Sequence record: DRR723986_1348
Strand: one strand, 5' to 3'
DNA length: 64,000 nt
Position 1 is the stretch's first letter. Every line of letters starts with the position of its first letter. The notes under the pieces were generated by a model that was not told where the DNA came from, made no database searches, and saw only the letters and a list, made by a program, of their open reading frames with translations. The position numbers and the translations under genes were made by a program. Of the stretch, positions 1 through 64,000 are shown one piece after another.

Positions 1-1
1 A

Positions 2-1108
2 ATGAATACCCGCCTGCAGGTAGAACACCCCGTCACTGAAATGATCAGCGGCCAGGACTTAGTGGAGTGGCAGCTTCTGGTCGCCAGCGGCGAGCCACTG
101 CCCTGCCAGCAACAGGACCTGCAAATTCGCGGACACGCCTTTGAAGCCAGGCTCTACGCCGAAGACCCCGAGCAACAGTTCTTGCCGCAGACGGGACGCT
201 TGAACACCCTGCACTTTCCCACTGAAAACGCCCATACTCGCGTCGACTCAGGGGTCATCGCTGGTGATACCATCAGCATGTACTACGACCCCATGATCGC
301 CAAATTGGTCGTGTGGGATGAAGACCGCGAGCGTGCGCTCAAACGCTTACAACAGGCACTGTGTGAATGTCATATTGATGGCCTGACCACGAACAGAGAC
401 TTCCTGTATCAACTGGCCAGCCACACTGCCTTTGAAGCCGCTGACTTTGACACCGGCTTCATCGACAAACACTACGACGATATGCGCCGCGACGAGCAAC
501 AGCGTCAAGCGGAGCAACAGCCCCAGCTACACGCCCTAGCCGCTCTCCACTACCTGCTTTGCGAAAGCACTCAGTGCAGTAGCGACTCACCCTGGAAACA
601 GGACAGTTGGCGCTTGAACCTATCCCGCTCACGTGAACTCGCGTTAACGATCGACGGGCAGCGAGTCAATGTTGGCGTCAGCCACCTCAGTGATGGCTGG
701 GCCTTAACCATCGATGGCCAGCGCTTCCACGTGAACGGTAACCTCGATGGCAGCAGTGTGACGGTGGAAATCAATGGTTGTCGAAAACAGCTGCGCCGCA
801 GCACCAAAGACGATTGTCTGTTGTTCACCGAACGTGGCCAGGCATTGCGCTGTGAGCCCCATCGCTATCAAAGTGCCAGCGACGAGCAACATGGCGGGCT
901 GCTAGCGCCGATGAATGGGCGCATCGTCAGTCTGTTGGTAGAGCCCATGCAGTCAGTCCAACAGGGCGATGTACTGATGATTATGGAAGCCATGAAAATG
1001 GAACATAGCGTGACCGCGCCATCAGCCGGCCACGTTGCCAGCTTCCACTTCGGCGAAGGTGACCTGGTTGAGGGTGGCGCCAGCTTACTCAGTTTCGAGG
1101 AGGCCTAG
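2..1108 (+). CDS. liuD: 3-methylcrotonyl-CoA carboxylase alpha (biotin) subunit, 5'-truncated by window
   Basis: Biotin carboxylase motifs MNTRLQVEHPVTE and YYDPMIAKL; C-terminal biotinyl motif EAMKM; directly upstream of HMG-CoA lyase. Confidence 0.85.
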   Translation: MNTRLQVEHPVTEMISGQDLVEWQLLVASGEPLPCQQQDLQIRGHAFEARLYAEDPEQQFLPQTGRLNTLHFPTENAHTRVDSGVIAGDTISMYYDPMIAKLVVWDEDRERALKRLQQALCECHIDGLTTNRDFLYQLASHTAFEAADFDTGFIDKHYDDMRRDEQQRQAEQQPQLHALAALHYLLCESTQCSSDSPWKQDSWRLNLSRSRELALTIDGQRVNVGVSHLSDGWALTIDGQRFHVNGNLDGSSVTVEINGCRKQLRRSTKDDCLLFTERGQALRCEPHRYQSASDEQHGGLLAPMNGRIVSLLVEPMQSVQQGDVLMIMEAMKMEHSVTAPSAGHVASFHFGEGDLVEGGASLLSFEEA

Positions 1109-1110
1109 CC

Positions 1111-2010
1111 ATGCTCCCCAATAGCGTAAAGCTGGTGGAAGTCGGCCCCCGCGACGGCTTACAGAATGAAAAACACACCATCAGCGTTGCCGACAAAGTG
1201 GCTTTGATTCAGCGGCTTGCAAACGCTGGCGTCAAGCATATTGAAGCCGGTAGCTTCGTGAACCCCAAGTGGGTGCCGCAAATGGCCAACAGCGAAGCAG
1301 TGTTTGCCGCCCTTCCCGACGACGAGGTCTGTTACAGCGCATTGACGCCCAACCTGCAGGGACTCGACCGCGCGCTCGCCGCTGGGGCAAAAGAAGTGGC
1401 GGTATTTGCCGCTGCATCGGAGGGCTTCTCGCAAAAGAATATCAATTGCAGTATTGCCGACAGCCTCAAGCGCTTCGAAGCGGTAATGCAAAGAGCCAAC
1501 GACGCCAAAATACGCGTGCGCGGCTATGTATCCTGCGTGCTCGGCTGTCCTTATGACGGCAGCGTTTCACCACAGAAGGTCCTTGAGGTGAGCCGGGAAA
1601 TGCTGGCGATGGGCTGCTACGAAATATCGTTGGGCGACACCATTGGTGTGGGCACCCCCGCGTCGATGAACCGTTTACTCGACTGTTTGCTTGCCGAAAT
1701 ATCACCCGAGCAGCTCGCCGTGCATTGTCACGACACCTATGGTCAGGCGCTGGTCAACATCTACGCGGCAATGCTGCGCGGCATTGCGACCATCGATAGT
1801 TCGGTTGCCGGCTTAGGGGGCTGCCCCTACGCAAAAGGGGCGTCGGGCAATGTGGCAAGTGAGGATGTTGTGTACCTGCTCAGCGGCCTCGGCATTCACC
1901 ACGGCATTGACCTGTCTGCGCTTATCGATGCGGGTAACGCTATCTCGGCGACCTTGGGCCGCCCCAACCAATCCCGAACCGCACAAGCGCTGACGGAGCA
2001 GTCAGCGTAG
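1111..2010 (+). CDS. liuE: Hydroxymethylglutaryl-CoA lyase
   Basis: EVGPRDGLQNE, HCHDTYG and GLGGCPYA motifs; 2 bp after liuD. Confidence 0.93.
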   Translation: MLPNSVKLVEVGPRDGLQNEKHTISVADKVALIQRLANAGVKHIEAGSFVNPKWVPQMANSEAVFAALPDDEVCYSALTPNLQGLDRALAAGAKEVAVFAAASEGFSQKNINCSIADSLKRFEAVMQRANDAKIRVRGYVSCVLGCPYDGSVSPQKVLEVSREMLAMGCYEISLGDTIGVGTPASMNRLLDCLLAEISPEQLAVHCHDTYGQALVNIYAAMLRGIATIDSSVAGLGGCPYAKGASGNVASEDVVYLLSGLGIHHGIDLSALIDAGNAISATLGRPNQSRTAQALTEQSA

Positions 2011-2024
2011 CGGATCAGTAATTG

Positions 2025-2750
2025 TCAATGGTGATGGTGCTCCATTGACTGGCCAGCACCATCAGTCGCCCCCGAGTGACCACCGTGCGAACCAAACAGG
2101 GTCGACGCGGAAAAAACCGCCCACACGATCATGAATACCGCAACGGTATTTCGAAAGAAGCTGTTGCGCAGCCATGCCAGTGCACTGCGCTGCGCGGCAC
2201 TGACTGCCAACATCGCCGGAAGCGTGCCCAGGCCAAAGAAAAACATCAGTGCCGCCGCCTGCGACGCGCTGCCACTGGTACTGGCCCACGCTAGGCTGCT
2301 GTATATCAGCCCACAGGGCAAAAAGCCCCACAATACACCCAGCGCCAGCGCTTTGGGCAAACGATCAGCCGGCAATAGTTTCACGGTAAGCGGCTGGATA
2401 CGACGCCAAATTTTCGCGCCGCCGCGTTCAATAAGGCCACCACCCTGCCACCAGCCTGCCAGTGCGACGGCGACCATAATCAGTAGCACGCTCGCCAATA
2501 ATCGCAACGCCTTGCCAACGACCATAAACTCCGCGCCGAGCCACGCGGCAATACCGCCGCCGATCGCGCCAATAAGGGCGTAGCTGCTGATTCGACCAAA
2601 TTGAAAGCCCAACATTAAGATTGGCGATCGCCCTGCGCTGGACGCCGCGCTAAGCGCGCTGATGGCGCCGCACATTCCCAAGCAGTGCGGACTGCCCATC
2701 AAGCCGAGCATAAACGCCGCCGTGTAATTGATGTTACTGGGATCAATCAT
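2025..2750 (-). CDS. DsbD_2 / TauE-SafE-like membrane protein of the cbb3 assembly operon
   Basis: HCLGMCG and LPCGLIY motifs, multiple TM helices, His-rich C-terminus. ATG at 2750 overlaps the ccoS stop; the ORF-track extension to 2825 is unlikely. Confidence 0.85.
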   Translation of the reverse strand: MIDPSNINYTAAFMLGLMGSPHCLGMCGAISALSAASSAGRSPILMLGFQFGRISSYALIGAIGGGIAAWLGAEFMVVGKALRLLASVLLIMVAVALAGWWQGGGLIERGGAKIWRRIQPLTVKLLPADRLPKALALGVLWGFLPCGLIYSSLAWASTSGSASQAAALMFFFGLGTLPAMLAVSAAQRSALAWLRNSFFRNTVAVFMIVWAVFSASTLFGSHGGHSGATDGAGQSMEHHHH

Positions 2751-2916
2751 CGTTTTTGTCTGCGCGCTTCTTGCGGCGTTCGTCATCGTAGAGAATCCGC
2801 TGCGCCTCGCGGTCAAGATCGTCAAATTGACGATGATTCACAGCCCAAAAAAAGAGTGCGCAAATGGCGACGAAAAACACCAACGCGACCGGAAGTAGAA
2901 TATATAAACTAGACAC
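2743..2916 (-). CDS. ccoS: cbb3 oxidase maturation protein CcoS/FixS
   Basis: (M)SSLYILLPVAL...FFWAVNHRQFDDLD signature; GTG start at 2916 overlaps the ccoI stop. Confidence 0.9.
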   Translation of the reverse strand: MSSLYILLPVALVFFVAICALFFWAVNHRQFDDLDREAQRILYDDERRKKRADKNDD

Positions 2917-5347
2917 TGGCCAACTCCACATGCTGAGCATTCAGCGATCGCTGTTGTTCTTGCCTATCCAAACGCAGGGCATTTAACACCACGACCAGCG
3001 AGCTCAACGACATACCGATTGCCGCTAACCACGGCGGCACCAAGCCCGCTGCGGCTGCTGGCAAGGCCGTGCCGTTATACAGCAAGGCCCAGAATATATT
3101 TTGCCGAAGAATACGCCCCATCTTGGCGGATTTGGTAAACAACAACTCGATCAAGCTTAAGCGATCGCTCAGTAATGCCACATCTGCACAGGAGCGCGTC
3201 AGATCACTCGCCCCCGCCATCGCGACTGAGACATCGGCGGCGGCAATAACCGGCGCATCATTAACACCGTCACCGACCATAAGCACCGTGCCGCCCATTG
3301 CCTGCAGTGAGCTAATACGGGCCAGTTTATCGGCAGCCGTGCAGCCCGCTTGATACTCATCAAAGCCCAAAGCGTTGGCGAGAACGGCGACTTGATCAGA
3401 GCTGTCACCGCTTAACAACACACTGCGCACACCGCGCTGCTTTAAAAAGGCCAGCGCCTGCGCAGCGCCTTCACGCAGGGTGTCTTCAAGGAAAAAACGC
3501 GCCGCAAGTTTGCCGTTTTTAGCAAGGTACACCGTCATCAGCTCATCGCTGTCACCTTGCTCGGCAAGGCCGCAAAACTCACGTCGGCCAATTTTATAGC
3601 TGTCGCCATCAATAACGGCGCTAATTCCCTGCCCGGCCTGCAAATCGAGCTGACTGGGCGCCAGCGCTTTCAGTGCGTACCCCGCAGCACCGAGGGCATC
3701 GACTGAAAAAGCCTGCGCAATCGGGTGGCTGGATGGCGCTTCAAGTGCGGCGGCAATACTCAGTGCCTGGCATTCGTCTAACTCGCCGGCAAGCTCCACT
3801 TTCAACAGGCGAGGACGGCCCTCGGTAAGCGTGCCGGTTTTATCAAAAATAACATGGCTGATGCCTGCCAAATTCTCAAGCACCGCCGCATTGGCAACCA
3901 AGGCTCCGCGACGACGCAGGCCGCTGACCGCCGCAGAATAACTGCTGGGGGTTGCCAGCGACAACGCACAGGGGCAACTCACCACCAGCACCGCAAGCGC
4001 GGTGAGAAAAGCGCTGTGGCCAGGGTTGAAAGACCAATAGGTGTAGGCCGCCGCTGCGCAGAACAACACAAACAAGGTGAAGTAGCCACTGATCCGGTCG
4101 GCGAGCTCTGCTATAGGGGGTTTAGCAAGGCGCGCACTGTCGAGCAACTGATCAATTTGCGACAAGCGACTTTGCTCTGGGTGGCCCTGAAGGCGAAGAC
4201 ACAAGCTGCCATCAATATTGTGGCTACCCGCCAGTACGGTATCGCCGGGCACTTTACTGCGCGGCATAAACTCGCCGGTGAAGGCGCTATCCTCAACACT
4301 ACTCTGCCCGCTGACGACCACACCATCCACGGGCACCAGCTCACCGGGCTGCACCAGCAGCTCATCGCCATCCTGGAGTGCCGACAGCGCCACCCACTGG
4401 TTTGCACCGTCGGGCGCAACTCTCCTGGCGGTGAGGGGAAGTAATGGTCGAATTGAGGATTCGCGGCGCAACTGCACCGCATTTTGCAGGTAGCGGCTGA
4501 GCAGCAAGAAGAAACAAAACATGCTCACCGTATCGAAATAGACGTGACCTTCCCCGCTTACCGTCGCCCTTAGGCTGGCACCATAGGCGGCGAGCATCGC
4601 GATGGAAACCGGCACATCCATGCCCGCTCGGCCTGCCTTGATACCCCGCCACGCGCCGGAAAAAAACGGTTGTGCGGAATACAAAATCACTGGCGTGGCA
4701 ATCGCCAAACTAAACCAACGCAGCAATTGCCGGATATCGGTGTCGATGCCTTGAAAGTCGCCAGCGTAAAGTGCGATGGCAGTCATCATTAACTGCATCA
4801 TCGCCACACCAGCCAGACCAAGGCGCCTTAACAGGCTTTTCTGTCCTTCTTGCAGTTGCTGGAGATGGGCCTCAGCAGACCAGGGTTGAACGCCGTAGCC
4901 GAGCTGATGAACCGACGCAAAAATCTCGCTGAGCTGAACCTGGGCGGGACACCACTCTACTGTTGCCATGCCGCGCTGCAAATTGACACGAACTGCGTTG
5001 ACACCATCGATTGCACCGAGGCGGTTTTCGATTAACCAGGCGCAGGCCGCACAATGCATATCACTGACACTGAGCTGGCTCTGCCAACATTCGCCATCGG
5101 CGTGGGAGAACTGCTCGAATACGGCGGGAGAATCGTATTGCAGATAATCTTCAGCGCTGGCCGCAGGGCGGTTAGCTTGCTGGTCCCGCATGCGGTAGTA
5201 GTCGTCCAGACCCGCTCCCAATATGCACTCCGACACTGCGACGCAGGCCGGGCAGCACATCAACCGCTCTTGGCCATCGATAATTGAGCTGTAGCGGCCT
5301 TTCGCTGGCAACGGCTCACCGCAATGAAAGCAGCTTGTCTCAGCCAC
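2909..5347 (-). CDS. ccoI: P1B-type copper ATPase CcoI/FixI
   Basis: N-terminal CFHC and CCPAC, HMA motif MHCAAC, CPC, DKTGT and GDGVND; lies in ccoGHIS order. Confidence 0.93.
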   Translation of the reverse strand: MAETSCFHCGEPLPAKGRYSSIIDGQERLMCCPACVAVSECILGAGLDDYYRMRDQQANRPAASAEDYLQYDSPAVFEQFSHADGECWQSQLSVSDMHCAACAWLIENRLGAIDGVNAVRVNLQRGMATVEWCPAQVQLSEIFASVHQLGYGVQPWSAEAHLQQLQEGQKSLLRRLGLAGVAMMQLMMTAIALYAGDFQGIDTDIRQLLRWFSLAIATPVILYSAQPFFSGAWRGIKAGRAGMDVPVSIAMLAAYGASLRATVSGEGHVYFDTVSMFCFFLLLSRYLQNAVQLRRESSIRPLLPLTARRVAPDGANQWVALSALQDGDELLVQPGELVPVDGVVVSGQSSVEDSAFTGEFMPRSKVPGDTVLAGSHNIDGSLCLRLQGHPEQSRLSQIDQLLDSARLAKPPIAELADRISGYFTLFVLFCAAAAYTYWSFNPGHSAFLTALAVLVVSCPCALSLATPSSYSAAVSGLRRRGALVANAAVLENLAGISHVIFDKTGTLTEGRPRLLKVELAGELDECQALSIAAALEAPSSHPIAQAFSVDALGAAGYALKALAPSQLDLQAGQGISAVIDGDSYKIGRREFCGLAEQGDSDELMTVYLAKNGKLAARFFLEDTLREGAAQALAFLKQRGVRSVLLSGDSSDQVAVLANALGFDEYQAGCTAADKLARISSLQAMGGTVLMVGDGVNDAPVIAAADVSVAMAGASDLTRSCADVALLSDRLSLIELLFTKSAKMGRILRQNIFWALLYNGTALPAAAAGLVPPWLAAIGMSLSSLVVVLNALRLDRQEQQRSLNAQHVELASV

Positions 5348-5864
5348 CGATACGGCTCACCAATAGGGCTTCCCGCCGGCTATTCAGATCGACCTCTCCC
5401 TTTAAGCGCCAACTTTCCGCCTCGGGCAAACCGACACTCTGTAAGGTCAGATACCAACGTCCCTGCGGAAGCGTGTCGACATCAACGCGATAGCCGCCCT
5501 GAGACTCTCGAGACAACACCACACTGTGATCAAGCTCCTGGCTGGTCGGGTGTTGTAACAGCAACTGCACATGGTCTGGCCATGACACGGTATTGCCGGA
5601 GAGCTCGAGGAGAATACTGCCACCCGAAGCAAAATCGATCGCCGCCGAAATATTACTCTCCGCGGCGCGGCGATCCTGCGACAAGCGCTGGTTAATCGCC
5701 AAACCTTCTTTGTAGTAATCGTCGGCAACCAGGTTATCGGCGTGCTTCATCGAAATGGCGACGGTGGACAGCCCCGCCACCACGACAGCGCCTGGCAGTA
5801 CAATTAAGAACCACGGCCAAAACTGGCGATACCAAGGGGTGTTAGCGGCGGCATTCATAGGCAC
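5340..5864 (-). CDS. ccoH: CcoH/FixH family protein
   Basis: PWYRQFWPWFLI and DDYYKEGLAIN motifs; between ccoG and ccoI; start may be ATG 5858. Confidence 0.9.
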   Translation of the reverse strand: MPMNAAANTPWYRQFWPWFLIVLPGAVVVAGLSTVAISMKHADNLVADDYYKEGLAINQRLSQDRRAAESNISAAIDFASGGSILLELSGNTVSWPDHVQLLLQHPTSQELDHSVVLSRESQGGYRVDVDTLPQGRWYLTLQSVGLPEAESWRLKGEVDLNSRREALLVSRIGG

Positions 5865-5873
5865 AATTTAACC

Positions 5874-7328
5874 TTAACGCTGAGGAACCGGACCAAAGAA
5901 ACTGCTTTCAACTTCGGCAACACTGCTCTCCTTATCCATTTGCCGTACGCTGATCGTGATCGGCGAACGACTGGAAGGAAGGCTGTCTGCGCGAGCCTGC
6001 AGTCGCAATGGTAAATCTAAGAGTTCCCCGGATTGTAAACTGATTTCCTGCTTGTGGAAGTTTTCGAAGTTTATCTCACTCTCGACAACGACCTGATAGC
6101 GATGCTCCTGCTGTGTTTTATTCGCGATCTTTACGGTGTAGCTATTTTCAATCATGCCGTCCTGAACTTCGGTGAATAGCGCCTGACGGTCGCGCAGCAC
6201 GCTTAATTCAATCACATCGCGATCAGCAATATTATAGGCTAACAGCCCCACCATCAGCGTCATCGCTACCACATAACCCAGCAGGCGCGGACGCATGATA
6301 TGGGTCTTCTTGCCCTTTAAGCTATTTTCCGTTGCGTAGCGAATCAGCCCGGGCTCGTAACCCATTTTATCCATTACCGAGTTACAGGCATCCACACACA
6401 AGGCACAGCCAATACACTCGTATTGAAGGCCATCGCGAATATCGATCCCGGTGGGACAGACTTGCACACACAACTGGCAATCTATGCAATCACCCAGGCC
6501 AACGTCCTGGGATTGCGCTTCCCGTTTCCGTGAGCCACGGGGTTCACCGCGCTTACTGTCGTAACTGATAATTAGCGTATCGGGGTCGAACATCGCTGAT
6601 TGAAAGCGCGCGTAAGGACACATATACATGCACACTTGCTCACGCATCCAACCGGCATTGAGGTAGGTTGCGGCGGTAAAGAACGCGATCCAGAAGAAAG
6701 CCCAGCCATTCGCTGAGAGGTCAATAAAGTCGACGGCAAGCTCTCGAACGGGGGTAAAGTAGCCGACAAAGGTGAAGCCGGTTAAAAATGCAAAGCCCAG
6801 CCACATGGAGTGTTTGTACGCCTTCTTGCGCAGCTTTTCGAAGGACCAGGGTGCGGCGTCAAGCTTGATACGCTGGTTCCGCGTTCCCTCAGCCTTCTGC
6901 TCCATCCACATAAAGATACTGGTCCATACGGTCTGCGGGCAGCTGTAGCCGCACCACACTCGACCAGCGAGGTTGGTCACCGCGAAAAGACCAAAGGCAG
7001 CGATGATCAATACCCAGGCCAACATCGTCATGTCTTGTGGCCAAAAGGTGAGCCCGAGAACATGAAATTGCCGCGCGGGCAGGTCAAACAGGACCGACTG
7101 ACGGCCATCCCAATTCAACCACGGTAGAATGATATAACCCAACAACAGCGGCCAACCGGTGAATACGCGAATGCGCTGATAAAACCCTTCAATTGCGCGA
7201 GTGTATATTTTTTCTCGCTTTTGGTAGAGGTCGATTTCCCCAACTTCCGCCGGGACTACAATTTCTACCGCTAGGTTTTCTGGCTTTGTTTCACTACCGC
7301 CAGCCGGTTGCCGCTCCTGAGTGTTCAT
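5874..7328 (-). CDS. ccoG: CcoG/FixG polyferredoxin (cupric reductase)
   Basis: GRVWCGYSCPQ, CMYMCPY, CIDCQLCVQVCP and CIGCALCVDAC motifs. Confidence 0.95.
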   Translation of the reverse strand: MNTQERQPAGGSETKPENLAVEIVVPAEVGEIDLYQKREKIYTRAIEGFYQRIRVFTGWPLLLGYIILPWLNWDGRQSVLFDLPARQFHVLGLTFWPQDMTMLAWVLIIAAFGLFAVTNLAGRVWCGYSCPQTVWTSIFMWMEQKAEGTRNQRIKLDAAPWSFEKLRKKAYKHSMWLGFAFLTGFTFVGYFTPVRELAVDFIDLSANGWAFFWIAFFTAATYLNAGWMREQVCMYMCPYARFQSAMFDPDTLIISYDSKRGEPRGSRKREAQSQDVGLGDCIDCQLCVQVCPTGIDIRDGLQYECIGCALCVDACNSVMDKMGYEPGLIRYATENSLKGKKTHIMRPRLLGYVVAMTLMVGLLAYNIADRDVIELSVLRDRQALFTEVQDGMIENSYTVKIANKTQQEHRYQVVVESEINFENFHKQEISLQSGELLDLPLRLQARADSLPSSRSPITISVRQMDKESSVAEVESSFFGPVPQR

Positions 7329-7334
7329 AGCAGA

Positions 7335-8225
7335 TTATGGTTCCTCTTCTGCAAGCTGATAAACATAGGCACTGAGTAGGTGGATCTTCGCTGCGCTCAA
7401 ATTGTCAGCATGCGCAGGCATTTTTCCTGACCGGCCATTGGCGATACTGTGGATAATCTTGCCGGTGTCACCACCGTACAGCCAAATGTCGTCATTCAAC
7501 CGGGGGGCACCCATAGCAATATTGCCCTCGCCCGATGCACCGTGACAGCCTGCACACAGCATGGTGAACTTCTCGCGCGATTCGGCATGCTCCGCCGAAG
7601 CACTCGCCTGAGCATCGCGTAAGCTTTGCACGTAAGCCCCCATCGACTTGACACCCTCGGCGCCGAGTACCGACTGCCAACCAGGCATCATGCCACTGCG
7701 ACCATCGCGAATAGAGTGAGCAATTTGGTCCGGACTGCCTCCGTACAACCAGTCGTTGTCGGTCAAGTTCGGAAAGCCGTAGCTCCCTTTTGCATCATTG
7801 CCGTGGCAAATCGCACAGTTATTGGCGAACACCCGCTTGGCAATACGCATCGCTTTTGGGTCGGCAACCAAGGCCTCGGCATCTTTCTGCATAAACTCAG
7901 CGTAGAGCGCTTCGTTCTTTTGCTTTGCCGCATCCACATTGCCCTGCCACTGCGAAACCGACGTCCAATTCAACAGGCCGGGGAATTTACCCATGCCAGG
8001 GTAGGCCAACAGGTAGCCCGCACCGAACACCATGCTGAGCACAAACATCTTGATCCACCAAGATGGCATAGGATTATCGTATTCCTCGATACCATCGTAA
8101 ATGTGACCTGTTGTCGCACCGTCTTTATGCTGATTGATCTTGCGATTTGACAGCAGAAGCCATGCCAAAAGCACATAGGAGACTGCCGTTAGGACAATGA
8201 TCCAGCCACTCCAAAAATCACTCAT
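7335..8225 (-). CDS. ccoP: cbb3 cytochrome c oxidase subunit III
   Basis: DGIEEYDNPMPSWW motif; two CxxCH haem c sites (CAICH, CAGCH). Confidence 0.96.
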   Translation of the reverse strand: MSDFWSGWIIVLTAVSYVLLAWLLLSNRKINQHKDGATTGHIYDGIEEYDNPMPSWWIKMFVLSMVFGAGYLLAYPGMGKFPGLLNWTSVSQWQGNVDAAKQKNEALYAEFMQKDAEALVADPKAMRIAKRVFANNCAICHGNDAKGSYGFPNLTDNDWLYGGSPDQIAHSIRDGRSGMMPGWQSVLGAEGVKSMGAYVQSLRDAQASASAEHAESREKFTMLCAGCHGASGEGNIAMGAPRLNDDIWLYGGDTGKIIHSIANGRSGKMPAHADNLSAAKIHLLSAYVYQLAEEEP

Positions 8226-8388
8226 CTCGGCTCTCCTGCTTGGCTTTACTTTCGTCTACAAATGGCAGCTGAGCTGCTTCGTCATACATCGATTTACGGC
8301 TTCTTCTATACACGTTGAAACACACACCCATGAAAGCCAGGAACAGCAGCAACGTTGATAAAGCACGTAGATTGTCTTGATCAAACAT
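8218..8388 (-). CDS. ccoQ: cbb3 oxidase subunit CcoQ (56 aa, absent from ORF track)
   Basis: Manual translation MFDQDNLRALSTLLLFLAFMGVCFNVYRRSRKSMYDEAAQLPFVDESKAKQESRDE; one TM helix plus the DEAAQLPF motif; GAGGAGG SD; between ccoO and ccoP. Confidence 0.92.
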   Translation of the reverse strand: MFDQDNLRALSTLLLFLAFMGVCFNVYRRSRKSMYDEAAQLPFVDESKAKQESRDE

Positions 8389-8397
8389 ACATCCTCC

Positions 8398-9006
8398 TCA
8401 ACGCTTGTACTTGATTAGTGTTCCCAGCTGCTGCAAGTAGGCAACCATGGCGTCGATCTCTTTCTTACCTTCCACTTGGGAGGCCGCTGTGGCGATGTCA
8501 TTATCGGTGTAGGGCACACCCACTTTGCGCAGCGCTCGCATTTTCTTCCCAACTTCATCGCCATCGATCTCGTTCTTAAACAGCCAGGGATACGACGGCA
8601 TAATGGATTCGGGCACGACATCGCGGGGGTTATACAAGTGAGCACGGTGCCACTCGTCGCTATAACGTCCACCTAGACGCGCCAAATCGGGCCCTGTTCG
8701 CTTGGAGCCCCACAGGAAGGGGTGTTCGTAAACCGATTCACCGGCAACAGAGTAGTGTCCATAGCGCTCTGTTTCAGAGCGCATAGGGCGAACCATTTGC
8801 GAATGACATACGTGGCAGCCTTCACGGATATAGATATCTCGGCCGGTTAGCTGCATCGCGTTTAATGGTTTCAAGCCAGCAATCGGCTCTGTCGTTTGCT
8901 TTTGGAAGAAAAGCGGCACGATCTCCACCAAGGCTCCAAAACTAATGGCGACAATGATAAAAATAATCATCAAGCCGATATTTTTCTCGACGACGTCGTG
9001 ATTCAT
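8398..9006 (-). CDS. ccoO: cbb3 cytochrome c oxidase subunit II
   Basis: [17 protein letters not shown] and [10 protein letters not shown] motifs. Confidence 0.97.
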
Positions 9007-10436
9007 GCTTCAGCCCCCGCAGTATTTGCCACCAGTTCCTTAGTTTCTTTGCTGGAAATGGTTTTCCAAACGTTCCAAGCCATCAACAACATGCCGATCA
9101 GGAACAGGAACCCACCAAACAGTCGCACTACGTAGCCTGGGTGGCTGGCGATAACCGATTCAGCAAAGCTGTAGGTCAGGCTGCCATCGGCGTTGTAGGC
9201 GCGCCACATCAGGCCCTGAACAATGCCGTTTACCCACATGGATGCGATGTAAAGCACGGTACCGATGGTGGATAGCCAAAAGTGTGTATTGATCATATTG
9301 ACGCTGTACATTTGCTTGCGATCAAAGAGCACGGGAATCAAGTGATAAACCATGCCGATGGAGATCATCGCCACCCAGCCCAATGCGCCCGAATGAACAT
9401 GACCAATCGTCCAGTCAGTGTAATGAGAAAGAGAGTTAACGGTTTTGATCGACATCATCGGACCTTCAAACGTCGACATACCGTAGAAAGAAAGCGACAC
9501 AATCAGGAAGCGCAGAATGGGGTCAGTGCGCAGTTTGTGCCAGGCACCACTGAGGGTCATCATACCGTTGATCATACCGCCCCATGAGGGTGCCAGTAGG
9601 ATCAGCGACATCACCATACCCAGGCTCTGTGCCCAGTCAGGCAGCGCGGTATAGTGAAGGTGATGAGGGCCAGCCCAGATGTATACAGAGACCAACGCCC
9701 AGAAGTGAACGATCGATAGCCGATATGAGTAGACCGGACGCCCAGCCTGCTTAGGAACGAAGTAGTACATCATTCCCAGGAAGCCTGCCGTCAGGAAGAA
9801 GCCCACAGCGTTGTGCCCATACCACCACTGGATCATGGCGTCGACAGCACCGGAGTAGGCCGAATAAGACTTGGACATGCTCACTGGAATCGCGGCGCTA
9901 TTGACGATGTGAAGCACCGCAATGGTCACGATAAACGCGCCGTAGAACCAGTTCGCCACATAAATATGCGACATCTTCCGACGCATGATCGTGCCGAAAA
10001 AGAGCACCGCATAGGCCACCCAAACTACGGCGATAAGCACATCTATCGGCCATTCAAGCTCGGCATACTCCTTAGCGGAGGTAAGCCCCATGGGAAGCGT
10101 AATCGCCGCCAGCAAGATGACCAGCTGCCACCCCCAGAAGACGAATGCCGCGAGGCGGTCCGACAGTAGCGCCGTTTGACAGGTGCGCTGCACCACAAAC
10201 AGCGAAGACCCCATCAGAGCACAGCCACCAAACGCAAATATAACCGCGTTAGTATGCAGGGGTCGCAATCGCCCAAAACTGAGCCAGGGCGTGTCGAAGT
10301 TGAGTTGCGGCCAAACCAATTGCGCTGCGATGAGAACGCCGACGGTCATTCCGACGATGCCCCATACCACAGTCATAATGGTGAATTGCCGCACCACTTT
10401 GTAGTTGTAAGTTGGATGTTCTTGCGAAGATGTCAT
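9003..10436 (-). CDS. ccoN: cbb3 cytochrome c oxidase subunit I
   Basis: [30 protein letters not shown] and [13 protein letters not shown] motifs. Confidence 0.98.
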
Positions 10437-10541
10437 GACAGTTCACGAACCTCAGGTGGACTATGCGCGAACCGGCAACAAGCGCCGTTCGGGCAGACAT
10501 GATGGAGGTGGGTATTGTCCCAGCAGGTGGGGGCCGCAATG

Positions 10542-10555
10542 CTGACCCAGATCAA
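10542..10555 (-). promoter_or_regulatory. FNR/ANR box upstream of ccoN
   Basis: Minus strand TTGAT-CTGG-GTCAG versus consensus TTGAT-N4-ATCAA. Confidence 0.75.
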
Positions 10556-10624
10556 CAGAAAGCTAAACAGGCCTGCGACACTATGCCGCAGAAAATTCAC
10601 CTTCCTACCGACTCATTTATGCCG

Positions 10625-11233
10625 CTAATCAGTGAACACCGGTGTCATTCCCATATCCCAGAGAATAACCACCGCGCCCATTAGCGCCATAAATATCACC
10701 ATACAGATTGCGACTACCGCCGAGGCGTACAAAAAGCCGCGCTCTTCAGGAATTCCCATCGCCAGCGGAATACCTAAATACAGCAGGTATACAGACCAAC
10801 CCAAGGCCAGAATACCCAAGGTCAGATCAAACCAGAAAAGAGGAAAGAAACCGCAAAGCCCCGCAATGAACAGCGGAGTTGCTGTGTATCCAGACAAGAC
10901 GATGCCCTTGAGCACCGACGAGGAAGCGCCATAGGTCTCGGACATCCAGTGAACGAAATATCCGATCACCGCCAACGAGCCCAACATCGCAAAATAGAAG
11001 GCAATGACAATCTGCAGAGCACTCGCCTGCGTCAGGCGCACCACCTCGCCATCGCCCACCGTCCAACCCACTTGGCTGGCACCGTAGTACCACGCAACGC
11101 ATGGCCCGATGGCAAGAATGATGGGGTACAGCAGCTTGGCAGCCAAACCCTCATCGCCGGCATCGGCAACCATTCGCCACTGCTTACGGGGACTGAACAA
11201 AAAACCTAGGGGATTGCTAATTATTGCACTCAC
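10625..11233 (-). CDS. Yip1 / DUF1282 (YohC-like) membrane protein
   Basis: About five TM helices; GYTATPLF and YLLYLGIP...IPEERG motifs. Confidence 0.85.
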   Translation of the reverse strand: MSAIISNPLGFLFSPRKQWRMVADAGDEGLAAKLLYPIILAIGPCVAWYYGASQVGWTVGDGEVVRLTQASALQIVIAFYFAMLGSLAVIGYFVHWMSETYGASSSVLKGIVLSGYTATPLFIAGLCGFFPLFWFDLTLGILALGWSVYLLYLGIPLAMGIPEERGFLYASAVVAICMVIFMALMGAVVILWDMGMTPVFTD

Positions 11234-11294
11234 GGCCTACTCACTCTTTCCGGGGAGATTTATTGAAAGTTTACCGCCCAACGGGCGGCTCCGG

Positions 11295-11308
11295 TTGATC
11301 TGAGTCAA
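11295..11308. promoter_or_regulatory. FNR/ANR box upstream of the Yip1 gene
   Basis: TTGAT-CTGA-GTCAA (9/10 consensus positions); TAAACT -10-like hexamer on the minus strand at 11268-11273. Confidence 0.8.
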
Positions 11309-11341
11309 GCCTGTGCCACTACGGCACAATGACAGCCACAA

Positions 11342-12079
11342 TTACGGCTGAAGGTTTGCGGCTGCCTTAAGGCCTTCGACATCGAGATCGCTAATTTCCT
11401 TATTGTCGATTCGAATTAAGTCTTGTTTTGCAAAACGGCTGAGAACGCGGCTTACGGTCTCGACGGTGAGCCCCAGAAAGCTGGCGATGTCCGCACGCGA
11501 CATCGGCAATCTAAAAGCGGATGCCGACAATTTACGGCGCGCCTGGCGAGCGGAGATGCTCACTAACAGCGATGCGACACGCTCGTCAGCCGTATTTTTG
11601 CTGAGCAAGGTAATGTGTCGCTGATCATCAACGATCTCGCTACTCAACAGCTTGAAAAAGTGTCGTTGAAGATTGGGCAACTGGCCGCTGAGGTCTTCGA
11701 TCTGCGAAAAAGGAATTTCACAAATCGCCGACACCTCTAATGAAACAGCGGAACTCGCGTAACGGTTTTGACCAATACCATCCAAGCCAACAACTTCACC
11801 CGGAAAATAAAAACCGGTGACCTGCTCCTCTCCAGCATCGGTAATGCTATACGTTTTTACAGCACCAGAGCGCACGGCAAATACAGACGTAAACGCATCA
11901 CCTTCTCGGAAAATATGACGGCTCTTTGGCAGGGGGCGACCGCGCTGCACAATATTGTCCAGCTTTACAATTTCATCGCTTTCCAAAGCCAGCGGCAAGC
12001 AGATGCCACTCAGTCGACAATTGTTACAGCTAACAGCAGGGTTGTGTGGGCAGGCTTTGGGGGCTTCCGCGCGTCGCAT
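11342..12079 (-). CDS. fnr: Oxygen-sensing regulator FNR/ANR
   Basis: N-terminal CNNCRLSGIC cluster plus central Cys (SAICEIP); HTH recognition helix ETVSR. Confidence 0.95.
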   Translation of the reverse strand: MRRAEAPKACPHNPAVSCNNCRLSGICLPLALESDEIVKLDNIVQRGRPLPKSRHIFREGDAFTSVFAVRSGAVKTYSITDAGEEQVTGFYFPGEVVGLDGIGQNRYASSAVSLEVSAICEIPFSQIEDLSGQLPNLQRHFFKLLSSEIVDDQRHITLLSKNTADERVASLLVSISARQARRKLSASAFRLPMSRADIASFLGLTVETVSRVLSRFAKQDLIRIDNKEISDLDVEGLKAAANLQP

Positions 12080-12217
12080 GTGGTCTCCTTACACATGTCG
12101 GGGGGTGATTACTGCCGCCATTGAACGCCTTATCTCCGGGTGGGTCAAGTCTACTTTCGGCGTAGTCGCGATAAAGTTACTACACAATAAAATAGCGCGC
12201 CAAAAGCCTGTAAACCG

Positions 12218-13609
12218 CTACAAGGTTTTGGAATACGCTCCGCGGTGCAGAGACAAACTTTCATCAAATAGCATGCAAACATTTCGCAAAACCGCCCGCC
12301 CAGCTTCCGTTATCTTTATCCCCTCACCACTGAGTAACAACACACCTGAATTGTGAAATTCTTCTAGCGAAGGCAGGACGTCAGCAAATTTTTCTCTAAA
12401 GCTGACCTGATAACGACCGTGCAACTCCTTAAAGTCCAGCTTTAAGTTACAGGCCAACTGCATAATAACGTAGCGACGAAGCATATCTTCTGCTGAAAGC
12501 TCTAACCCGCGAGTCACCGGCAATCGCCCGGCTTCAATCTCAGCGTAGTAGGCTTCGAGGTCCTTCTCATTCTGCGCATAGCAGCGACCCAAAGAGCTTA
12601 TCGCCGACACCCCCATTCCGAGTACATCGGGTGAATGGCAGGTCGAATAGCCCTGGAAATTTCGCTGCAGACGACCCTGCTGCTGATAAATGGCCAGCTC
12701 GTCATTGGGCTTAACAAAATGATCCATACCAATATGCAAATACCCCGCAGCTTGCAATCGCTGACTCGCCAGAGCAAAAATTTTCAGTTTCTCTTCGCTA
12801 TCCGGCATTGGGTATCTATCCATCGACTTTTGCCATTTAAAACGCTGTGGCATATGGGCGTAATGATAGATGGCAATTCTATCTGGCGACATGGCTATTA
12901 ATGCGTCCAGCGTCGCTTTAAAACTTTCCTCGGTCTGTAGTGGCAGGCCGTATATTAAATCTGCACTCACCGATCTAAATTTAAAACGCCGCGCCAATGA
13001 CACCAGCTCGCCGATCATATCTTCACTCTGTACGCGATTAATGGCCTGCTGCACATCGGGGTTTGTATCTTGCACACCAAAGCTGACACGGTTAAAACCC
13101 AAGCCTTTAAGCAAGGCCAAATAATCCTCATCGACGCAACGCGGATCCAACTCGATGGAAAACTCCCGGTCGTCACTGTCATCGAGATTGAAGTGACTGG
13201 CAAGTTGATGCACGAGCTCAGTCATTTCCGCCTTGTCCAGGTAGTTTGGTGTTCCACCCCCCAGGTGAAGCTGACTTACACGGCGGGACACACCCACATG
13301 CCGCGACAGGAGCTGTAGCTCTCTGTTTAAGTGGTCCAGATAACGACGACTTGCTCGCGGGTCTTTGGTAATAATTTTATTGCATGCACAGTAGTAGCAG
13401 AGGCTTCGACAAAACGGAATGTGCACATATAAGGACAGCGGCGATGGGCTATTTCTTGCATCGTCAAGAAAGCGCACATAATCGCGATCGGTAAACGCTT
13501 CGCTAAAGTTCAGTGCGGTAGGGTACGACGTGTAGCGCGGCCCCTGTACTGCATAGCGGCGCACCATATCAGTGGCGTTATCAAATTCTCTTGCGATCGC
13601 AGTCGGCAT
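12218..13609 (-). CDS. hemN: Oxygen-independent coproporphyrinogen III oxidase
   Basis: GPRYTSYP, radical-SAM motif CRSLCYYC, IGMDHF and RNFQGY. Confidence 0.95.
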   Translation of the reverse strand: MPTAIAREFDNATDMVRRYAVQGPRYTSYPTALNFSEAFTDRDYVRFLDDARNSPSPLSLYVHIPFCRSLCYYCACNKIITKDPRASRRYLDHLNRELQLLSRHVGVSRRVSQLHLGGGTPNYLDKAEMTELVHQLASHFNLDDSDDREFSIELDPRCVDEDYLALLKGLGFNRVSFGVQDTNPDVQQAINRVQSEDMIGELVSLARRFKFRSVSADLIYGLPLQTEESFKATLDALIAMSPDRIAIYHYAHMPQRFKWQKSMDRYPMPDSEEKLKIFALASQRLQAAGYLHIGMDHFVKPNDELAIYQQQGRLQRNFQGYSTCHSPDVLGMGVSAISSLGRCYAQNEKDLEAYYAEIEAGRLPVTRGLELSAEDMLRRYVIMQLACNLKLDFKELHGRYQVSFREKFADVLPSLEEFHNSGVLLLSGEGIKITEAGRAVLRNVCMLFDESLSLHRGAYSKTL

Positions 13610-13626
13610 GTATATTCCCTTCAATA

Positions 13627-14190
13627 CTACTGTTTGAATGCACCAGAGTAAGACGCGTGCTCAGGCTTAAATGTCGATAGATAATCATCTCGCTCGTGCT
13701 GACCAACCGGCCCGATGACGGCATCTATCTCGCGTTCAATCGCCTGCCAATCAGCGTCGCCAAACAACTCTCCGGCCATCTGAAAGATGCCTCGCTCTTC
13801 ATGAATGTGCGATATCTGACGACTGTGATAATGCTTACTTAAGCGAATAATTGCCGGCCGCACGGGCTTTTCACTCAGCCGTAATTCAGAAAATATCAAC
13901 GACAGCTGATCACTCAGGGCCTCCAGCATGCCGTGGTCTCGCAACACATTTTCCACGGCGTAGTGATTCACTCCGGGCTTGGTGAGTAGCTGCCTGAAAA
14001 TGATATCTTCAACAGGGTGGTGCCATACTTCGGGGTAGATCTGGATGTAATCCAGGCAACGCATCATTGCGTCGACATCAGCCGGCGCATCATGTAAACC
14101 AAAGTAGCTCTCAATCTGATGATTGAGGTCATACAGCATTCGCTGCATGCGCTGATGATCTGTTTCCAACTGCAAAAAAATGGGATGCAT
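13627..14190 (-). CDS. Hemerythrin/HHE domain protein
   Basis: Helical protein with DH, HHPVED, DH and HIHEE ligand pattern; GGAG SD before ATG 14190 (alternative start 14202). Confidence 0.75.
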   Translation of the reverse strand: MHPIFLQLETDHQRMQRMLYDLNHQIESYFGLHDAPADVDAMMRCLDYIQIYPEVWHHPVEDIIFRQLLTKPGVNHYAVENVLRDHGMLEALSDQLSLIFSELRLSEKPVRPAIIRLSKHYHSRQISHIHEERGIFQMAGELFGDADWQAIEREIDAVIGPVGQHERDDYLSTFKPEHASYSGAFKQ

Positions 14191-14247
14191 GGCCCGCTCC
14201 ATATTATTCTAGCCAAGGCATCATAATATGCGGCAACACCATTCCCA

Positions 14248-14261
14248 TTGACCTGAATCAA
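14248..14261. promoter_or_regulatory. FNR/ANR box upstream of hemerythrin-hemN
   Basis: TTGAC-CTGA-ATCAA (9/10 consensus positions). Confidence 0.82.
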
Positions 14262-14312
14262 CAGCAATGAGGGAGATCAGCTTATCGGCGCGACAAGCTC
14301 ACAGAAAAGCGG

Positions 14313-14338
14313 AAAAAAGCCGGGCGGTGATACCCGGC
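14313..14338 (-). terminator. Intrinsic terminator after the ADC-like gene
   Basis: GCCGGG/CCCGGC stem followed by a T6 run on the minus strand. Confidence 0.7.
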
Positions 14339-14348
14339 GAGGGTGATT

Positions 14349-15119
14349 CTAGGACTGTTTGGGGCCACCGTTTTCACCGGGCCAGCGAGAGCCACCGATG
14401 GTGTCGGCAAAGGGCATAAAGCCCTCGGGGTCCAGCGGGCCTTCGAGCGTGATGCGGCGGTCGAGGAAAATCGGCGTCCACAGCCATGCCTCTGCTTCCG
14501 TGCGCATAGGCAGTTTGCTGGCCAGAGGGTCCCAAGGGCTGTCATTTAGCGTGACCTGGCCCTGCAATTTCTCGATATGCGCCGTGCCGTATTTTGCGTA
14601 AACACGCACAACGTGCGGTGGGAAGTCCCAGCTGGGGTTTTCCATATCCACACCGCGCAGGTGCTTTATCCACCACTCATTCGTTTCGTGCTCCGGGGGA
14701 ATCTCGCCCTCACCGGTCACCTGCCCCTTAAACTCCAGGAAGGTATATCCGCGGTGGCTCACCTTTGCTGATACATAGTCCATCAAGCGGAAGTACTGGG
14801 TCTCTCCGTAATACTTCGGCTGCCCCCAGCGCTCGTGACTACCGTAAATTGCCGCTTCCTGATCGATAGCAATACCCAGGGTGTACTCGCCTTCAATGCC
14901 ATTGTAGTTAGCGTCAACATTCACCACGCAACCATACTCGGGCTCATTTAATACCGGGAAGTTATAAATGGTAATGGTCACGCCCGGTTCTTTACCTGGC
15001 TCAATACCGGGCGGTAAAAGTTTCGCTATCGCCTCAGCATCCGTTTTATAGCGAATTTTTAGCATCGGCCAGTTGAGAATATCGCCGGGCTTACCCATAG
15101 GGGCGTTGGAGTCAGTCAT
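14349..15119 (-). CDS. Acetoacetate decarboxylase-like (ADC superfamily) protein
   Basis: AIAKLLPPG motif and ERWGQPK carrying the Schiff-base Lys position. Confidence 0.8.
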   Translation of the reverse strand: MTDSNAPMGKPGDILNWPMLKIRYKTDAEAIAKLLPPGIEPGKEPGVTITIYNFPVLNEPEYGCVVNVDANYNGIEGEYTLGIAIDQEAAIYGSHERWGQPKYYGETQYFRLMDYVSAKVSHRGYTFLEFKGQVTGEGEIPPEHETNEWWIKHLRGVDMENPSWDFPPHVVRVYAKYGTAHIEKLQGQVTLNDSPWDPLASKLPMRTEAEAWLWTPIFLDRRITLEGPLDPEGFMPFADTIGGSRWPGENGGPKQS

Positions 15120-15169
15120 GGTAGTTATTCCTCGTTATTATGGTTTTGGGACGGGTTAAGCACCGCGAT

Positions 15170-16144
15170 CTACGCCGCGTAAAATTGCTCAAACCACTTA
15201 CGGTATTTTGCGATCGGGCCGTCGCCATCACACAGCGTGGGGTGCTCCAGATACACTTTGTTTTCCCAGATAGGGATATCCTGACCGACTTGGCGAACGA
15301 TCTCGTCGCGGAAGGCATTGGCGTATAGGGTGTGCTCACCACTCTGCTGTTTAGGCATAGAGAAGTTAAAACGCATGTGAATGTTCTGGTCGTCGATAGG
15401 TGTGATGGTGCCCATCATGACAATATCGAACATGCGAGAGAATTTTTGGTAGGTTTGTCCCGGACCAAATGAATAGGTTTCCAGACGCCCCTGGTCATAG
15501 TTCTCGCCACTCAGGTCTACATTACCCTCTTCATCGATGGCGTGCTGTAGGCTGTCCATCAGCGTGCTGCGTTTGTAACCGTCGATGGTGACGTGACCAT
15601 CCGGCATTTCCGGAGACTCATGAACGGTCACAAAATGCGCGATGTCCACGGCATTTTCACCGGTCTCCTGAATGATCGAGTTAATCTGCCAGTCGAAGAC
15701 ATCCATCTCCGTCCACTCGTCGGAGTGCAGCTCGGCGTGGCGCTCAACTTCCCACAGCGGCGCCACCCCTTGGGGGTGATACCAGGCCCAAATCATTTGA
15801 TTCAGCTCCACCACAGGGTAGTTGCCAATTGCCTGCTTGCCGTCGACTTTAGGCGGCATATTTTTCGCGTAGGGCACCTTGGTACAAAAGCCCTCGCCAT
15901 TAAATTCCCAGGCGTGGAAGGGACAAGCGATGCTCTCCCCCTTTACCTGACCACCGTGCCCCAGGTGGGCACCCAAGTGCGGGCAGTGGGCGTCTAGCAA
16001 TACTGCCTCACCCGATTCCGTGCGAAACAGCACGAGGTCCCGGCCGAAATACTTCAGCGGCTTCACATCCTTAGGGGCGAGCTCTTTGCTGTACTCAATG
16101 GCAAACCAGCCGCATGGGATGGGCTTCTTATATCTATTATTCAT
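15170..16144 (-). CDS. Rieske non-haem iron oxygenase (KshA/Neverland-like)
   Basis: CPHLG...CPFHAW Rieske motif; ENAVDIAHFVTVH mononuclear Fe motif; QDIPIWENK; ATG 16144 with GGAGG SD. Confidence 0.88.
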   Translation of the reverse strand: MNNRYKKPIPCGWFAIEYSKELAPKDVKPLKYFGRDLVLFRTESGEAVLLDAHCPHLGAHLGHGGQVKGESIACPFHAWEFNGEGFCTKVPYAKNMPPKVDGKQAIGNYPVVELNQMIWAWYHPQGVAPLWEVERHAELHSDEWTEMDVFDWQINSIIQETGENAVDIAHFVTVHESPEMPDGHVTIDGYKRSTLMDSLQHAIDEEGNVDLSGENYDQGRLETYSFGPGQTYQKFSRMFDIVMMGTITPIDDQNIHMRFNFSMPKQQSGEHTLYANAFRDEIVRQVGQDIPIWENKVYLEHPTLCDGDGPIAKYRKWFEQFYAA

Positions 16145-16260
16145 TCTCCCTCCTGACCCTTCTCTCAAAAAGGTAACCGTGATGTAAAAAAAGTATACGG
16201 TTTCCCTATTTCGGTCAAGCGAGAGCAGCGGAGAAATGATTACTGATTGGTAAGGCGGGA

Positions 16261-16298
16261 AAAGAAAAGTGCTGACATCGGTCTACCGATGCCAGCAC
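16261..16298 (-). terminator. Intrinsic terminator after the TetR gene
   Basis: 13-bp stem GTGCTGGCATCGG/CCGATGTCAGCAC followed by TTTTCTTT on the minus strand. Confidence 0.8.
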
Positions 16299-16308
16299 AG
16301 CGGCGCTT

Positions 16309-16968
16309 TCAGGCAAGCATGCTGCTTTTTATAAAGGCGAGTAATTGACGATAACGGGTTTCTGAATCGTAACTTTCATCGTGCACCCAGTTCAGCGTGA
16401 TGGCATTGAACATGCCCACGGTCATTTCCGCACAGAAAGCCGGACTCAGCTCCGGCTTTAAGGCCTGGCGATTGTGCTCATACAAACGCAGGAAGCTGCT
16501 GTTAATAAAGGCCAGCTGCCCCGCGCCCTGGCTAATATTCGCCGACATTGCGCCGACTGAATAGGCGATCAGCTCGCGCTCGATACCGCCCGCCAACTGC
16601 TCGCGATTAATAAACACCTCAATGATGTGACCGAGCTGTTGCTCAAAAGATTTACCGCTGGCCAGCACATCGTCAATCAATTGATCGGTGCGTTGCAGCA
16701 ACTCCTCCTGACACAGCTCCACCATTAAGTCGTGTTTGGTCGCGTAGTAGTTGTAAAAGGTTTTCTTGGCGATATCCACGCAATCACAGATCGCATCGAT
16801 GGTCAGCCCGTCTACCCCATGGCGGCCGATCAAGCGCAATGTCTCTTTACGAATGGTCTCGCGCACGGCCTTTTTTTTGCGCTCTCGCCGACCAAGCTGA
16901 CTCGCTGGCACCGATGATTCTCCCATCTCTGTCAAAGCGTCGAATGGTAGCGTAAGCCGGTCCGTCAA
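16309..16968 (-). CDS. TetR/AcrR family regulator
   Basis: RRERKK, then HTH TIDAICDCVDIAKKTFYNYYATKHDL; start uncertain (TTG 16968 or ATG 16926). Confidence 0.9.
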   Translation of the reverse strand: MTDRLTLPFDALTEMGESSVPASQLGRRERKKKAVRETIRKETLRLIGRHGVDGLTIDAICDCVDIAKKTFYNYYATKHDLMVELCQEELLQRTDQLIDDVLASGKSFEQQLGHIIEVFINREQLAGGIERELIAYSVGAMSANISQGAGQLAFINSSFLRLYEHNRQALKPELSPAFCAEMTVGMFNAITLNWVHDESYDSETRYRQLLAFIKSSMLA

Positions 16969-16979
16969 GCGAATGCCTC

Positions 16980-17858
16980 CTACAGTACGTTTGGCGGCGT
17001 TGGCGTTACGCCATTGAGAATGCCCTGGGTGCGCTCAATAAAGGCGGCCCGGGACTTCTCCGACATTGGGGTAATCCAAAACATCTCTTCGCGCAGCCCG
17101 TTGAGCGCAAACGCAGCAACTTCTTCCGGCTCGGTGGTTTTCAACTCCATATCGTATTGCGCCATGATCGCCTTCATATCATCGACCGAGTGAATACCTG
17201 AATCGGGCTTATTCGGGTCGACGGGCAAATCCTCAGGACGATTGCGCTCAGAATTAAAGATGCCGGTATTCACCACATGTGGGCCGGGAAACAGGGCATT
17301 GACCTTCACCGGCGATTGCTGGGCCTGCAACTGAAAATGCAGGTTTTCCGTAATCGCCTGCGCCGCTGCCTTGGTCGCGGTGTAGATCGGCGTATCCGGT
17401 AACATTAAGAACGCGCCATTCCCCGAGCCAGTCACCACAAAGTGTGCCTCTTCACCCTGCTCCACCAAGCGGGGAACAAAGGCGTTAATGGTGTTAATCA
17501 AGCCCCAGGTATTTACCCGGAAGCCCCACTCCCAATCATTGGCGCTGTACTCCCACATATTGCCGCCTTCGCCCGTCCCCACACCGGCGTTGGCAAAAAC
17601 GAGGTGCACCCCGGAAAAGTGGGCAAACGCCGCCTCAGCGAGGGCAGCCATCGACTCTGGCTGCGTAACATCGGCGCGTTGCGCCAAACACTGGGCTCCG
17701 CGCTCCTCCAATTCCGCTTTGCAGCGCTGCAAAGCATTTTCTTCGATGTCGGCAATCACCAACTTGGCTCCCTCATCGGCAAGCGCGAGCGCCAATGCGC
17801 GCCCCACACCACTGGCCCCGCCGGTGATTACCGCTACCTTGTCTGTAAAGTTTTGCAT
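16980..17858 (-). CDS. Short-chain dehydrogenase/reductase
   Basis: TGGASGVG, ANAG and YTATK motifs; AAGGAG SD. Confidence 0.9.
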   Translation of the reverse strand: MQNFTDKVAVITGGASGVGRALALALADEGAKLVIADIEENALQRCKAELEERGAQCLAQRADVTQPESMAALAEAAFAHFSGVHLVFANAGVGTGEGGNMWEYSANDWEWGFRVNTWGLINTINAFVPRLVEQGEEAHFVVTGSGNGAFLMLPDTPIYTATKAAAQAITENLHFQLQAQQSPVKVNALFPGPHVVNTGIFNSERNRPEDLPVDPNKPDSGIHSVDDMKAIMAQYDMELKTTEPEEVAAFALNGLREEMFWITPMSEKSRAAFIERTQGILNGVTPTPPNVL

Positions 17859-17920
17859 TACCACTCCTTATTGTTATCGCCGCAACGCGCGGTAAATTAA
17901 AAATAATGTCACTTGAGAAT

Positions 17921-17944
17921 AAAAATACACGGTAGTATATTTTT
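17921..17944. promoter_or_regulatory. Putative TetR operator between the divergent SDR and P450 genes
   Basis: AAAAATACAC-GGTA-GTATATTTTT, an inverted repeat with 9/10 matching positions. Confidence 0.55.
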
Positions 17945-18012
17945 TCGCAAACACCGATATTTTTGCGAGCCGTTGCGGCGGTGCAAAACAATAAAGATAA
18001 GGAGTGTACGCA

Positions 18013-19260
18013 ATGCAAACCACTGAACAGCGCGAGCTGCCCCCGATCGAATCTGTCTTCAATCCCAATTCCATGGAATATGCCTTGGACCCCGGCCCGC
18101 AGTGCAAGGCACTTTCCGAGCGCGGTCGCTTGGTGTGGTATGCCCCCTGGATGTGCTGGATTATGACCCGCATGCCCGACATTATGGATTGCTGGAAGAA
18201 TGAGTACCTGAGCTCAGACTTTTACGACTGGGAGTTTGCGCCGCCACGGCCACTGGAAGAAAACTGGAATAACTTCGAGCGCGCCCTGGTGGGCCACAGC
18301 CTGCTGGCTGACCCGGACCACCACCGCCTTATTCGCAAAATCACCTCCCCGGCGTTTTCTCGCAATGTTGTTGATAACATCAACCGACGCATCGAGCCCG
18401 ATATCGTCCGCCTTTTCGAGGGCTTAAAAGACGCCGATGAATTCGACTACATTGAAGATGTCGCGCGGCACATCCCCTTCATCTCCATCACTCGCATGGT
18501 GGGTATTCCAGAAAAATACTGGCCCCAGATCAAGCAAACGGTGCTGACCTTTACCGAAACCTGGAACCCGACTATTTCCGACGAGCGCCGGGAAAAAGCC
18601 CAGCAAGACAGCAACCTGGCCATCGATATCTTGCTGGAAGTCATCGCCGAGCGCCGCCTGTCACCCGTAGGCGAAGAGGACTTCCTCAGCGCGCTGCTGC
18701 AAGTGGAAGCGGAAAACGACGACTTCGACGAGTGGGATATCGTTACCCTGATCCTGGCATTGATCGGTGCCGGCGCCGACACTACGTTGATGGCACAGCA
18801 GTGGTCGGCCTATGCCTTTTTGAAGAACCCAGATCAGATCCCCCTGGCATTGGAGTCTACCGCCACCTTCTCTAACGCCTTTAGCGAAATTATGCGCTGG
18901 GCAGGCAACTCGAAAATGGGCTTTGCCCGCTACGTTCCGGAAGACCGTGAACTGCTTGGACAACAGGTGAAGAAAGGGCAAATGGTGCTAATGATGCCCC
19001 ACCTAAAAGATCACGACCCCGATTTTTTCGACGACCCCTATCGCCTGGATGTACGCCGCGAGTTCAATCCAGACGTACTCTTTGGTTATGGCCCTCGCTA
19101 TTGCATCGGTGCCGCGCTGGCAAAACATCAGTTGTACTTGAGTATGCGCGAGTTTTTCCGCCAGTTCCCCAACGCTACATTAGCAGAGGAGCCCGAGCGC
19201 GACCTGGAGGACCACAACTCCATTAGCTTTAAATCCCTGCGGGTAAAAACCAACCGCTAA
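18013..19260 (+). CDS. Cytochrome P450
   Basis: I-helix AGADTT, ExxR (EIMR), haem motif FGYGPRYCIG. Confidence 0.95.
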   Translation: MQTTEQRELPPIESVFNPNSMEYALDPGPQCKALSERGRLVWYAPWMCWIMTRMPDIMDCWKNEYLSSDFYDWEFAPPRPLEENWNNFERALVGHSLLADPDHHRLIRKITSPAFSRNVVDNINRRIEPDIVRLFEGLKDADEFDYIEDVARHIPFISITRMVGIPEKYWPQIKQTVLTFTETWNPTISDERREKAQQDSNLAIDILLEVIAERRLSPVGEEDFLSALLQVEAENDDFDEWDIVTLILALIGAGADTTLMAQQWSAYAFLKNPDQIPLALESTATFSNAFSEIMRWAGNSKMGFARYVPEDRELLGQQVKKGQMVLMMPHLKDHDPDFFDDPYRLDVRREFNPDVLFGYGPRYCIGAALAKHQLYLSMREFFRQFPNATLAEEPERDLEDHNSISFKSLRVKTNR

Positions 19261-19265
19261 GCCTC

Positions 19266-19294
19266 TGCGGTGGTGCCAAAGTGGCGCCACCGCA
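19266..19294 (+). terminator. Hairpin after the P450 stop
   Basis: TGCGGTGGTGCCA-AAG-TGGCGCCACCGCA stem; no U-tract, so it may be a stability element instead. Confidence 0.45.
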
Positions 19295-19355
19295 ACGCGC
19301 CCGCTATTCTGGCCACTACAAACAAAAAAATAGCAACGTGTGGTAGCCAACGCCA

Positions 19356-20780
19356 ATGACCCCAGTCCGCTCTAATCATGTCGGCATAGCCCTCCTCCCG
19401 CTATGCTTGGTTCTCGGCCTGCTTGGTCTCAATGTCTATCTCTATGGCGATGCCGGTATAGAAGGCCCCAACCAGCTGGCACTGCTGCTAGGGGGCGGCG
19501 TCGCGGCCGTTATCGGCCTGCAACGCGGCCGCTCCTGGCAAACCCTGCAAGATGGCATGTTGAAAGTGATCGGCGTTGCGATCATCCCCATCTTAATGTT
19601 GTTTATGATTGGCGCGCTGTCCAGCACCTGGACGGTCGCCGGTATCGTACCGACGCTTATCTACTATGGATTGCAGCTGGCCGACCCCAGCTGGTTTTAT
19701 GCTGCCGCGGCAATTGTCTGCGCCATTGTGTCAACGGCCATTGGCAGTTCCTGGACCACGGCGGCCACCATCGGCATTGCCATGATGGCAACCGGGGTGG
19801 GACTCGGTATGAGTGAAGCCATCACCGCTGGCGCCGTCATCTCTGGCGCCTACTTTGGCGACAAGCTCTCTCCCCTTTCCGATACCACCAACCTGGCCGC
19901 AGGTGTGTGCAATGTCGAGTTGTTCAGTCACGTGCGCTACCTCGCCCTCACCACACTGCCCTCGTTTGCCATTGCCCTGCTTATTTTTGTTGGGCTGGGT
20001 ATACACCACAGCAGTGGAAGGGAGGTCGCCGAGACGCAAGCGATTATGAATGCCTTGAGCACCAGCATGACCCTGTCGGGCTGGCTATTGCTTGCGCCGC
20101 TGCTCGTCGTTGTCATGATCGTAAAACGCGTTCCGGCGCTGCCCGTGATGTTTATTGCAACGCTCATCGGCACGGTGATCTCCGCCTATGTGCAGCCGGA
20201 ATTGGTCTATCAAATTGGTGGCGAGCGTTCGGCAAGCGGGCTGTACAAGGGGCTGGTGCAAACCATTGTAGGAAGTAGCGAGATCATCACCGGTCACAGC
20301 TTTAGCGATACCTTGCTGGCCAGCAGCGGCATGGCAGGCATGCTCAATACAATATGGCTTATTTTAAGCGCCGTGGTTTTCGGTGGCATGATGGAAGCCT
20401 CAGGCTTGCTCGGCGACATTACAAGCGGACTAAAAAGACTGGCGCGCAGCCGAACGTCGCTCGTGGCAACCACGGCTGGCAGCTGTGGGGTGCTCAATCT
20501 CACGGCGGCCGAACAGTATTTGACCATTCTTATTGGCGGGCGAATGTATGGCGACATGTACGCCCAGCAGGGGCTGAGTCAGCGCAACCTCAGCCGCACG
20601 CTGGAAGACGCCGGAACCGCCACCTCAGTACTGGTTCCCTGGAACACCTGCGGCGCATTTCATGCCACCGCCCTCGGCGTTGCAACGCTCAGCTACCTGC
20701 CCTTTTGCTTTTTTAATTTGATCAGCCCCTTTATGTCGATGCTGTATATGCGCTTCAACATTGCCATAGAAGAGACTTAG
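19356..20780 (+). CDS. nhaC: NhaC-family Na+/H+ antiporter or solute transporter
   Basis: GSSWTT, SGAYFGDKLSPLSDTTN and LSRTLEDAGT...PWNTCG motifs. Confidence 0.88.
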   Translation: MTPVRSNHVGIALLPLCLVLGLLGLNVYLYGDAGIEGPNQLALLLGGGVAAVIGLQRGRSWQTLQDGMLKVIGVAIIPILMLFMIGALSSTWTVAGIVPTLIYYGLQLADPSWFYAAAAIVCAIVSTAIGSSWTTAATIGIAMMATGVGLGMSEAITAGAVISGAYFGDKLSPLSDTTNLAAGVCNVELFSHVRYLALTTLPSFAIALLIFVGLGIHHSSGREVAETQAIMNALSTSMTLSGWLLLAPLLVVVMIVKRVPALPVMFIATLIGTVISAYVQPELVYQIGGERSASGLYKGLVQTIVGSSEIITGHSFSDTLLASSGMAGMLNTIWLILSAVVFGGMMEASGLLGDITSGLKRLARSRTSLVATTAGSCGVLNLTAAEQYLTILIGGRMYGDMYAQQGLSQRNLSRTLEDAGTATSVLVPWNTCGAFHATALGVATLSYLPFCFFNLISPFMSMLYMRFNIAIEET

Positions 20781-21532
20781 TCGCAGCGCGTATAACTTAG
20801 GCAGCGCTCTCCCAGCCACTGCCAATACACCGTAAATATACAGCCCCTTGGCAAGGCCAAACCCAGCGCGGAGCGCGGCTTGAACTGGAGCGTGCGCCGC
20901 TCCGGATCGACTGCGATAACACGCACTTCGGAAAAGTCGATGTAGCGCTGCAAGCGAGGGAACAGCGCTTTGTACAAGCTCTCTTTGGCAGAAAACAGCA
21001 GCGTTAACGCGCGATCGCGAGGCAACATAGAGAGCCGCTGCCATTCCTTGTCATCACCCACCAAGCGCCACAATTCGTCAATAGCATTGCTGGCGACTAA
21101 TGGCTCAATATCGATCCCCAAATGCCCTCCACGTCCGACCACGCACAGCGCGCTATCGTCGCAGTGGCTGATGGAGCCGGTAATCCCCTGCGGCCATATG
21201 ACCTCGCCGGTATCTCGCCTTGCCGGGCTGTGATTCTCTACGTTTTCTATACCCAGCGCATAACAAGCAGCATAACGACCGGCAAGGAATTGCGCCTGGC
21301 GCGCGGCGGACACCCGCGCCAAAGAGGCTGGCAAAGCAATGCCCCAAGACGCCAACAGGTCTGGGGTATAACGGTTTTGTTTAAAACGACAATGCACCGC
21401 GTTAACTGCCAATTCGGGCATTGGCAGCAACGAAACCTGCTCGATAAATCCACCTGCGGGCAGGGGTGATGACAAGCTCAGCGTGTCCGCGCCACTATTG
21501 CGCAAGGCTGGGCTCGGCAAGGTCGCGATCAA
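20777..21532 (-). CDS. 4'-phosphopantetheinyl transferase (EntD type)
   Basis: FLAGR, WPQGITGSISH, LGIDIE and FSAKESLYKA motifs; start approximate (TTG overlapping the glycosyltransferase end). Confidence 0.92.
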   Translation of the reverse strand: MIATLPSPALRNSGADTLSLSSPLPAGGFIEQVSLLPMPELAVNAVHCRFKQNRYTPDLLASWGIALPASLARVSAARQAQFLAGRYAACYALGIENVENHSPARRDTGEVIWPQGITGSISHCDDSALCVVGRGGHLGIDIEPLVASNAIDELWRLVGDDKEWQRLSMLPRDRALTLLFSAKESLYKALFPRLQRYIDFSEVRVIAVDPERRTLQFKPRSALGLALPRGCIFTVYWQWLGERCLSYTRCD

Positions 21533-22808
21533 CGGCGGGGCTTAGCTCACTGACGGGGGTCAGGTAGCCCCATTTGGACAACTGCGCGATGGCCGCCGCC
21601 ACGCCATCTTCGGCGCGAATTTGCGCGCCCACCGTGGCTGCGCGCTGACGCAGCGCCGCGTCGGTTGCCGACTCAATGGCCTGCTCAACATCCGCGACAT
21701 TCAAACTCTTGCGATCCAGTGAACGGGTGGCTACCCCAAGTTGCTGCAAGCGCCACGACCAAAATGGCTGGTCGCCAAAAAACGGCATAATTATCGACGG
21801 AATCCCCGCCCTTGCCGCTGCCGCCGTCGTACCCGCCCCGCCGTGGTGAATGGCCGCCGCCACTCGCGGAAACAGCCAGTCGTGCGGCGCCGATGTCAGG
21901 CAGTACACATTGTCGTCGTCGACATCTGCCAAGCCTCCCCAACCGGTGGCAAAAATGGCGCGGCGGCCACTATTTCGCAGCGCCTGTAAAAACACCTCAC
22001 TGAGCGCCGCACTGTCATCACCGAGCATACTGCCAAAGCCGACATAAATGGGTTTGTCCCCGGCGGCTAAAAAGGCTTCCAGTGATTCCGGCGCCTGCCA
22101 CGTCTGAGCTTCGTCGAGAAACCAATTACCCGCTACCCGCACCGACTCCGGCCAATAACGCGATGGCGGAATAATGCTCGGGCTAAACCCATACAACACA
22201 TGGTGAGTCCGACGCCGCCGGTAAAACGGCCCGTACCAGGGTAGTGGCGCCAAGTTGAGTTTTTGACGAACCTGACGGTAGGCCGGGCTGAGCATCTGCC
22301 AGGTCAGCACGCGACAGGCGTGATACAAGCCTTGGTTTACCATACCGGGACGCGGGCGGCGCGGCGGTGGCAACATCATCGGCGGAATATCAGGACACGG
22401 TGTCACCGGTTGCAAGTGGGTCTCGACCACCGGAATGTCATAGCGCTCGCCAATGGCGGCGGCCAGCGAGGCCACCATGCCACAGCCCAACAATAAGTCA
22501 GCCCCATTCGCCGCCTGCGTGGCCTGTGTGACCCAGTCTGCAGACATTGCCAACAACTCCCGCCGCGCGGTGCGCAAAAGCGCAACGGGGTTCAGGCCGC
22601 GCTGAAGTACTTCCGGGTCCTTGGCCATCAACTCCAAAAAGTCGGCGGTCAGCGGCGCGTAATCGAGGCCATGACGACGCACCAACTGTTCACAGCTGTC
22701 GCCTGTGACAATGCATACTTGATGCCCCTGCGCCTGCAAACCCAAGCCTAGCGCGACAAAAGGGCGGACATCTCCCTGGGTGCCGATGGAGAAGATCGCG
22801 ATTTTCAT
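21495..22808 (-). CDS. Family 1 (sterol/lipid-type) glycosyltransferase
   Basis: GTQGDVRP, YVGFGSM, APHDWLFP, HHGGAGTT and PFFGDQPFW motifs; ATG 22808 is 5 bp after the NRPS stop. Confidence 0.93.
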   Translation of the reverse strand: MKIAIFSIGTQGDVRPFVALGLGLQAQGHQVCIVTGDSCEQLVRRHGLDYAPLTADFLELMAKDPEVLQRGLNPVALLRTARRELLAMSADWVTQATQAANGADLLLGCGMVASLAAAIGERYDIPVVETHLQPVTPCPDIPPMMLPPPRRPRPGMVNQGLYHACRVLTWQMLSPAYRQVRQKLNLAPLPWYGPFYRRRRTHHVLYGFSPSIIPPSRYWPESVRVAGNWFLDEAQTWQAPESLEAFLAAGDKPIYVGFGSMLGDDSAALSEVFLQALRNSGRRAIFATGWGGLADVDDDNVYCLTSAPHDWLFPRVAAAIHHGGAGTTAAAARAGIPSIIMPFFGDQPFWSWRLQQLGVATRSLDRKSLNVADVEQAIESATDAALRQRAATVGAQIRAEDGVAAAIAQLSKWGYLTPVSELSPAVDRDLAEPSLAQ

Positions 22809-22813
22809 GCTTA

Positions 22814-25800
22814 TCAACCTGCCAGCGCGCGCGCAACGAAGGGTCCGATTACTGCCAGCGGTTCCGCGTCCAGCATTTGCTGGTGATGGCATTCCACCGG
22901 ATAAATATTGAGACCCGCGACGGCGTCCTGCCAGGCATCGGGGCGGTGGTGCAGCTCCTGTGACGTGGCCGTTTGCACCGCTTGGAAAAAGTGCAACTCC
23001 ACATCTACCGGCCGCGGCTGGAAGTTCTGCAGCAGCTGCAGGTTATTGCTAATCACCGCACTGACATCGTCAATTAAGGCGCTTTGTTTACCCTGCAACT
23101 GTTTGACAAATTCCAGGTTAAGCACGTCGTATTCCCGGCACAGGAGTTCACTCAGCTCCTCCATGGTATCGGGCAGCTCGCCCTCCACGGCGATGTCGAG
23201 AAATTCCAAGATGCTGCGCACCTGACCGGCCTTGTCGTCACGCTGCTGCGACACGAAGGGGTAGGAATCCAAAGCGCCAAGGAAGCTCACTGACTCGTCC
23301 AGCTCACGCAACTGACGCGCCATTTCCTGAGCGATAACGCCGCCCATCGACCAGCCCAATATACGGTAGGGGCCCTGTGGCTGGCGGTCCCGCATCAATG
23401 CAATATAGTCTGCGGCAATTTCCTCGATGCTCGCAGGAAGCTCCTGCCCGCCAGAGAGGCCACGCGACTGAATGCCAAACAAGGCCGTTCCGTCAGGCAG
23501 GTATTGATTTAGCCCCGCAAAGCCCCAGCTCAGGCCGAGTACTGGGTGAATACAAAATAGCGCGTCACCCTCGCAACGCGCGGCTAAAGGATTGAGGGCT
23601 TGCACGCCTGCCAGGGGATCTATTTGATCACCGCGCTCCAGCTGCTCCGCCAATTCAGCGATCGTCGTCGCCTCAAAGATGGCCGCCAGGGGTACGTCTT
23701 TACCCACGACATCACGCAGACGCGATACCATGCGCGCCGCGGTAATCGAGTCAGCGCCGAGGTCGAAAAAGCTATCGTGGATACCGATACGCGGTAGCTT
23801 GAAGATCTCACACCACAGCTCTGCCAGCTGCGTTTCCAACGCGTTACGCGGCGCCGTGTATTCGCTAACAAGTTGCCACTGAGGCTCCGGCAAGGCTTTG
23901 CGGTCCAGCTTGCCATTCACATTTAGCGGAAAATCATCCAGCACCTGATAGTGAGAGGGCAGCATGTATTCCGGGAGACTGCGCTCGATCTGCTGGCGCA
24001 GTGTGGCGGCCTCTAACGCGGTGTGCTGGGCATCGAAGCCCTCCTCACTGAGCAGGAACGCCACCAGCTTTGGTACGCCAGCGGGGTCGTTACGCAACAC
24101 CACTGCCGCACGACGCACACCCTGACAGCGGATCAACTGCGATTCAATTTCTTCAGTCTCTACACGAAAGCCGCGAATTTTAATCTGGAAGTCGTTGCGC
24201 CCCAGGTATTCCAGTGCACCGTCGTCACGCCAGCGCGCAAGGTCACCGGTTTTATACAACAAGCCCTCACCGTGGGGATTGGCAATAAAACGTTCGGCGG
24301 TTAAGTCGGGACGTTTGTGGTACCCCAGCGCGAGGCCCTCGCCGCCTATATACAATTCCCCGGCAGCGCCATTTGGCAACAACTGAAGATCGTCGCCCAG
24401 CACATAGACCTGCGTATTCCAGATTGGACGGCCAATGGCCGGCGTGCCGCCCTCCAGCTTGTCCAGGGTCATCATCGTGGACCAAATCGTTGTCTCTGTC
24501 GGGCCGTATAAGTTGATAATCGGCGCTCCGAGCTTACGCAGTTTGCGCGCCAGCTCCATCGGCAGCGCCTCACCGCCCACCAGCGGTTGAACACCCGTAA
24601 AGGCCTCTGCATTATCTTCAAGCAGCGCCTGCCAGTGCGAAGGCGTCGCTTGAATATGCGTGATCGCCTGCTCGTTCACCAGCGCGGCCAGCGCCGCGGG
24701 GTCTCTGGCGATGTCGCGGGTAGCGACATGGACTTGAGCACCGGCAAGCAGTGGCAAAAACATCTCTAGCACAGCAATATCAAACGACACGGTCGTTAGC
24801 GCCAACATCCGCTGCTCGGGCTGAAGTGCCAAGGCATCCTGCATGGCCAGCAAAAAATTCATCAAGCTGCGATGGCCAATCACCACGCCCTTGGGGCGCC
24901 CCGTCGAACCGGAGGTGTAAATGATGTACGCCGGGCTGTTCGCGCCAATATCAGCAAGGGGCACATCGTCGCCGGAAAAGGCGTTTAAGTTGAGCTCTTC
25001 CCACAGCAGCGTTTGTATTTCACAGTCAGGCAACTTTTCGGCGGTCTCAACGCTGCTGAGCAGCAAGCTGGGCTTTGCGTCGTCCAATATCATGGCCAGG
25101 CGCTCAGCGGGGGTTTCCGGGTCCAGCGGTAAATACGCCGCACCGCATTTCATAATCGCCAACAGCGTCATCGGCATTGCCGCGGTGCGCGGCAGGGACA
25201 CGGCCACCAACTTGCCCGGCCCTACGCCCAATACATTCAATGCCCGCGCCAATTGATTGACCTGTTGCCCGAACGCTGAATAACTCAGCGTTTGCCCGGC
25301 ATCGGATACCGCGGCGTGGCTTGGGAAAGCGGCGACACTTTTGTCAAACAACGCTGGCAAGTGGCTTTCCGGCAACGGCTGCTTGGTATCGTTCCAGGCC
25401 TGCAGCTGCAGGTGCCGCTCCTGCTCGGAGAGCAGGTCAAAGTCACCGATCGCGCCCTCAGGGGCGGCAATCATCGCTTCGATTAATCGCGCCAATCGAT
25501 CGCGGTGCTCATCGAGCTCTCGCTGACTGTAGAGCGCGGGGTTAGCGTCAATCACCACATTCATGCCCTGCTTCGCGCCGCGATCAAACACAAACACTGT
25601 CATGTCTTCTACGGTGCCATTCGACAGGTTGTGTGCACTGCACTCGTGGCCACCGAAGCCCAGGTCGTAATCAAAGGGTTCAATATTTACCCCCATCCAG
25701 GAGATCTGCTGCCCCTGTGCAAGCAGGCCGAGATCACGCCGCAACTCCTCATAGCGATACTGTTGGTGGCGAAGCGCATTCCTTACGGTTTTCGCTGTTT

Positions 25801-26869
25801 GCCCAAGCAGGTCGACGAGGCTGGCATCGTCGGCCATCGCCAGGCGAATCGCCACGGCGTTAGCCATCATTGCCGGAATGCTGCGCAGCGTGCGGTTTGC
25901 TCGTGCCGTAACCGGCATACCGAAGACCAAGTCCTGCTGCCCCGTCATGCGGTAGGTGTAAACCGCGAGCATGGCAATTAATAACTGCGGTACTGAGCCG
26001 CCATATTGCTGGGCGATGTCGCGAATTTTCGCAGAGTGCTCTAGCGACAGGGTAATACCACTGCGCCGCAGGCCACCACTGCGCTGGGCATTGCGACGCG
26101 ACAGCGAAATTGCATCGGGCAGGCCACTCAGTTGTTGCTTCCAGTAGTCTCGGTCACGCTCAAAACGTGCAGATTCGCGATAGAGCTTTTCCTGCTCCAA
26201 CTGGGTTACCAAGGGTAAAAATGGCGACTCACCTGGCTCCTCGCCACTGAGCAGCGCATTATAAATTTCCGCCATTCGGCGCGCGATCAGACCGCCACCA
26301 AAACCGTCAATGGTGATGTGGTGGCAGCGGTGGTACCAAAAAAACCGTTCATCCTCGACCTTGATTAGCGCGCTGAACCACAGTGCATCGTCTGCGAGGT
26401 CTGCGGGGCGGCGCAACTCATCGTTCATCCACCGCAATGCACGCTGCTCGGCGTCGGCATGGCTACTGAAGTCGACAACCGGCAACTCTCCCATATAGGC
26501 CTCTGCCACCAATTGGCGAGGTCCATCGGCGGTTTCAATAATCTGTACTCGCGTTGACTCCGCCTCTTGGGTCAAGATGGAAGTCGCCCGGAGAAATACC
26601 GCGGCATCAATATGGCCGCGGATATCGACATACTCGGCAAGTTTATATACCGCATCGGCGGGGCCAATCTTCTCGCCCATCCACATACCGCGCTGCGCCG
26701 TTGCAATTGGCAACAGTTGGGGAACCTGTGCCAGAGGCCTGACGGGTGAGGCTGGCAACTCAAGTGCGCCGCCTGTGGCAACTTTACCCCGGCTTATATG
26801 CAGCTCGGCTTCAAGGTCCTTTCTCAGGTACGGGTCTCGCGAATTTTGCGAGCGGGGTAACTTTTCCAT
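22814..26869 (-). CDS. Single-module NRPS C-A-T-TE, predicted glycine-activating
   Basis: C: HHITIDG; A: YTSGSTGRPKG, YGPTE, YKTGDL, NGKLDR; T: LGADS; TE: GWSMG; manually read A-domain code DILQLGLIWK; start 26869 or 26899. Confidence 0.95.
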   Translation of the reverse strand: MEKLPRSQNSRDPYLRKDLEAELHISRGKVATGGALELPASPVRPLAQVPQLLPIATAQRGMWMGEKIGPADAVYKLAEYVDIRGHIDAAVFLRATSILTQEAESTRVQIIETADGPRQLVAEAYMGELPVVDFSSHADAEQRALRWMNDELRRPADLADDALWFSALIKVEDERFFWYHRCHHITIDGFGGGLIARRMAEIYNALLSGEEPGESPFLPLVTQLEQEKLYRESARFERDRDYWKQQLSGLPDAISLSRRNAQRSGGLRRSGITLSLEHSAKIRDIAQQYGGSVPQLLIAMLAVYTYRMTGQQDLVFGMPVTARANRTLRSIPAMMANAVAIRLAMADDASLVDLLGQTAKTVRNALRHQQYRYEELRRDLGLLAQGQQISWMGVNIEPFDYDLGFGGHECSAHNLSNGTVEDMTVFVFDRGAKQGMNVVIDANPALYSQRELDEHRDRLARLIEAMIAAPEGAIGDFDLLSEQERHLQLQAWNDTKQPLPESHLPALFDKSVAAFPSHAAVSDAGQTLSYSAFGQQVNQLARALNVLGVGPGKLVAVSLPRTAAMPMTLLAIMKCGAAYLPLDPETPAERLAMILDDAKPSLLLSSVETAEKLPDCEIQTLLWEELNLNAFSGDDVPLADIGANSPAYIIYTSGSTGRPKGVVIGHRSLMNFLLAMQDALALQPEQRMLALTTVSFDIAVLEMFLPLLAGAQVHVATRDIARDPAALAALVNEQAITHIQATPSHWQALLEDNAEAFTGVQPLVGGEALPMELARKLRKLGAPIINLYGPTETTIWSTMMTLDKLEGGTPAIGRPIWNTQVYVLGDDLQLLPNGAAGELYIGGEGLALGYHKRPDLTAERFIANPHGEGLLYKTGDLARWRDDGALEYLGRNDFQIKIRGFRVETEEIESQLIRCQGVRRAAVVLRNDPAGVPKLVAFLLSEEGFDAQHTALEAATLRQQIERSLPEYMLPSHYQVLDDFPLNVNGKLDRKALPEPQWQLVSEYTAPRNALETQLAELWCEIFKLPRIGIHDSFFDLGADSITAARMVSRLRDVVGKDVPLAAIFEATTIAELAEQLERGDQIDPLAGVQALNPLAARCEGDALFCIHPVLGLSWGFAGLNQYLPDGTALFGIQSRGLSGGQELPASIEEIAADYIALMRDRQPQGPYRILGWSMGGVIAQEMARQLRELDESVSFLGALDSYPFVSQQRDDKAGQVRSILEFLDIAVEGELPDTMEELSELLCREYDVLNLEFVKQLQGKQSALIDDVSAVISNNLQLLQNFQPRPVDVELHFFQAVQTATSQELHHRPDAWQDAVAGLNIYPVECHHQQMLDAEPLAVIGPFVARALAG

Positions 26870-27041
26870 CTTCTTCGTCTCTCTGGCTAGGTATCGCACT
26901 AAACAGGAAACCTACCGACGAATCGGAAGCAGCCCCTGCTTAATTTTTTCATTTTTATTTCGGCTGTTAAGCAGCCGCATTTTTATATGTGTAAATCGCT
27001 AAGACACACAGAGATGATAAGGACATCACTAAACGACCAGC

Positions 27042-27055
27042 GTGACTTAAGTCAC
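27042..27055. promoter_or_regulatory. Perfect 14-bp palindrome upstream of the NRPS
   Basis: GTGACTTAAGTCAC within an AT-rich intergenic region of about 440-470 bp. Confidence 0.5.
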
Positions 27056-27293
27056 ACCTAAGAACATGCGGATAAGAATTTTTACTTATATTTCAATACC
27101 TTGCAGCACACTGAGACACGAGTGTGACATAGTCAATTAGCACCTAATGTGTCATAGTGTTTTTTTGAGCAATAAAACACTTGCCATACAGTCGCTTACA
27201 AATAGCTATAGGGGTTTATGCGTATATGAGTAAATAACGCCCTGCCGATGGCGCATATTTTTTGTCAATGAGGGGAAATATCTGCGGGAGAAT

Positions 27294-27313
27294 AAGGCCT
27301 GTTTCCAGGCCTT
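27294..27313 (-). terminator. Probable terminator after the sulfotransferase
   Basis: AAGGCCTG-GAAA-CAGGCCTT stem with GNRA loop on the minus strand; weak U-tail. Confidence 0.55.
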
Positions 27314-27338
27314 GAGGGAATGACGGGGGCACCCCTTA

Positions 27339-28334
27339 TCAAGCGGCGCCCAGTTCTCGCTCCACTAACCTATCCAGATGCTCGGCGTAATCGCGCAAAA
27401 CCGGATTAACGGGCCGCCCGGCAGTGACCGCTCGCATACTTTCAGCGCTGGCGCTGCGCGACACGGCCAGTAACGGCGCTAGACTCGCCATCACGGCGTC
27501 GGGGCTCTCTCGCAACGCGGAATAATCCACCTCGACCGTCTGGTCGCTCGGCATTGCCGCCAACTCGCGACGGTAGGCCGCCACTTGCTTGGCCACCGTT
27601 CGCGCCAGCAGCGGCCTTGCCAGGCGGGCAATGGCACGGCGGCCAATCAGCTTGCGTAGTCCCCGCAGTCCGAGCCATACGATATAACCGGCGCGATAAC
27701 TACGGCGCCCGTCACCACGGTCCAACAGCATTTCAAGATAGTGTTGAGGCCCCTCTAAATAGGAAAGCAGCGCGTTTAGCATGCTATTGAGCACCGCGAT
27801 AGGCTCACGGCTGATGTAAATAAACCTCGCCTCGGGGAATCGCTCCGCCATCCAGCGCGCATTGCCGGTGTCCCAGGGGTTCTTAAGCAAGACCGCCTCA
27901 CTACCGGCATGCACGGTCAACAGCTTTCGGCACATTTCCTCAAAAAACGCGGCGCTGTGCTCGTTGAGCTTAAAACTGCCGAAGCGGCGTCTGAGCAGGT
28001 AGCCGTACTCTTCAACTTCCTCGGCGGAAACGGGCACCGAGTCGATATTGCGGTCTTTAATCCCCAGCGCGGCGAAGCAGGCATTCAAGCGCTGTGCATC
28101 TTGTTTCGCACCGCCCTGCTGATGGTTGCGAAGCAGACGGTCATAGTAAAAAAAATCGTAAAGGGTTAACTGTGCCAGAGGAAAGGCCCTGGCCACACTG
28201 TCGTAGAGAAAGGTAGTGCCGGAACGGTGCAAGCCCATAATAAAAATGGGCTTCACCTTTTGCTCAGCAAGATCAGCTTTCAGTGGTGCATCTTCATCGC
28301 GTACTGGGAAATGGGGGTCAACGGGATAACGCAT
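27339..28334 (-). CDS. PAPS-dependent sulfotransferase family protein
   Basis: 5'-PSB loop IFIMGLHRSGTT, LLKNP, and 3'-PB motif FIYISREP...NS. Confidence 0.85.
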   Translation of the reverse strand: MRYPVDPHFPVRDEDAPLKADLAEQKVKPIFIMGLHRSGTTFLYDSVARAFPLAQLTLYDFFYYDRLLRNHQQGGAKQDAQRLNACFAALGIKDRNIDSVPVSAEEVEEYGYLLRRRFGSFKLNEHSAAFFEEMCRKLLTVHAGSEAVLLKNPWDTGNARWMAERFPEARFIYISREPIAVLNSMLNALLSYLEGPQHYLEMLLDRGDGRRSYRAGYIVWLGLRGLRKLIGRRAIARLARPLLARTVAKQVAAYRRELAAMPSDQTVEVDYSALRESPDAVMASLAPLLAVSRSASAESMRAVTAGRPVNPVLRDYAEHLDRLVERELGAA

Positions 28335-28444
28335 GTGGAGTCTCTCGGGCTATTAAACAGCGCTGTTTCACGCTTTGGGCGGCAATGTATAAGAATAGCG
28401 GTAAGAAAATCCAAGAACGGATAGACGTTTTTGGGCGCCAACAA

Positions 28445-28470
28445 CAAAAAGCGGGCTTTTTTTACCCGCT
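28445..28470 (-). terminator. Intrinsic terminator after the M20 gene
   Basis: AGCGGG/CCCGCT stem followed by a T-run on the minus strand. Confidence 0.65.
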
Positions 28471-28503
28471 ATAACACACAGCAATAGTGGCGAGAAGCAG
28501 CTC

Positions 28504-29967
28504 CTATAATTCAGCGCTGCGGCGAAGAAGGTGATAGTAAATACGCACCGCCTCAACATAACTGGCAATAGAGACGCGCTCATCGGTACCGTGAATACCC
28601 TTCATTTCTTTCGGGCCAACCTCTACCCCGATAAAACGATAACTGTTTTCCGACACCTCCTCGAAATGTCGGGCATCAGTCGCCGCCACCACTAATCGCG
28701 GTGCGACTAAGGTGCCTGGGCTCACTTGTCGGACGAGATCGGCAAGCACGTTGAAGCCTGCCGAGTCGGGCGAGGCCACCGCAGAGGGATTGTTCCCGAA
28801 GCCGCCGTAGGTCTCAATGCGAATGCGAGGATCATCAATGATCTCCGCCACCTTCTGCTGCACACCTTCAATCGTATCGCCCGGTAGAATGCGGAAGTTC
28901 ACCACGGCATAGGCAATAATCGGCAGAACATTGTCCCGCACACTGCCCTGCAACATGGTAACGGCCGTTGTTGTGCGCATCCCGGCGTTGATCGGCGCTT
29001 GACTGCTCAGTACTTTTTCCAGAAGCGGCTCAAACAACCAGTTATTCGCAAACAGCAAGCGTTGGTAAAAAGGTACGCTGTCACCCAAATAACGAATAAA
29101 GTCCACCGTATATTGCATATCAGCAGGTAGCGGATTGGCTTCAAGGCGCGCCACTGCCGCCGCAACAACGCCTGCCGCACTTTGCTGCGGCGGCATAGAG
29201 GAGTGGCCACCGCCACCGTCGGCACTGAGCTTCAAACTGACATAGCCCTTTTCCGCCGGGCCGATCAATGCGACGCGCTCCGCGACACCGGGTAGCATGT
29301 CCTTGGCGATCACCCCGCCTTCATCTAATAAGAAGGCCAGCGACTCGCCGCGCTCCGCCAACAGTGTCGCCATGGCCTGCGCGCCCTTACCGCCCACCTC
29401 TTCGTCGTGACCAAACCCTAAATAGACCGTGCGCGGCGGAACAAAACCCTCTTCAAGCAAACGCTCGGTGGCTTCTAAAATACCGATGACACTGGCTTTA
29501 TCATCGATTGCTCCCCGCCCCCAAATGTAACCATCGGCGATGGTTCCCGCGAAGGGAGGATAGCTCCACTGATCTTCAGTACCCGGTATCACGGGTACCA
29601 CGTCTTGGTGGGCGATCAGCATAATGGGCTTTAATGCTTCACTGCTGCCCGACCAGCGAAACAGCAAGGTACCGCCCGGCAGGCGCTGGTGAGGAATTTG
29701 TGCAAACACCCTGGGGAAGCGCTGTTTTAAATACGCCTGAAAGTCTTCAAATGCCTGCTGGTCTACGGCATCAGCATCGATATTCGAAATGGTGGGAAAA
29801 CGCAGCGCTCCGGCAAGCCCCGCCGCCAACTCCGCCTCTGACCAATCAACGTCAGCCAAGGTTTCGCTCGCCTCAAATTGAGGTGGCGCGAATTGCAGTG
29901 TGCGAATTACCAGTACCGCGGTCAGTAGCAGCACTGCACCAAGCAACATGCCAAATATACGCTTCAT
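28504..29967 (-). CDS. M20 metallo-amidohydrolase, carboxypeptidase S/PM20D1-like, with N-terminal membrane anchor
   Basis: AHQDVVP, GRGAIDDK, GHDEEVGG, LDEGG and IHGTDER motifs; ATG 29967 with GAGG SD. Confidence 0.88.
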   Translation of the reverse strand: MKRIFGMLLGAVLLLTAVLVIRTLQFAPPQFEASETLADVDWSEAELAAGLAGALRFPTISNIDADAVDQQAFEDFQAYLKQRFPRVFAQIPHQRLPGGTLLFRWSGSSEALKPIMLIAHQDVVPVIPGTEDQWSYPPFAGTIADGYIWGRGAIDDKASVIGILEATERLLEEGFVPPRTVYLGFGHDEEVGGKGAQAMATLLAERGESLAFLLDEGGVIAKDMLPGVAERVALIGPAEKGYVSLKLSADGGGGHSSMPPQQSAAGVVAAAVARLEANPLPADMQYTVDFIRYLGDSVPFYQRLLFANNWLFEPLLEKVLSSQAPINAGMRTTTAVTMLQGSVRDNVLPIIAYAVVNFRILPGDTIEGVQQKVAEIIDDPRIRIETYGGFGNNPSAVASPDSAGFNVLADLVRQVSPGTLVAPRLVVAATDARHFEEVSENSYRFIGVEVGPKEMKGIHGTDERVSIASYVEAVRIYYHLLRRSAEL

Positions 29968-30072
29968 AGTCCCTCGTCCATTTCTCGTGGCCGGCTGCCG
30001 GCCGCGTCCATCTTTATCAACGCGAGTGCCCGTAAATGGCCTAACCATCCACGAGCCTGGCGGCATTACGGT

Positions 30073-32592
30073 TTATTGAAATTGGTAGCTAAACTCTACG
30101 CCCACCTCTCGCGGCGTTCCGGGAACGCGATTGGCAACACCGATCACGCTGGTTACTGCGATCCCGCCAACAAAGTAGGGGTCATCTTTTAGGTTATTCA
30201 CGTAGGCCGATACGCCCATCTGTTCATTGATCTGCCAGCGCGCCCTGGCATTGAAAAGCTCGTACTGACCGATGGTCGAGCTCGCGTATTCACCGCTGAG
30301 GTAATCAGTACCGATGAATATTTCATCGGAATAGTAGTACTGCAGCTGTGGAATAATCAGACCAATCGGCGAGTGCCAATCATATTGCACGACAACGCCG
30401 CGAACATTTTGCGGCACCTGGGGAAACGCCTCGCCGCTGCGGTCAACAATCGCAAAGCCATCAGCGGTATTGGTACCCAGGTCATAGTCAATAAAGTCGC
30501 CGTCGGTATACCCGGCATTGGCATTGATGGTGAAATCACCCAGCAGGGCGGTAATCTCAAATTCAAACCCGTCGACCACGGCCTCGCCCGCATTGCCGGT
30601 AAACTGCACCACTTCTGTTTGAGTGGTGCCGCGCTCATAAAGCGCGACCTGTAGATCGGTGTAATCCATCTGGAACACCGCTACATTGAAACGCAGGCGG
30701 CTATCCAAGGCGTCTAATTTAAAACCGATCTCTTTGTTGACGACAATCTCAGGCTCAAACTGCTTGATCGACGAATCGGTCTGCGTCGAGCGCACATCCA
30801 AACCACCCGACTTAAAGCCCTTGCTCACGGTGGCATAAGCGATAAAGCTGTCGAGATTCAAGGACTCAAGCAGTTCATCATCAGCCAGGTAATTGAGCGT
30901 GACCGCTGGCGTAAATTCCGAGAAGCGCGTATCACCGCGCAGCGGCGCCGCATACAGCAGAGGAACCGAGGGCGCCTCATAGGCAAAATACTGCGCCAGC
31001 GGCACCGGCGAAAAGATACCGTCCATCACATGGGTGACGGGCAGCAATATTGCGGGGTTGCTGCCGATCTGGGCATTGAGCCGACTCGCGTATTCATCGT
31101 AGTCCGGCGTGCCTTGAATTTGCACCGTACTGCGCTCTTCTTCGGTATAGCGCAAACCCAATGTCAGCTGCAGGGTCTCGGTCATATCCCATGTTCCCTG
31201 CGCAAACACTGCCGCAGTGGTGTTTTCGTAGTCGGCCAAGGCAACGGCGTTGGCCTGCACGGGCAACACCAGGGCATTGGGAAGCGGAATGCCCAGATCA
31301 ACCGCAGCGCCCGGCCCTACCGCCACCAAGCCGTTGTCGCCCACCTCGGTGCCATCAATGCTATTTTCCAAACTCTCCTCGGCGTAGAACACACCAAAGG
31401 TGTAGTTCAAGGTATCGTCCCAGGCGGTGCCGTTGAATTTCACCTCCTGACTGAATTGCTCACGCACAGCATCGCCGACCGATGGATCATCAGAGCCATT
31501 GAGTACCTGATAACCGGCATCAGGACCAACCGCCACTGCACGAATCGCCGTGCCATCAGAGTCGCCACTAATTCGGATATTGTCCTGCATCGCGTAGCTG
31601 GTAATGCTCTCTACATCTATTCCCGCAACCGAGCCGCGCAAGGTGAGTGCCAGCATATGGTTGTCGATCGCATAGACCGCATCCTCCGCGGTTTGACTGA
31701 CCTTAAAGGTTTTCGCTAATTCAGAGCTCTCGTTACAGGCGGCCTGTAAATCCGAACCATCAGCCCCTCGGTAAATGCCCTGCGCAAGAATGGCACTGCT
31801 GTTTTGAAAAACGCAGTTGTAGGGTGAGCCGCGCTCATCGATGCGACTTAAAAACCCGAAGACGTCGACTTCGAACTCATCGTTGACATACCAAATCAGC
31901 CGCGATGACACCGCCATGCGGTCCTGATCAAACAGCGCATAGTCAGCGGCGACATTATCGATTGAGCCATCGCTGCGCTTGGCATTCACCGCGACACGCA
32001 TAGCGATGCTGTCGCTGAGCGGTAGGTTGGCATCGAGCTTGGCACTTTTCTGCCCGTAATTCCCCGCGCCAAGTTTTGCGCCAAATTCAAAGCCGTCGGT
32101 AAACGGTTTTTTCGAATCAACCAGTATGGCGCCACCAATATTGTTCTTGCCGAATAGCGTACCCTGAGGGCCGCGCAATACCTGTATCGACGCCACATCA
32201 ACCGCATCGAGCAGCTGGGCATCGGAGCGTGGCACGTAGACGCCGTTCAAGTACATGCCCACCCCCGGGTCCAGCACGGGATTACCCGAGCGCTGGCCAA
32301 TGCCGCGAATAAAGACCGCCGGCGCTTTGTAGTTGGTCTGCGAGAACTGCAGACTGGGCGCCAGTGTTTCCACGTCTTCAATATCGCTGATACCCATTTG
32401 CTCAAGCATATCCGAGCCCAACGCCGATACCGCCAGCGGGGTATCCTGCAGGCTCTCTTCGCGCCGCCGAGCGGTGACCACCACCTCTTCCAGCATGGCG
32501 CGATTTTCAGTTTGCGCAAAACTCGGCGCGACGCACAACGTCGATAGCGCAGACATCGCCAGCGGGAACAACACAGCTTTGTTCGTTTTCAT
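30073..32592 (-). CDS. TonB-dependent outer membrane receptor
   Basis: Signal peptide, TonB box EEVVVTARRR, plug motif VLRGPQGTLFGKN, C-terminal aromatic beta-strand. Confidence 0.93.
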   Translation of the reverse strand: MKTNKAVLFPLAMSALSTLCVAPSFAQTENRAMLEEVVVTARRREESLQDTPLAVSALGSDMLEQMGISDIEDVETLAPSLQFSQTNYKAPAVFIRGIGQRSGNPVLDPGVGMYLNGVYVPRSDAQLLDAVDVASIQVLRGPQGTLFGKNNIGGAILVDSKKPFTDGFEFGAKLGAGNYGQKSAKLDANLPLSDSIAMRVAVNAKRSDGSIDNVAADYALFDQDRMAVSSRLIWYVNDEFEVDVFGFLSRIDERGSPYNCVFQNSSAILAQGIYRGADGSDLQAACNESSELAKTFKVSQTAEDAVYAIDNHMLALTLRGSVAGIDVESITSYAMQDNIRISGDSDGTAIRAVAVGPDAGYQVLNGSDDPSVGDAVREQFSQEVKFNGTAWDDTLNYTFGVFYAEESLENSIDGTEVGDNGLVAVGPGAAVDLGIPLPNALVLPVQANAVALADYENTTAAVFAQGTWDMTETLQLTLGLRYTEEERSTVQIQGTPDYDEYASRLNAQIGSNPAILLPVTHVMDGIFSPVPLAQYFAYEAPSVPLLYAAPLRGDTRFSEFTPAVTLNYLADDELLESLNLDSFIAYATVSKGFKSGGLDVRSTQTDSSIKQFEPEIVVNKEIGFKLDALDSRLRFNVAVFQMDYTDLQVALYERGTTQTEVVQFTGNAGEAVVDGFEFEITALLGDFTINANAGYTDGDFIDYDLGTNTADGFAIVDRSGEAFPQVPQNVRGVVVQYDWHSPIGLIIPQLQYYYSDEIFIGTDYLSGEYASSTIGQYELFNARARWQINEQMGVSAYVNNLKDDPYFVGGIAVTSVIGVANRVPGTPREVGVEFSYQFQ

Positions 32593-32675
32593 TTACAGCT
32601 CTCCAGCATTCCATGGAACATGGTTATCTTTTTTTATTATTGGCAAACCCTGCGTGGCAAATCCCGTGCCATCGC

Positions 32676-34811
32676 CTATGCAACCGCTTCTACGTTCACC
32701 GGCACACCGTTCAGCGCCGCATTTCCCGACAGGCTGTCAATAAACTGCTCGTCAGTGAGGTCGTTAACACTCACCCCGGCATTGGCCTCTGCGCGGCGCC
32801 AGGCCGTGCCACTGCGGTGATGGCCCCAACCGTGTGGAATGCTAACCACACCGGGCATCACCTCGTCGCTGACTGATGCAGGTAACTCAACACTGCCAAC
32901 CCGCGAACTGACTCGCACGGTGTCATCGTCGGCAATATTCAAGCGCCGGGCATCATCGGGGTGAACCAATACCGTGCAGCGCGACTTCCCTTTCACTAAG
33001 CGCTGGCTGTTATGCAACCAAGAATTATTGCTGCGCACATCCCGGCGGCCGATAAGTAAGAATGCTGCCGCGCGCTGTTGCTCGAAGAAGCGTTGCTCAA
33101 CACGGGGCAGGTCAGCCAAGAAAAACGCCGCGCTCAAGTGAATACGCTTATCTTTATGATAAAGCCCCTTCGGCAACTGCTGCTGCAGCGGCCCCAGATC
33201 AATACCGTGTGGCGCGGATTTCAGTTTAGACAGAGTCAATCCCTTAAAGGGATGCAAACCTGCGCCGTAGGGGCCCCGGCGCAATAGGAAGGCCAACAGG
33301 CCGCTTGGCCCGAGGCGTTGTTCAACGCGGCGGCTCAGCCGTTCCTTCATCGAGCGAGGCGGTGCCAGACGGTCCCGCAGGCCCAACAAAATTTGCCAAT
33401 CGTGGCGGGCTTCAGCACCGGGAGGGAATAATGCTGGCGCGTAGCGAACATTGTTGCGCACCGCCAACAGATTGAAAATCACATCGAAATGCTCGCGCTC
33501 AAGCGGGCTGACCGGCGGCAAAATAAAATCGGCATGGCGGCTACTTTCATTCAGATAGAAGTCTACCGACACCAGTAAGTCCAAGCTGGCAAAGGCCTTA
33601 TCTAACTGGTCGCCATTGGGCGTAGACAGTACGGGGTTTCCCGCGATCAGCACCATGCCTTTAATCTGGCCTTCACCGGGGGTGGTAATTTCCTCTGCCA
33701 GCGTGGAGACCGGCAGCTCGCCATTAAATTCTGGTAGCTGGCGAACCCGGCTGTGAAAGCGCCCCATGTTTCCGCGCCCGGTCTGGGGCAAAATGTCGGC
33801 TGCAGGCGTGGTGAACATCAAGCCGCCGGGGCTATCGAGCGTACCGGTAAGCACGTTGAACAGCATAATCAAGTACTGACACAGCGCGCCAAACTCCTGC
33901 ACCGACACGCCCATGCGCCCATACAACACCGGCGCCTCAGCCGCGCAAAACTCGTCGACCAGTCTGCGAATATCGGCGGCACCGATGCCAATATGTTCCG
34001 CCACCCGCTCGGGAGTGTAGGCATCAAAATGCGGCTTGAGCGCCACTGGGTCGCTATCGAGCAAACTGCGATAGTGACCGGACGTCACCTGCGCTGAGGC
34101 AAACAAGTGATTCAACATCGCCAAGAGCAGCAGTACATCGCTACCGGGGCGTATAAAGTGATGCTCATTAGCCAGCTCTGCCGTTTGACTTCGCCGCGGG
34201 TCAATCACCACCACTTTGCCGCGCTGCCTTACCTGCTTTAACCGACCGCGCACGTCCGCCACACTCATAATGCTGCCGTTCGACGCCAGCGGGTTACCGC
34301 CCATAATGACAAAATAATCACTGCGATCGATGTCGGGAACAGGGATGCGCAATTGATGCCCGAACAGTTTCCAGGCGACCATATGGTGGGGCAGTTGGTC
34401 TACCGACGTCGCCGAAAATTTATTGCGCGTTTTTAGCGCGCGCAAAAAACCGCCGTTGAGCAGGGTTCCACCCAGATTATGCACATTTGGGTTGCCCAAA
34501 TAGACCCCAAGTGCATCCTTCCCATGCTCCTGCTGAAGACTGCGCATACGCTCGGCAACTTTATCCAGCGCCTCCTCCCACTCCAGCTCATGCCACTGGC
34601 CATCGCGCTTTTCCATCGGCTTGCGCAGGCGATCGGGATCTTCATACAGGTCTTTTAGAGCCAGGGCTTTGGGGCAGATATGGCCGCGACTAAAAGGGTC
34701 GTTTTCATCCCCTTTTATCGCGATAATCTGCTCCTCTTCCAGCGTTATCGCCACACCGCACATGGCTTCACAGAGGTTACAGGTTCGATAAAACGTACCG
34801 GATCGCGGCAT
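32676..34811 (-). CDS. Molybdopterin (bis-MGD) oxidoreductase, substrate unknown
   Basis: N-terminal CNLCEAMC...C 4Fe-4S motif, PDRLRKP, NSWLHN, C-terminal molydop_binding domain (VSIPHGWG). Confidence 0.88.
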   Translation of the reverse strand: MPRSGTFYRTCNLCEAMCGVAITLEEEQIIAIKGDENDPFSRGHICPKALALKDLYEDPDRLRKPMEKRDGQWHELEWEEALDKVAERMRSLQQEHGKDALGVYLGNPNVHNLGGTLLNGGFLRALKTRNKFSATSVDQLPHHMVAWKLFGHQLRIPVPDIDRSDYFVIMGGNPLASNGSIMSVADVRGRLKQVRQRGKVVVIDPRRSQTAELANEHHFIRPGSDVLLLLAMLNHLFASAQVTSGHYRSLLDSDPVALKPHFDAYTPERVAEHIGIGAADIRRLVDEFCAAEAPVLYGRMGVSVQEFGALCQYLIMLFNVLTGTLDSPGGLMFTTPAADILPQTGRGNMGRFHSRVRQLPEFNGELPVSTLAEEITTPGEGQIKGMVLIAGNPVLSTPNGDQLDKAFASLDLLVSVDFYLNESSRHADFILPPVSPLEREHFDVIFNLLAVRNNVRYAPALFPPGAEARHDWQILLGLRDRLAPPRSMKERLSRRVEQRLGPSGLLAFLLRRGPYGAGLHPFKGLTLSKLKSAPHGIDLGPLQQQLPKGLYHKDKRIHLSAAFFLADLPRVEQRFFEQQRAAAFLLIGRRDVRSNNSWLHNSQRLVKGKSRCTVLVHPDDARRLNIADDDTVRVSSRVGSVELPASVSDEVMPGVVSIPHGWGHHRSGTAWRRAEANAGVSVNDLTDEQFIDSLSGNAALNGVPVNVEAVA

Positions 34812-35045
34812 AACAGGCCTCTCTTGCACACGCTTATTATTATCTGCGCGCCATCGCGCACAATGTATTCACTGCATACACTCTAGCAGCAAGCGTCTTC
34901 GGTCGCACTCTCTCAACCCTCACTCAGCTAAAAAGGTCTAAAAACCCGCAAATGTGCTATTGTGGCTGCTCGAAACATTCGCCGCATTTCTGCATCTTGC
35001 CGACATCTGGTGTCGAAATTCGGCCTCTACAAGGCAAAATGGATT

Positions 35046-36794
35046 ATGGCAAGGATAGCCCACAAAGACAGTCGCCCTCCTTCTCCGTCGAATGTAGCAC
35101 GACCCAGGCTCTCTCCCGCGGTTACCAATACACTGCAGAACATCGACCCCAAGCTAGACAACGAATGGCATCAGCAGGTGATGGCACTTTTTGGGAAGCT
35201 CGACGCTTCCGAGCGCAAATACGCGTTCAATCGTCATCTCGCACCCAAAGGTATTCGTATCGACCGCGAAGCCAAGACCTTGATATTCACCGGACGACCG
35301 AGCCTAGCCACGCTTAGCCGAGAGATCCAAACCCCTGCGCTACTGACAGCTATTGCAAAAATGCGGCAGGCCCAGGACAAACTTCGTGAAACCTCCGATG
35401 CGTTTGCCTTTGCAGACTTGCTCGAGGCGAGTGTTCACCTCGTTGATAGCTACGACGCCCAGGGAATACTAAAGCGTCAAAAGGATAAGCTGCGCGTGCG
35501 TCAAGCACACTTAGACGACCTTGTTGACATCGTGAGAGACGGCAAGCTCCAGTGTCCGCAAACGCAGCGAGGACTCACTGTCGGACTTATCAAAGATTTT
35601 ATGATCGAGGTGTTCATCCGCCATCAGATGCTCGGATATCGATTCAAATTAACCAGTATCGACGAGTTGCGTGCTCATTCGCTGCCATTCCTCAGCGAAG
35701 AGATCGCCAATGAAGTCGAGCTGAGACAGTGTGACGTTATCACAACTAAACGCTGCCTCTTTATTGTTGGCCCGGTTCACAAGGTTGGCCAGAACCCATA
35801 CTCGATCAGACGCTTTCTCCATGAAGATGGAGGCAGTAGCCCAACAGTATTCTTTAATTCAATTGCGATTCCGTTCAACTCCCTGGACAAGCCGAAAATT
35901 ACCGAACATCTACGCTGGAGTATTGGTCGCGTACTGACCCTTGAACGGCAAATTTCCCAAAACGTTATCAGCTTCGTTAACAGTTTTAAGGAAACTCAAA
36001 GAGAGACTCTACATCCCTTGCTCCAGAGAGCCTTCTCGGCTGACGGCTCCGATCTAGAAGCACAAATTCGTAAACGCCTATCTGCCTACGAGGAGATACT
36101 GGCTCAGCAAGTATTAAGCAAGATCACACCGACCATTCAAAAGCACGTCAGATCAAACGACGATCTCGACTTTCTGTTTTTCTACTTGCACGCCTTCCTA
36201 CTGCAAGTCTCCAGCGACGTAAAATCGTTCGCGAATCTCTATGTCGTCACTGGTAACAGCACGGCGGAGGAACTTGAGTTACGCGTGTTGGGCTACCTAC
36301 GACTATTGGAGAAGCGCAAGAACGAAATTTTTTCACGCACTACTACGGGTCATAACACACGCACAAATAGTCAAATGCCAGTTCCTCAATTCACGATTGT
36401 TTTGGATGAATTTGAGAACAAGTCAACGCTGGTAGTTCAAAAAATAGACGCCCTAATCACAGCGCAGAACAAGCAGAAAAGTCCGCTATCGCAATGGTTT
36501 GACAAAGCCACCAATGGCGGCGAAAAACGACGTGTAAAACGCGACCTCTTACAACGCGAACTCGAACAGATAAAGAAACAGTGCCTAGTCGCATTGATCA
36601 AAGTCTGTAAACACCAGAGCGATTTAACCGTATTCCTCGAGCTTGAGGAGGTAATCAACAATATTGACGAAACAAGGCGGCATTATGCGCTTTCTGCAGG
36701 ACTCCAGGGCATATCAGAGCTACCGAGGCTAATAGTGCTTTGGGAGGATCACACCCAACTCAGTTTCTCCGATATTCGCCGCCGATTAGCGTGA
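35046..36794 (+). CDS. Hypothetical protein (~580-610 aa, soluble, largely helical)
   Basis: Long uninterrupted ORF filling the gap; no motif recognised; start uncertain (34962 GTG or 35046 ATG). Confidence 0.8.
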   Translation: MARIAHKDSRPPSPSNVARPRLSPAVTNTLQNIDPKLDNEWHQQVMALFGKLDASERKYAFNRHLAPKGIRIDREAKTLIFTGRPSLATLSREIQTPALLTAIAKMRQAQDKLRETSDAFAFADLLEASVHLVDSYDAQGILKRQKDKLRVRQAHLDDLVDIVRDGKLQCPQTQRGLTVGLIKDFMIEVFIRHQMLGYRFKLTSIDELRAHSLPFLSEEIANEVELRQCDVITTKRCLFIVGPVHKVGQNPYSIRRFLHEDGGSSPTVFFNSIAIPFNSLDKPKITEHLRWSIGRVLTLERQISQNVISFVNSFKETQRETLHPLLQRAFSADGSDLEAQIRKRLSAYEEILAQQVLSKITPTIQKHVRSNDDLDFLFFYLHAFLLQVSSDVKSFANLYVVTGNSTAEELELRVLGYLRLLEKRKNEIFSRTTTGHNTRTNSQMPVPQFTIVLDEFENKSTLVVQKIDALITAQNKQKSPLSQWFDKATNGGEKRRVKRDLLQRELEQIKKQCLVALIKVCKHQSDLTVFLELEEVINNIDETRRHYALSAGLQGISELPRLIVLWEDHTQLSFSDIRRRLA

Positions 36795-36827
36795 ATACCG
36801 CGCATATACGCAGACGGGAAGCAACGC

Positions 36828-39209
36828 TTACGAACCACCCAGCGATAGCTGCTGTTGCATAACACGGTCGCGAGAGGACCAGCCCACTGCGAATTGGTAG
36901 TCACCGGCCGCCATGGCCCAGTCTTTGGCGCGGTCATCCCAATAGCTCAAATCCCGTGAGCTAAGCTGATAGCGCAGGCTTGCTGACTCGCCCGGTGCCA
37001 ACCAATGCTTGGAGAAGTCTTTTAGCGCCCACGGCGGCTGCTCAATACCAGCAGCCGGGCTTGGCAGGCCAACATATAGCTGCGGCACCGCCCAACCGGC
37101 GCGGTCGCCGATATTGCTCGCCCGCGCCGTTACCACGACCCCACCCTCGTCGCGGATAACTCGCAAGTCCGTCAACGAATACTCGCTATATGACAAACCG
37201 TAGCCGAAGGGGTAGGCGGGCTCACGCGATTGCTGATCAAACCAACGATAGCCGATAAAAACGCCTTCACTATGCTCCGCTTGATTGGCAAGGCCCGGGT
37301 AGCGCCGAGGGTCTCCGGCAACAGGGTTGTCCAGCTCCTCCTCCGGAAAGCTCAGCGGCAGGCGGCCGCCCGGGTCGGTATCGCCAAACAGCAGCCGGGC
37401 AATGGCACTACCGCCCTCCTGCCCTGGGTACCAGACCTGCAATAGCGCGTTAACCTGCTCGCGCCACGGCGTGAGCACCGCCCCCGAATTTTGTAACACC
37501 ACCACAGAGTCGCTATTTGCTGCCGCCACCGCAGTGATTAATGCATCCTGGTTGTCGTGAGACACCGGCAGCAACGGCGCGCCTAACAGCAGCGGCGCAA
37601 ACAGTTGATCAAGTACCTCGCGTATTGGCGAACTGGCAAATACCGGATCTGTCAGCTGATCCAATAAGGTGGGGGCTCCCCCTTGGAGGTTGTTTAGCAA
37701 TAGGGAGTCAGGCGCATCGGCGAGTGTGCAGTCGAGTGCCAAACAAAAACGGTCGCTGCCCTCGGTTGCCAAATTGCTGGCAAACACCAATGCGACATCT
37801 GCCTCGGCGGCGCCCGCTACTGCGGCAACGATATCACTGCCGTCATAGTAAGAGACCGCTACGTCGTCGCCCGCCCGCTCCGTTAACGCCTCGAGTGGCG
37901 TTTTAAAACGAAATGGCGTCACGAAAGAGGAACCACCGCCGCTAGGGCGCGTTTGCGCCGACGCGCCGATCACCGCGATGCGGCGAACATCGTCGTTCAA
38001 CGGCAACACCCCTTCGTTGCGCAGCAGCACCGCCCCCTGCTCGGCAACATCTTGTGCCAATACCGCATGGGCCGCCTGGTCGATATTGTCGTCGTTGCGC
38101 TGATAACGGGGGCGGTCAAAAAAACCGACGCTGAACAAGCGCCGAAATATCTGCGTAAGGTTGTCGTTCAGAACCTGCTCAGGCACCGCACCAGACTGCA
38201 CAGCCGCCTGCAACAAAGGCTGGGAGAAAAATACGCCGTAGGGCATTTCGATCATGGGCGAGGCATTTGCGGTTTGCACCGTATCTTTCTGGGCAAAGAA
38301 GTAATCGGTGACTAAAAAGCCGTCAAAACCCCACTCATCGCGTAATACGCTTTTCAACAAGTACTCTGAAGAACACGCTGGAGCACCGTTCACGTAGTTA
38401 TAGGCGCACATTACCGAAGCAACATTCGCCTCCTTCACCGCAGCTTCGTAGGGCGGCATATACAACTCGCGCATACTGCGCTCATCCACCACTGCATTCA
38501 CTACCGAGCGGCCACCCACCACCGCAGCGACGGGCGGCACACTAACGATGCCTTCCTGGGTGTTCATCAGATAGTGTTTGATATTGGCCATCACGCCCTG
38601 GGCTTGGCTACCTTTCACCCACTCGACAACCATTCGTGTTGCCAGCAGGGGATCCTCACCAAAGGTTTCGAAGCTGCGCCCCGCCAGCGGGTTGCGCACT
38701 AAGTCGGCCACCGGCGCATGCACGAGATCATTACCCTTGTTACGCACTTCATTGGCGATCGCCGCACCGGTTTCATGCGCCAGCGCCGGGTTAAAACTTG
38801 CCGCCAAGGCCAGTGGTATCGGCATCGCCGTGGCCGGACTTCCGCGCACACCAACCGGGCCGTCGCTCATTCTCAGCGGCGGGATGCCTAAGGCATCAAT
38901 ACCATTAACGATGCCGACATAGGGGTCGCCACTGGCCGAGGCCTGGGGATCGTCGCCCGCGAGGTAATCGATTTTTTGCTCCAGGCTCATTGCAGACACC
39001 AACAATTCCGCGCGCTGCGCGGCTGATAGCGAGGCGTCACACCACGGTCGTTCACTAAGCTCGCCGCAATGTTGGCTTATTGGGTCTGGCGTTGTTGTTT
39101 CAGAGGGTGAAGAACTGCCCCCGCAAGCGACTAACAGGGCGCTCATGGCGGCGAGAATTACTAGCCCGTTAACGGGGAAGCCACACTTCCTGGAAACACT
39201 ATGCTTCAT
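36828..39209 (-). CDS. GH3 beta-glucosidase-like lipoprotein
   Basis: Lipobox LVAC; SDGPVG, GRSFETFGEDP, KHY, nucleophile VTDY, WYPGQEGG and PFGYGLSY; Fn3-like C-terminus. Confidence 0.92.
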   Translation of the reverse strand: MKHSVSRKCGFPVNGLVILAAMSALLVACGGSSSPSETTTPDPISQHCGELSERPWCDASLSAAQRAELLVSAMSLEQKIDYLAGDDPQASASGDPYVGIVNGIDALGIPPLRMSDGPVGVRGSPATAMPIPLALAASFNPALAHETGAAIANEVRNKGNDLVHAPVADLVRNPLAGRSFETFGEDPLLATRMVVEWVKGSQAQGVMANIKHYLMNTQEGIVSVPPVAAVVGGRSVVNAVVDERSMRELYMPPYEAAVKEANVASVMCAYNYVNGAPACSSEYLLKSVLRDEWGFDGFLVTDYFFAQKDTVQTANASPMIEMPYGVFFSQPLLQAAVQSGAVPEQVLNDNLTQIFRRLFSVGFFDRPRYQRNDDNIDQAAHAVLAQDVAEQGAVLLRNEGVLPLNDDVRRIAVIGASAQTRPSGGGSSFVTPFRFKTPLEALTERAGDDVAVSYYDGSDIVAAVAGAAEADVALVFASNLATEGSDRFCLALDCTLADAPDSLLLNNLQGGAPTLLDQLTDPVFASSPIREVLDQLFAPLLLGAPLLPVSHDNQDALITAVAAANSDSVVVLQNSGAVLTPWREQVNALLQVWYPGQEGGSAIARLLFGDTDPGGRLPLSFPEEELDNPVAGDPRRYPGLANQAEHSEGVFIGYRWFDQQSREPAYPFGYGLSYSEYSLTDLRVIRDEGGVVVTARASNIGDRAGWAVPQLYVGLPSPAAGIEQPPWALKDFSKHWLAPGESASLRYQLSSRDLSYWDDRAKDWAMAAGDYQFAVGWSSRDRVMQQQLSLGGS

Positions 39210-41482
39210 GGGAACACCACCTGGCTGTCGCCCGCCGGCATACTCAATACAAGCTCGCCGTTACGCACCTGCCAGCGCCTGCCCTCAACCTCAACGCTCT
39301 GGCCATCATCCAGCCCGGTGAGGCGAAGCTGGTAGGGGCTATCGCTACTGAGCAAAAGACGTTTATCGTCGCGCTCAGCAATACCGGCCTCGCGCAAATT
39401 GATCGTTAGCGCTGCCACCTGAACCAGGCTGGCCCGCAGCTCTCCGGTCGCCGCCTCTGCACTCCCTCGCTGCCACAACTGACTGTCGCGCACGGCTGGG
39501 CTCAAGGTCGTCGCATCGGGAAAAATCAACTCGCCTACGCTGGGCTCCAGCGAGATACTTGGCTCGGGCAAGGCGCCGGACTGGGCGCGAATTTCGGCAA
39601 ACTCGGCGCCTGCAACGGCCTCAAGTTCTTCTAACCACCACGCCCCAGTAGGCCCGATGCCCCAATCTGTATTCACCTTATCTGGCTCCCAGCGATAAAC
39701 CAACTCACCGGGGGCAGCGCGACGCTGCCCCTCTGATGCCTGCCAGTCCACCATCCACTGTGCGGCTTTTTCAAAGGCAGAGTAGCCGGCATCTTTCAGG
39801 GTCCAGACAATATGGTCCTCCACTAAGTAGTGGTCGAAGACATAGCGATAGCCGAAGTCGCGCATGCCGTCTGCCGTGGCGCGCGCATCCGGAAAGGGCA
39901 CAAGTTGGTCAAAGGTGCCGTGGGCCTGGTAGTACCCGTTCCATTTCAGATTCTCCATCAACTCCGGCCCCTTGGGCTCGACGCAGCCGTTATTATCCAG
40001 CGAGCACGGCAACAGATTAGCGTTGGCATGGGAGCCGGCAAGGATCACCCCACCGAAAAAGACCTCTGGGTATTTCACCATGAGATTGATCGAGCCAATC
40101 GCACCCATCGAGTAGCCGGTGGTAAACACGGCTTCGCTGTCGATATTGAAATGCGCCGCCACATCGCGCCACACCTCCCAGAAATCCAGCTCTGCGGCGG
40201 TCTCATAGTAACCGGCTGAACCGCGGCCCAACGGCGTGACACACACCGACTGGCGAAGATTTTCGCAGGCCGCTAACAAGTAGTTCGGGACGCTGGCACT
40301 GTATTGGTTGTGGTTCTGCGTAAAGCTGTGCAGCAACCAGGTAAACAGGCTCGGCGACTCAGAAGATGGCGAGTAACTGCTGGGAATATAAATCCCGTAG
40401 GGCTGAACAGCATCGTAGTAACCGGGGTCGGCAACCACCCCCGCATCGCTGCGATCAACACCCGCCGCGAAGTTGCCATCCCCGAGCTCGGTACCCGCTA
40501 CCGAGGACAGATACCAGCGATTACTGTAGCCATAGTGCAGCGGCTCGGGCTCCGTCTCGCCCATTCGCGCCCAGTCAATTTGCTGGGAAAAGGCGGAAAC
40601 ATCGCCCGTGTTCAGCGCCGTCGACTGACTTTCATCAAACCAGAAATTAAATAACGCCGGCTCATCGTCGTAGTCGCGAAAAGCCAGGTTAAATACCGGC
40701 GGCTGATGAGGTAGGCTGCGAAAGCCCGCGTTATCGTTAAGAAAGCCACCTTCGCCATTGTTGATGCCCGAGGCAACGTACAGCGTCCACGACTGATCCG
40801 TCGCCAAGCTGCTCTGCGGCAGCGCCGCAATAAACGATCGCGATGCCATATCCACAGTGACCGGCGCCACAAACTGCGGGCCACTGCCATCTTTATAATC
40901 AATAAAGGCCCCATTCGCCGATAACGTCAGCAGGGCATCGACCCCGGGACTGCGCAGGCCTGTAATACCCGGCCACTCTTCACTGCCCCCTTCCTGGTTG
41001 TCGATGGCAAAGGCCGCCACCGGCACGCTGTGATCAATGAGCGTTTGCCAATCCACCCGGAAAAATAATTCGCCATTTTTTCGGCCCAGCGCGACAACGA
41101 ATAAATCGGCGCCGTTACCCGCCATGTTTGCCGCAGGGTAATGCAGGCTGCCGCCGGTGGGCGTGCCAATGCGATAGAACGGCACATTGGGGCCCTTGGC
41201 GCCATTGGCGTCGTAAATAAAGTCGGTCCAGTAATAGGCGCCGTGGGCATAGCGGCCCGTGCCGGACGTTCGCGGCGCGCCCTCCTCAAAGGGCCAGCTT
41301 GCCGGTGAGTGGAGCTGGGGTATGTCGCCAAACGCCGCCGCGGGCGCACCACTGGGCACGACACCGCGCGCCAGGGCTGCATCTAGCTCTGACGAGGCGG
41401 TATTGGATGATGAGGAAGATTGCCCACCGCAAGCGGTTAGGCCGAATAGCAGTGCAGCAAGCACCGACAACTGAGCGCGCAT
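39206..41482 (-). CDS. Lipoprotein with an alpha/beta-hydrolase (esterase/S9-like) domain
   Basis: Lipobox LTAC; nucleophile elbow GYSMG, HGTFDQLVP Asp, downstream His (EDH); 4-bp overlap with the GH3 gene. Confidence 0.72.
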   Translation of the reverse strand: MRAQLSVLAALLFGLTACGGQSSSSSNTASSELDAALARGVVPSGAPAAAFGDIPQLHSPASWPFEEGAPRTSGTGRYAHGAYYWTDFIYDANGAKGPNVPFYRIGTPTGGSLHYPAANMAGNGADLFVVALGRKNGELFFRVDWQTLIDHSVPVAAFAIDNQEGGSEEWPGITGLRSPGVDALLTLSANGAFIDYKDGSGPQFVAPVTVDMASRSFIAALPQSSLATDQSWTLYVASGINNGEGGFLNDNAGFRSLPHQPPVFNLAFRDYDDEPALFNFWFDESQSTALNTGDVSAFSQQIDWARMGETEPEPLHYGYSNRWYLSSVAGTELGDGNFAAGVDRSDAGVVADPGYYDAVQPYGIYIPSSYSPSSESPSLFTWLLHSFTQNHNQYSASVPNYLLAACENLRQSVCVTPLGRGSAGYYETAAELDFWEVWRDVAAHFNIDSEAVFTTGYSMGAIGSINLMVKYPEVFFGGVILAGSHANANLLPCSLDNNGCVEPKGPELMENLKWNGYYQAHGTFDQLVPFPDARATADGMRDFGYRYVFDHYLVEDHIVWTLKDAGYSAFEKAAQWMVDWQASEGQRRAAPGELVYRWEPDKVNTDWGIGPTGAWWLEELEAVAGAEFAEIRAQSGALPEPSISLEPSVGELIFPDATTLSPAVRDSQLWQRGSAEAATGELRASLVQVAALTINLREAGIAERDDKRLLLSSDSPYQLRLTGLDDGQSVEVEGRRWQVRNGELVLSMPAGDSQVVFP

Positions 41483-41569
41483 ACGCAGAACCTTTTGTCA
41501 CATTATTGTTATTAATGTGATCTTACGCTGCTCAGCCTGCCGCCAGCAAAACCCAAATGGATGAGTCGC

Positions 41570-42304
41570 TTAGCTGCTGATGTGCCCCTGTTGCGGTCGC
41601 AGCACAATGTCCTCGGTAACGACATTGCGATCCATCGCGTAGAGGTGCCAGAACGCGCGCGCAACATCTTCAGCTGGCATCAGGGCCTGCTCGGCGATAC
41701 CGCTATTTTCCCACGACGGCGACCATGTTGGTCCCGGCGAAACGCTGCATACACGAATGTTTTTACCGCGTACCTCTTCACGCAAGGCCTTGGCAAACCC
41801 CAGTACGCCATGTTTGGCTGCACAGTATGCGGACACGCCAGCGTAGCCTTCCAGCCCAGCGGTAGAGGCCATATTAAAAATATCACCGCTTTCCCGCTCC
41901 ATCATGGCCGGCAAAAATTGGCGGCACATCAAAAAGACACTGCGTAAATTACTGGCGATAATCCGGTCAAAGTCCTCTACGGCCATGTCCGCTACCGGCT
42001 CTCCGTGCCAGCTGCCCGCATTATTTATCAGCACATCGACGGCGCCCATATCGCGCTGTAGCTGCTGGCCAAGACGCTGCACAGCCGCCGCATCGCTCAC
42101 GTCACAGGGGTAGATTTCAACCCGTGCGGAACCGCTACACTGCCCGGCAACCTGTTCCAGTTTATCCGCATTGCGCGCCACTAATGCCAACCGCATAGCG
42201 GGGTTCTGGCGGCTAAACTCCCGGGCAATTGCTGCGCCTATACCCTGGGAGGCACCGCTTATCAGCAGCAGTGGCGACTTGTTCTCAGAAACGCTTCCTG
42301 TCAT
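41570..42304 (-). CDS. Short-chain dehydrogenase/reductase
   Basis: SGASQGIG, NNAG and YCAAK motifs; ATG 42304 with AGGA SD. Confidence 0.9.
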   Translation of the reverse strand: MTGSVSENKSPLLLISGASQGIGAAIAREFSRQNPAMRLALVARNADKLEQVAGQCSGSARVEIYPCDVSDAAAVQRLGQQLQRDMGAVDVLINNAGSWHGEPVADMAVEDFDRIIASNLRSVFLMCRQFLPAMMERESGDIFNMASTAGLEGYAGVSAYCAAKHGVLGFAKALREEVRGKNIRVCSVSPGPTWSPSWENSGIAEQALMPAEDVARAFWHLYAMDRNVVTEDIVLRPQQGHISS

Positions 42305-42362
42305 GTTATTTCCTGTTTGGCAGTCCTGCCGAGCGCATTTGCCCCCAAGCAGCAGGCCACGA

Positions 42363-43175
42363 ATGATCGACAATATTGTTAATAACAAAGCTATCAAACT
42401 CTTCATCTTAATGGCGGGCTTTTTTGTCGCCAATGCATTAATTGCTGAGTTTATTGGCGTTAAGATTTTCTCGCTGGAGCACAGCCTGGGGATTGAACCA
42501 CTGTCGCTGAGCCTGTTCGGCGTCGACAACCTCTCCTTCAATTTAACCGCCGGGGTGCTGCTGTGGCCCTTTGTGTTTGTACTCACCGACCTGATCAACG
42601 AATACTACGGGCAGCGCGGCGTGAAGCTGCTCTCCTACCTCACCGTCGGCCTGATTCTATACGCCTTTGCAATGTTCTACGTGGGCATTGAGCTCACCCC
42701 TGCCGACTTTTGGCCGCAGTCTCATATCAGCCCTGCACTACCCAGCGCGGAGCAGCAGGCAATTGCCAGCAAGGTCTCCGATTATGACTACGCCTACCGG
42801 CTGGTTTTCGGCCAAGGGCTGTGGATCATTATCGGCTCTTTGGTGGCATTTCTTATCGGCCAAATTATCGACGTCGCGGTATTTCACCGCATCAAAGCCA
42901 GTACTGGCGAGCGCTTGATCTGGTTGCGCGCGACGGGCTCCACACTCGTGAGCCAGTTTATCGACAGCTTTGTTGTGTTGTTTGTTGCCTTTTATCTCGG
43001 CGCCGATTGGGGACTATCGCTGGTGCTCGCCATTGGCGTCGTGAACTACCTGTACAAATTTACCATGGCCATTGCGCTCACCCCGGTAATTTATGCGGCG
43101 CACTACGCCATCGACCGCTACCTGGGTGAGCCCCTTGCCACAGAAATGAAAATCGCCGCACAGCGACAAAATTAA
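42363..43175 (+). CDS. Queuosine precursor transporter (YhhQ / VUT family)
   Basis: TDLINEYYG, GSLVAFLIGQIIDV and WLRATGSTLVSQFIDS motifs. Confidence 0.85.
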   Translation: MIDNIVNNKAIKLFILMAGFFVANALIAEFIGVKIFSLEHSLGIEPLSLSLFGVDNLSFNLTAGVLLWPFVFVLTDLINEYYGQRGVKLLSYLTVGLILYAFAMFYVGIELTPADFWPQSHISPALPSAEQQAIASKVSDYDYAYRLVFGQGLWIIIGSLVAFLIGQIIDVAVFHRIKASTGERLIWLRATGSTLVSQFIDSFVVLFVAFYLGADWGLSLVLAIGVVNYLYKFTMAIALTPVIYAAHYAIDRYLGEPLATEMKIAAQRQN

Positions 43176-43324
43176 ACCGCAAACTTTAAATTACTGTTAG
43201 ATAGATGACAGTGACAACATACTATTGCACACTAGGGTGTCGACGAGTTCTTATTGCTTAGAATTTGTCCACTGCGATCGCAGTGCGCCAGGAAGGCAAA
43301 ACCATAACAACCCGGGTAATACGT

Positions 43325-45514
43325 ATGAACGCCAAGCTCTCTATCACGCTTCTCGCCGCTGTGCTGCTCGCCGCATGTGGCGGCTCAAGCTCATCATCGA
43401 GTAACAACAATAACAACACCAGCCAACGCGGTATTCCCGAAACCCGCTTTGCCATGGCCAACGGCTGCTACTCTCTGCAATCCAATGCGACCAAGCAATA
43501 CGCTGCTCTCAGCGACAGCACCTTGCGCATGGACAGCGCGAAAACCAGCGCCGAACGCTTCTATATGAGACCGGCAACTCTCGGCAAATACTTGCTCTAT
43601 ACCAGTGACGAGCGCTTTATTACTGCCAGCGGCGGCAATATCACCGCCGCGACGGAGCCCAGCGACGACGCCATCTGGACCATTGAGCGCGATGCCAGCG
43701 CCAAAACCTTTAGCCTGCAAAGCCACAGCGGACAAACACTGAGCGTTGCTGCCGATGGCGCGCTAAGCACAGGCGACGCCGGCGGCGCAGCCAGCCAATT
43801 CCTGTTTGCCCCCACAGCAGGTTGCAGTGGCTATCCGGAAATGCCCACCTCGGTGGCTGGCGAAACCTTCAAAGGTCGCGGTATTGACCAACCCGCTATC
43901 GGCTTTGCCGACATCCACAATCACATGGGCATGAGCAGCGAGCTGTCCTACGCCGGTGACGTTGGCCCCTCTGCTGGCGGCGTACTCTACGGGGAGGCCT
44001 TCCATCGTTTTGGTGTTACTCACGCACTCGAAGACTGCGAAGAACTCCACGGCCCCAACGGTATTCGCGGCCCCGACCTCATCCTGGAAACCGGCGCATC
44101 GCCCAACCATGAAACGCAGGGCTGGCCGACCTTTGTCGACTGGCCGCGCAACAAGTCCCTGTCCCATACCGTGCTGTATTACCGCTGGGTGGAGCGCGCC
44201 TGGCTGGCCGGATTGCGTTTGATGGTCAACCACGGCACCAATATTGCCGGTTTGTGCACCGTGGGCTCTATTTATTCACTGACGCCCGATGCCGACTGCA
44301 ACGATATGAGCATCGCCATCAAACAAATCAAATACATGTATGAAATTCAGGACTACGTCGACGCCCAGCACGGCGGTCCTGGTAAAGGGTGGTACCGCAT
44401 AGTTACCAGCCCCCAGCAGGCACGCGAGGTCATTAACGAGGGTAAGTTAGCAGTGGTACTGGGAATGGAGGCCGCACAGGTCTTCGACTGCGGCATGACC
44501 ATGATCGCGGGCAATATCGAAATTCCCAAGTGTGATGAAGCACAGATCGACGCCAAGCTACAGGAGCTGTGGGATCTTGGCGTGCGCCATCTCTACGCCT
44601 ACCACGATATCGACACAGCGCTGGGCGGCACCGGCCTGTTCAGCGACATTATGAACTTCCTCAATTTGTTGGATACCGGCTCTTTCTGGAAAACCTCTGA
44701 GTGCCGCGACTACCCCAGCGAAGAACCCACCGTGCGCGATCCCGGCCTCGCCATTGCAACTGCGCTGCCTGGCAGCGGCAATGACCCGCTATCCAGCATG
44801 GTACTCGACATCACCGGCGGCGCATTACCAATCTACCCCGAGGGGCTTCGCTGCAACGCCCGCACAGTAACCGAGCTGGGTAACTATGCGCTCAACGCAA
44901 TGATGGATCGCGGCATGGTGATGGATATCGACCACGCCGCCTACCACAGCAAGGATATTATGCTCGACCTTGCGGAACAGCGTACACCCGCCCACCCGAT
45001 GGTATCGTCACACGACGCCCACGGTGGCCTGACCAGCGACCAGGCCGCGCGCATCCTTAAAAATGGCGGCGTAATCTACCCCTACAAGGGCAATGGTGTT
45101 AAGCACAAAGAGTTTATGGAAAAGCTGAAATTCTGGCGCGAAAAAGCCGGTGTTAGCGACTCCCTGATGGCACTGGGTTATGGCGCTGACGGCAACGGCT
45201 TTGGCGGCCACGCCGGACCACGCGGTGGCGACTCCGAACCAGTGCAATATCCCTTTGTACTGTTCCAGGGTGACGACTGGGGGCCACAGTTCCAAGGCGC
45301 CGAGCCCGTCACCGTGCAAATGCTGACCATTCCCGAAAGCGGCAAGTACTGGCATATCGATGAAGTGGGCATGGCCCATTACGGCCTGGTTGCCGACTAC
45401 GTTGAAGAGGTCCGACTCGAAGGCGGTCAAGAAGCTATCGATGCCCTGTTCAACTCGGCAGAGGCCTATCTGCAAACCTGGGAGCGCTCATACAATCCGC
45501 GCAATGCGCAGTAG
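43325..45514 (+). CDS. Lipoprotein amidohydrolase (M19 dipeptidase / ceramide N-deacylase-like) with an N-terminal beta-trefoil-like region
   Basis: Lipobox LAAC, Ser/Asn linker; DIHNH metal motif, GKLAVVLGME, DIDH, SSH and GADGNGF. Confidence 0.72.
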   Translation: MNAKLSITLLAAVLLAACGGSSSSSSNNNNNTSQRGIPETRFAMANGCYSLQSNATKQYAALSDSTLRMDSAKTSAERFYMRPATLGKYLLYTSDERFITASGGNITAATEPSDDAIWTIERDASAKTFSLQSHSGQTLSVAADGALSTGDAGGAASQFLFAPTAGCSGYPEMPTSVAGETFKGRGIDQPAIGFADIHNHMGMSSELSYAGDVGPSAGGVLYGEAFHRFGVTHALEDCEELHGPNGIRGPDLILETGASPNHETQGWPTFVDWPRNKSLSHTVLYYRWVERAWLAGLRLMVNHGTNIAGLCTVGSIYSLTPDADCNDMSIAIKQIKYMYEIQDYVDAQHGGPGKGWYRIVTSPQQAREVINEGKLAVVLGMEAAQVFDCGMTMIAGNIEIPKCDEAQIDAKLQELWDLGVRHLYAYHDIDTALGGTGLFSDIMNFLNLLDTGSFWKTSECRDYPSEEPTVRDPGLAIATALPGSGNDPLSSMVLDITGGALPIYPEGLRCNARTVTELGNYALNAMMDRGMVMDIDHAAYHSKDIMLDLAEQRTPAHPMVSSHDAHGGLTSDQAARILKNGGVIYPYKGNGVKHKEFMEKLKFWREKAGVSDSLMALGYGADGNGFGGHAGPRGGDSEPVQYPFVLFQGDDWGPQFQGAEPVTVQMLTIPESGKYWHIDEVGMAHYGLVADYVEEVRLEGGQEAIDALFNSAEAYLQTWERSYNPRNAQ

Positions 45515-45523
45515 GCTGCCACC

Positions 45524-45886
45524 ATGCGCACAGTTGCATTAGTTCTCAGTAGTGCGGTGGTGCTGGTGGCGCTGTGGTGGGGGCTGAAACCCACCACCTC
45601 AGCACCGAGCGAACCACAACTGCGACAGTATTCACTGGTGTTCAGTGGCCAACAGTACCAAGGCCCAGCAACGCTCACCGCTTATGCCGGCGACACGTTG
45701 CGATTGAACGTCGTCAGCGACAGCGACGATGCGATGCACGTACACGGCTACGAAAAACACCTGGTGCTGCCAGCCGGCGAACTGACCACACTGGTGTTCA
45801 CCGCCGATAGCACCGGTCGTTTTATGCTTGAGCTACATGGTAACGACCTGCAGTTCGGCACCTTGGAAGTGTACCCTCGGCAGTGA
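45524..45886 (+). CDS. Membrane-anchored cupredoxin-like small protein
   Basis: N-terminal TM helix; beta-rich domain with MHVHGY and GRFMLELH. Confidence 0.6.
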   Translation: MRTVALVLSSAVVLVALWWGLKPTTSAPSEPQLRQYSLVFSGQQYQGPATLTAYAGDTLRLNVVSDSDDAMHVHGYEKHLVLPAGELTTLVFTADSTGRFMLELHGNDLQFGTLEVYPRQ

Positions 45887-47307
45887 AACTTCGACTCGCA
45901 ACAGCTTTCGCCGCCAGTGTGGGCAGCACCGTCGTGCACGCCCACTCCTTCGCCCAGCCCTACCAGTTACCCATGCCCTATTGGATGTACATCTACGGGG
46001 CAATGGCAGCGCTGGCACTTTCCTTTGTTGTGCTGGCGTTTTTCCTGAGAGAAACCCCCAACGCTCAGCAACCGCGACACCTGCTGCTTGGCCAGCTCAA
46101 GATGCCGTGGCTGCAGCGGCTGTTTCAGACCGCTATGTTTGCCAGCATCGTGTTGGCCATTGTTGCCGGCCTCATCGGTAATCAGGACAGCTATCGCAAT
46201 ATCAACATGACCTACTTCTGGATCGTGTTTGCTCTGGGCGGCTGCTATTTGAGCGCGCTGGTGGGTGGCTGGTACGACGCCGTAAACCCCTGGAAGGTGT
46301 CTGTAGAAGTGCTGTCAAAACGCTGGCCCGTTTTTGGCAGCGGCTACATCGCCTACCCAAAGCGCCTCGCCTACTGGCCGGCACTGGCCCAGTACATGGT
46401 GTTTATCATTATCGAGCTGTTCGGCGATACACGGCCGTTTTCACTGTCAGTCATTCTGCTCGCGTACACGGCCTTAACCCTGCTGGGTAGCTGGCTGGTC
46501 GGGAGTCGCCAGTGGTTTTACTACGCCGACCTGTTCTCAGTGCTATTTCGTGTGATCGGCCATATGGCACCGCTGCAAAAAAATGCTGAACAGCGTTGGG
46601 TGCTGCAGTGGCCGTTTGCCGGCTTAATCGGCCAGCGCGCCACGCACCCGAGTTTGCTGATCTTCATTCTGTTTATGCTGTCGTCCACCGCCTTCGACGG
46701 ATTAAAAGAAACGCAGCTGTGGTTCAACCTATTCTGGAAAGACCCTTGGAATATTCTCACCCCGCTGCTCGGCGAGCACCCAATCTATGCCTACCCTTAT
46801 TTGCGGCCCTGGTTCATCGCGTACGAAGTATTTTGGTTGCTGCTGTCGCCACTGCTGTATTTGGGGTTGTTTCTCGGCTTTTTATGGCTGGGCAAGACGC
46901 TCAGCCGCAGCGACCTCCCACTCACTGAGCTTACCGCCCGGTTCAGCTATAGCCTGCTGCCCATCGCGCTGGTCTATCACATCACTCACTACTACACCTT
47001 GCTGCTGAATCAGGGGGTGAAAATTCGCGGGCTGATCTCCGATCCCTTTGGCTGGGGCTGGAACATTTTTGGCAATGCTATTACTGGCCGCCTGCCTATC
47101 ATTCCCGATATGGGCGTGGTCTGGGATAGCCAGGTTTGGCTGATACTGATCGGTCACGTGGCCAGCGTTTGGCTGGCTCACGTCGAAGCTCTGCGCTGCT
47201 TCAATAGCCGCCGCCAGGCCACACTCAGTCAATTCCCGATGCTGGCACTGATGATTGTATTTACCGGCTTCGGCCTGTGGATTCTGGCGCAACCCCTTAA
47301 GGGCTAA
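45883..47307 (+). CDS. Polytopic membrane protein of unknown function (resembles the FedB-like family)
   Basis: About 10-12 TM segments, AHSF after the signal region, STAFDGL, LLPIALVYHITHY, LIGHV...AH; 4-bp overlap with the upstream gene. Confidence 0.6.
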   Translation: MKLRLATAFAASVGSTVVHAHSFAQPYQLPMPYWMYIYGAMAALALSFVVLAFFLRETPNAQQPRHLLLGQLKMPWLQRLFQTAMFASIVLAIVAGLIGNQDSYRNINMTYFWIVFALGGCYLSALVGGWYDAVNPWKVSVEVLSKRWPVFGSGYIAYPKRLAYWPALAQYMVFIIIELFGDTRPFSLSVILLAYTALTLLGSWLVGSRQWFYYADLFSVLFRVIGHMAPLQKNAEQRWVLQWPFAGLIGQRATHPSLLIFILFMLSSTAFDGLKETQLWFNLFWKDPWNILTPLLGEHPIYAYPYLRPWFIAYEVFWLLLSPLLYLGLFLGFLWLGKTLSRSDLPLTELTARFSYSLLPIALVYHITHYYTLLLNQGVKIRGLISDPFGWGWNIFGNAITGRLPIIPDMGVVWDSQVWLILIGHVASVWLAHVEALRCFNSRRQATLSQFPMLALMIVFTGFGLWILAQPLKG

Positions 47308-47430
47308 ACACTGCGGAAATAATGCGCCAAATCGCCCTGGGCGTTCGACCTCGCGCGCTGAAAGGCTTATAGTGCGCGCCTCTCTGCTCATCGATTTACG
47401 CACTGCCACGTGCAGGCTCAGGATACTCTG

Positions 47431-49023
47431 TTGATCTCTACTGCAAACATCACCATGCAATTTGGTGCCAAGCCGCTGTTTGAAAACATCTCAGTGAAGT
47501 TTGGCAACGGCAACCGCTACGGGCTTATTGGCGCGAATGGCTGCGGCAAATCCACGTTTATGAAAATCCTCGACGGCAGCCTCAAGCCCACCTCTGGCAA
47601 TGTGTCGTTAGATCCGAACGAACGCATCGGCAAGCTGCACCAAGACCAGTTCGCCTTCGAGCAGTATTCAGTGATCGATACCGTGATCATGGGTCACACC
47701 GAGCTTTGGGAAGTGAAACAAGAGCGCGACCGCATTTATTCGCAGAGCGAAATGTCGGAAGAAGACGGAATGAAAGTCGCCGAGCTGGAAACCCGTTTCA
47801 TGGAAATGGATGGTTACAGCGCCGAGAGCCGCGCCGGTGAAATTTTGCTGGGCGCGGGCATCGACCAAAGCCTGCACTTCGGCCCAATGAGTGAAGTCGC
47901 CCCCGGCTGGAAATTGCGGGTATTGCTGGCGCAAGCCCTGTTCTCCGAGCCCGATATTCTGCTGCTGGACGAGCCCACCAACAACCTCGATATCAACACC
48001 ATTCGCTGGCTGGAAGAGCTACTGAATGAGCGCAAGAGCACGATGGTGATCATTTCCCACGACCGGCATTTTCTCAATGCCGTTTGCACGCACATGGCGG
48101 ATATCGACTATGGCGAGCTGCGCGTCTACCCCGGTAACTACGACGACTTTATGATGGCGGCGACCGCGGCGCGCGAGCGCTTACAGGCCCAGAATGCGAA
48201 GAAGTCTGCACAAATTGCCGAACTTCAGCAATTTGTAAGCCGCTTCTCCGCCAATGCCTCCAAGGCTAAGCAGGCGACCTCCCGCGCCAAGCAGATTGAA
48301 AAAATCCAACTGGATGAAATCAAAGCCTCCAGCCGGGTATCGCCCTATATCCGCTTCAAGCAGGAGAAGAAGCTGCACCGCCAAGCGCTGACGCTTGAGA
48401 GCGTTGGCCACGGCTTCGATGACAAGCTATTTAGTGACGCCACCATGATTATTGAAGCGGGTACTCGCCTGGCAGTCATCGGTGAGAACGGCGCCGGTAA
48501 AACGACTTTTTTGCGCTGCTTAATGAAGGAGTTAGCGGCCAACGAAGGCAACATTAAGTGGGCCGAAAATGCCAGCCTGGGCTACTGTCCTCAGGACAGC
48601 AGCAATGACTTTGACAACGACCTCAATCTGTTCGACTGGATGGCGCAGTGGCAAAAGCCCAGTCACGACGACCAGATTGTGCGCGCAACGCTTGGGCGCT
48701 TACTGTTCTCTTCCGACGACTTCAAAAAGCAGGTTAAGGTCTGTTCAGGCGGTGAGAAGAACCGCCTGCTGTTTGGCAAGCTGATGATGATGGACTGCAA
48801 TGTTCTCATTATGGACGAGCCGACCAACCACCTGGATATGGAGTCGATTGAAGCCCTGAACCTGGCGCTGGAATACTTTGAAGGCACACTAATCTTTGCC
48901 AGCCACGACCGCGAATTCGTATCGTCGCTGGCCACCCGTGTTGTTGAAATCAAAGACCAGAAGCTCAACGACTTCCAGGGTAGCTACGAGGAGTACTTGG
49001 CCAGTCAGCAGCTCATCGGCTGA
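47431..49023 (+). CDS. ybiT: ABC-F family ATPase
   Basis: Two ABC domains and no TM segments; [24 protein letters not shown] and [14 protein letters not shown] start giving [11 protein letters not shown]. Confidence 0.9.
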
Positions 49024-49037
49024 GCGAGGACGAGTGC

Positions 49038-49799
49038 CTACCTCGCCGTGCAGTCCAGCAGTGATGCCATCACTTTGCGGGGCTGCGCGGGCAACATAAA
49101 CACCTCGTCGAGTAAACGCTCGTTAATCACCGCCGCAGCGCCGCCCTGGGCGACGAGCCGGCCATTGCTCAATACCCAAACCTGGTCGGCAAAGCGGTGC
49201 GCCAGCACCAAGTCATGAATCACACAGGCAATAGCAAAGCCGCGATCTCGCAGCGACTCAAGTAACGCCATCAGCGCAAATTGGTGGTTCAGATCCAAGG
49301 CATTGAGCGGCTCATCGAGAAACAGATACGCCGGGTCACCTGCCTTTAGTGATGGCAGCAATTGCAACAGTACCCGCGCTATCTGAACCCGCTGACGCTC
49401 GCCGCCAGACAGGGACAAATACTGGCGATTAATAAGCTCGGCGGCCGAAAAGTATTGCAGGCAGTGTTCGATATCCTCGTCGTTGGCAGCGAGCAAACTC
49501 CCCATAGACACAACATCCCTGACCGTAAACGGAAAGAGCAGGCTTTGCTCCTGGGTTAGCACTGCCCTGCGCCGCGCTAAAGACGCTGCACTATAGGTGG
49601 AAAGTAATTGCCCATCTAAACTCACTGTTCCGGTATCCGGCCGTTCACCACCGGCTAACAAATGCAGCAACGACGATTTACCCGCGCCGTTGGGGCCAAT
49701 AATGGCCAGCAGTGTTCCCGGCGCTAACTCGCCGCTGACATCGTTAAGGATTTGTTTGCCTTTTTGCGCCCACCCCAGTCTCTCTGCCAGCAAACTCAT
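49038..49799 (-). CDS. hmuV: Haem ABC transporter ATPase
   Basis: GPNGAGKS, LSGGERQRVQIARVLLQL and FLDEP motifs; ATG 49799. Confidence 0.9.
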   Translation of the reverse strand: MSLLAERLGWAQKGKQILNDVSGELAPGTLLAIIGPNGAGKSSLLHLLAGGERPDTGTVSLDGQLLSTYSAASLARRRAVLTQEQSLLFPFTVRDVVSMGSLLAANDEDIEHCLQYFSAAELINRQYLSLSGGERQRVQIARVLLQLLPSLKAGDPAYLFLDEPLNALDLNHQFALMALLESLRDRGFAIACVIHDLVLAHRFADQVWVLSNGRLVAQGGAAAVINERLLDEVFMLPAQPRKVMASLLDCTAR

Positions 49800-50818
49800 A
49801 GCCGCCTTCCCTGAGACAGTAGCAAATACAGGAAATACGGTGCGCCAAGCAGGCTGGTAATAACGCCCACAGGCAGCTCCGCAGGCGCAACCACTGTCCT
49901 CGCCAGCGTGTCGGCAGCCAATAGCAACAATGCACCTAGCAGGGCACTGCCCGGCAATAGCCATCGATGTTGAGGGCCGATAAGCATACGAAGCAGGTGT
50001 GGCACCAATAGACCAACAAAACCGATAACGCCGCTCACTGCCACACAACTGCCAACAATTAATGCCGCCAGTATGACGGTGCGACGCTGTAACTGGCGGG
50101 GGTCAATACCCAGGTATTCGGCGCTGCGATCACCCAACTGCAAAACATCCAATTGCCGAGCACTTCGTGTTAGCAGCAACAAAGCGGGGATCAGTACACT
50201 GCAACACACGGCGATTTGCGTCCACAGCGCGCCGCCCAGGCTACCCATTGTCCAGAAGCTGAGGCTGCGCAATTGCTGGTCATCGCTCAAATACGTGAGA
50301 AACCCAATAGCCGCCCCACAAAGGGCGTTTATCGCCAACCCCGCCAGCAGCAGTGCTGCAACACCGCCGCCGCTGCGACGAGCAAAAAGAAATATAACGA
50401 TGCAGCAAATCAAACCGCCACAAAATGCGGCGATGCTTATGCTGTACAGGCCCAGCAAACCCCAACTGGATGGAATGGCAATTAAACTGATGGCCACGGC
50501 GAGCGCCGCACCGTTGGCAATGCCCAGCAGGCCGGGGTCAGCAAGCGGGTTGCGAAACAAGCCTTGCATCGCCGCGCCCGATGCGCCGAGCCCAGCCCCA
50601 ACTATGGCCGCCAAACACAAGCGCGGTAGCCGGATATGCCAGAGTATGGCGGCCTCTGGATTCTGCCACGCCCGCCACTGCCAGTGCTGCCACTCGACAC
50701 TGGCCGCACCGACAAAGGCAGCCAGCATCAACGCCGCCAATAAACAGGCCATTAATAAGCCAAGCACGCGATACGCCGCATTTGGATGACGCGTTTCAGT
50801 AATCGCGCTGGGCATCAT
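49796..50818 (-). CDS. hmuU: Haem ABC transporter permease (FecCD family)
   Basis: IRLPR, QGLFRNPLADPGLLG, IGFVGLLVPH and ELPVG motifs. Confidence 0.9.
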   Translation of the reverse strand: MMPSAITETRHPNAAYRVLGLLMACLLAALMLAAFVGAASVEWQHWQWRAWQNPEAAILWHIRLPRLCLAAIVGAGLGASGAAMQGLFRNPLADPGLLGIANGAALAVAISLIAIPSSWGLLGLYSISIAAFCGGLICCIVIFLFARRSGGGVAALLLAGLAINALCGAAIGFLTYLSDDQQLRSLSFWTMGSLGGALWTQIAVCCSVLIPALLLLTRSARQLDVLQLGDRSAEYLGIDPRQLQRRTVILAALIVGSCVAVSGVIGFVGLLVPHLLRMLIGPQHRWLLPGSALLGALLLLAADTLARTVVAPAELPVGVITSLLGAPYFLYLLLSQGRRL

Positions 50819-51665
50819 TTTCGGATTCGCCGTGTAGTGCATTGAACAGTGTGGTGGCGGCGTCAGCCGTGCGCGGACCAAAACCCAGCAACAGCAATGC
50901 ATCCATGCTGAGAATGCGCCGCGACTCAGCGGCCGGTGTTAACGCCATCCCAGGCTGGCGCAACAAGCCGTCGACACCGCCAAACTGCTCCAGCCCCTGG
51001 TCAGTCACCACAATCCAGTCTGGCGCCGCATTCACTAACGCCTCTGCTGTCATGGGTTTGTAAGCGCGTATCGCGTCGGCAACATTCCGCCCGCCCATCA
51101 GTTGAATCATGCTGTCGGCAGCGGTATTACGCCCCGCTATCATCGGTGCGCCACCACCGTGATTCATCACAAACAGCACCCCAGGGCGATGCGATAACCG
51201 CTGACGCCGCTCGGCGAGCGCGGAGAAATCCGCTTTGAGCGTTGCAATAATGTCATCGCCGGCGGCCACGGTTCCCAGCAACGACGCTAGCCGGCGAATC
51301 TTGTCATACAACTTTTCAGGTGTCGGCGTTGCCTCCACTAGCTCCAGTTGCTGACCAGCAGCTAGGATCTGCTGCTTTACTGCAGGCGGGCCAATGTCGG
51401 CATTCGCGATGATACGATCTGCCGACACCGACAATACGCCCTCGGCGGACAGGGCGCGAAGGTATCCCAGCTGGGGTAGCTGACGCACCTTCGGCGGGTA
51501 AACGCTGGAGCTATCTACTGCCACCACGCGATCACCGGCGCCGAGCGCAAACACAATTTCTGTTACATCTCCGCCCAAGGTGACCAGGCGCTCACTCGCG
51601 TTACCCAGACTGGAGAGCAACGCCGCGCCAAAGGCCAGTGCCACGACGCGCTTATTTATTCTCAT
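50796..51665 (-). CDS. hmuT: Periplasmic haem-binding protein
   Basis: Signal peptide; VTEIVFALG, LGYLRALSAEG (haem-ligand Tyr) and LLGFGPRT. Confidence 0.9.
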   Translation of the reverse strand: MRINKRVVALAFGAALLSSLGNASERLVTLGGDVTEIVFALGAGDRVVAVDSSSVYPPKVRQLPQLGYLRALSAEGVLSVSADRIIANADIGPPAVKQQILAAGQQLELVEATPTPEKLYDKIRRLASLLGTVAAGDDIIATLKADFSALAERRQRLSHRPGVLFVMNHGGGAPMIAGRNTAADSMIQLMGGRNVADAIRAYKPMTAEALVNAAPDWIVVTDQGLEQFGGVDGLLRQPGMALTPAAESRRILSMDALLLLGFGPRTADAATTLFNALHGESENDAQRDY

Positions 51666-52074
51666 TAAACATTTCCCTTTGGTGCAATAATTGAACACGT
51701 TCGACCTGCGCTTTTTGCAGGGCATCGAGCAGACTGACCAAGGCCTGTAATGGCGCCTGCTGGTCACCGGCGATGAGCAAGGTGGCATCCGCACTCGCCT
51801 GATAACGCGCCAGAAGTTTGGGCATCAGTTCAGCGGTGGTGGAATAGCGGCGCTCGTCCAATACATAAACGCCTGTCGCATCCACGCTTAACTGCAGCGG
51901 GGTATCGGGCATCGGCGACGACTCGCTGCCCTGGGCCTCCACCAGTGCTACGGGCATTGGCGCCACTGCAGCGCCGGCAGTAAGTAAGAAAAACAACAGC
52001 AGAATGAAGAGAATATCCATCAACGGCATCAGCTCCATCGCTGCGGGCTCTGCAGAGTCAGGCAGCTTGATCAT
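51652..52074 (-). CDS. exbD: ExbD
   Basis: LMPLMDILFILLLFF TM segment with the conserved Asp; IAGDQQAP. Confidence 0.88.
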   Translation of the reverse strand: MIKLPDSAEPAAMELMPLMDILFILLLFFLLTAGAAVAPMPVALVEAQGSESSPMPDTPLQLSVDATGVYVLDERRYSTTAELMPKLLARYQASADATLLIAGDQQAPLQALVSLLDALQKAQVERVQLLHQREMFNENK

Positions 52075-52640
52075 GCAAGCTCCACGCGCAGCGTCGGCGC
52101 TGCCACTTTGGCTCCAGCCATATCCAGCGATCGCTGATTGAGTTTTGCGGCCCAGTTCTGCAGTACCACTCGGCAAACACTGTTTTGCAACGCGGCCAGC
52201 ACGGCGGCAAGCAGTGCGATAGACAAACCCACAGCGGTCGTTGTTAGCGCCTGCCACAGGCCATCGGCAAGCAGTGCGGGATTCACCGCGCCGCGGTGTT
52301 CACTAAGGCGGTGAAACGCGGCCATCACACCGATGATGGTGCCCAGCATTCCCAGCAGCGGGCTTACCGTGGCTAGGCCACGCAATACGTTTTGGCCGCG
52401 CAACCACTGCGTGGAGAGCATTTGTAAATGCAGGGCCAGCACTTCATCGCGCAACGCTTTGTCACACTCGCGGTTACTGTCTAGCAAATTCAGGGCGTCA
52501 CTATAGGTTTGTTGCCGATGCCAAACTGCCCACACCGCAAAACACAGGCGCTCTCCCGCTACAGCGAACAACAGTAAGGCGCAACAGATTAGCGGCCACG
52601 CGAGTACGCCGAGAGTATCAATGGAAAACATTGCCATCAT
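52071..52640 (-). CDS. exbB: ExbB (MotA/TolQ/ExbB family)
   Basis: SPLLGMLGTIIG and GLWQALTTTAVGL motifs. Confidence 0.88.
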   Translation of the reverse strand: MMAMFSIDTLGVLAWPLICCALLLFAVAGERLCFAVWAVWHRQQTYSDALNLLDSNRECDKALRDEVLALHLQMLSTQWLRGQNVLRGLATVSPLLGMLGTIIGVMAAFHRLSEHRGAVNPALLADGLWQALTTTAVGLSIALLAAVLAALQNSVCRVVLQNWAAKLNQRSLDMAGAKVAAPTLRVELA

Positions 52641-53674
52641 CAGTCAGCCAAGGTCTGCAACAATTCGCGCCACAGCGGCAATTCGGGTTGACCGGGTTTG
52701 CGGCGCCCAAAGAATGTGACGATCAGTTCACCGCCCGCGCCGTAGACCTCCAACGCGGAGACCACACCATCGACGGTGGGCTTGCGAGTAAGCCAGCACG
52801 CGGCGACCGCATTTTCCTTAAGGTGGAGGTTGAAACGTGGATCCAATACGTTAAACCACCCCGGTGTCGCGCGCAGATTAGTAACCGGGCCACTGTGAAT
52901 CTGAATGCAGGCGCGGTTGCCTACAAACACCATAATTTCACATTGGCTATCGCGCGCCGCTTCAAGCAGACGACGGGGAGATTCTGTGCTGAGCGGCTTC
53001 GCAAGATCGTCGCTGACCAAGCGCAAGGCCTGCTCTCGTTGCACCTTGTAGGTCGCAAGTAAAGCGTGAAAATCGTGGGTGTCTTTCAGCGCCCGCCACG
53101 CGCTCTCGAGTCCCTGAATATCAATGTCACTGTCAGCGAGAGGCGGCGACGGCTCGGGGTAGGCCTCCAACGCCAGCTCTTCAACCTGAGGGCAGTCAGA
53201 AAATTTGCTGACCAGGGCGCGATACGCGGCGGCGTCCGAAGCGTCGGTCAAATAGATTTTGTGGGCCGCGGTTCCCGAGCGATCAAAAAACTGCAGACTG
53301 TGACGGCCAGATTCCTCGACCGCGAAAATACTCGACCAATGGTGCATGAATAGTCGCAGGTCAATCTCTTCGTTTACAGCAAGGCCCATGCTGCCGTTGA
53401 AACCGATTTTTTGGTAGCAGCCTTTGCGTTCATGCACGCAGTGTTCATTACGGGTCAGGGCCATTACCTCGCCCAGTGTTTTTACTTCTTTCAGTATCGC
53501 CTTCGCATCATTGCGTAAACGCGTTACGCCAAGGCCAATGCGACTGGCGACCAACTCCGCCTCTGACACTCCCAGCGATTCAGCGGCATTGCGCGCACGA
53601 AGTGTTTTCCCTTGTTGCTGCAGTGCTTCGTAGCGCTGCAGCAAACTCTGGCCGTCCTTTACTAAGGTATCCAT
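52640..53674 (-). CDS. hmuS: Haem-degrading/shuttle protein HemS/HmuS
   Basis: VMALTRN..CVHE, DLRLF, QFFD.SG.A.HKIY, THDF and CIQIHSG motifs. Confidence 0.93.
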   Translation of the reverse strand: MDTLVKDGQSLLQRYEALQQQGKTLRARNAAESLGVSEAELVASRIGLGVTRLRNDAKAILKEVKTLGEVMALTRNEHCVHERKGCYQKIGFNGSMGLAVNEEIDLRLFMHHWSSIFAVEESGRHSLQFFDRSGTAAHKIYLTDASDAAAYRALVSKFSDCPQVEELALEAYPEPSPPLADSDIDIQGLESAWRALKDTHDFHALLATYKVQREQALRLVSDDLAKPLSTESPRRLLEAARDSQCEIMVFVGNRACIQIHSGPVTNLRATPGWFNVLDPRFNLHLKENAVAACWLTRKPTVDGVVSALEVYGAGGELIVTFFGRRKPGQPELPLWRELLQTLAD

Positions 53675-53686
53675 ACACCCTCCATA

Positions 53687-54397
53687 TCAATTGAGTAAAA
53701 ATTCGATGGGCACTCGCATCCACTGTCCCTGCATGGGGCCTGGGGCAAAGCGCCACCGAGATACCGCGGCAAGCGCGGCCTTATCCAGCAAACCAAAACC
53801 AGAAGACTCAGCCACCTTCACATCGCGCAGCGCACCACCACTGTCGATCAACACATGCAGAACCACCATGCCCTGCATACCCAGCTCAACGGCTCGGCGC
53901 GGATAGCGCGGCGCTCGTCGCTCAACCACCTCGGCCTCGGCCAACGCGGTGGGCGTCGATGCCTGATTTTGGGTTTGCTGTTGCGCGGCAACGGCATCGG
54001 CTACCTCGCTTTCCTGCGGTGAGGCTTGTGATATTGGTTCGCGCTGCCGAGTTTGGTGGGCCTCACGTCGGGTGCGCCGCGGTGCCGGTGGCGATCGATG
54101 GCGGGCCGGCTGTGCAGACGATTTTTCTCGCGGGGGCGCAGCGAGCGCGTGTTGAACCGGCGGCGACGCCAGCGATGGTGGCTCGTTTGCTGTTGCGTTA
54201 TCCGCCGTGTTTTCTGATTCCGGCTGAAATGATGGTGACACCAGATTTACACCCACGGGAACAGCGACGGAAACCGGCGCCGTGTCGGGTAGCAACGCCG
54301 GCGCAAGTACGTGCATTAGCCACAACGCCGCAAGTGCGCCAGCGGCACTTAGCCCCTGGCACACCCGCGCTGGGTAGGTGCCCGACGACACTACCAT
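53687..54397 (-). CDS. tonB: Energy transducer TonB
   Basis: N-terminal TM helix with His, Pro-rich linker, PRYPRRA...G.V C-terminal domain, WRFAP. Confidence 0.88.
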   Translation of the reverse strand: MVVSSGTYPARVCQGLSAAGALAALWLMHVLAPALLPDTAPVSVAVPVGVNLVSPSFQPESENTADNATANEPPSLASPPVQHALAAPPREKSSAQPARHRSPPAPRRTRREAHQTRQREPISQASPQESEVADAVAAQQQTQNQASTPTALAEAEVVERRAPRYPRRAVELGMQGMVVLHVLIDSGGALRDVKVAESSGFGLLDKAALAAVSRWRFAPGPMQGQWMRVPIEFLLN

Positions 54398-56520
54398 TGA
54401 TAACTCACTCTCGCCGTTAGGTTACGCTCCGGCGCGGCAGTGAGTGCAACGGGCCGCTGGTAGGTCTCATCAGTAAGGTTGTTAACGCCGAGATCAACCG
54501 TCAGCGAATCCACCGGTGACCAGCGAGCATAAACATCGTGAACCTGGTAGCTATCGCGACGCAGCTCGTCCTGTGGCACCTTGCTGGTGGAGTCCGCAAA
54601 GCGACTACGCAGACCTATCTCGGTGTTAATTGCAGCGACCTCGTAGGCCAGACTGATCGCGGCGGTACGCGGCTGATTGCTAACCAGATACTCGTCGGTT
54701 CGGCTGTTCTTACCCGTGCTATATGCCACACTCAAACCCAGTTGCCAGGGCCCAAGTCGGTAGTCGGCAGTGGCATCCCAACCCCGAATAACCGCATCAG
54801 AAATATTGCGAGATTGTGTTGTGCCGCAACAGGGTTGACCGGAAAACGGCGGAACGAAGTTCACCTCCAGGTCGATGTAGTCTTCGGCATCAACATTGAA
54901 GTAAGCCGCTTTAACATTCAGGGCATCCCCCTCTCGCCATACATTTTGAAAGCTCAAGCCCATCCCCAGCTCTGCGGTCAAATTGGTTTCCGGCTTTAGG
55001 TCTGGGTTAGGCACAAAGCGGTTACAACCGCCCGCTCCGGGAATGTTTAAGCAGAAGTGATTTCCCGTCGCGTAAATTTCGGTCATCGTCGGCGCGCGAA
55101 ATGCCCCGGTATAATTGGCAAACAGCAGCAGCCAGTCCTTTGGCGCAAGGCTGACACCAAACCTTGGCGACCACTTGGACGCATCAATTGAGCTCGCCGG
55201 ATCCGGATCACTCGCACTGCCTGGCAGAGGAAATGGCAACGGCCAGCCCGCGCCACCCGATACGGCCCCCTCGCCCTGACGTTTGGAGCGGTAGCGGTCG
55301 TAGCGAGCACCGGCGAGCAGCAACCACTGCCCCGCCGCATTCTGCCACTGCCACTCTTGCTGGGCGTACACGGCGGCAAAGTCCGCCTTGGCGTCGGGGA
55401 TACCGTTGGCTTCACCGTTTGCGGAATCTGAACCGCGCTGCTCCTCTCGATAGGCCTCAATGCCATACACCGTGACGCTGTCACCCGACTGCCACAGCTG
55501 TTTGTTTTCCAACTTCACACCATCGGTGATCAATTGACGTCGACGCTCGTCACCCTGCGCACCCATGCCGGTGGCAACGGTCAGTGTTTCCTCCAGGTCC
55601 GTGTCTACGCGATAGATCTGAGCGTCGAGATTAACCCCCTCGTGGTCTGGGTTCTCATAGCGATAACCAAGGCGCCACAAGGTCGAGTCAATGCGCTTAT
55701 CCACCAGCTCCTCACTGTGATCGTCGCCAACTCCCAGCTGGGGATTGTTAGGCTCTTCGGCGTCGCCGCGATAGTGCTGGGCACTGAGTTTCAAGCTGTG
55801 AAAATCTGCCAGTGTTATGCCCAGCTTGAACAAGCCACTGAGCACCTCATCATCGGCCGGCAGTGTGCTGCCGTCGGAAAGATCGATGTCACCCGACTCG
55901 CGTCGACTCACTGACAGCAAGCCATCCATGGCGGCGGTGCGACCAAATACACTGGCGGTCTGGCTGCGTTCGTTGTCGACAGACTGATAACCCGCCGCCA
56001 GCTGACCGCCGACCCGCTCGCCTGGCGCCAGCAAATCCGCCGCGTCGACCGTTTCCATCGCCACCACACCGCCGAGCCCGCCGGAGCCATAGAGCATGGA
56101 ACTCGCTCCGCGTATCACCTCCACCCGCCGCAACAGCGCGGGGTCGACAAAGAAGGCACCATCGTGCCCGGATTCAAAACGCTGGCGAACACCGTCGAGT
56201 AACACCAGCACGCCGTCGCTGTCGTAACCGCGCATCACCAGTGTTTGGCCATTGCGGCGCGCACTGCCCGCAACCTCTACCGACGCCAGGCTATCGAAAA
56301 TATCGGCCACTCTTGAGGCAGAGGCATGCTCAGCCGAACGCGCATCAACAACGTTGCTCATCAGCGGCAAGCGATGGCTGTCACGCGCCGAGCGGGTGGC
56401 GTACACGGTTAATTTATCGGTGCTAAGCAGTGCCGTATCGGCGGGCTCACCTTGACTGTCGGCGAGCACAGGAAGAATAGTAAGACTGCCTGCCAGCAGC
56501 CCCAGTCGCGCAATTCGCAT
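54391..56520 (-). CDS. hmuR: TonB-dependent haem/haemoglobin receptor
   Basis: FRAP...H...NPDL motifs, plug FESGHDG, terminal YQW; first large gene of the haem locus. Confidence 0.9.
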   Translation of the reverse strand: MRIARLGLLAGSLTILPVLADSQGEPADTALLSTDKLTVYATRSARDSHRLPLMSNVVDARSAEHASASRVADIFDSLASVEVAGSARRNGQTLVMRGYDSDGVLVLLDGVRQRFESGHDGAFFVDPALLRRVEVIRGASSMLYGSGGLGGVVAMETVDAADLLAPGERVGGQLAAGYQSVDNERSQTASVFGRTAAMDGLLSVSRRESGDIDLSDGSTLPADDEVLSGLFKLGITLADFHSLKLSAQHYRGDAEEPNNPQLGVGDDHSEELVDKRIDSTLWRLGYRYENPDHEGVNLDAQIYRVDTDLEETLTVATGMGAQGDERRRQLITDGVKLENKQLWQSGDSVTVYGIEAYREEQRGSDSANGEANGIPDAKADFAAVYAQQEWQWQNAAGQWLLLAGARYDRYRSKRQGEGAVSGGAGWPLPFPLPGSASDPDPASSIDASKWSPRFGVSLAPKDWLLLFANYTGAFRAPTMTEIYATGNHFCLNIPGAGGCNRFVPNPDLKPETNLTAELGMGLSFQNVWREGDALNVKAAYFNVDAEDYIDLEVNFVPPFSGQPCCGTTQSRNISDAVIRGWDATADYRLGPWQLGLSVAYSTGKNSRTDEYLVSNQPRTAAISLAYEVAAINTEIGLRSRFADSTSKVPQDELRRDSYQVHDVYARWSPVDSLTVDLGVNNLTDETYQRPVALTAAPERNLTARVSYQW

Positions 56521-56582
56521 AGTTGCTCCAAATACGATGGCGTTGCTGGCGACGTGCTGGCTGGCCTAATTTTGAGATGAAA

Positions 56583-56747
56583 TTACTTGGTTAAAATCAA
56601 TTTTCCCTGACGAGTAATTCGCAGTTGATATTGCTCGCCGGCATGCAAAATACGCAACGGGCCTTCCTTGCAAAGCAACTGCGAACTCTGCACAACGTTG
56701 TCACGAATCGTGACATAGCGCTGGCTTGAGCGGCGATCCGGTTCCAC
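56583..56747 (-). CDS. hemP: Haemin uptake protein HemP/HmuP
   Basis: ILHAGEQYQLRITRQGKLILTK signature; GTG 56747 with AGGGAG SD. Confidence 0.92.
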   Translation of the reverse strand: MEPDRRSSQRYVTIRDNVVQSSQLLCKEGPLRILHAGEQYQLRITRQGKLILTK

Positions 56748-56766
56748 ATCAAACTCCCTAAACGTT

Positions 56767-56785
56767 AATGCGAACAATTATCATT
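56767..56785. promoter_or_regulatory. Fur box
   Basis: Minus strand AATGATAATTGTTCGCATT, matching the TGATAATnATTATCA 7-1-7 motif, immediately upstream of hemP. Confidence 0.85.
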
Positions 56786-56996
56786 TAATTTGTAGGTGAC
56801 GTCAACTCCCCAACCGCGCCCTTGCCTTTTATTTTGGCCGGGCTATGCTGTCAGCTCACTCATCGACTTCCCGGCAACCATGAAACGCAAGCTCAAGACC
56901 TGCACAACACCACTCAAATTTCTCTCCTAAGCCGGGGAGTTAGTTCGCTCTCCGGCATGAAGGCAAACACCTTGTTTTCACCATTGGAGGGTCGAC

Positions 56997-57392
56997 ATGT
57001 CTTCTCGCGAGACTACCCAAACTACCAAGCGCAACATCGCCGACAAACGTGAATCGCTGCTCCCTGTACAACGCTTATCCGGGCTTCTGTCCGACACGCC
57101 AATTTTCAGCCAGCCCGCTGAGTTACTGGCAATATTGTGTCGGCTCGAGCAGGCATCTGTGAGAGATAACCGGGTACAACTGGGTGATCACGTTCTACTT
57201 GAATGCGGCGAATGTAGCGAATTACTGTGCGTCAAATTGGTCTTACCAAAAGACGTGACACTCAGGCACTACCACCTTTCTGTGTTTTCGCCGCTGGGCA
57301 GGGCCGTTTACCAACAGCCACTCGGCGCGGAGCTGTCCATCAAGATGGCCCGCCGCTCGGTAACGCTCCGACTGCTGCATTTCTACCGCTAA
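56997..57392 (+). CDS. GreA/GreB C-terminal domain (Rnk-like) protein
   Basis: VQLGDHVLL...LVLP...LSVFSPLGRAV...G pattern; GGAGG SD; no long N-terminal coiled coil. Confidence 0.65.
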   Translation: MSSRETTQTTKRNIADKRESLLPVQRLSGLLSDTPIFSQPAELLAILCRLEQASVRDNRVQLGDHVLLECGECSELLCVKLVLPKDVTLRHYHLSVFSPLGRAVYQQPLGAELSIKMARRSVTLRLLHFYR

Positions 57393-57518
57393 TCATCGAT
57401 GGAGGGAAACCCGTTATGGAGCGCTTATCGCGCCGCACGCTTTTTTATTCATACATGAATGCGATCAGTAGCGCACGCAACGCGGCGCAGCATGGCGCTG
57501 GATCGTGGGAGAATAAAC

Positions 57519-57608
57519 ATGGCCAAAGAAAAGCCGAAAAAAACCGCCCAAAAATCGCTGAAGGATAAACGCCGCGAGAAGCGCGAAAAACGCAGAAACA
57601 GCGATTAA
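57519..57608 (+). CDS. Small basic protein (29 aa, absent from ORF track)
   Basis: MAKEKPKKTAQKSLKDKRREKREKRRNSD; GGGAGA SD 6 nt before ATG; hairpin just after the stop. Confidence 0.55.
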   Translation: MAKEKPKKTAQKSLKDKRREKREKRRNSD

Positions 57609-57618
57609 CTCAGCCATT

Positions 57619-57639
57619 CGGCGCCGCCCCGTGGCGCCG
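57619..57639. terminator. Hairpin between the convergent small ORF and TonB receptor
   Basis: CGGCGCC/GGCGCCG stem followed by TTATT on the + strand. Confidence 0.55.
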
Positions 57640-57642
57640 TTA

Positions 57643-59904
57643 TTAAAGCCGATACTTCAGGCTAACATCTAACTGACGCGGCGCAATTGCCTTTCCAAAA
57701 TGCGCGCCACTGAGTGTAGGAATATCGCCGCTGCCTTCCAGCGCATGTTTGTCACCGGCATTGCGCAAAAATGCCTGCAATGACCACTGCTCGTCGTCAT
57801 CAGCGACGCGCAGGCGCAGATTATAGGTGCCAAACTCGCTTTGAAAATCTATCGGATCCTGGTCGGCCTGCAGGTACTTATCGTCTTCATATAGCACGTC
57901 GACGCCAAACAGCACGTTCACCGGCCATTCACCGAGGTCATGGAAATAATTCACGCTGAAATTTGCTTTCCACAACGGCGCATTCGCCAGCGGTCGCCCG
58001 GTTAGGTCACAAGGCGTGTCTTCACCAGCGGGACAAGGGCCATTTTCATAGTCGGTAAAACTGGCATCAAGATAGGCGACGGCGAGGTTGCCTGAAATAC
58101 CCCAGGGCGTCACGAAGGCCGACTCCAACTCGGCACCTTTGGAGATCGCCCCCGCTGCATTGGAGATGCGACTGACATTGCCTTCAAAAATAGTAAGTTG
58201 AAGGTCTTCAAATTCCGTGTAAAACGTGGCGAAGTTGAGTGAGGCCGCGCCGCCGAAGAAACGAGCTTTCGCCCCTAGCTCATAGGTCAGCGAGGACTCA
58301 GGTTCTACTTCGGTTATTTCAGCGCGAACCGCAGAACCACTGTAGCCACCGCTTTTAAACCCCGCCGCCGCGCTGCCGTAAAACGTAATATCGTCACCCG
58401 GAATCCAACTGAGCGACAACTTGGGGCTAACATCTTCATCGACGCGTTTATCGATAAGGCGATATTCCTCAGCGGTGACCAGCTGGGTAAAGATAGGGCC
58501 ATCGATATCTGTGCCGGCGGTGAACATTTGCAGCTGTTGGTCGACGTCTTTCTCTTCACGCGACACGCGAATACCACCGGTTAGCGTCCACTCCGGCGAA
58601 AAATGCCAACTTGCCTGCGCGTAAGCCGCCGTACTGAGGTTTTCCTGGTAGCCGTCAATCAACAGTCTCTCTCCCGGCCCACCGCCAATCACTGAGGCCA
58701 AAATGGGGTCGAGACTCGCCAGCAGTCCACTGGTTGCCGATAGCCCCGTTAACAAATCCTCAGGATTCGGCGCGGCATCGATAATCACGCGAATACGGGT
58801 ATCACTGGTGGCGGCGTAAATACCCGCCACGTAATCAAACTTGCCGTCAAACATGCCCAGCGGAGAGACAATGCGCAGCTCGCTGCTCAGCTGTTCATAA
58901 TCCTCAGCGTTCAAAAAATACAGCAGAGGAATGGGTGAAAAATCCAAGTCGCTATTGGATTCCTCTGCGATAGTGGTCAGCGAATTTATCCAGGCAAATT
59001 CATGCCCCCACAGCTGGGCGTTGAACCGGATATCGTATTTATTGCCATTTTGGTAAGTCTCAGCAGGATAGTCCTGCGAGCTCAACTCATTGGAGGGGTC
59101 CAATTCAACACGCGGGTCATAGAACTGCATCAGCTGAAACTGCTCGGGCGTTGCGGTTTGCACCTGAAAGCTACCGAGACGAAACTCCTGATTGGTATCG
59201 GCCGCGGCGAAGGTAACATCCAGCCAGTCGGCAATATCCCAGCTCAGCTGCACGCGACCAATACGCGCATCGACACTGCCCTCATCGCGATCCAGCGTGG
59301 TGTTGTACACGGCGCCATCGCGCTGGTTAATTAAACCAGAGGCGCGTAAGGCCAGCCTGTCGTTAATAGGAATGTTCGCGGTTACGCTGTATTTATCGAG
59401 GTCTTCTTCGCCGGTTACCAGCTCTCCTGAGAATTCCAACTCCTGGCTGGGCTGGTTGGAGCGGATACTGATCGCACCTGAGATCGTATTTTTACCAAAT
59501 AGTGTGCCCTGGGGGCCTCGCAGAATTTCCACTGAGGCCACATCGAGAAAGGCCGCATCAAGAAACGCCAAGCGGCCGAGGTAGACCCCATCCAAAAACA
59601 GGCCAGCCGATTGTTCAAAGCCTTTATCAAAGGGCGAGCCCAAGCCCCGCACCTGCAGGCTGGTAAAAGGCGCATGACTAAAAACGCTGAGATTAGGCGT
59701 GAAGTTGGAGATGTCTTCCATATTGCCAATATTGGCATCCGCCATCATTTCCGCCGACATCGCCACCACCGATATCGGCACCTCCTGGAGGCTTTCTTCA
59801 CGTTTTTGCGCGGTAATGACGATCTCTTCGAGCACCGGTGAGCGCGCCATCAAGTCTGTGCTCAACAGACAAAATACACTAGCAAGCAATCGCTTCTTCA
59901 TCAT
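57643..59904 (-). CDS. TonB-dependent outer membrane receptor
   Basis: Signal peptide, LEEIVITAQKREE, ILRGPQGTLFGKN and GFKSGG motifs. Confidence 0.93.
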   Translation of the reverse strand: MMKKRLLASVFCLLSTDLMARSPVLEEIVITAQKREESLQEVPISVVAMSAEMMADANIGNMEDISNFTPNLSVFSHAPFTSLQVRGLGSPFDKGFEQSAGLFLDGVYLGRLAFLDAAFLDVASVEILRGPQGTLFGKNTISGAISIRSNQPSQELEFSGELVTGEEDLDKYSVTANIPINDRLALRASGLINQRDGAVYNTTLDRDEGSVDARIGRVQLSWDIADWLDVTFAAADTNQEFRLGSFQVQTATPEQFQLMQFYDPRVELDPSNELSSQDYPAETYQNGNKYDIRFNAQLWGHEFAWINSLTTIAEESNSDLDFSPIPLLYFLNAEDYEQLSSELRIVSPLGMFDGKFDYVAGIYAATSDTRIRVIIDAAPNPEDLLTGLSATSGLLASLDPILASVIGGGPGERLLIDGYQENLSTAAYAQASWHFSPEWTLTGGIRVSREEKDVDQQLQMFTAGTDIDGPIFTQLVTAEEYRLIDKRVDEDVSPKLSLSWIPGDDITFYGSAAAGFKSGGYSGSAVRAEITEVEPESSLTYELGAKARFFGGAASLNFATFYTEFEDLQLTIFEGNVSRISNAAGAISKGAELESAFVTPWGISGNLAVAYLDASFTDYENGPCPAGEDTPCDLTGRPLANAPLWKANFSVNYFHDLGEWPVNVLFGVDVLYEDDKYLQADQDPIDFQSEFGTYNLRLRVADDDEQWSLQAFLRNAGDKHALEGSGDIPTLSGAHFGKAIAPRQLDVSLKYRL

Positions 59905-59923
59905 TTATCCACTGGCCTCAGTC

Positions 59924-60808
59924 TTATCGCGCTGGCGGGCGCATCACCAATACCGGTGTATTGGCTTTGTATTGTTCATAGTCCACTTGACCACCCCACT
60001 TCTCGTCGGCGCGTTTCTCAAGCAGCGGTACGCCGCTAATACGCGTGAGCAGCACCACGACAAACAACGGCGAAATCATCGTCACCCACTGCCAGCCCTG
60101 CAAACTGGGAATCGCCACAATCGCGACACCCAGCCAGAGCACAATCTCGCCGAAGTAATTGGGGTGGCGCGACCACCGCCACAGGCCAATATTTATAAAT
60201 TTACCGGCGTTCTCTGCTTGCTGGTTAAAACGGGTTTTCTGCGCGTCGGCGATCGCTTCTATCGACAAGCCCGCCAGCCACACCAAGCCACCAGCAATCG
60301 CCCAACTATCGATGTCAGGCGCTCGCGAGCTGGTGATCGCCGCGAGGGCTGCCGCCAGAGTGACGAACACCCAAAGTCCCTGCAGCGTCCAGGTAACCAA
60401 GAAGCGAGACCAAATAGGTTTAATTTCATCGAAGCGGCCATCTTTACCCGCACGTTTTACTCGGCGAAATAAGAAAGGCCCGAGGCGCAATGCCCAAATG
60501 AATACCATTGCACTGAGCAGTATCGACCGGGGAGCGGCCTCTGCCAATGAGGCCGACGACGCCAGCAGCGCAAGCGCAATAACAGCCAGGTAGGTAAGAC
60601 TGCCGGTAAGGTCGTAGTAGTGCTCGGTTTGGAAAATATACGATGGAACAAAAATCAGCCACTGCACGAAAAACGCCAACCCCGCGCAGGCCAACATCAG
60701 CGGAACACCGGCAACCTCCAGGCCACCATCGCCGCCAGCAAGGGCAATTGCCACGGCAATTAGCACCGACACCAGGATCACCGCCAGCGCAATTAATTTC
60801 TTCTTCAT
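59924..60808 (-). CDS. DUF1295 (steroid 5-alpha-reductase-like) membrane protein
   Basis: YYDLTGS, DGRFDEIK, EAIADAQK, GLWRWSRHPNYFGE and SGVPLLE motifs. Confidence 0.88.
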   Translation of the reverse strand: MKKKLIALAVILVSVLIAVAIALAGGDGGLEVAGVPLMLACAGLAFFVQWLIFVPSYIFQTEHYYDLTGSLTYLAVIALALLASSASLAEAAPRSILLSAMVFIWALRLGPFLFRRVKRAGKDGRFDEIKPIWSRFLVTWTLQGLWVFVTLAAALAAITSSRAPDIDSWAIAGGLVWLAGLSIEAIADAQKTRFNQQAENAGKFINIGLWRWSRHPNYFGEIVLWLGVAIVAIPSLQGWQWVTMISPLFVVVLLTRISGVPLLEKRADEKWGGQVDYEQYKANTPVLVMRPPAR

Positions 60809-61168
60809 GGAGCATCTCCTTCAGCTATCCACCGGCTGAGCACCAGACGTTAACGACATGCATACTTCTATGATGAACGATTAAGCTGCCTGCTCCTGGC
60901 AGTGACTACGCTGCCAAATGACGCTGCCGAAACATCGCGGTTCAATGGGATATTGAGCAGCTTACCCGTGGGCACAGGCGCACACCGAGCGACCAATTCT
61001 CCTGACACCTCGACTTTTATTCTTCGTCATTATTTCTGAAGCAAGGCTCGCACATCATTTGCCAGCGAACCGGCAAATGCAAGTAAGTTACTCAATGCAA
61101 GATGCGTGCATTAGGTAAGCCAGCCAAAGAAGGTCTACGTACGCAGCGATAAAATGGATGCGTCGCGC

Positions 61169-62146
61169 CTAGGGAATAAGCCGATAAAGAGACAGCGCAT
61201 TGCCGTAGGGCAAGGGGTTAGGAATGAGTAAGCCTTTCTCACTGACGAGTATGTCTGTCGGCTTAAAAAGCGGGGGGCGACCCAGGCGTAACTGGCTGGG
61301 GCTATCAAAGCTGAGAGGCTCGCTGCGACTAAGCAAGTCGCCGTCCTGACTGACCAGCGCGACAGCGCCCTCACTGAAAAAACTGAGCAACAGTGCATCG
61401 CCTGCGACACTCAAGTCGTCGGGAATGCTGGTGAACTGAAACAGCTCTTCCGGCTCGCCGGCGGAGCCATCAGCGGCAATGTCTACCCGCAGTAGCACAC
61501 CGAGTGCTGGCGGCAGTAGTCGGCTTGCCGTAATAAACAAACTGCGCCCGACACTCGCAATACCATTGGGTTGATAGCCTGTTAGCGAGATCCAGTCGCT
61601 CTGCTCAACAACCTGCATGGCATCACTGGCGGAAAACCGAACCCTAACCACCTTGGGGTCAGGCAGCGTCAAACCCAGTTCAAGCGGCCCGTTAACAACA
61701 TATAGCTCCCCACTCGGCCCGGCAGCCAAGCCATTGGGCATAGTCAGACCGAGCGGATGGATAAGAGAAAACTCAGGGGCTTCGGTAAGCCGCGCGGCCC
61801 ACAATCCGCCGTCGTCGAATACGTTGACATAGAGCGTGTCGCCACGCTGAGCCATACCACCAAAACCACTGCCGCCGTCTGAACCCACCGAACGAGGCAG
61901 CGCGCGAAACTCATCAGACTCTTTTACCACTTCATAGATATTGGCGTTACCCGTGACAAACAAACGGCCACCGTCGGTAAAAAACACATTCTCCGCGCCG
62001 GGAATCTCCAATATACGCTGCTTGCTGCGGCATTGTGCCGTGACACAGCTCGGCGTGAACGTCGTGTTTGCGCTGCCACTGCCAGTACTACTGTCATTAC
62101 AGGCGGTCATCATTAGCAAACTTAACAGCAAGAGTGCGTTTTTCAT
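61169..62146 (-). CDS. Lipoprotein, probable beta-propeller (SMP-30/gluconolactonase-like)
   Basis: Lipobox MTAC; repeated PNG/PDD blade motifs (AEN, MPNG, QPNG, IPDD); ATG overlaps the regulator stop. Confidence 0.6.
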   Translation of the reverse strand: MKNALLLLSLLMMTACNDSSTGSGSANTTFTPSCVTAQCRSKQRILEIPGAENVFFTDGGRLFVTGNANIYEVVKESDEFRALPRSVGSDGGSGFGGMAQRGDTLYVNVFDDGGLWAARLTEAPEFSLIHPLGLTMPNGLAAGPSGELYVVNGPLELGLTLPDPKVVRVRFSASDAMQVVEQSDWISLTGYQPNGIASVGRSLFITASRLLPPALGVLLRVDIAADGSAGEPEELFQFTSIPDDLSVAGDALLLSFFSEGAVALVSQDGDLLSRSEPLSFDSPSQLRLGRPPLFKPTDILVSEKGLLIPNPLPYGNALSLYRLIP

Positions 62147-63117
62147 GCGGGCAGCTCCCCTTCCGTTTCTTGCGCAGCGGGGCTGCTGGCGGCAAATTGC
62201 ACATCCTGTTGCTCGGCAAGCATCTCGCAACTGCCGCACTGCACCTCAATTTTCAGGGCCTGCCCACAAGATTTATGCGTTAGCGCCAGAACCTCGCCCT
62301 GTGGCCGCCAGTCCACCGCCCACTGCCGCAAGGCAATGATGATTGGATACAACGACAAGCCTTTTTTGCTCAGTTGGTACTCATAGCGCGGCGGATTGGT
62401 CTGGTAACTTTTGCGCTCAAACACATTCACTGCAGACAACAGGTTGAGGCGGCCCGTTAATATGTTCGATGCAATACCTAACTGCTTCAGAAAACCGTCG
62501 TAGCGGCGCGTGCCGAAAAACGCACAAATCAGTATGAGTAAGGTCCAGCGATCGCCGATCAGATCACTAATCCCCGCCATGGCCAGATCCTCTTCACCGG
62601 TAGACTGAGAAACCCGCACACGCCGTTGACCGCTGAGCGACTTAATCGCGGCGATTTGTTGCTCGGTATCTCGCGCCACGGTGGGCAAAGCCATTGAGCC
62701 CAGGGTTATTGGCTCATGGCAGTGTCCGCACACAGCAACGGGGTGCATCGGCTGCCCGCAATGCGTATGCAGCAATGTGTAAGGCAGGGCATCGCGATAC
62801 GCAGCCCCGCCCCACTCCAACTCCCATTGCCATGCCAATAGTGAAACGGGAAACAACGCCCGGCCTTTCTCGCTCAGGCGGTATTCAAAGCGGCTGGAGC
62901 CTTCGCCGTAGGCGTGCTTTTGCAGCACACCCTCTGCAACAAGGGCATTGAGCCGGCGACTCAGGGTCGCTCGGCTGGCTCCGGTGTGACGCCGAAACTC
63001 TTCAAACCGCTGACGCCCCAAAAAGGCATCGCGCAGGATCAACAACGACCAGCGGTCGCCGATCACATCCAAACCCTGCGCAATACTACTGTTAACAACT
63101 AAGTGATTGATATTCAT
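62143..63117 (-). CDS. Tandem double HxlR-family winged-helix regulator
   Basis: Two IGDRW[ST]LLIL...YxLSxKG repeats, each followed by HxxCG...CxxC; ATG 63117. Confidence 0.85.
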   Translation of the reverse strand: MNINHLVVNSSIAQGLDVIGDRWSLLILRDAFLGRQRFEEFRRHTGASRATLSRRLNALVAEGVLQKHAYGEGSSRFEYRLSEKGRALFPVSLLAWQWELEWGGAAYRDALPYTLLHTHCGQPMHPVAVCGHCHEPITLGSMALPTVARDTEQQIAAIKSLSGQRRVRVSQSTGEEDLAMAGISDLIGDRWTLLILICAFFGTRRYDGFLKQLGIASNILTGRLNLLSAVNVFERKSYQTNPPRYEYQLSKKGLSLYPIIIALRQWAVDWRPQGEVLALTHKSCGQALKIEVQCGSCEMLAEQQDVQFAASSPAAQETEGELPA

Positions 63118-63181
63118 AGATTCTCTATACCCGAGAAGCAGCAGTATAGGGCCAAAGCCACCGTCGCAACAGTCGAAAGCA

Positions 63182-63209
63182 TTGACAGCACAAATTTCAG
63201 TATCATAAT
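63182..63209 (+). promoter_or_regulatory. sigma70-type promoter for the carotenoid oxygenase gene
   Basis: TTGACA-16 bp-CATAAT. Confidence 0.6.
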
Positions 63210-63258
63210 GCAACCCACTATATCGATTGATTTGGCAAGCCCAACAAGGAATACCGCT

Positions 63259-64000
63259 GTGACGATAAGCTATAAAAACACCGTCAAACACACGCTCAAA
63301 CCGAGCCTACACCCCTACCTCAACGGTGCCTGGACACCCAACTTTGACGAACTCACAGCCACCGACCTTGAGGTGATTGGCACCATTCCCAGCGATATCG
63401 ACGGCGTTTATATTCGAAATACCGAGAATCCCGTCCACGAAGCTATCGGCCATTATCACCCCTTTGACGGCGACGGCATGCTGCACGCGATGGTGTTTAA
63501 AGACGGGAAAGCTGAGTACAGAAATCGCTTCGTTCGCACCAAAGGCTTTGACGCGGAACAAGAAGCTGGCGAGGCCATATGGGCGGGCATTGCCAATAAC
63601 CCGAAGAAATCCAAACGCCCTGGCTGGGGCGCCCAGGGCTATCTAAAAGATGCCTCATCGACGGATGTTGTGGTTCATGCCGGCCAGGTTCTATCCACAT
63701 TTTGGCAATGCGGCGACGGCTACCGCCTCGACCCTTTTACCCTGGAACAATACGGTGCAGAGCGATGGACGCCGGTGGATGGCATTTCCGCCCACCCAAA
63801 AGTGGACGAGCGCAGTGGCGAAATGCTGTTTTTTAATTACTCCACCTATCCGCCTTATCAACACTACGGCGTTGTGGACAGCAACAACAAGTTGGTGCAT
63901 TACACACCTGTACCAACACCGGGGCCGCGCCTTCCACACGACATGGCGTTCACGGAGAACTACTCCATCCTGGTCGACCTGCCGATGTTCTGGAATCCCA
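63259..64000 (+). CDS. Carotenoid/lignostilbene cleavage oxygenase (RPE65 family), 3'-truncated by window; absent from ORF track
   Basis: Manual translation from GTG 63259 (AAGGA SD): HPYLNGAW.P, G.IP.DIDGVYIRN, HPFDGDGM, YRNRFVRT, SAHPK.D and PHDMA. Confidence 0.92.
   Translation, partial: MTISYKNTVKHTLKPSLHPYLNGAWTPNFDELTATDLEVIGTIPSDIDGVYIRNTENPVHEAIGHYHPFDGDGMLHAMVFKDGKAEYRNRFVRTKGFDAEQEAGEAIWAGIANNPKKSKRPGWGAQGYLKDASSTDVVVHAGQVLSTFWQCGDGYRLDPFTLEQYGAERWTPVDGISAHPKVDERSGEMLFFNYSTYPPYQHYGVVDSNNKLVHYTPVPTPGPRLPHDMAFTENYSILVDLPMFWNP

Follow-up and report, generated by a model that had tools for sequence, protein, structure and literature searches.

A four-gene block in the window (the whole 64,000-nucleotide stretch of DNA that was analysed) is, with a probability that we put at about 75%, an orthologue of the ABO_1784-1782 genes of Alcanivorax borkumensis plus a sulfotransferase, and would make a glycosyl-(3-hydroxyacyl)n-glycine-type lipid, perhaps a sulfated one. 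Because the pathway appears to be the same three-gene pathway as in Alcanivorax with a sulfotransferase added, its predicted product is probably a relative, possibly sulfated, of a known biosurfactant and not a wholly new compound. All pathway steps were deduced from domains and orthology. The preliminary description had proposed a glycosylated N-acyl-glycine lipid and had supposed that no such product was described outside Alcanivorax. Its genes, glycine code and starter condensation domain held up; the supposed absence outside Alcanivorax was wrong for the gene architecture, and a claimed gene overlap is uncertain.

Organization of the locus in Spongiibacter

Taxonomic placement assigned the host, a marine bacterium, to Spongiibacter, with S. 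marinus DSM 17750 at 99%, and so outside the Alcanivoracaceae. The block runs along the chromosome in the order sulfotransferase, nonribosomal peptide synthetase (NRPS), glycosyltransferase (GT) and 4'-phosphopantetheinyl transferase (PPTase), and its G+C content of 57.6%, against 55.7% for the window, fits the host. The three minus-strand genes of the preliminary description were all recovered between 20777 and 26899. The features of the region are:

30073-32592: TonB-dependent receptor
27339..28334, minus strand: sulfotransferase-family gene, 331 aa (Pfam Sulfotransfer_3)
26900..27338, minus strand: AT-rich spacer of 439 nt between the sulfotransferase and NRPS genes
26970-26943: candidate sigma-70-like site in the spacer, weak
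22814..26899, minus strand: single-module NRPS, 1361 aa (Pfam)
25412-26713, minus strand: C (starter) domain of the NRPS, approximate
23909-25348, minus strand: A (Gly) domain, approximate
23642-23830, minus strand: T domain, approximate, with Ser1051 at 23747-23749
22817-23560, minus strand: TE domain, approximate, with Ser1184 at 23348-23350
21495..22808, minus strand: GT1-family glycosyltransferase, 437 aa (Pfam)
20777..21532, minus strand: Sfp/EntD-type PPTase, start uncertain (Pfam)

The tight coupling described earlier stands in part. The NRPS stop codon (TGA, 22816-22814) is followed after exactly 5 nt by the ATG of the GT, as claimed; this ATG, at 22808, lies inside a longest open reading frame of 21495-22892 and gives the 437-aa GT1 protein. 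The overlap between GT and PPTase is not established, since it exists only if the PPTase starts at the TTG at 21532 (38-nt overlap), whereas PPTase orthologues align only from residues 22-48 onwards, and a start at the first ATG (21421) would put a 73-nt gap between the genes.

A 6,602-nt contig from an RNA library covers 20392-26993, and thus the NRPS, GT and PPTase genes, and pieces of the same region were seen in three more RNA-library runs; these genes are probably one transcript. The contig ends at 26993, without the sulfotransferase gene, which is its own unit 439 nt upstream of the NRPS. Within the intervening spacer we found a conserved block, CATTGAAATATAAGTAAAAATTCT, and a conserved TGTGA-N6-TCAC box at 27056-27042, the ends of which were invariant in a spacer alignment of five species and which we take, from its consensus, to be CRP-like. 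A promoter scan returned 4 sites against 4.5 expected from shuffles; with no excess over shuffles, the sigma-70-like call is weak.

A single-module synthetase with a predicted lipid-loading domain

The NRPS begins at a GTG codon, with an ATG at codon 11, and its Pfam domain order agrees with the single C-A-T-TE module and N-terminal C domain proposed before:

Residues 63-496: Condensation (E 8.5e-65)
Residues 518-861: AMP-binding (E 9.4e-89)
Residues 917-997: AMP-binding_C
Residues 1024-1086: PP-binding (E 1.3e-16)
Residues 1114-1253: Thioesterase (E 1.4e-28)

No pathway gene or module was found upstream of the C domain. The T and TE serines are intact, as the preliminary description had read them (carrier Ser1051 in LGADS, TE Ser1184 in GWSMGG), and so are the other catalytic motifs (HHxxxDG at 193-199, TE His1338/1339), all of which were kept in 22/22 aligned NRPS orthologues.

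RzmA-Cs is an acyl-CoA lipoinitiation domain, and it was the nearest solved relative of the window C domain (7C1K/7C1H, 267 bits), followed by ObiF1 (196 bits), EntF (186 bits) and CDA-C1 (167 bits), with elongation C domains at 72 bits or less. Scores against solved structures thus place the domain in the lipid-loading starter class, as had been supposed. For the TE the nearest solved relative was Skyxy-TE (7CRN, 137 bits), with EntF-TE at 104 bits.

The A-domain code, DILQLGLIWK, was read at residues 707, 708, 711, 750, 773, 775, 797, 805, 806 and 997, positions that we set by motif anchors presumed from GrsA numbering. Among the 22 aligned orthologues, 19 carry this code and three carry DILQLGLVWK. 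Its earlier reading as a glycine code is borne out by the same string being printed for ABO_1784 and XALc_0364 in the available part of Royer et al. 2013 (PMC3849588).

The GT matches Pfam EryCIII-like_C, Glyco_transf_28 and UDPGT, and its closest solved relative is a sterol 3-beta-glucosyltransferase (5XVM/5GL5, 200 bits), a lipid-hydroxyl glucosyltransferase. The PPTase matches 4PPT_N and ACPS, and is adjacent in 17/20 genus loci.

Relation to the Alcanivorax cluster

The Alcanivorax genes are said, in work by Cui et al. 2025, to make the glycine-glucolipid. The orthology and synteny with A. borkumensis SK2 ABO_1784/1783/1782 that had been anticipated were found, with gene order, orientation and glycine code all equal. 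The NRPS is 54% identical to ABO_1784 (715/1313), the GT 58% identical to its A. borkumensis orthologue (encoded exactly in one of the compared loci), and the PPTase 34% identical to its Alcanivorax counterpart over 200 aa. ABO_1784 matches the Spongiibacter NRPS in length (1361 aa), C-A-T-TE architecture and code, and in a quick-search tree both fall in a 15-row clade (98% SH-aLRT) made up of the window and the Spongiibacter/Zhongshania, Microbulbifer and Alcanivorax rows. Not every member of the NRPS family need make a glycolipid, since a genome labelled Marinomonas sp. THO17 has a 45% NRPS orthologue that neighbours FecCD-type transport genes instead of a GT.

The Alcanivorax host belongs to a different family from Spongiibacter, and the surroundings of the two cassettes differ. 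Upstream of the A. borkumensis-type cassette lies an IS3-type transposase, where Spongiibacter has its conserved sulfotransferase, and no sulfotransferase homologue was found in contigs of that type over 7 kb on the upstream and 5 kb on the downstream side of the cluster, from which it follows that the scaffold does not need one. The Alcanivorax cassette has a G+C content of 47.4% against ~52% for its flanks, unlike the Spongiibacter block. It nests inside the Zhongshania branch, and the Zhongshania cassette is 83% (NRPS), 88% (GT) and 71% (PPTase) identical to it at the protein level. This nesting, the Zhongshania-like G+C and the adjoining transposase together suggest that the Alcanivorax three-gene cassette is an import.

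Related systems already in print

For gene architecture, the statement that nothing was described outside Alcanivorax was wrong. The available part of Royer et al. 2013 reports, for Xanthomonas and Bradyrhizobium, C-A-PCP-TE (Gly) synthetases whose genes adjoin that of a GT; the predicted product is an amino acid to which a beta-hydroxy acid and a glycosyl group are joined (PMC3849588). With the architecture in print for Xanthomonas since 2013, the claim of novelty holds only in part. The Xanthomonas pairs (XALc_0364/0365, XCC3867/3866 and XAC3922/3921) resemble the Spongiibacter genes in having C-A-PCP-TE, a starter-clade C domain, DILQLGLIWK and a GT directly downstream. They differ in that NRPS and GT overlap by 4-8 nt, where Spongiibacter has a 5-nt gap, and in that the PPTase is elsewhere or absent, where in Spongiibacter it adjoins the GT; that part of the paper reports neither a sulfotransferase nor a known product for them (PMC3849588). 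They fall in a separate clade in our NRPS tree, and the window NRPS shares 45-48% identity with homologues from the Xanthomonadales (Lysobacter, Dyella, Frateuria).

Related products are also in print, namely rhizoleucinoside (Bradyrhizobium BTAi1, Bbta_4110/4109) and the variovoracins of the rlpA-F clusters, which are glycosyl-oligo(3-hydroxyacyl)-amino acid or peptide lipids (PMC12964202). Their synthetases have an N-terminal C domain and a GT1 partner (RlpC), as in Spongiibacter, and there too the route to the hydroxy-acid oligomer is open. In contrast to the pathway predicted for Spongiibacter, they use rhamnose in place of glucose and, in place of glycine with a TE, either leucinol or a dipeptide together with a terminal reductase; they also have an MbtH partner, a second rhamnosyltransferase, and beta- or alphaproteobacterial hosts (PMC12964202).

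The upstream sulfotransferase

The gene upstream of the NRPS went unmentioned in the preliminary description, and it is the one feature that separates the Spongiibacter locus from Alcanivorax. Family, motifs and fold all point to a PAPS-type sulfotransferase. The predicted protein matches Pfam Sulfotransfer_3 (E 2.2e-16), and an NCBIfam scan matched no family. PAPS-binding motifs occur at residues 34-43 (GLHRSGTTFL) and 174-184 (ISREPIAVLNS), which we take to be the 5'-PSB and 3'-PB that STF1/STF9 and other PAPS-dependent sulfotransferases also have; both were invariant across 14 orthologues. For the AF2 model (pLDDT 87.7), the 18 PDB matches at E<=0.001 listed by Foldseek are without exception sulfotransferases, the best being mycobacterial STF1 (2ZQ5, E 1.4e-7) and STF9 (2Z6V, E 8.8e-6), with TM 0.5-0.58 at an identity of only 16-17%.

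Its distribution follows that of the NRPS. Across 28 genus genomes, the gene was present as a single copy beside the NRPS in 21/21 carriers and absent in 7/7 genomes without the NRPS; as these genomes are kin, a small number of gains or losses may account for the pattern. The linkage to the NRPS is kept where the outer flanks turn over, and APS kinase was found in 5/5 genus genomes tested. Few proteins belong to the family (112 at E<=1e-10 out of 5.8 billion), with named representatives from Spongiibacter, Zhongshania, Microbulbifer and Gynuella, plus two metagenome bins with no finer label than Pseudomonadota or Gammaproteobacteria. Remote homologues at 38-43% identity were seen in five genomes of another family; in each of the three whose surroundings were inspected, the gene had housekeeping neighbours and no NRPS or GT near it.

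Proposed pathway and alternative readings

The PPTase would arm carrier Ser1051, and the A domain would activate and load glycine. The starter C domain would then N-acylate the glycyl thioester on the T domain with an (R)-3-hydroxyacyl thioester, either by loading a ready-made oligo-ester or with more 3-hydroxyacyl units esterified on the enzyme. Release by the TE (Ser1184/His1338-9) would give a lipo-glycine with a free carboxylate, and the GT1 would attach a hexose to the distal fatty acid at its free 3-hydroxyl. The resulting surface lipid, glycosyl-(3-hydroxyacyl)n-glycine, would be of the same type as the glycine-glucolipid of Alcanivorax. For the Alcanivorax lipid, a figure legend of a 2023 paper gives glucose-(3-hydroxyacyl)4-glycine, with four 3-hydroxy acids, and the available part of the paper still calls the pathway unelucidated (PMC10710537). 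Finally, the PAPS-type sulfotransferase may place a sulfate on the sugar or on a free hydroxyl, which would make the lipid more anionic; this contribution of the co-inherited enzyme is the least certain of the steps, and we hold it at a little under even odds.

More tentatively still, Spongiibacter, Zhongshania and probably Microbulbifer might make a sulfated glycine-glycolipid by means of a dedicated sulfotransferase, with the A. borkumensis cassette having come recently from a Zhongshania-like donor, without the sulfotransferase. If true, the sulfo-glycolipo-amino acid would be a so far undescribed class of anionic marine biosurfactant.

The strongest competitor, to which we give a substantial minority share of belief, is a plain unsulfated glycine-glucolipid as in Alcanivorax, the sulfotransferase being merely syntenic and acting on another substrate. 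Its separate transcription unit, the Alcanivorax-type contigs that lack it and the remote family members found without NRPS or GT speak for this reading; the single-copy co-presence and adjacency in all carriers and no non-carriers, and a linkage that holds despite differing outer flanks, argue against it. Against it stands also that Microbulbifer-labelled sulfotransferase and GT proteins come from contigs of equal length (27,331 nt), where the two genes may be adjacent.

A glycosylated mono-N-acyl-glycine, without an oligo-ester chain and serving as a membrane or signalling lipid and not a surfactant, is improbable. N-acyl glycine is the minimal product of a Cs-A(Gly)-T-TE enzyme, and the block holds no RhlA- or PhaC-like gene and nothing obvious for ester-linked oligomers, but the same three genes occur in Alcanivorax, for which the available part of the source reports a four-unit lipid (PMC10710537), and the Zhongshania cassette has 71-88% protein identity to that of Alcanivorax. 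We consider it very improbable that the sulfotransferase works as in CurM/OLS ST-TE, making a beta-hydroxyl a leaving group, and that the lipid ends up desaturated or decarboxylated and not sulfated: the substrates would carry beta-hydroxyacyl groups and the CurM ST (4GBM) and olefin-synthase ST (4GOX) turn up in the fold and sequence comparisons, yet the best matches are the free-standing STF1/STF9 and not PKS-embedded domains, the sulfotransferase is not fused to the TE, and nothing further supports the idea.

Least likely, at a few chances in a hundred at most, is a siderophore system, catecholate or other, that resembles EntF/EntD and has an IroB-like glycosyltransferase: EntF, MxcG and EntD are the top-scoring NCBIfam models, homologues are often named enterobactin synthetase component F at source, and a TonB-dependent receptor (here) and FecCD/ABC/binding-protein genes (by the Marinomonas-labelled orthologue) lie nearby, but the code is Gly and not Ser, the C domain is closer to lipid-loading domains than to EntF, the receptor flank is retained only in close relatives (5/20 loci), and TIGR02275 (DHB-AMP ligase) exceeded its cut-off in 0/5 genus genomes against 2/14 reference genomes as control, making a catechol siderophore unlikely. 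Identity with enterobactin EntF/EntD was rejected on scores under the NCBIfam equivalog cut-offs (EntF 740 bits against 2400, EntD 88 against 169) and on finding no EntE-type partner in the five genus genomes. EntF/EntD do share the C-A-T-TE order and an EntD-type PPTase with Spongiibacter, and the C and TE domains of EntF rank among the closer solved structures; EntF has a Ser code, whereas the Spongiibacter NRPS has a Gly code and is partnered by a GT1 and a sulfotransferase.

Gene organization and orthology with Alcanivorax

The ORF and Pfam readings place three co-oriented genes on the minus strand at the coordinates first proposed, together with a fourth, upstream gene that the preliminary description overlooked. 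The features of this block are as follows:

27339–28334, minus strand: sulfotransferase-family gene (Pfam Sulfotransfer_3, E 2.2e-16)
22814–26899, minus strand: NRPS, 1361 aa (Pfam domain search)
NRPS residues 63–496: Condensation domain (Pfam)
NRPS residues 518–861 and 917–997: AMP-binding and AMP-binding_C (Pfam)
NRPS residues 1024–1086: PP-binding (Pfam)
NRPS residues 1114–1253: Thioesterase (Pfam)
21495–22808, minus strand: GT1 glycosyltransferase (GT), 437 aa, ATG at 22808, 5 nt past the NRPS TGA
20777–21532, minus strand: PPTase ORF (Pfam 4PPT_N and ACPS)

Tight coupling had been claimed for the three genes. The 5-bp gap between NRPS and GT was confirmed, since exactly 5 nt separate the TGA from the ATG. 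The putative GT/PPTase overlap, on the other hand, exists only if the PPTase starts at TTG 21532; its orthologue alignments begin at residues 22–48 and its first ATG is at 21421.

Pfam E-values of the NRPS domains ranged from 1e-16 to 9e-89, and the HHxxxDG motif (193–199), carrier Ser1051, TE Ser1184, and His1338/1339 were all found. Alignment and motif reading agreed with the glycine code DILQLGLIWK and the intact T and TE serines read initially, with the code at residues 707, 708, 711, 750, 773, 775, 797, 805, 806, and 997; these positions were set by motif anchors in GrsA numbering. The same code is printed for the A. borkumensis SK2 NRPS, ABO_1784, and for XALc_0364 in an additional file to an earlier study (Royer 2013, Additional file 3; PMC3849588). 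An ESM Atlas look-up with the GT returned generic GT1 clusters only.

Glycine-glucolipid is a surface lipid of A. borkumensis for attachment to oil, and Cui and colleagues reportedly linked the Alcanivorax cluster to its synthesis in Nat Chem Biol in 2025. A 2023 paper describes a structure composed of glucose and four 3-hydroxy acids linked by esters, with glycine joined through an amide, and still termed the pathway unelucidated (PMC10710537). The 90%-identity cluster found with the window NRPS includes the A. borkumensis SK2 protein P0253 (CAL17232.1 / WP_011589065.1; 1361 aa), which shares 54% identity (715/1313) with the window NRPS. Metagenome contigs of A. borkumensis type (L062–L065) encode P0253 with 0/1361 differences in L065, 2 in L062, and 5 in L063; L063 also encodes exactly the A. 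borkumensis GT P0309, the representative of whose cluster is 58% identical to the window GT. The arrangement of NRPS, GT, and PPTase on these contigs is that of the window in both order and orientation, with the GT 58% identical over 419 aa and the PPTase 34% over 200 aa, which bears out the proposed synteny and orthology for all three genes. They are named ABO_1784, ABO_1783, and ABO_1782 in the 2013 work of Royer et al. (PMC3849588).

Host and conservation within the genus

By sequence, the host, whose taxonomic placement had been left to be settled, is a Spongiibacter (Spongiibacteraceae) and not a member of Alcanivoracaceae, since the NRPS matches a contig titled Spongiibacter marinus DSM 17750 at 99% identity and the nearest genome compared, G001, has 51% of sampled 31-mers in common with the window. 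For a contig titled Neomelitea salexigens DSM 19753, the NRPS identity is 98%.

Within the GTDB genus of G001, which includes genomes source-labelled Spongiibacter and Zhongshania, a full-length NRPS orthologue (48–99% identity) was found in 18 of the 25 genomes searched (one cut by a contig end) and in three further genomes, giving 21/28. Flanks were compared at 20 loci from 19 genomes. The GT follows the NRPS in all 20, the PPTase follows the GT in 17 (not found in loci L025, L026, and L028), and a sulfotransferase-family gene lies upstream of the NRPS in 19, the exception being L025. When ORFs of seven loci were clustered, these four were the only families present in at least five loci. The pathway is a vertical, genus-wide trait of Spongiibacter/Zhongshania, carried by 21/28 species genomes, and more marine bacteria are expected to produce this class of glycine-glycolipid surfactant. 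Zhongshania is described as degrading alkanes and forming blooms on crude oil in cold seas (PMC8478444).

Locus L025 (G009:C1:797700-815700) is a second NRPS–GT pair of a genome labelled S. tropicus, at 52% and 58% identity to the window; its NRPS has the same Gly code, and neither a sulfotransferase nor a PPTase adjoins it. Downstream of the block, the window carries the following genes:

18004–19260, plus strand: P450
within 14349–19260: SDR, TetR regulator, Rieske/KshA-like oxygenase, and acetoacetate-decarboxylase-family gene

This set looks like one for steroid or hydrocarbon oxidation. Its P450 is also found near the block in close relatives and in locus L024.

The co-inherited sulfotransferase

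The sulfotransferase gene occurs in 21/28 genus genomes, in single copy and always within ~700 nt upstream of the NRPS. The seven genomes without it (G002, G003, G013, G016, G020, G022, and G023), two of which are only 76–78% complete, are the same seven without the NRPS. GLHRSGTTFL and ISREPIAVLNS are invariant in 14 orthologues. The AF2 model has a pLDDT of 87.7, and every Foldseek match listed at E ≤ 0.001 was a sulfotransferase, with M. tuberculosis STF1 and M. avium STF9 at the top; the protein matches no NCBIfam family. APS kinase was found in 5/5 genus genomes tested, in carriers and non-carriers alike, and does not tell the two apart.

A search of 5.8 billion proteins gave 112 family members at E ≤ 1e-10; the named representatives are labelled only Spongiibacter, Zhongshania, Microbulbifer, and Gynuella, aside from two that bear MAG labels. 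Several family proteins lie on a contig of equal length to those of NRPS/GT matches (e.g., 27,331 nt, Microbulbifer sp.), which suggests that the gene adjoins an NRPS or GT there too.

That inheritance with the NRPS is strict within the genus argues against a sulfotransferase lacking any dedicated role in this pathway. In favour of the latter reading, the A. borkumensis-type contigs lack a homologue over the 7 kb upstream and 5 kb downstream, a 439-nt spacer separates sulfotransferase and NRPS, and in the order-level sample five genomes of another family (f56) have 38–43% homologues; in the three f56 genomes examined, the neighbours are his or fab genes, and neither an NRPS nor a GT is among them. 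If the sulfotransferase does act in the pathway, the lipid would be 80 Da heavier and more acidic, with other surfactant properties. At two f56 loci (L117:7099-9008 and L118:7116-9047), the 38–43% homologue among the his/fab genes is convergent to a conserved ORF of 291–295 aa that has no Pfam match.

Origin of the Alcanivorax cassette

A quick NRPS tree was built from 29 rows, namely 22 named representatives chosen from the 120 matches listed (unnamed excluded) and seven locus-derived rows. The A. borkumensis row falls within the Zhongshania branch, sister to the NRPS P0146 (labelled Z. aliphaticivorans; locus L022 of genome G025), with 100% SH-aLRT, and a reduced quick tree of 20 rows, from which nine outgroup or duplicate rows were dropped for speed, gave the same placement. 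The AU test rejects grouping the 12 Spongiibacter/Zhongshania rows together without Alcanivorax, a group named after the tree was viewed (delta lnL 432.65, p 2.7e-37). The two NRPSs are 83% identical (1129/1363), the GTs 88%, and the PPTases 71%.

Nucleotide similarity between L022 and L063 (79–80%) begins 30 nt ahead of the NRPS start and stops at the PPTase end; it extends neither into the flanks, which are unrelated, nor to the sulfotransferase. G+C of the cassette in L065 is 47.4% against 52.1% and 51.8% in its flanks, while the cassette at the Zhongshania locus (47.8%) is close to its flanks (46.9% and 47.6%). Just upstream of its NRPS, L063 carries an IS3-type transposase (HTH_Tnp_1 + rve). 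Given the tree, the confined similarity, the G+C, and the transposase, the most economical reading is that the A. borkumensis lineage received the three-gene cassette from a Zhongshania-like donor, an origin that would bear on how hydrocarbonoclastic specialists acquired oil-adhesion chemistry. Every Alcanivorax-labelled member encountered belongs to a single 90% cluster, and L065 and L063 have 18 kb in common at 99.7%. The Alcanivorax cassette region compared with L022 was L063:4836-13268.

The wider family

At 45–55% identity, the NRPS family includes proteins labelled Microbulbifer, Marinomonas, Gynuella, Terasakiispira, Lysobacter, Dyella, Frateuria, Luteimonas, Zavarzinia, Nitrospirillum, Telmatospirillum, Allorhizobium, and Agrobacterium vitis, and the GT family carries a similar list of labels. 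The window NRPS/GT family agrees with the pairs of a "short NRPS" and a GT that a 2013 study described from Xanthomonas and Bradyrhizobium (PMC3849588), and with the mono- and di-modular NRPS + GT1 clusters mined around variovoracin and rhizoleucinoside (PMC12964202). The preliminary interpretation stands in substance, but its claim of novelty outside Alcanivorax is overstated, the gene architecture having been described in 2013.

Among 401 genomes evenly sampled from the order, GT orthologues (E ≤ 1e-30) occurred in 15: all 11 sampled genus genomes and four others, none of which has an NRPS beside the GT. GT homologues in genomes G412, G332, G334, and G279 (50% match) were dismissed as pathway kin, being stand-alone genes. 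One of the four other genomes, labelled Marinomonas sp. THO17, does carry a C-A(Gly)-T-TE orthologue (45%), but over 1 Mb away from the GT match. At the THO17-labelled locus L061 (G279:C1:3891000-3910999), the neighbours are FecCD/ABC/periplasmic-binding genes, an MFS gene, and a PPTase, with no adjacent GT; this context looks like a siderophore system.

Enzyme relationships and the proposed pathway

Compared with solved chains, NRPS residues 1–505 score highest against RzmA-Cs (7C1K/7C1H; 267 bits, E 4e-78), followed by ObiF1 (196), EntF (186), CDA-C1 (167), and VibH (125 bits), while elongation-type C domains reach at most 72 bits. 7C1H is described as the lipoinitiation domain of rhizomide synthetase, which uses acyl-CoA (PMC7804268), and the proposed starter-type, lipid-loading C domain is thereby upheld. 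The TE is closest to Skyxy-TE (137 bits), then EntF-TE (104 bits); the GT is closest to yeast sterol 3-beta-glucosyltransferase (200 bits), then GtfA/B/D.

A catechol siderophore system, to which the top NCBIfam models (EntF and MxcG, and EntD for the PPTase) would point, is unlikely, because no model reaches its cut-off (EntF 740 bits vs 2400; EntD 88 vs 169), the DHB-AMP ligase model TIGR02275 is above cut-off in 0/5 genus genomes (2/14 reference genomes in a control), no ent-type genes lie beside the cluster, and the TonB receptor (30073–32592) adjoins the block in only 5/20 loci, all close relatives. The best TIGR02275 matches in genus genomes (~229 bits) are ordinary acyl-CoA ligases. This profile gave 21–43 acyl-CoA-ligase-like matches (matches, not genes) per genome in G001, G005, G009, G010, and G015, which suggests fatty-acid or hydrocarbon-oriented metabolism in these genomes.

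For the glycolipid pathway, we infer six steps throughout from the encoded enzymes. The PPTase would arm Ser1051 of the NRPS, after which the A domain would load Gly and the starter C domain would N-acylate it with a 3-hydroxyacyl thioester. The TE would hydrolyse the product off the NRPS, the GT1 would glycosylate the distal 3-hydroxyl, and the sulfotransferase may sulfate the product. In the variovoracin work, too, the source of the oligo-ester chain is left open (PMC12964202).

Among the literature matches listed, no paper linked the glucolipid with Zhongshania, Spongiibacter, or Microbulbifer, the sole co-occurrence being an unrelated mouse study, and a broader search returned nothing relevant; a 2025 Zhongshania genomics paper makes no mention of NRPS or biosurfactants (PMC12216289). 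The pathway core belongs to an already known type, and the candidate novelty is the co-inherited sulfotransferase. These findings extend known biochemistry and overturn none.

RNA-library coverage and the upstream spacer

The stretch was present at ≥ 95% in four RNA-library runs. One metatranscriptome holds a single 6,602-nt contig (108 differences) spanning 20392–26993, i.e., NRPS, GT, and PPTase, although such contigs prove no single transcript and DNA carry-over is possible. The remaining runs contain fragments of the NRPS and GT; those of runs X16 and X17 are identical and may be one data set. Almost no contig covers 27242–28324 in the sulfotransferase region, where missing contig cover proves nothing about expression. 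In three runs the contigs stop at 26949/26950, which is at most a weak hint of a transcript 5' end. Promoter and terminator scans gave no excess over shuffled controls.

In the spacer between NRPS and sulfotransferase (26900–27338), TGTGACTTAAGTCAC at 27042–27056 (minus strand) has TGTGA-N6-TCAC ends that are invariant in five species whose coding identity is only 67–99%. It resembles a CRP/Vfr site. Immediately upstream of this box is another conserved block, CATTGAAATATAAGTAAAAATTCT.
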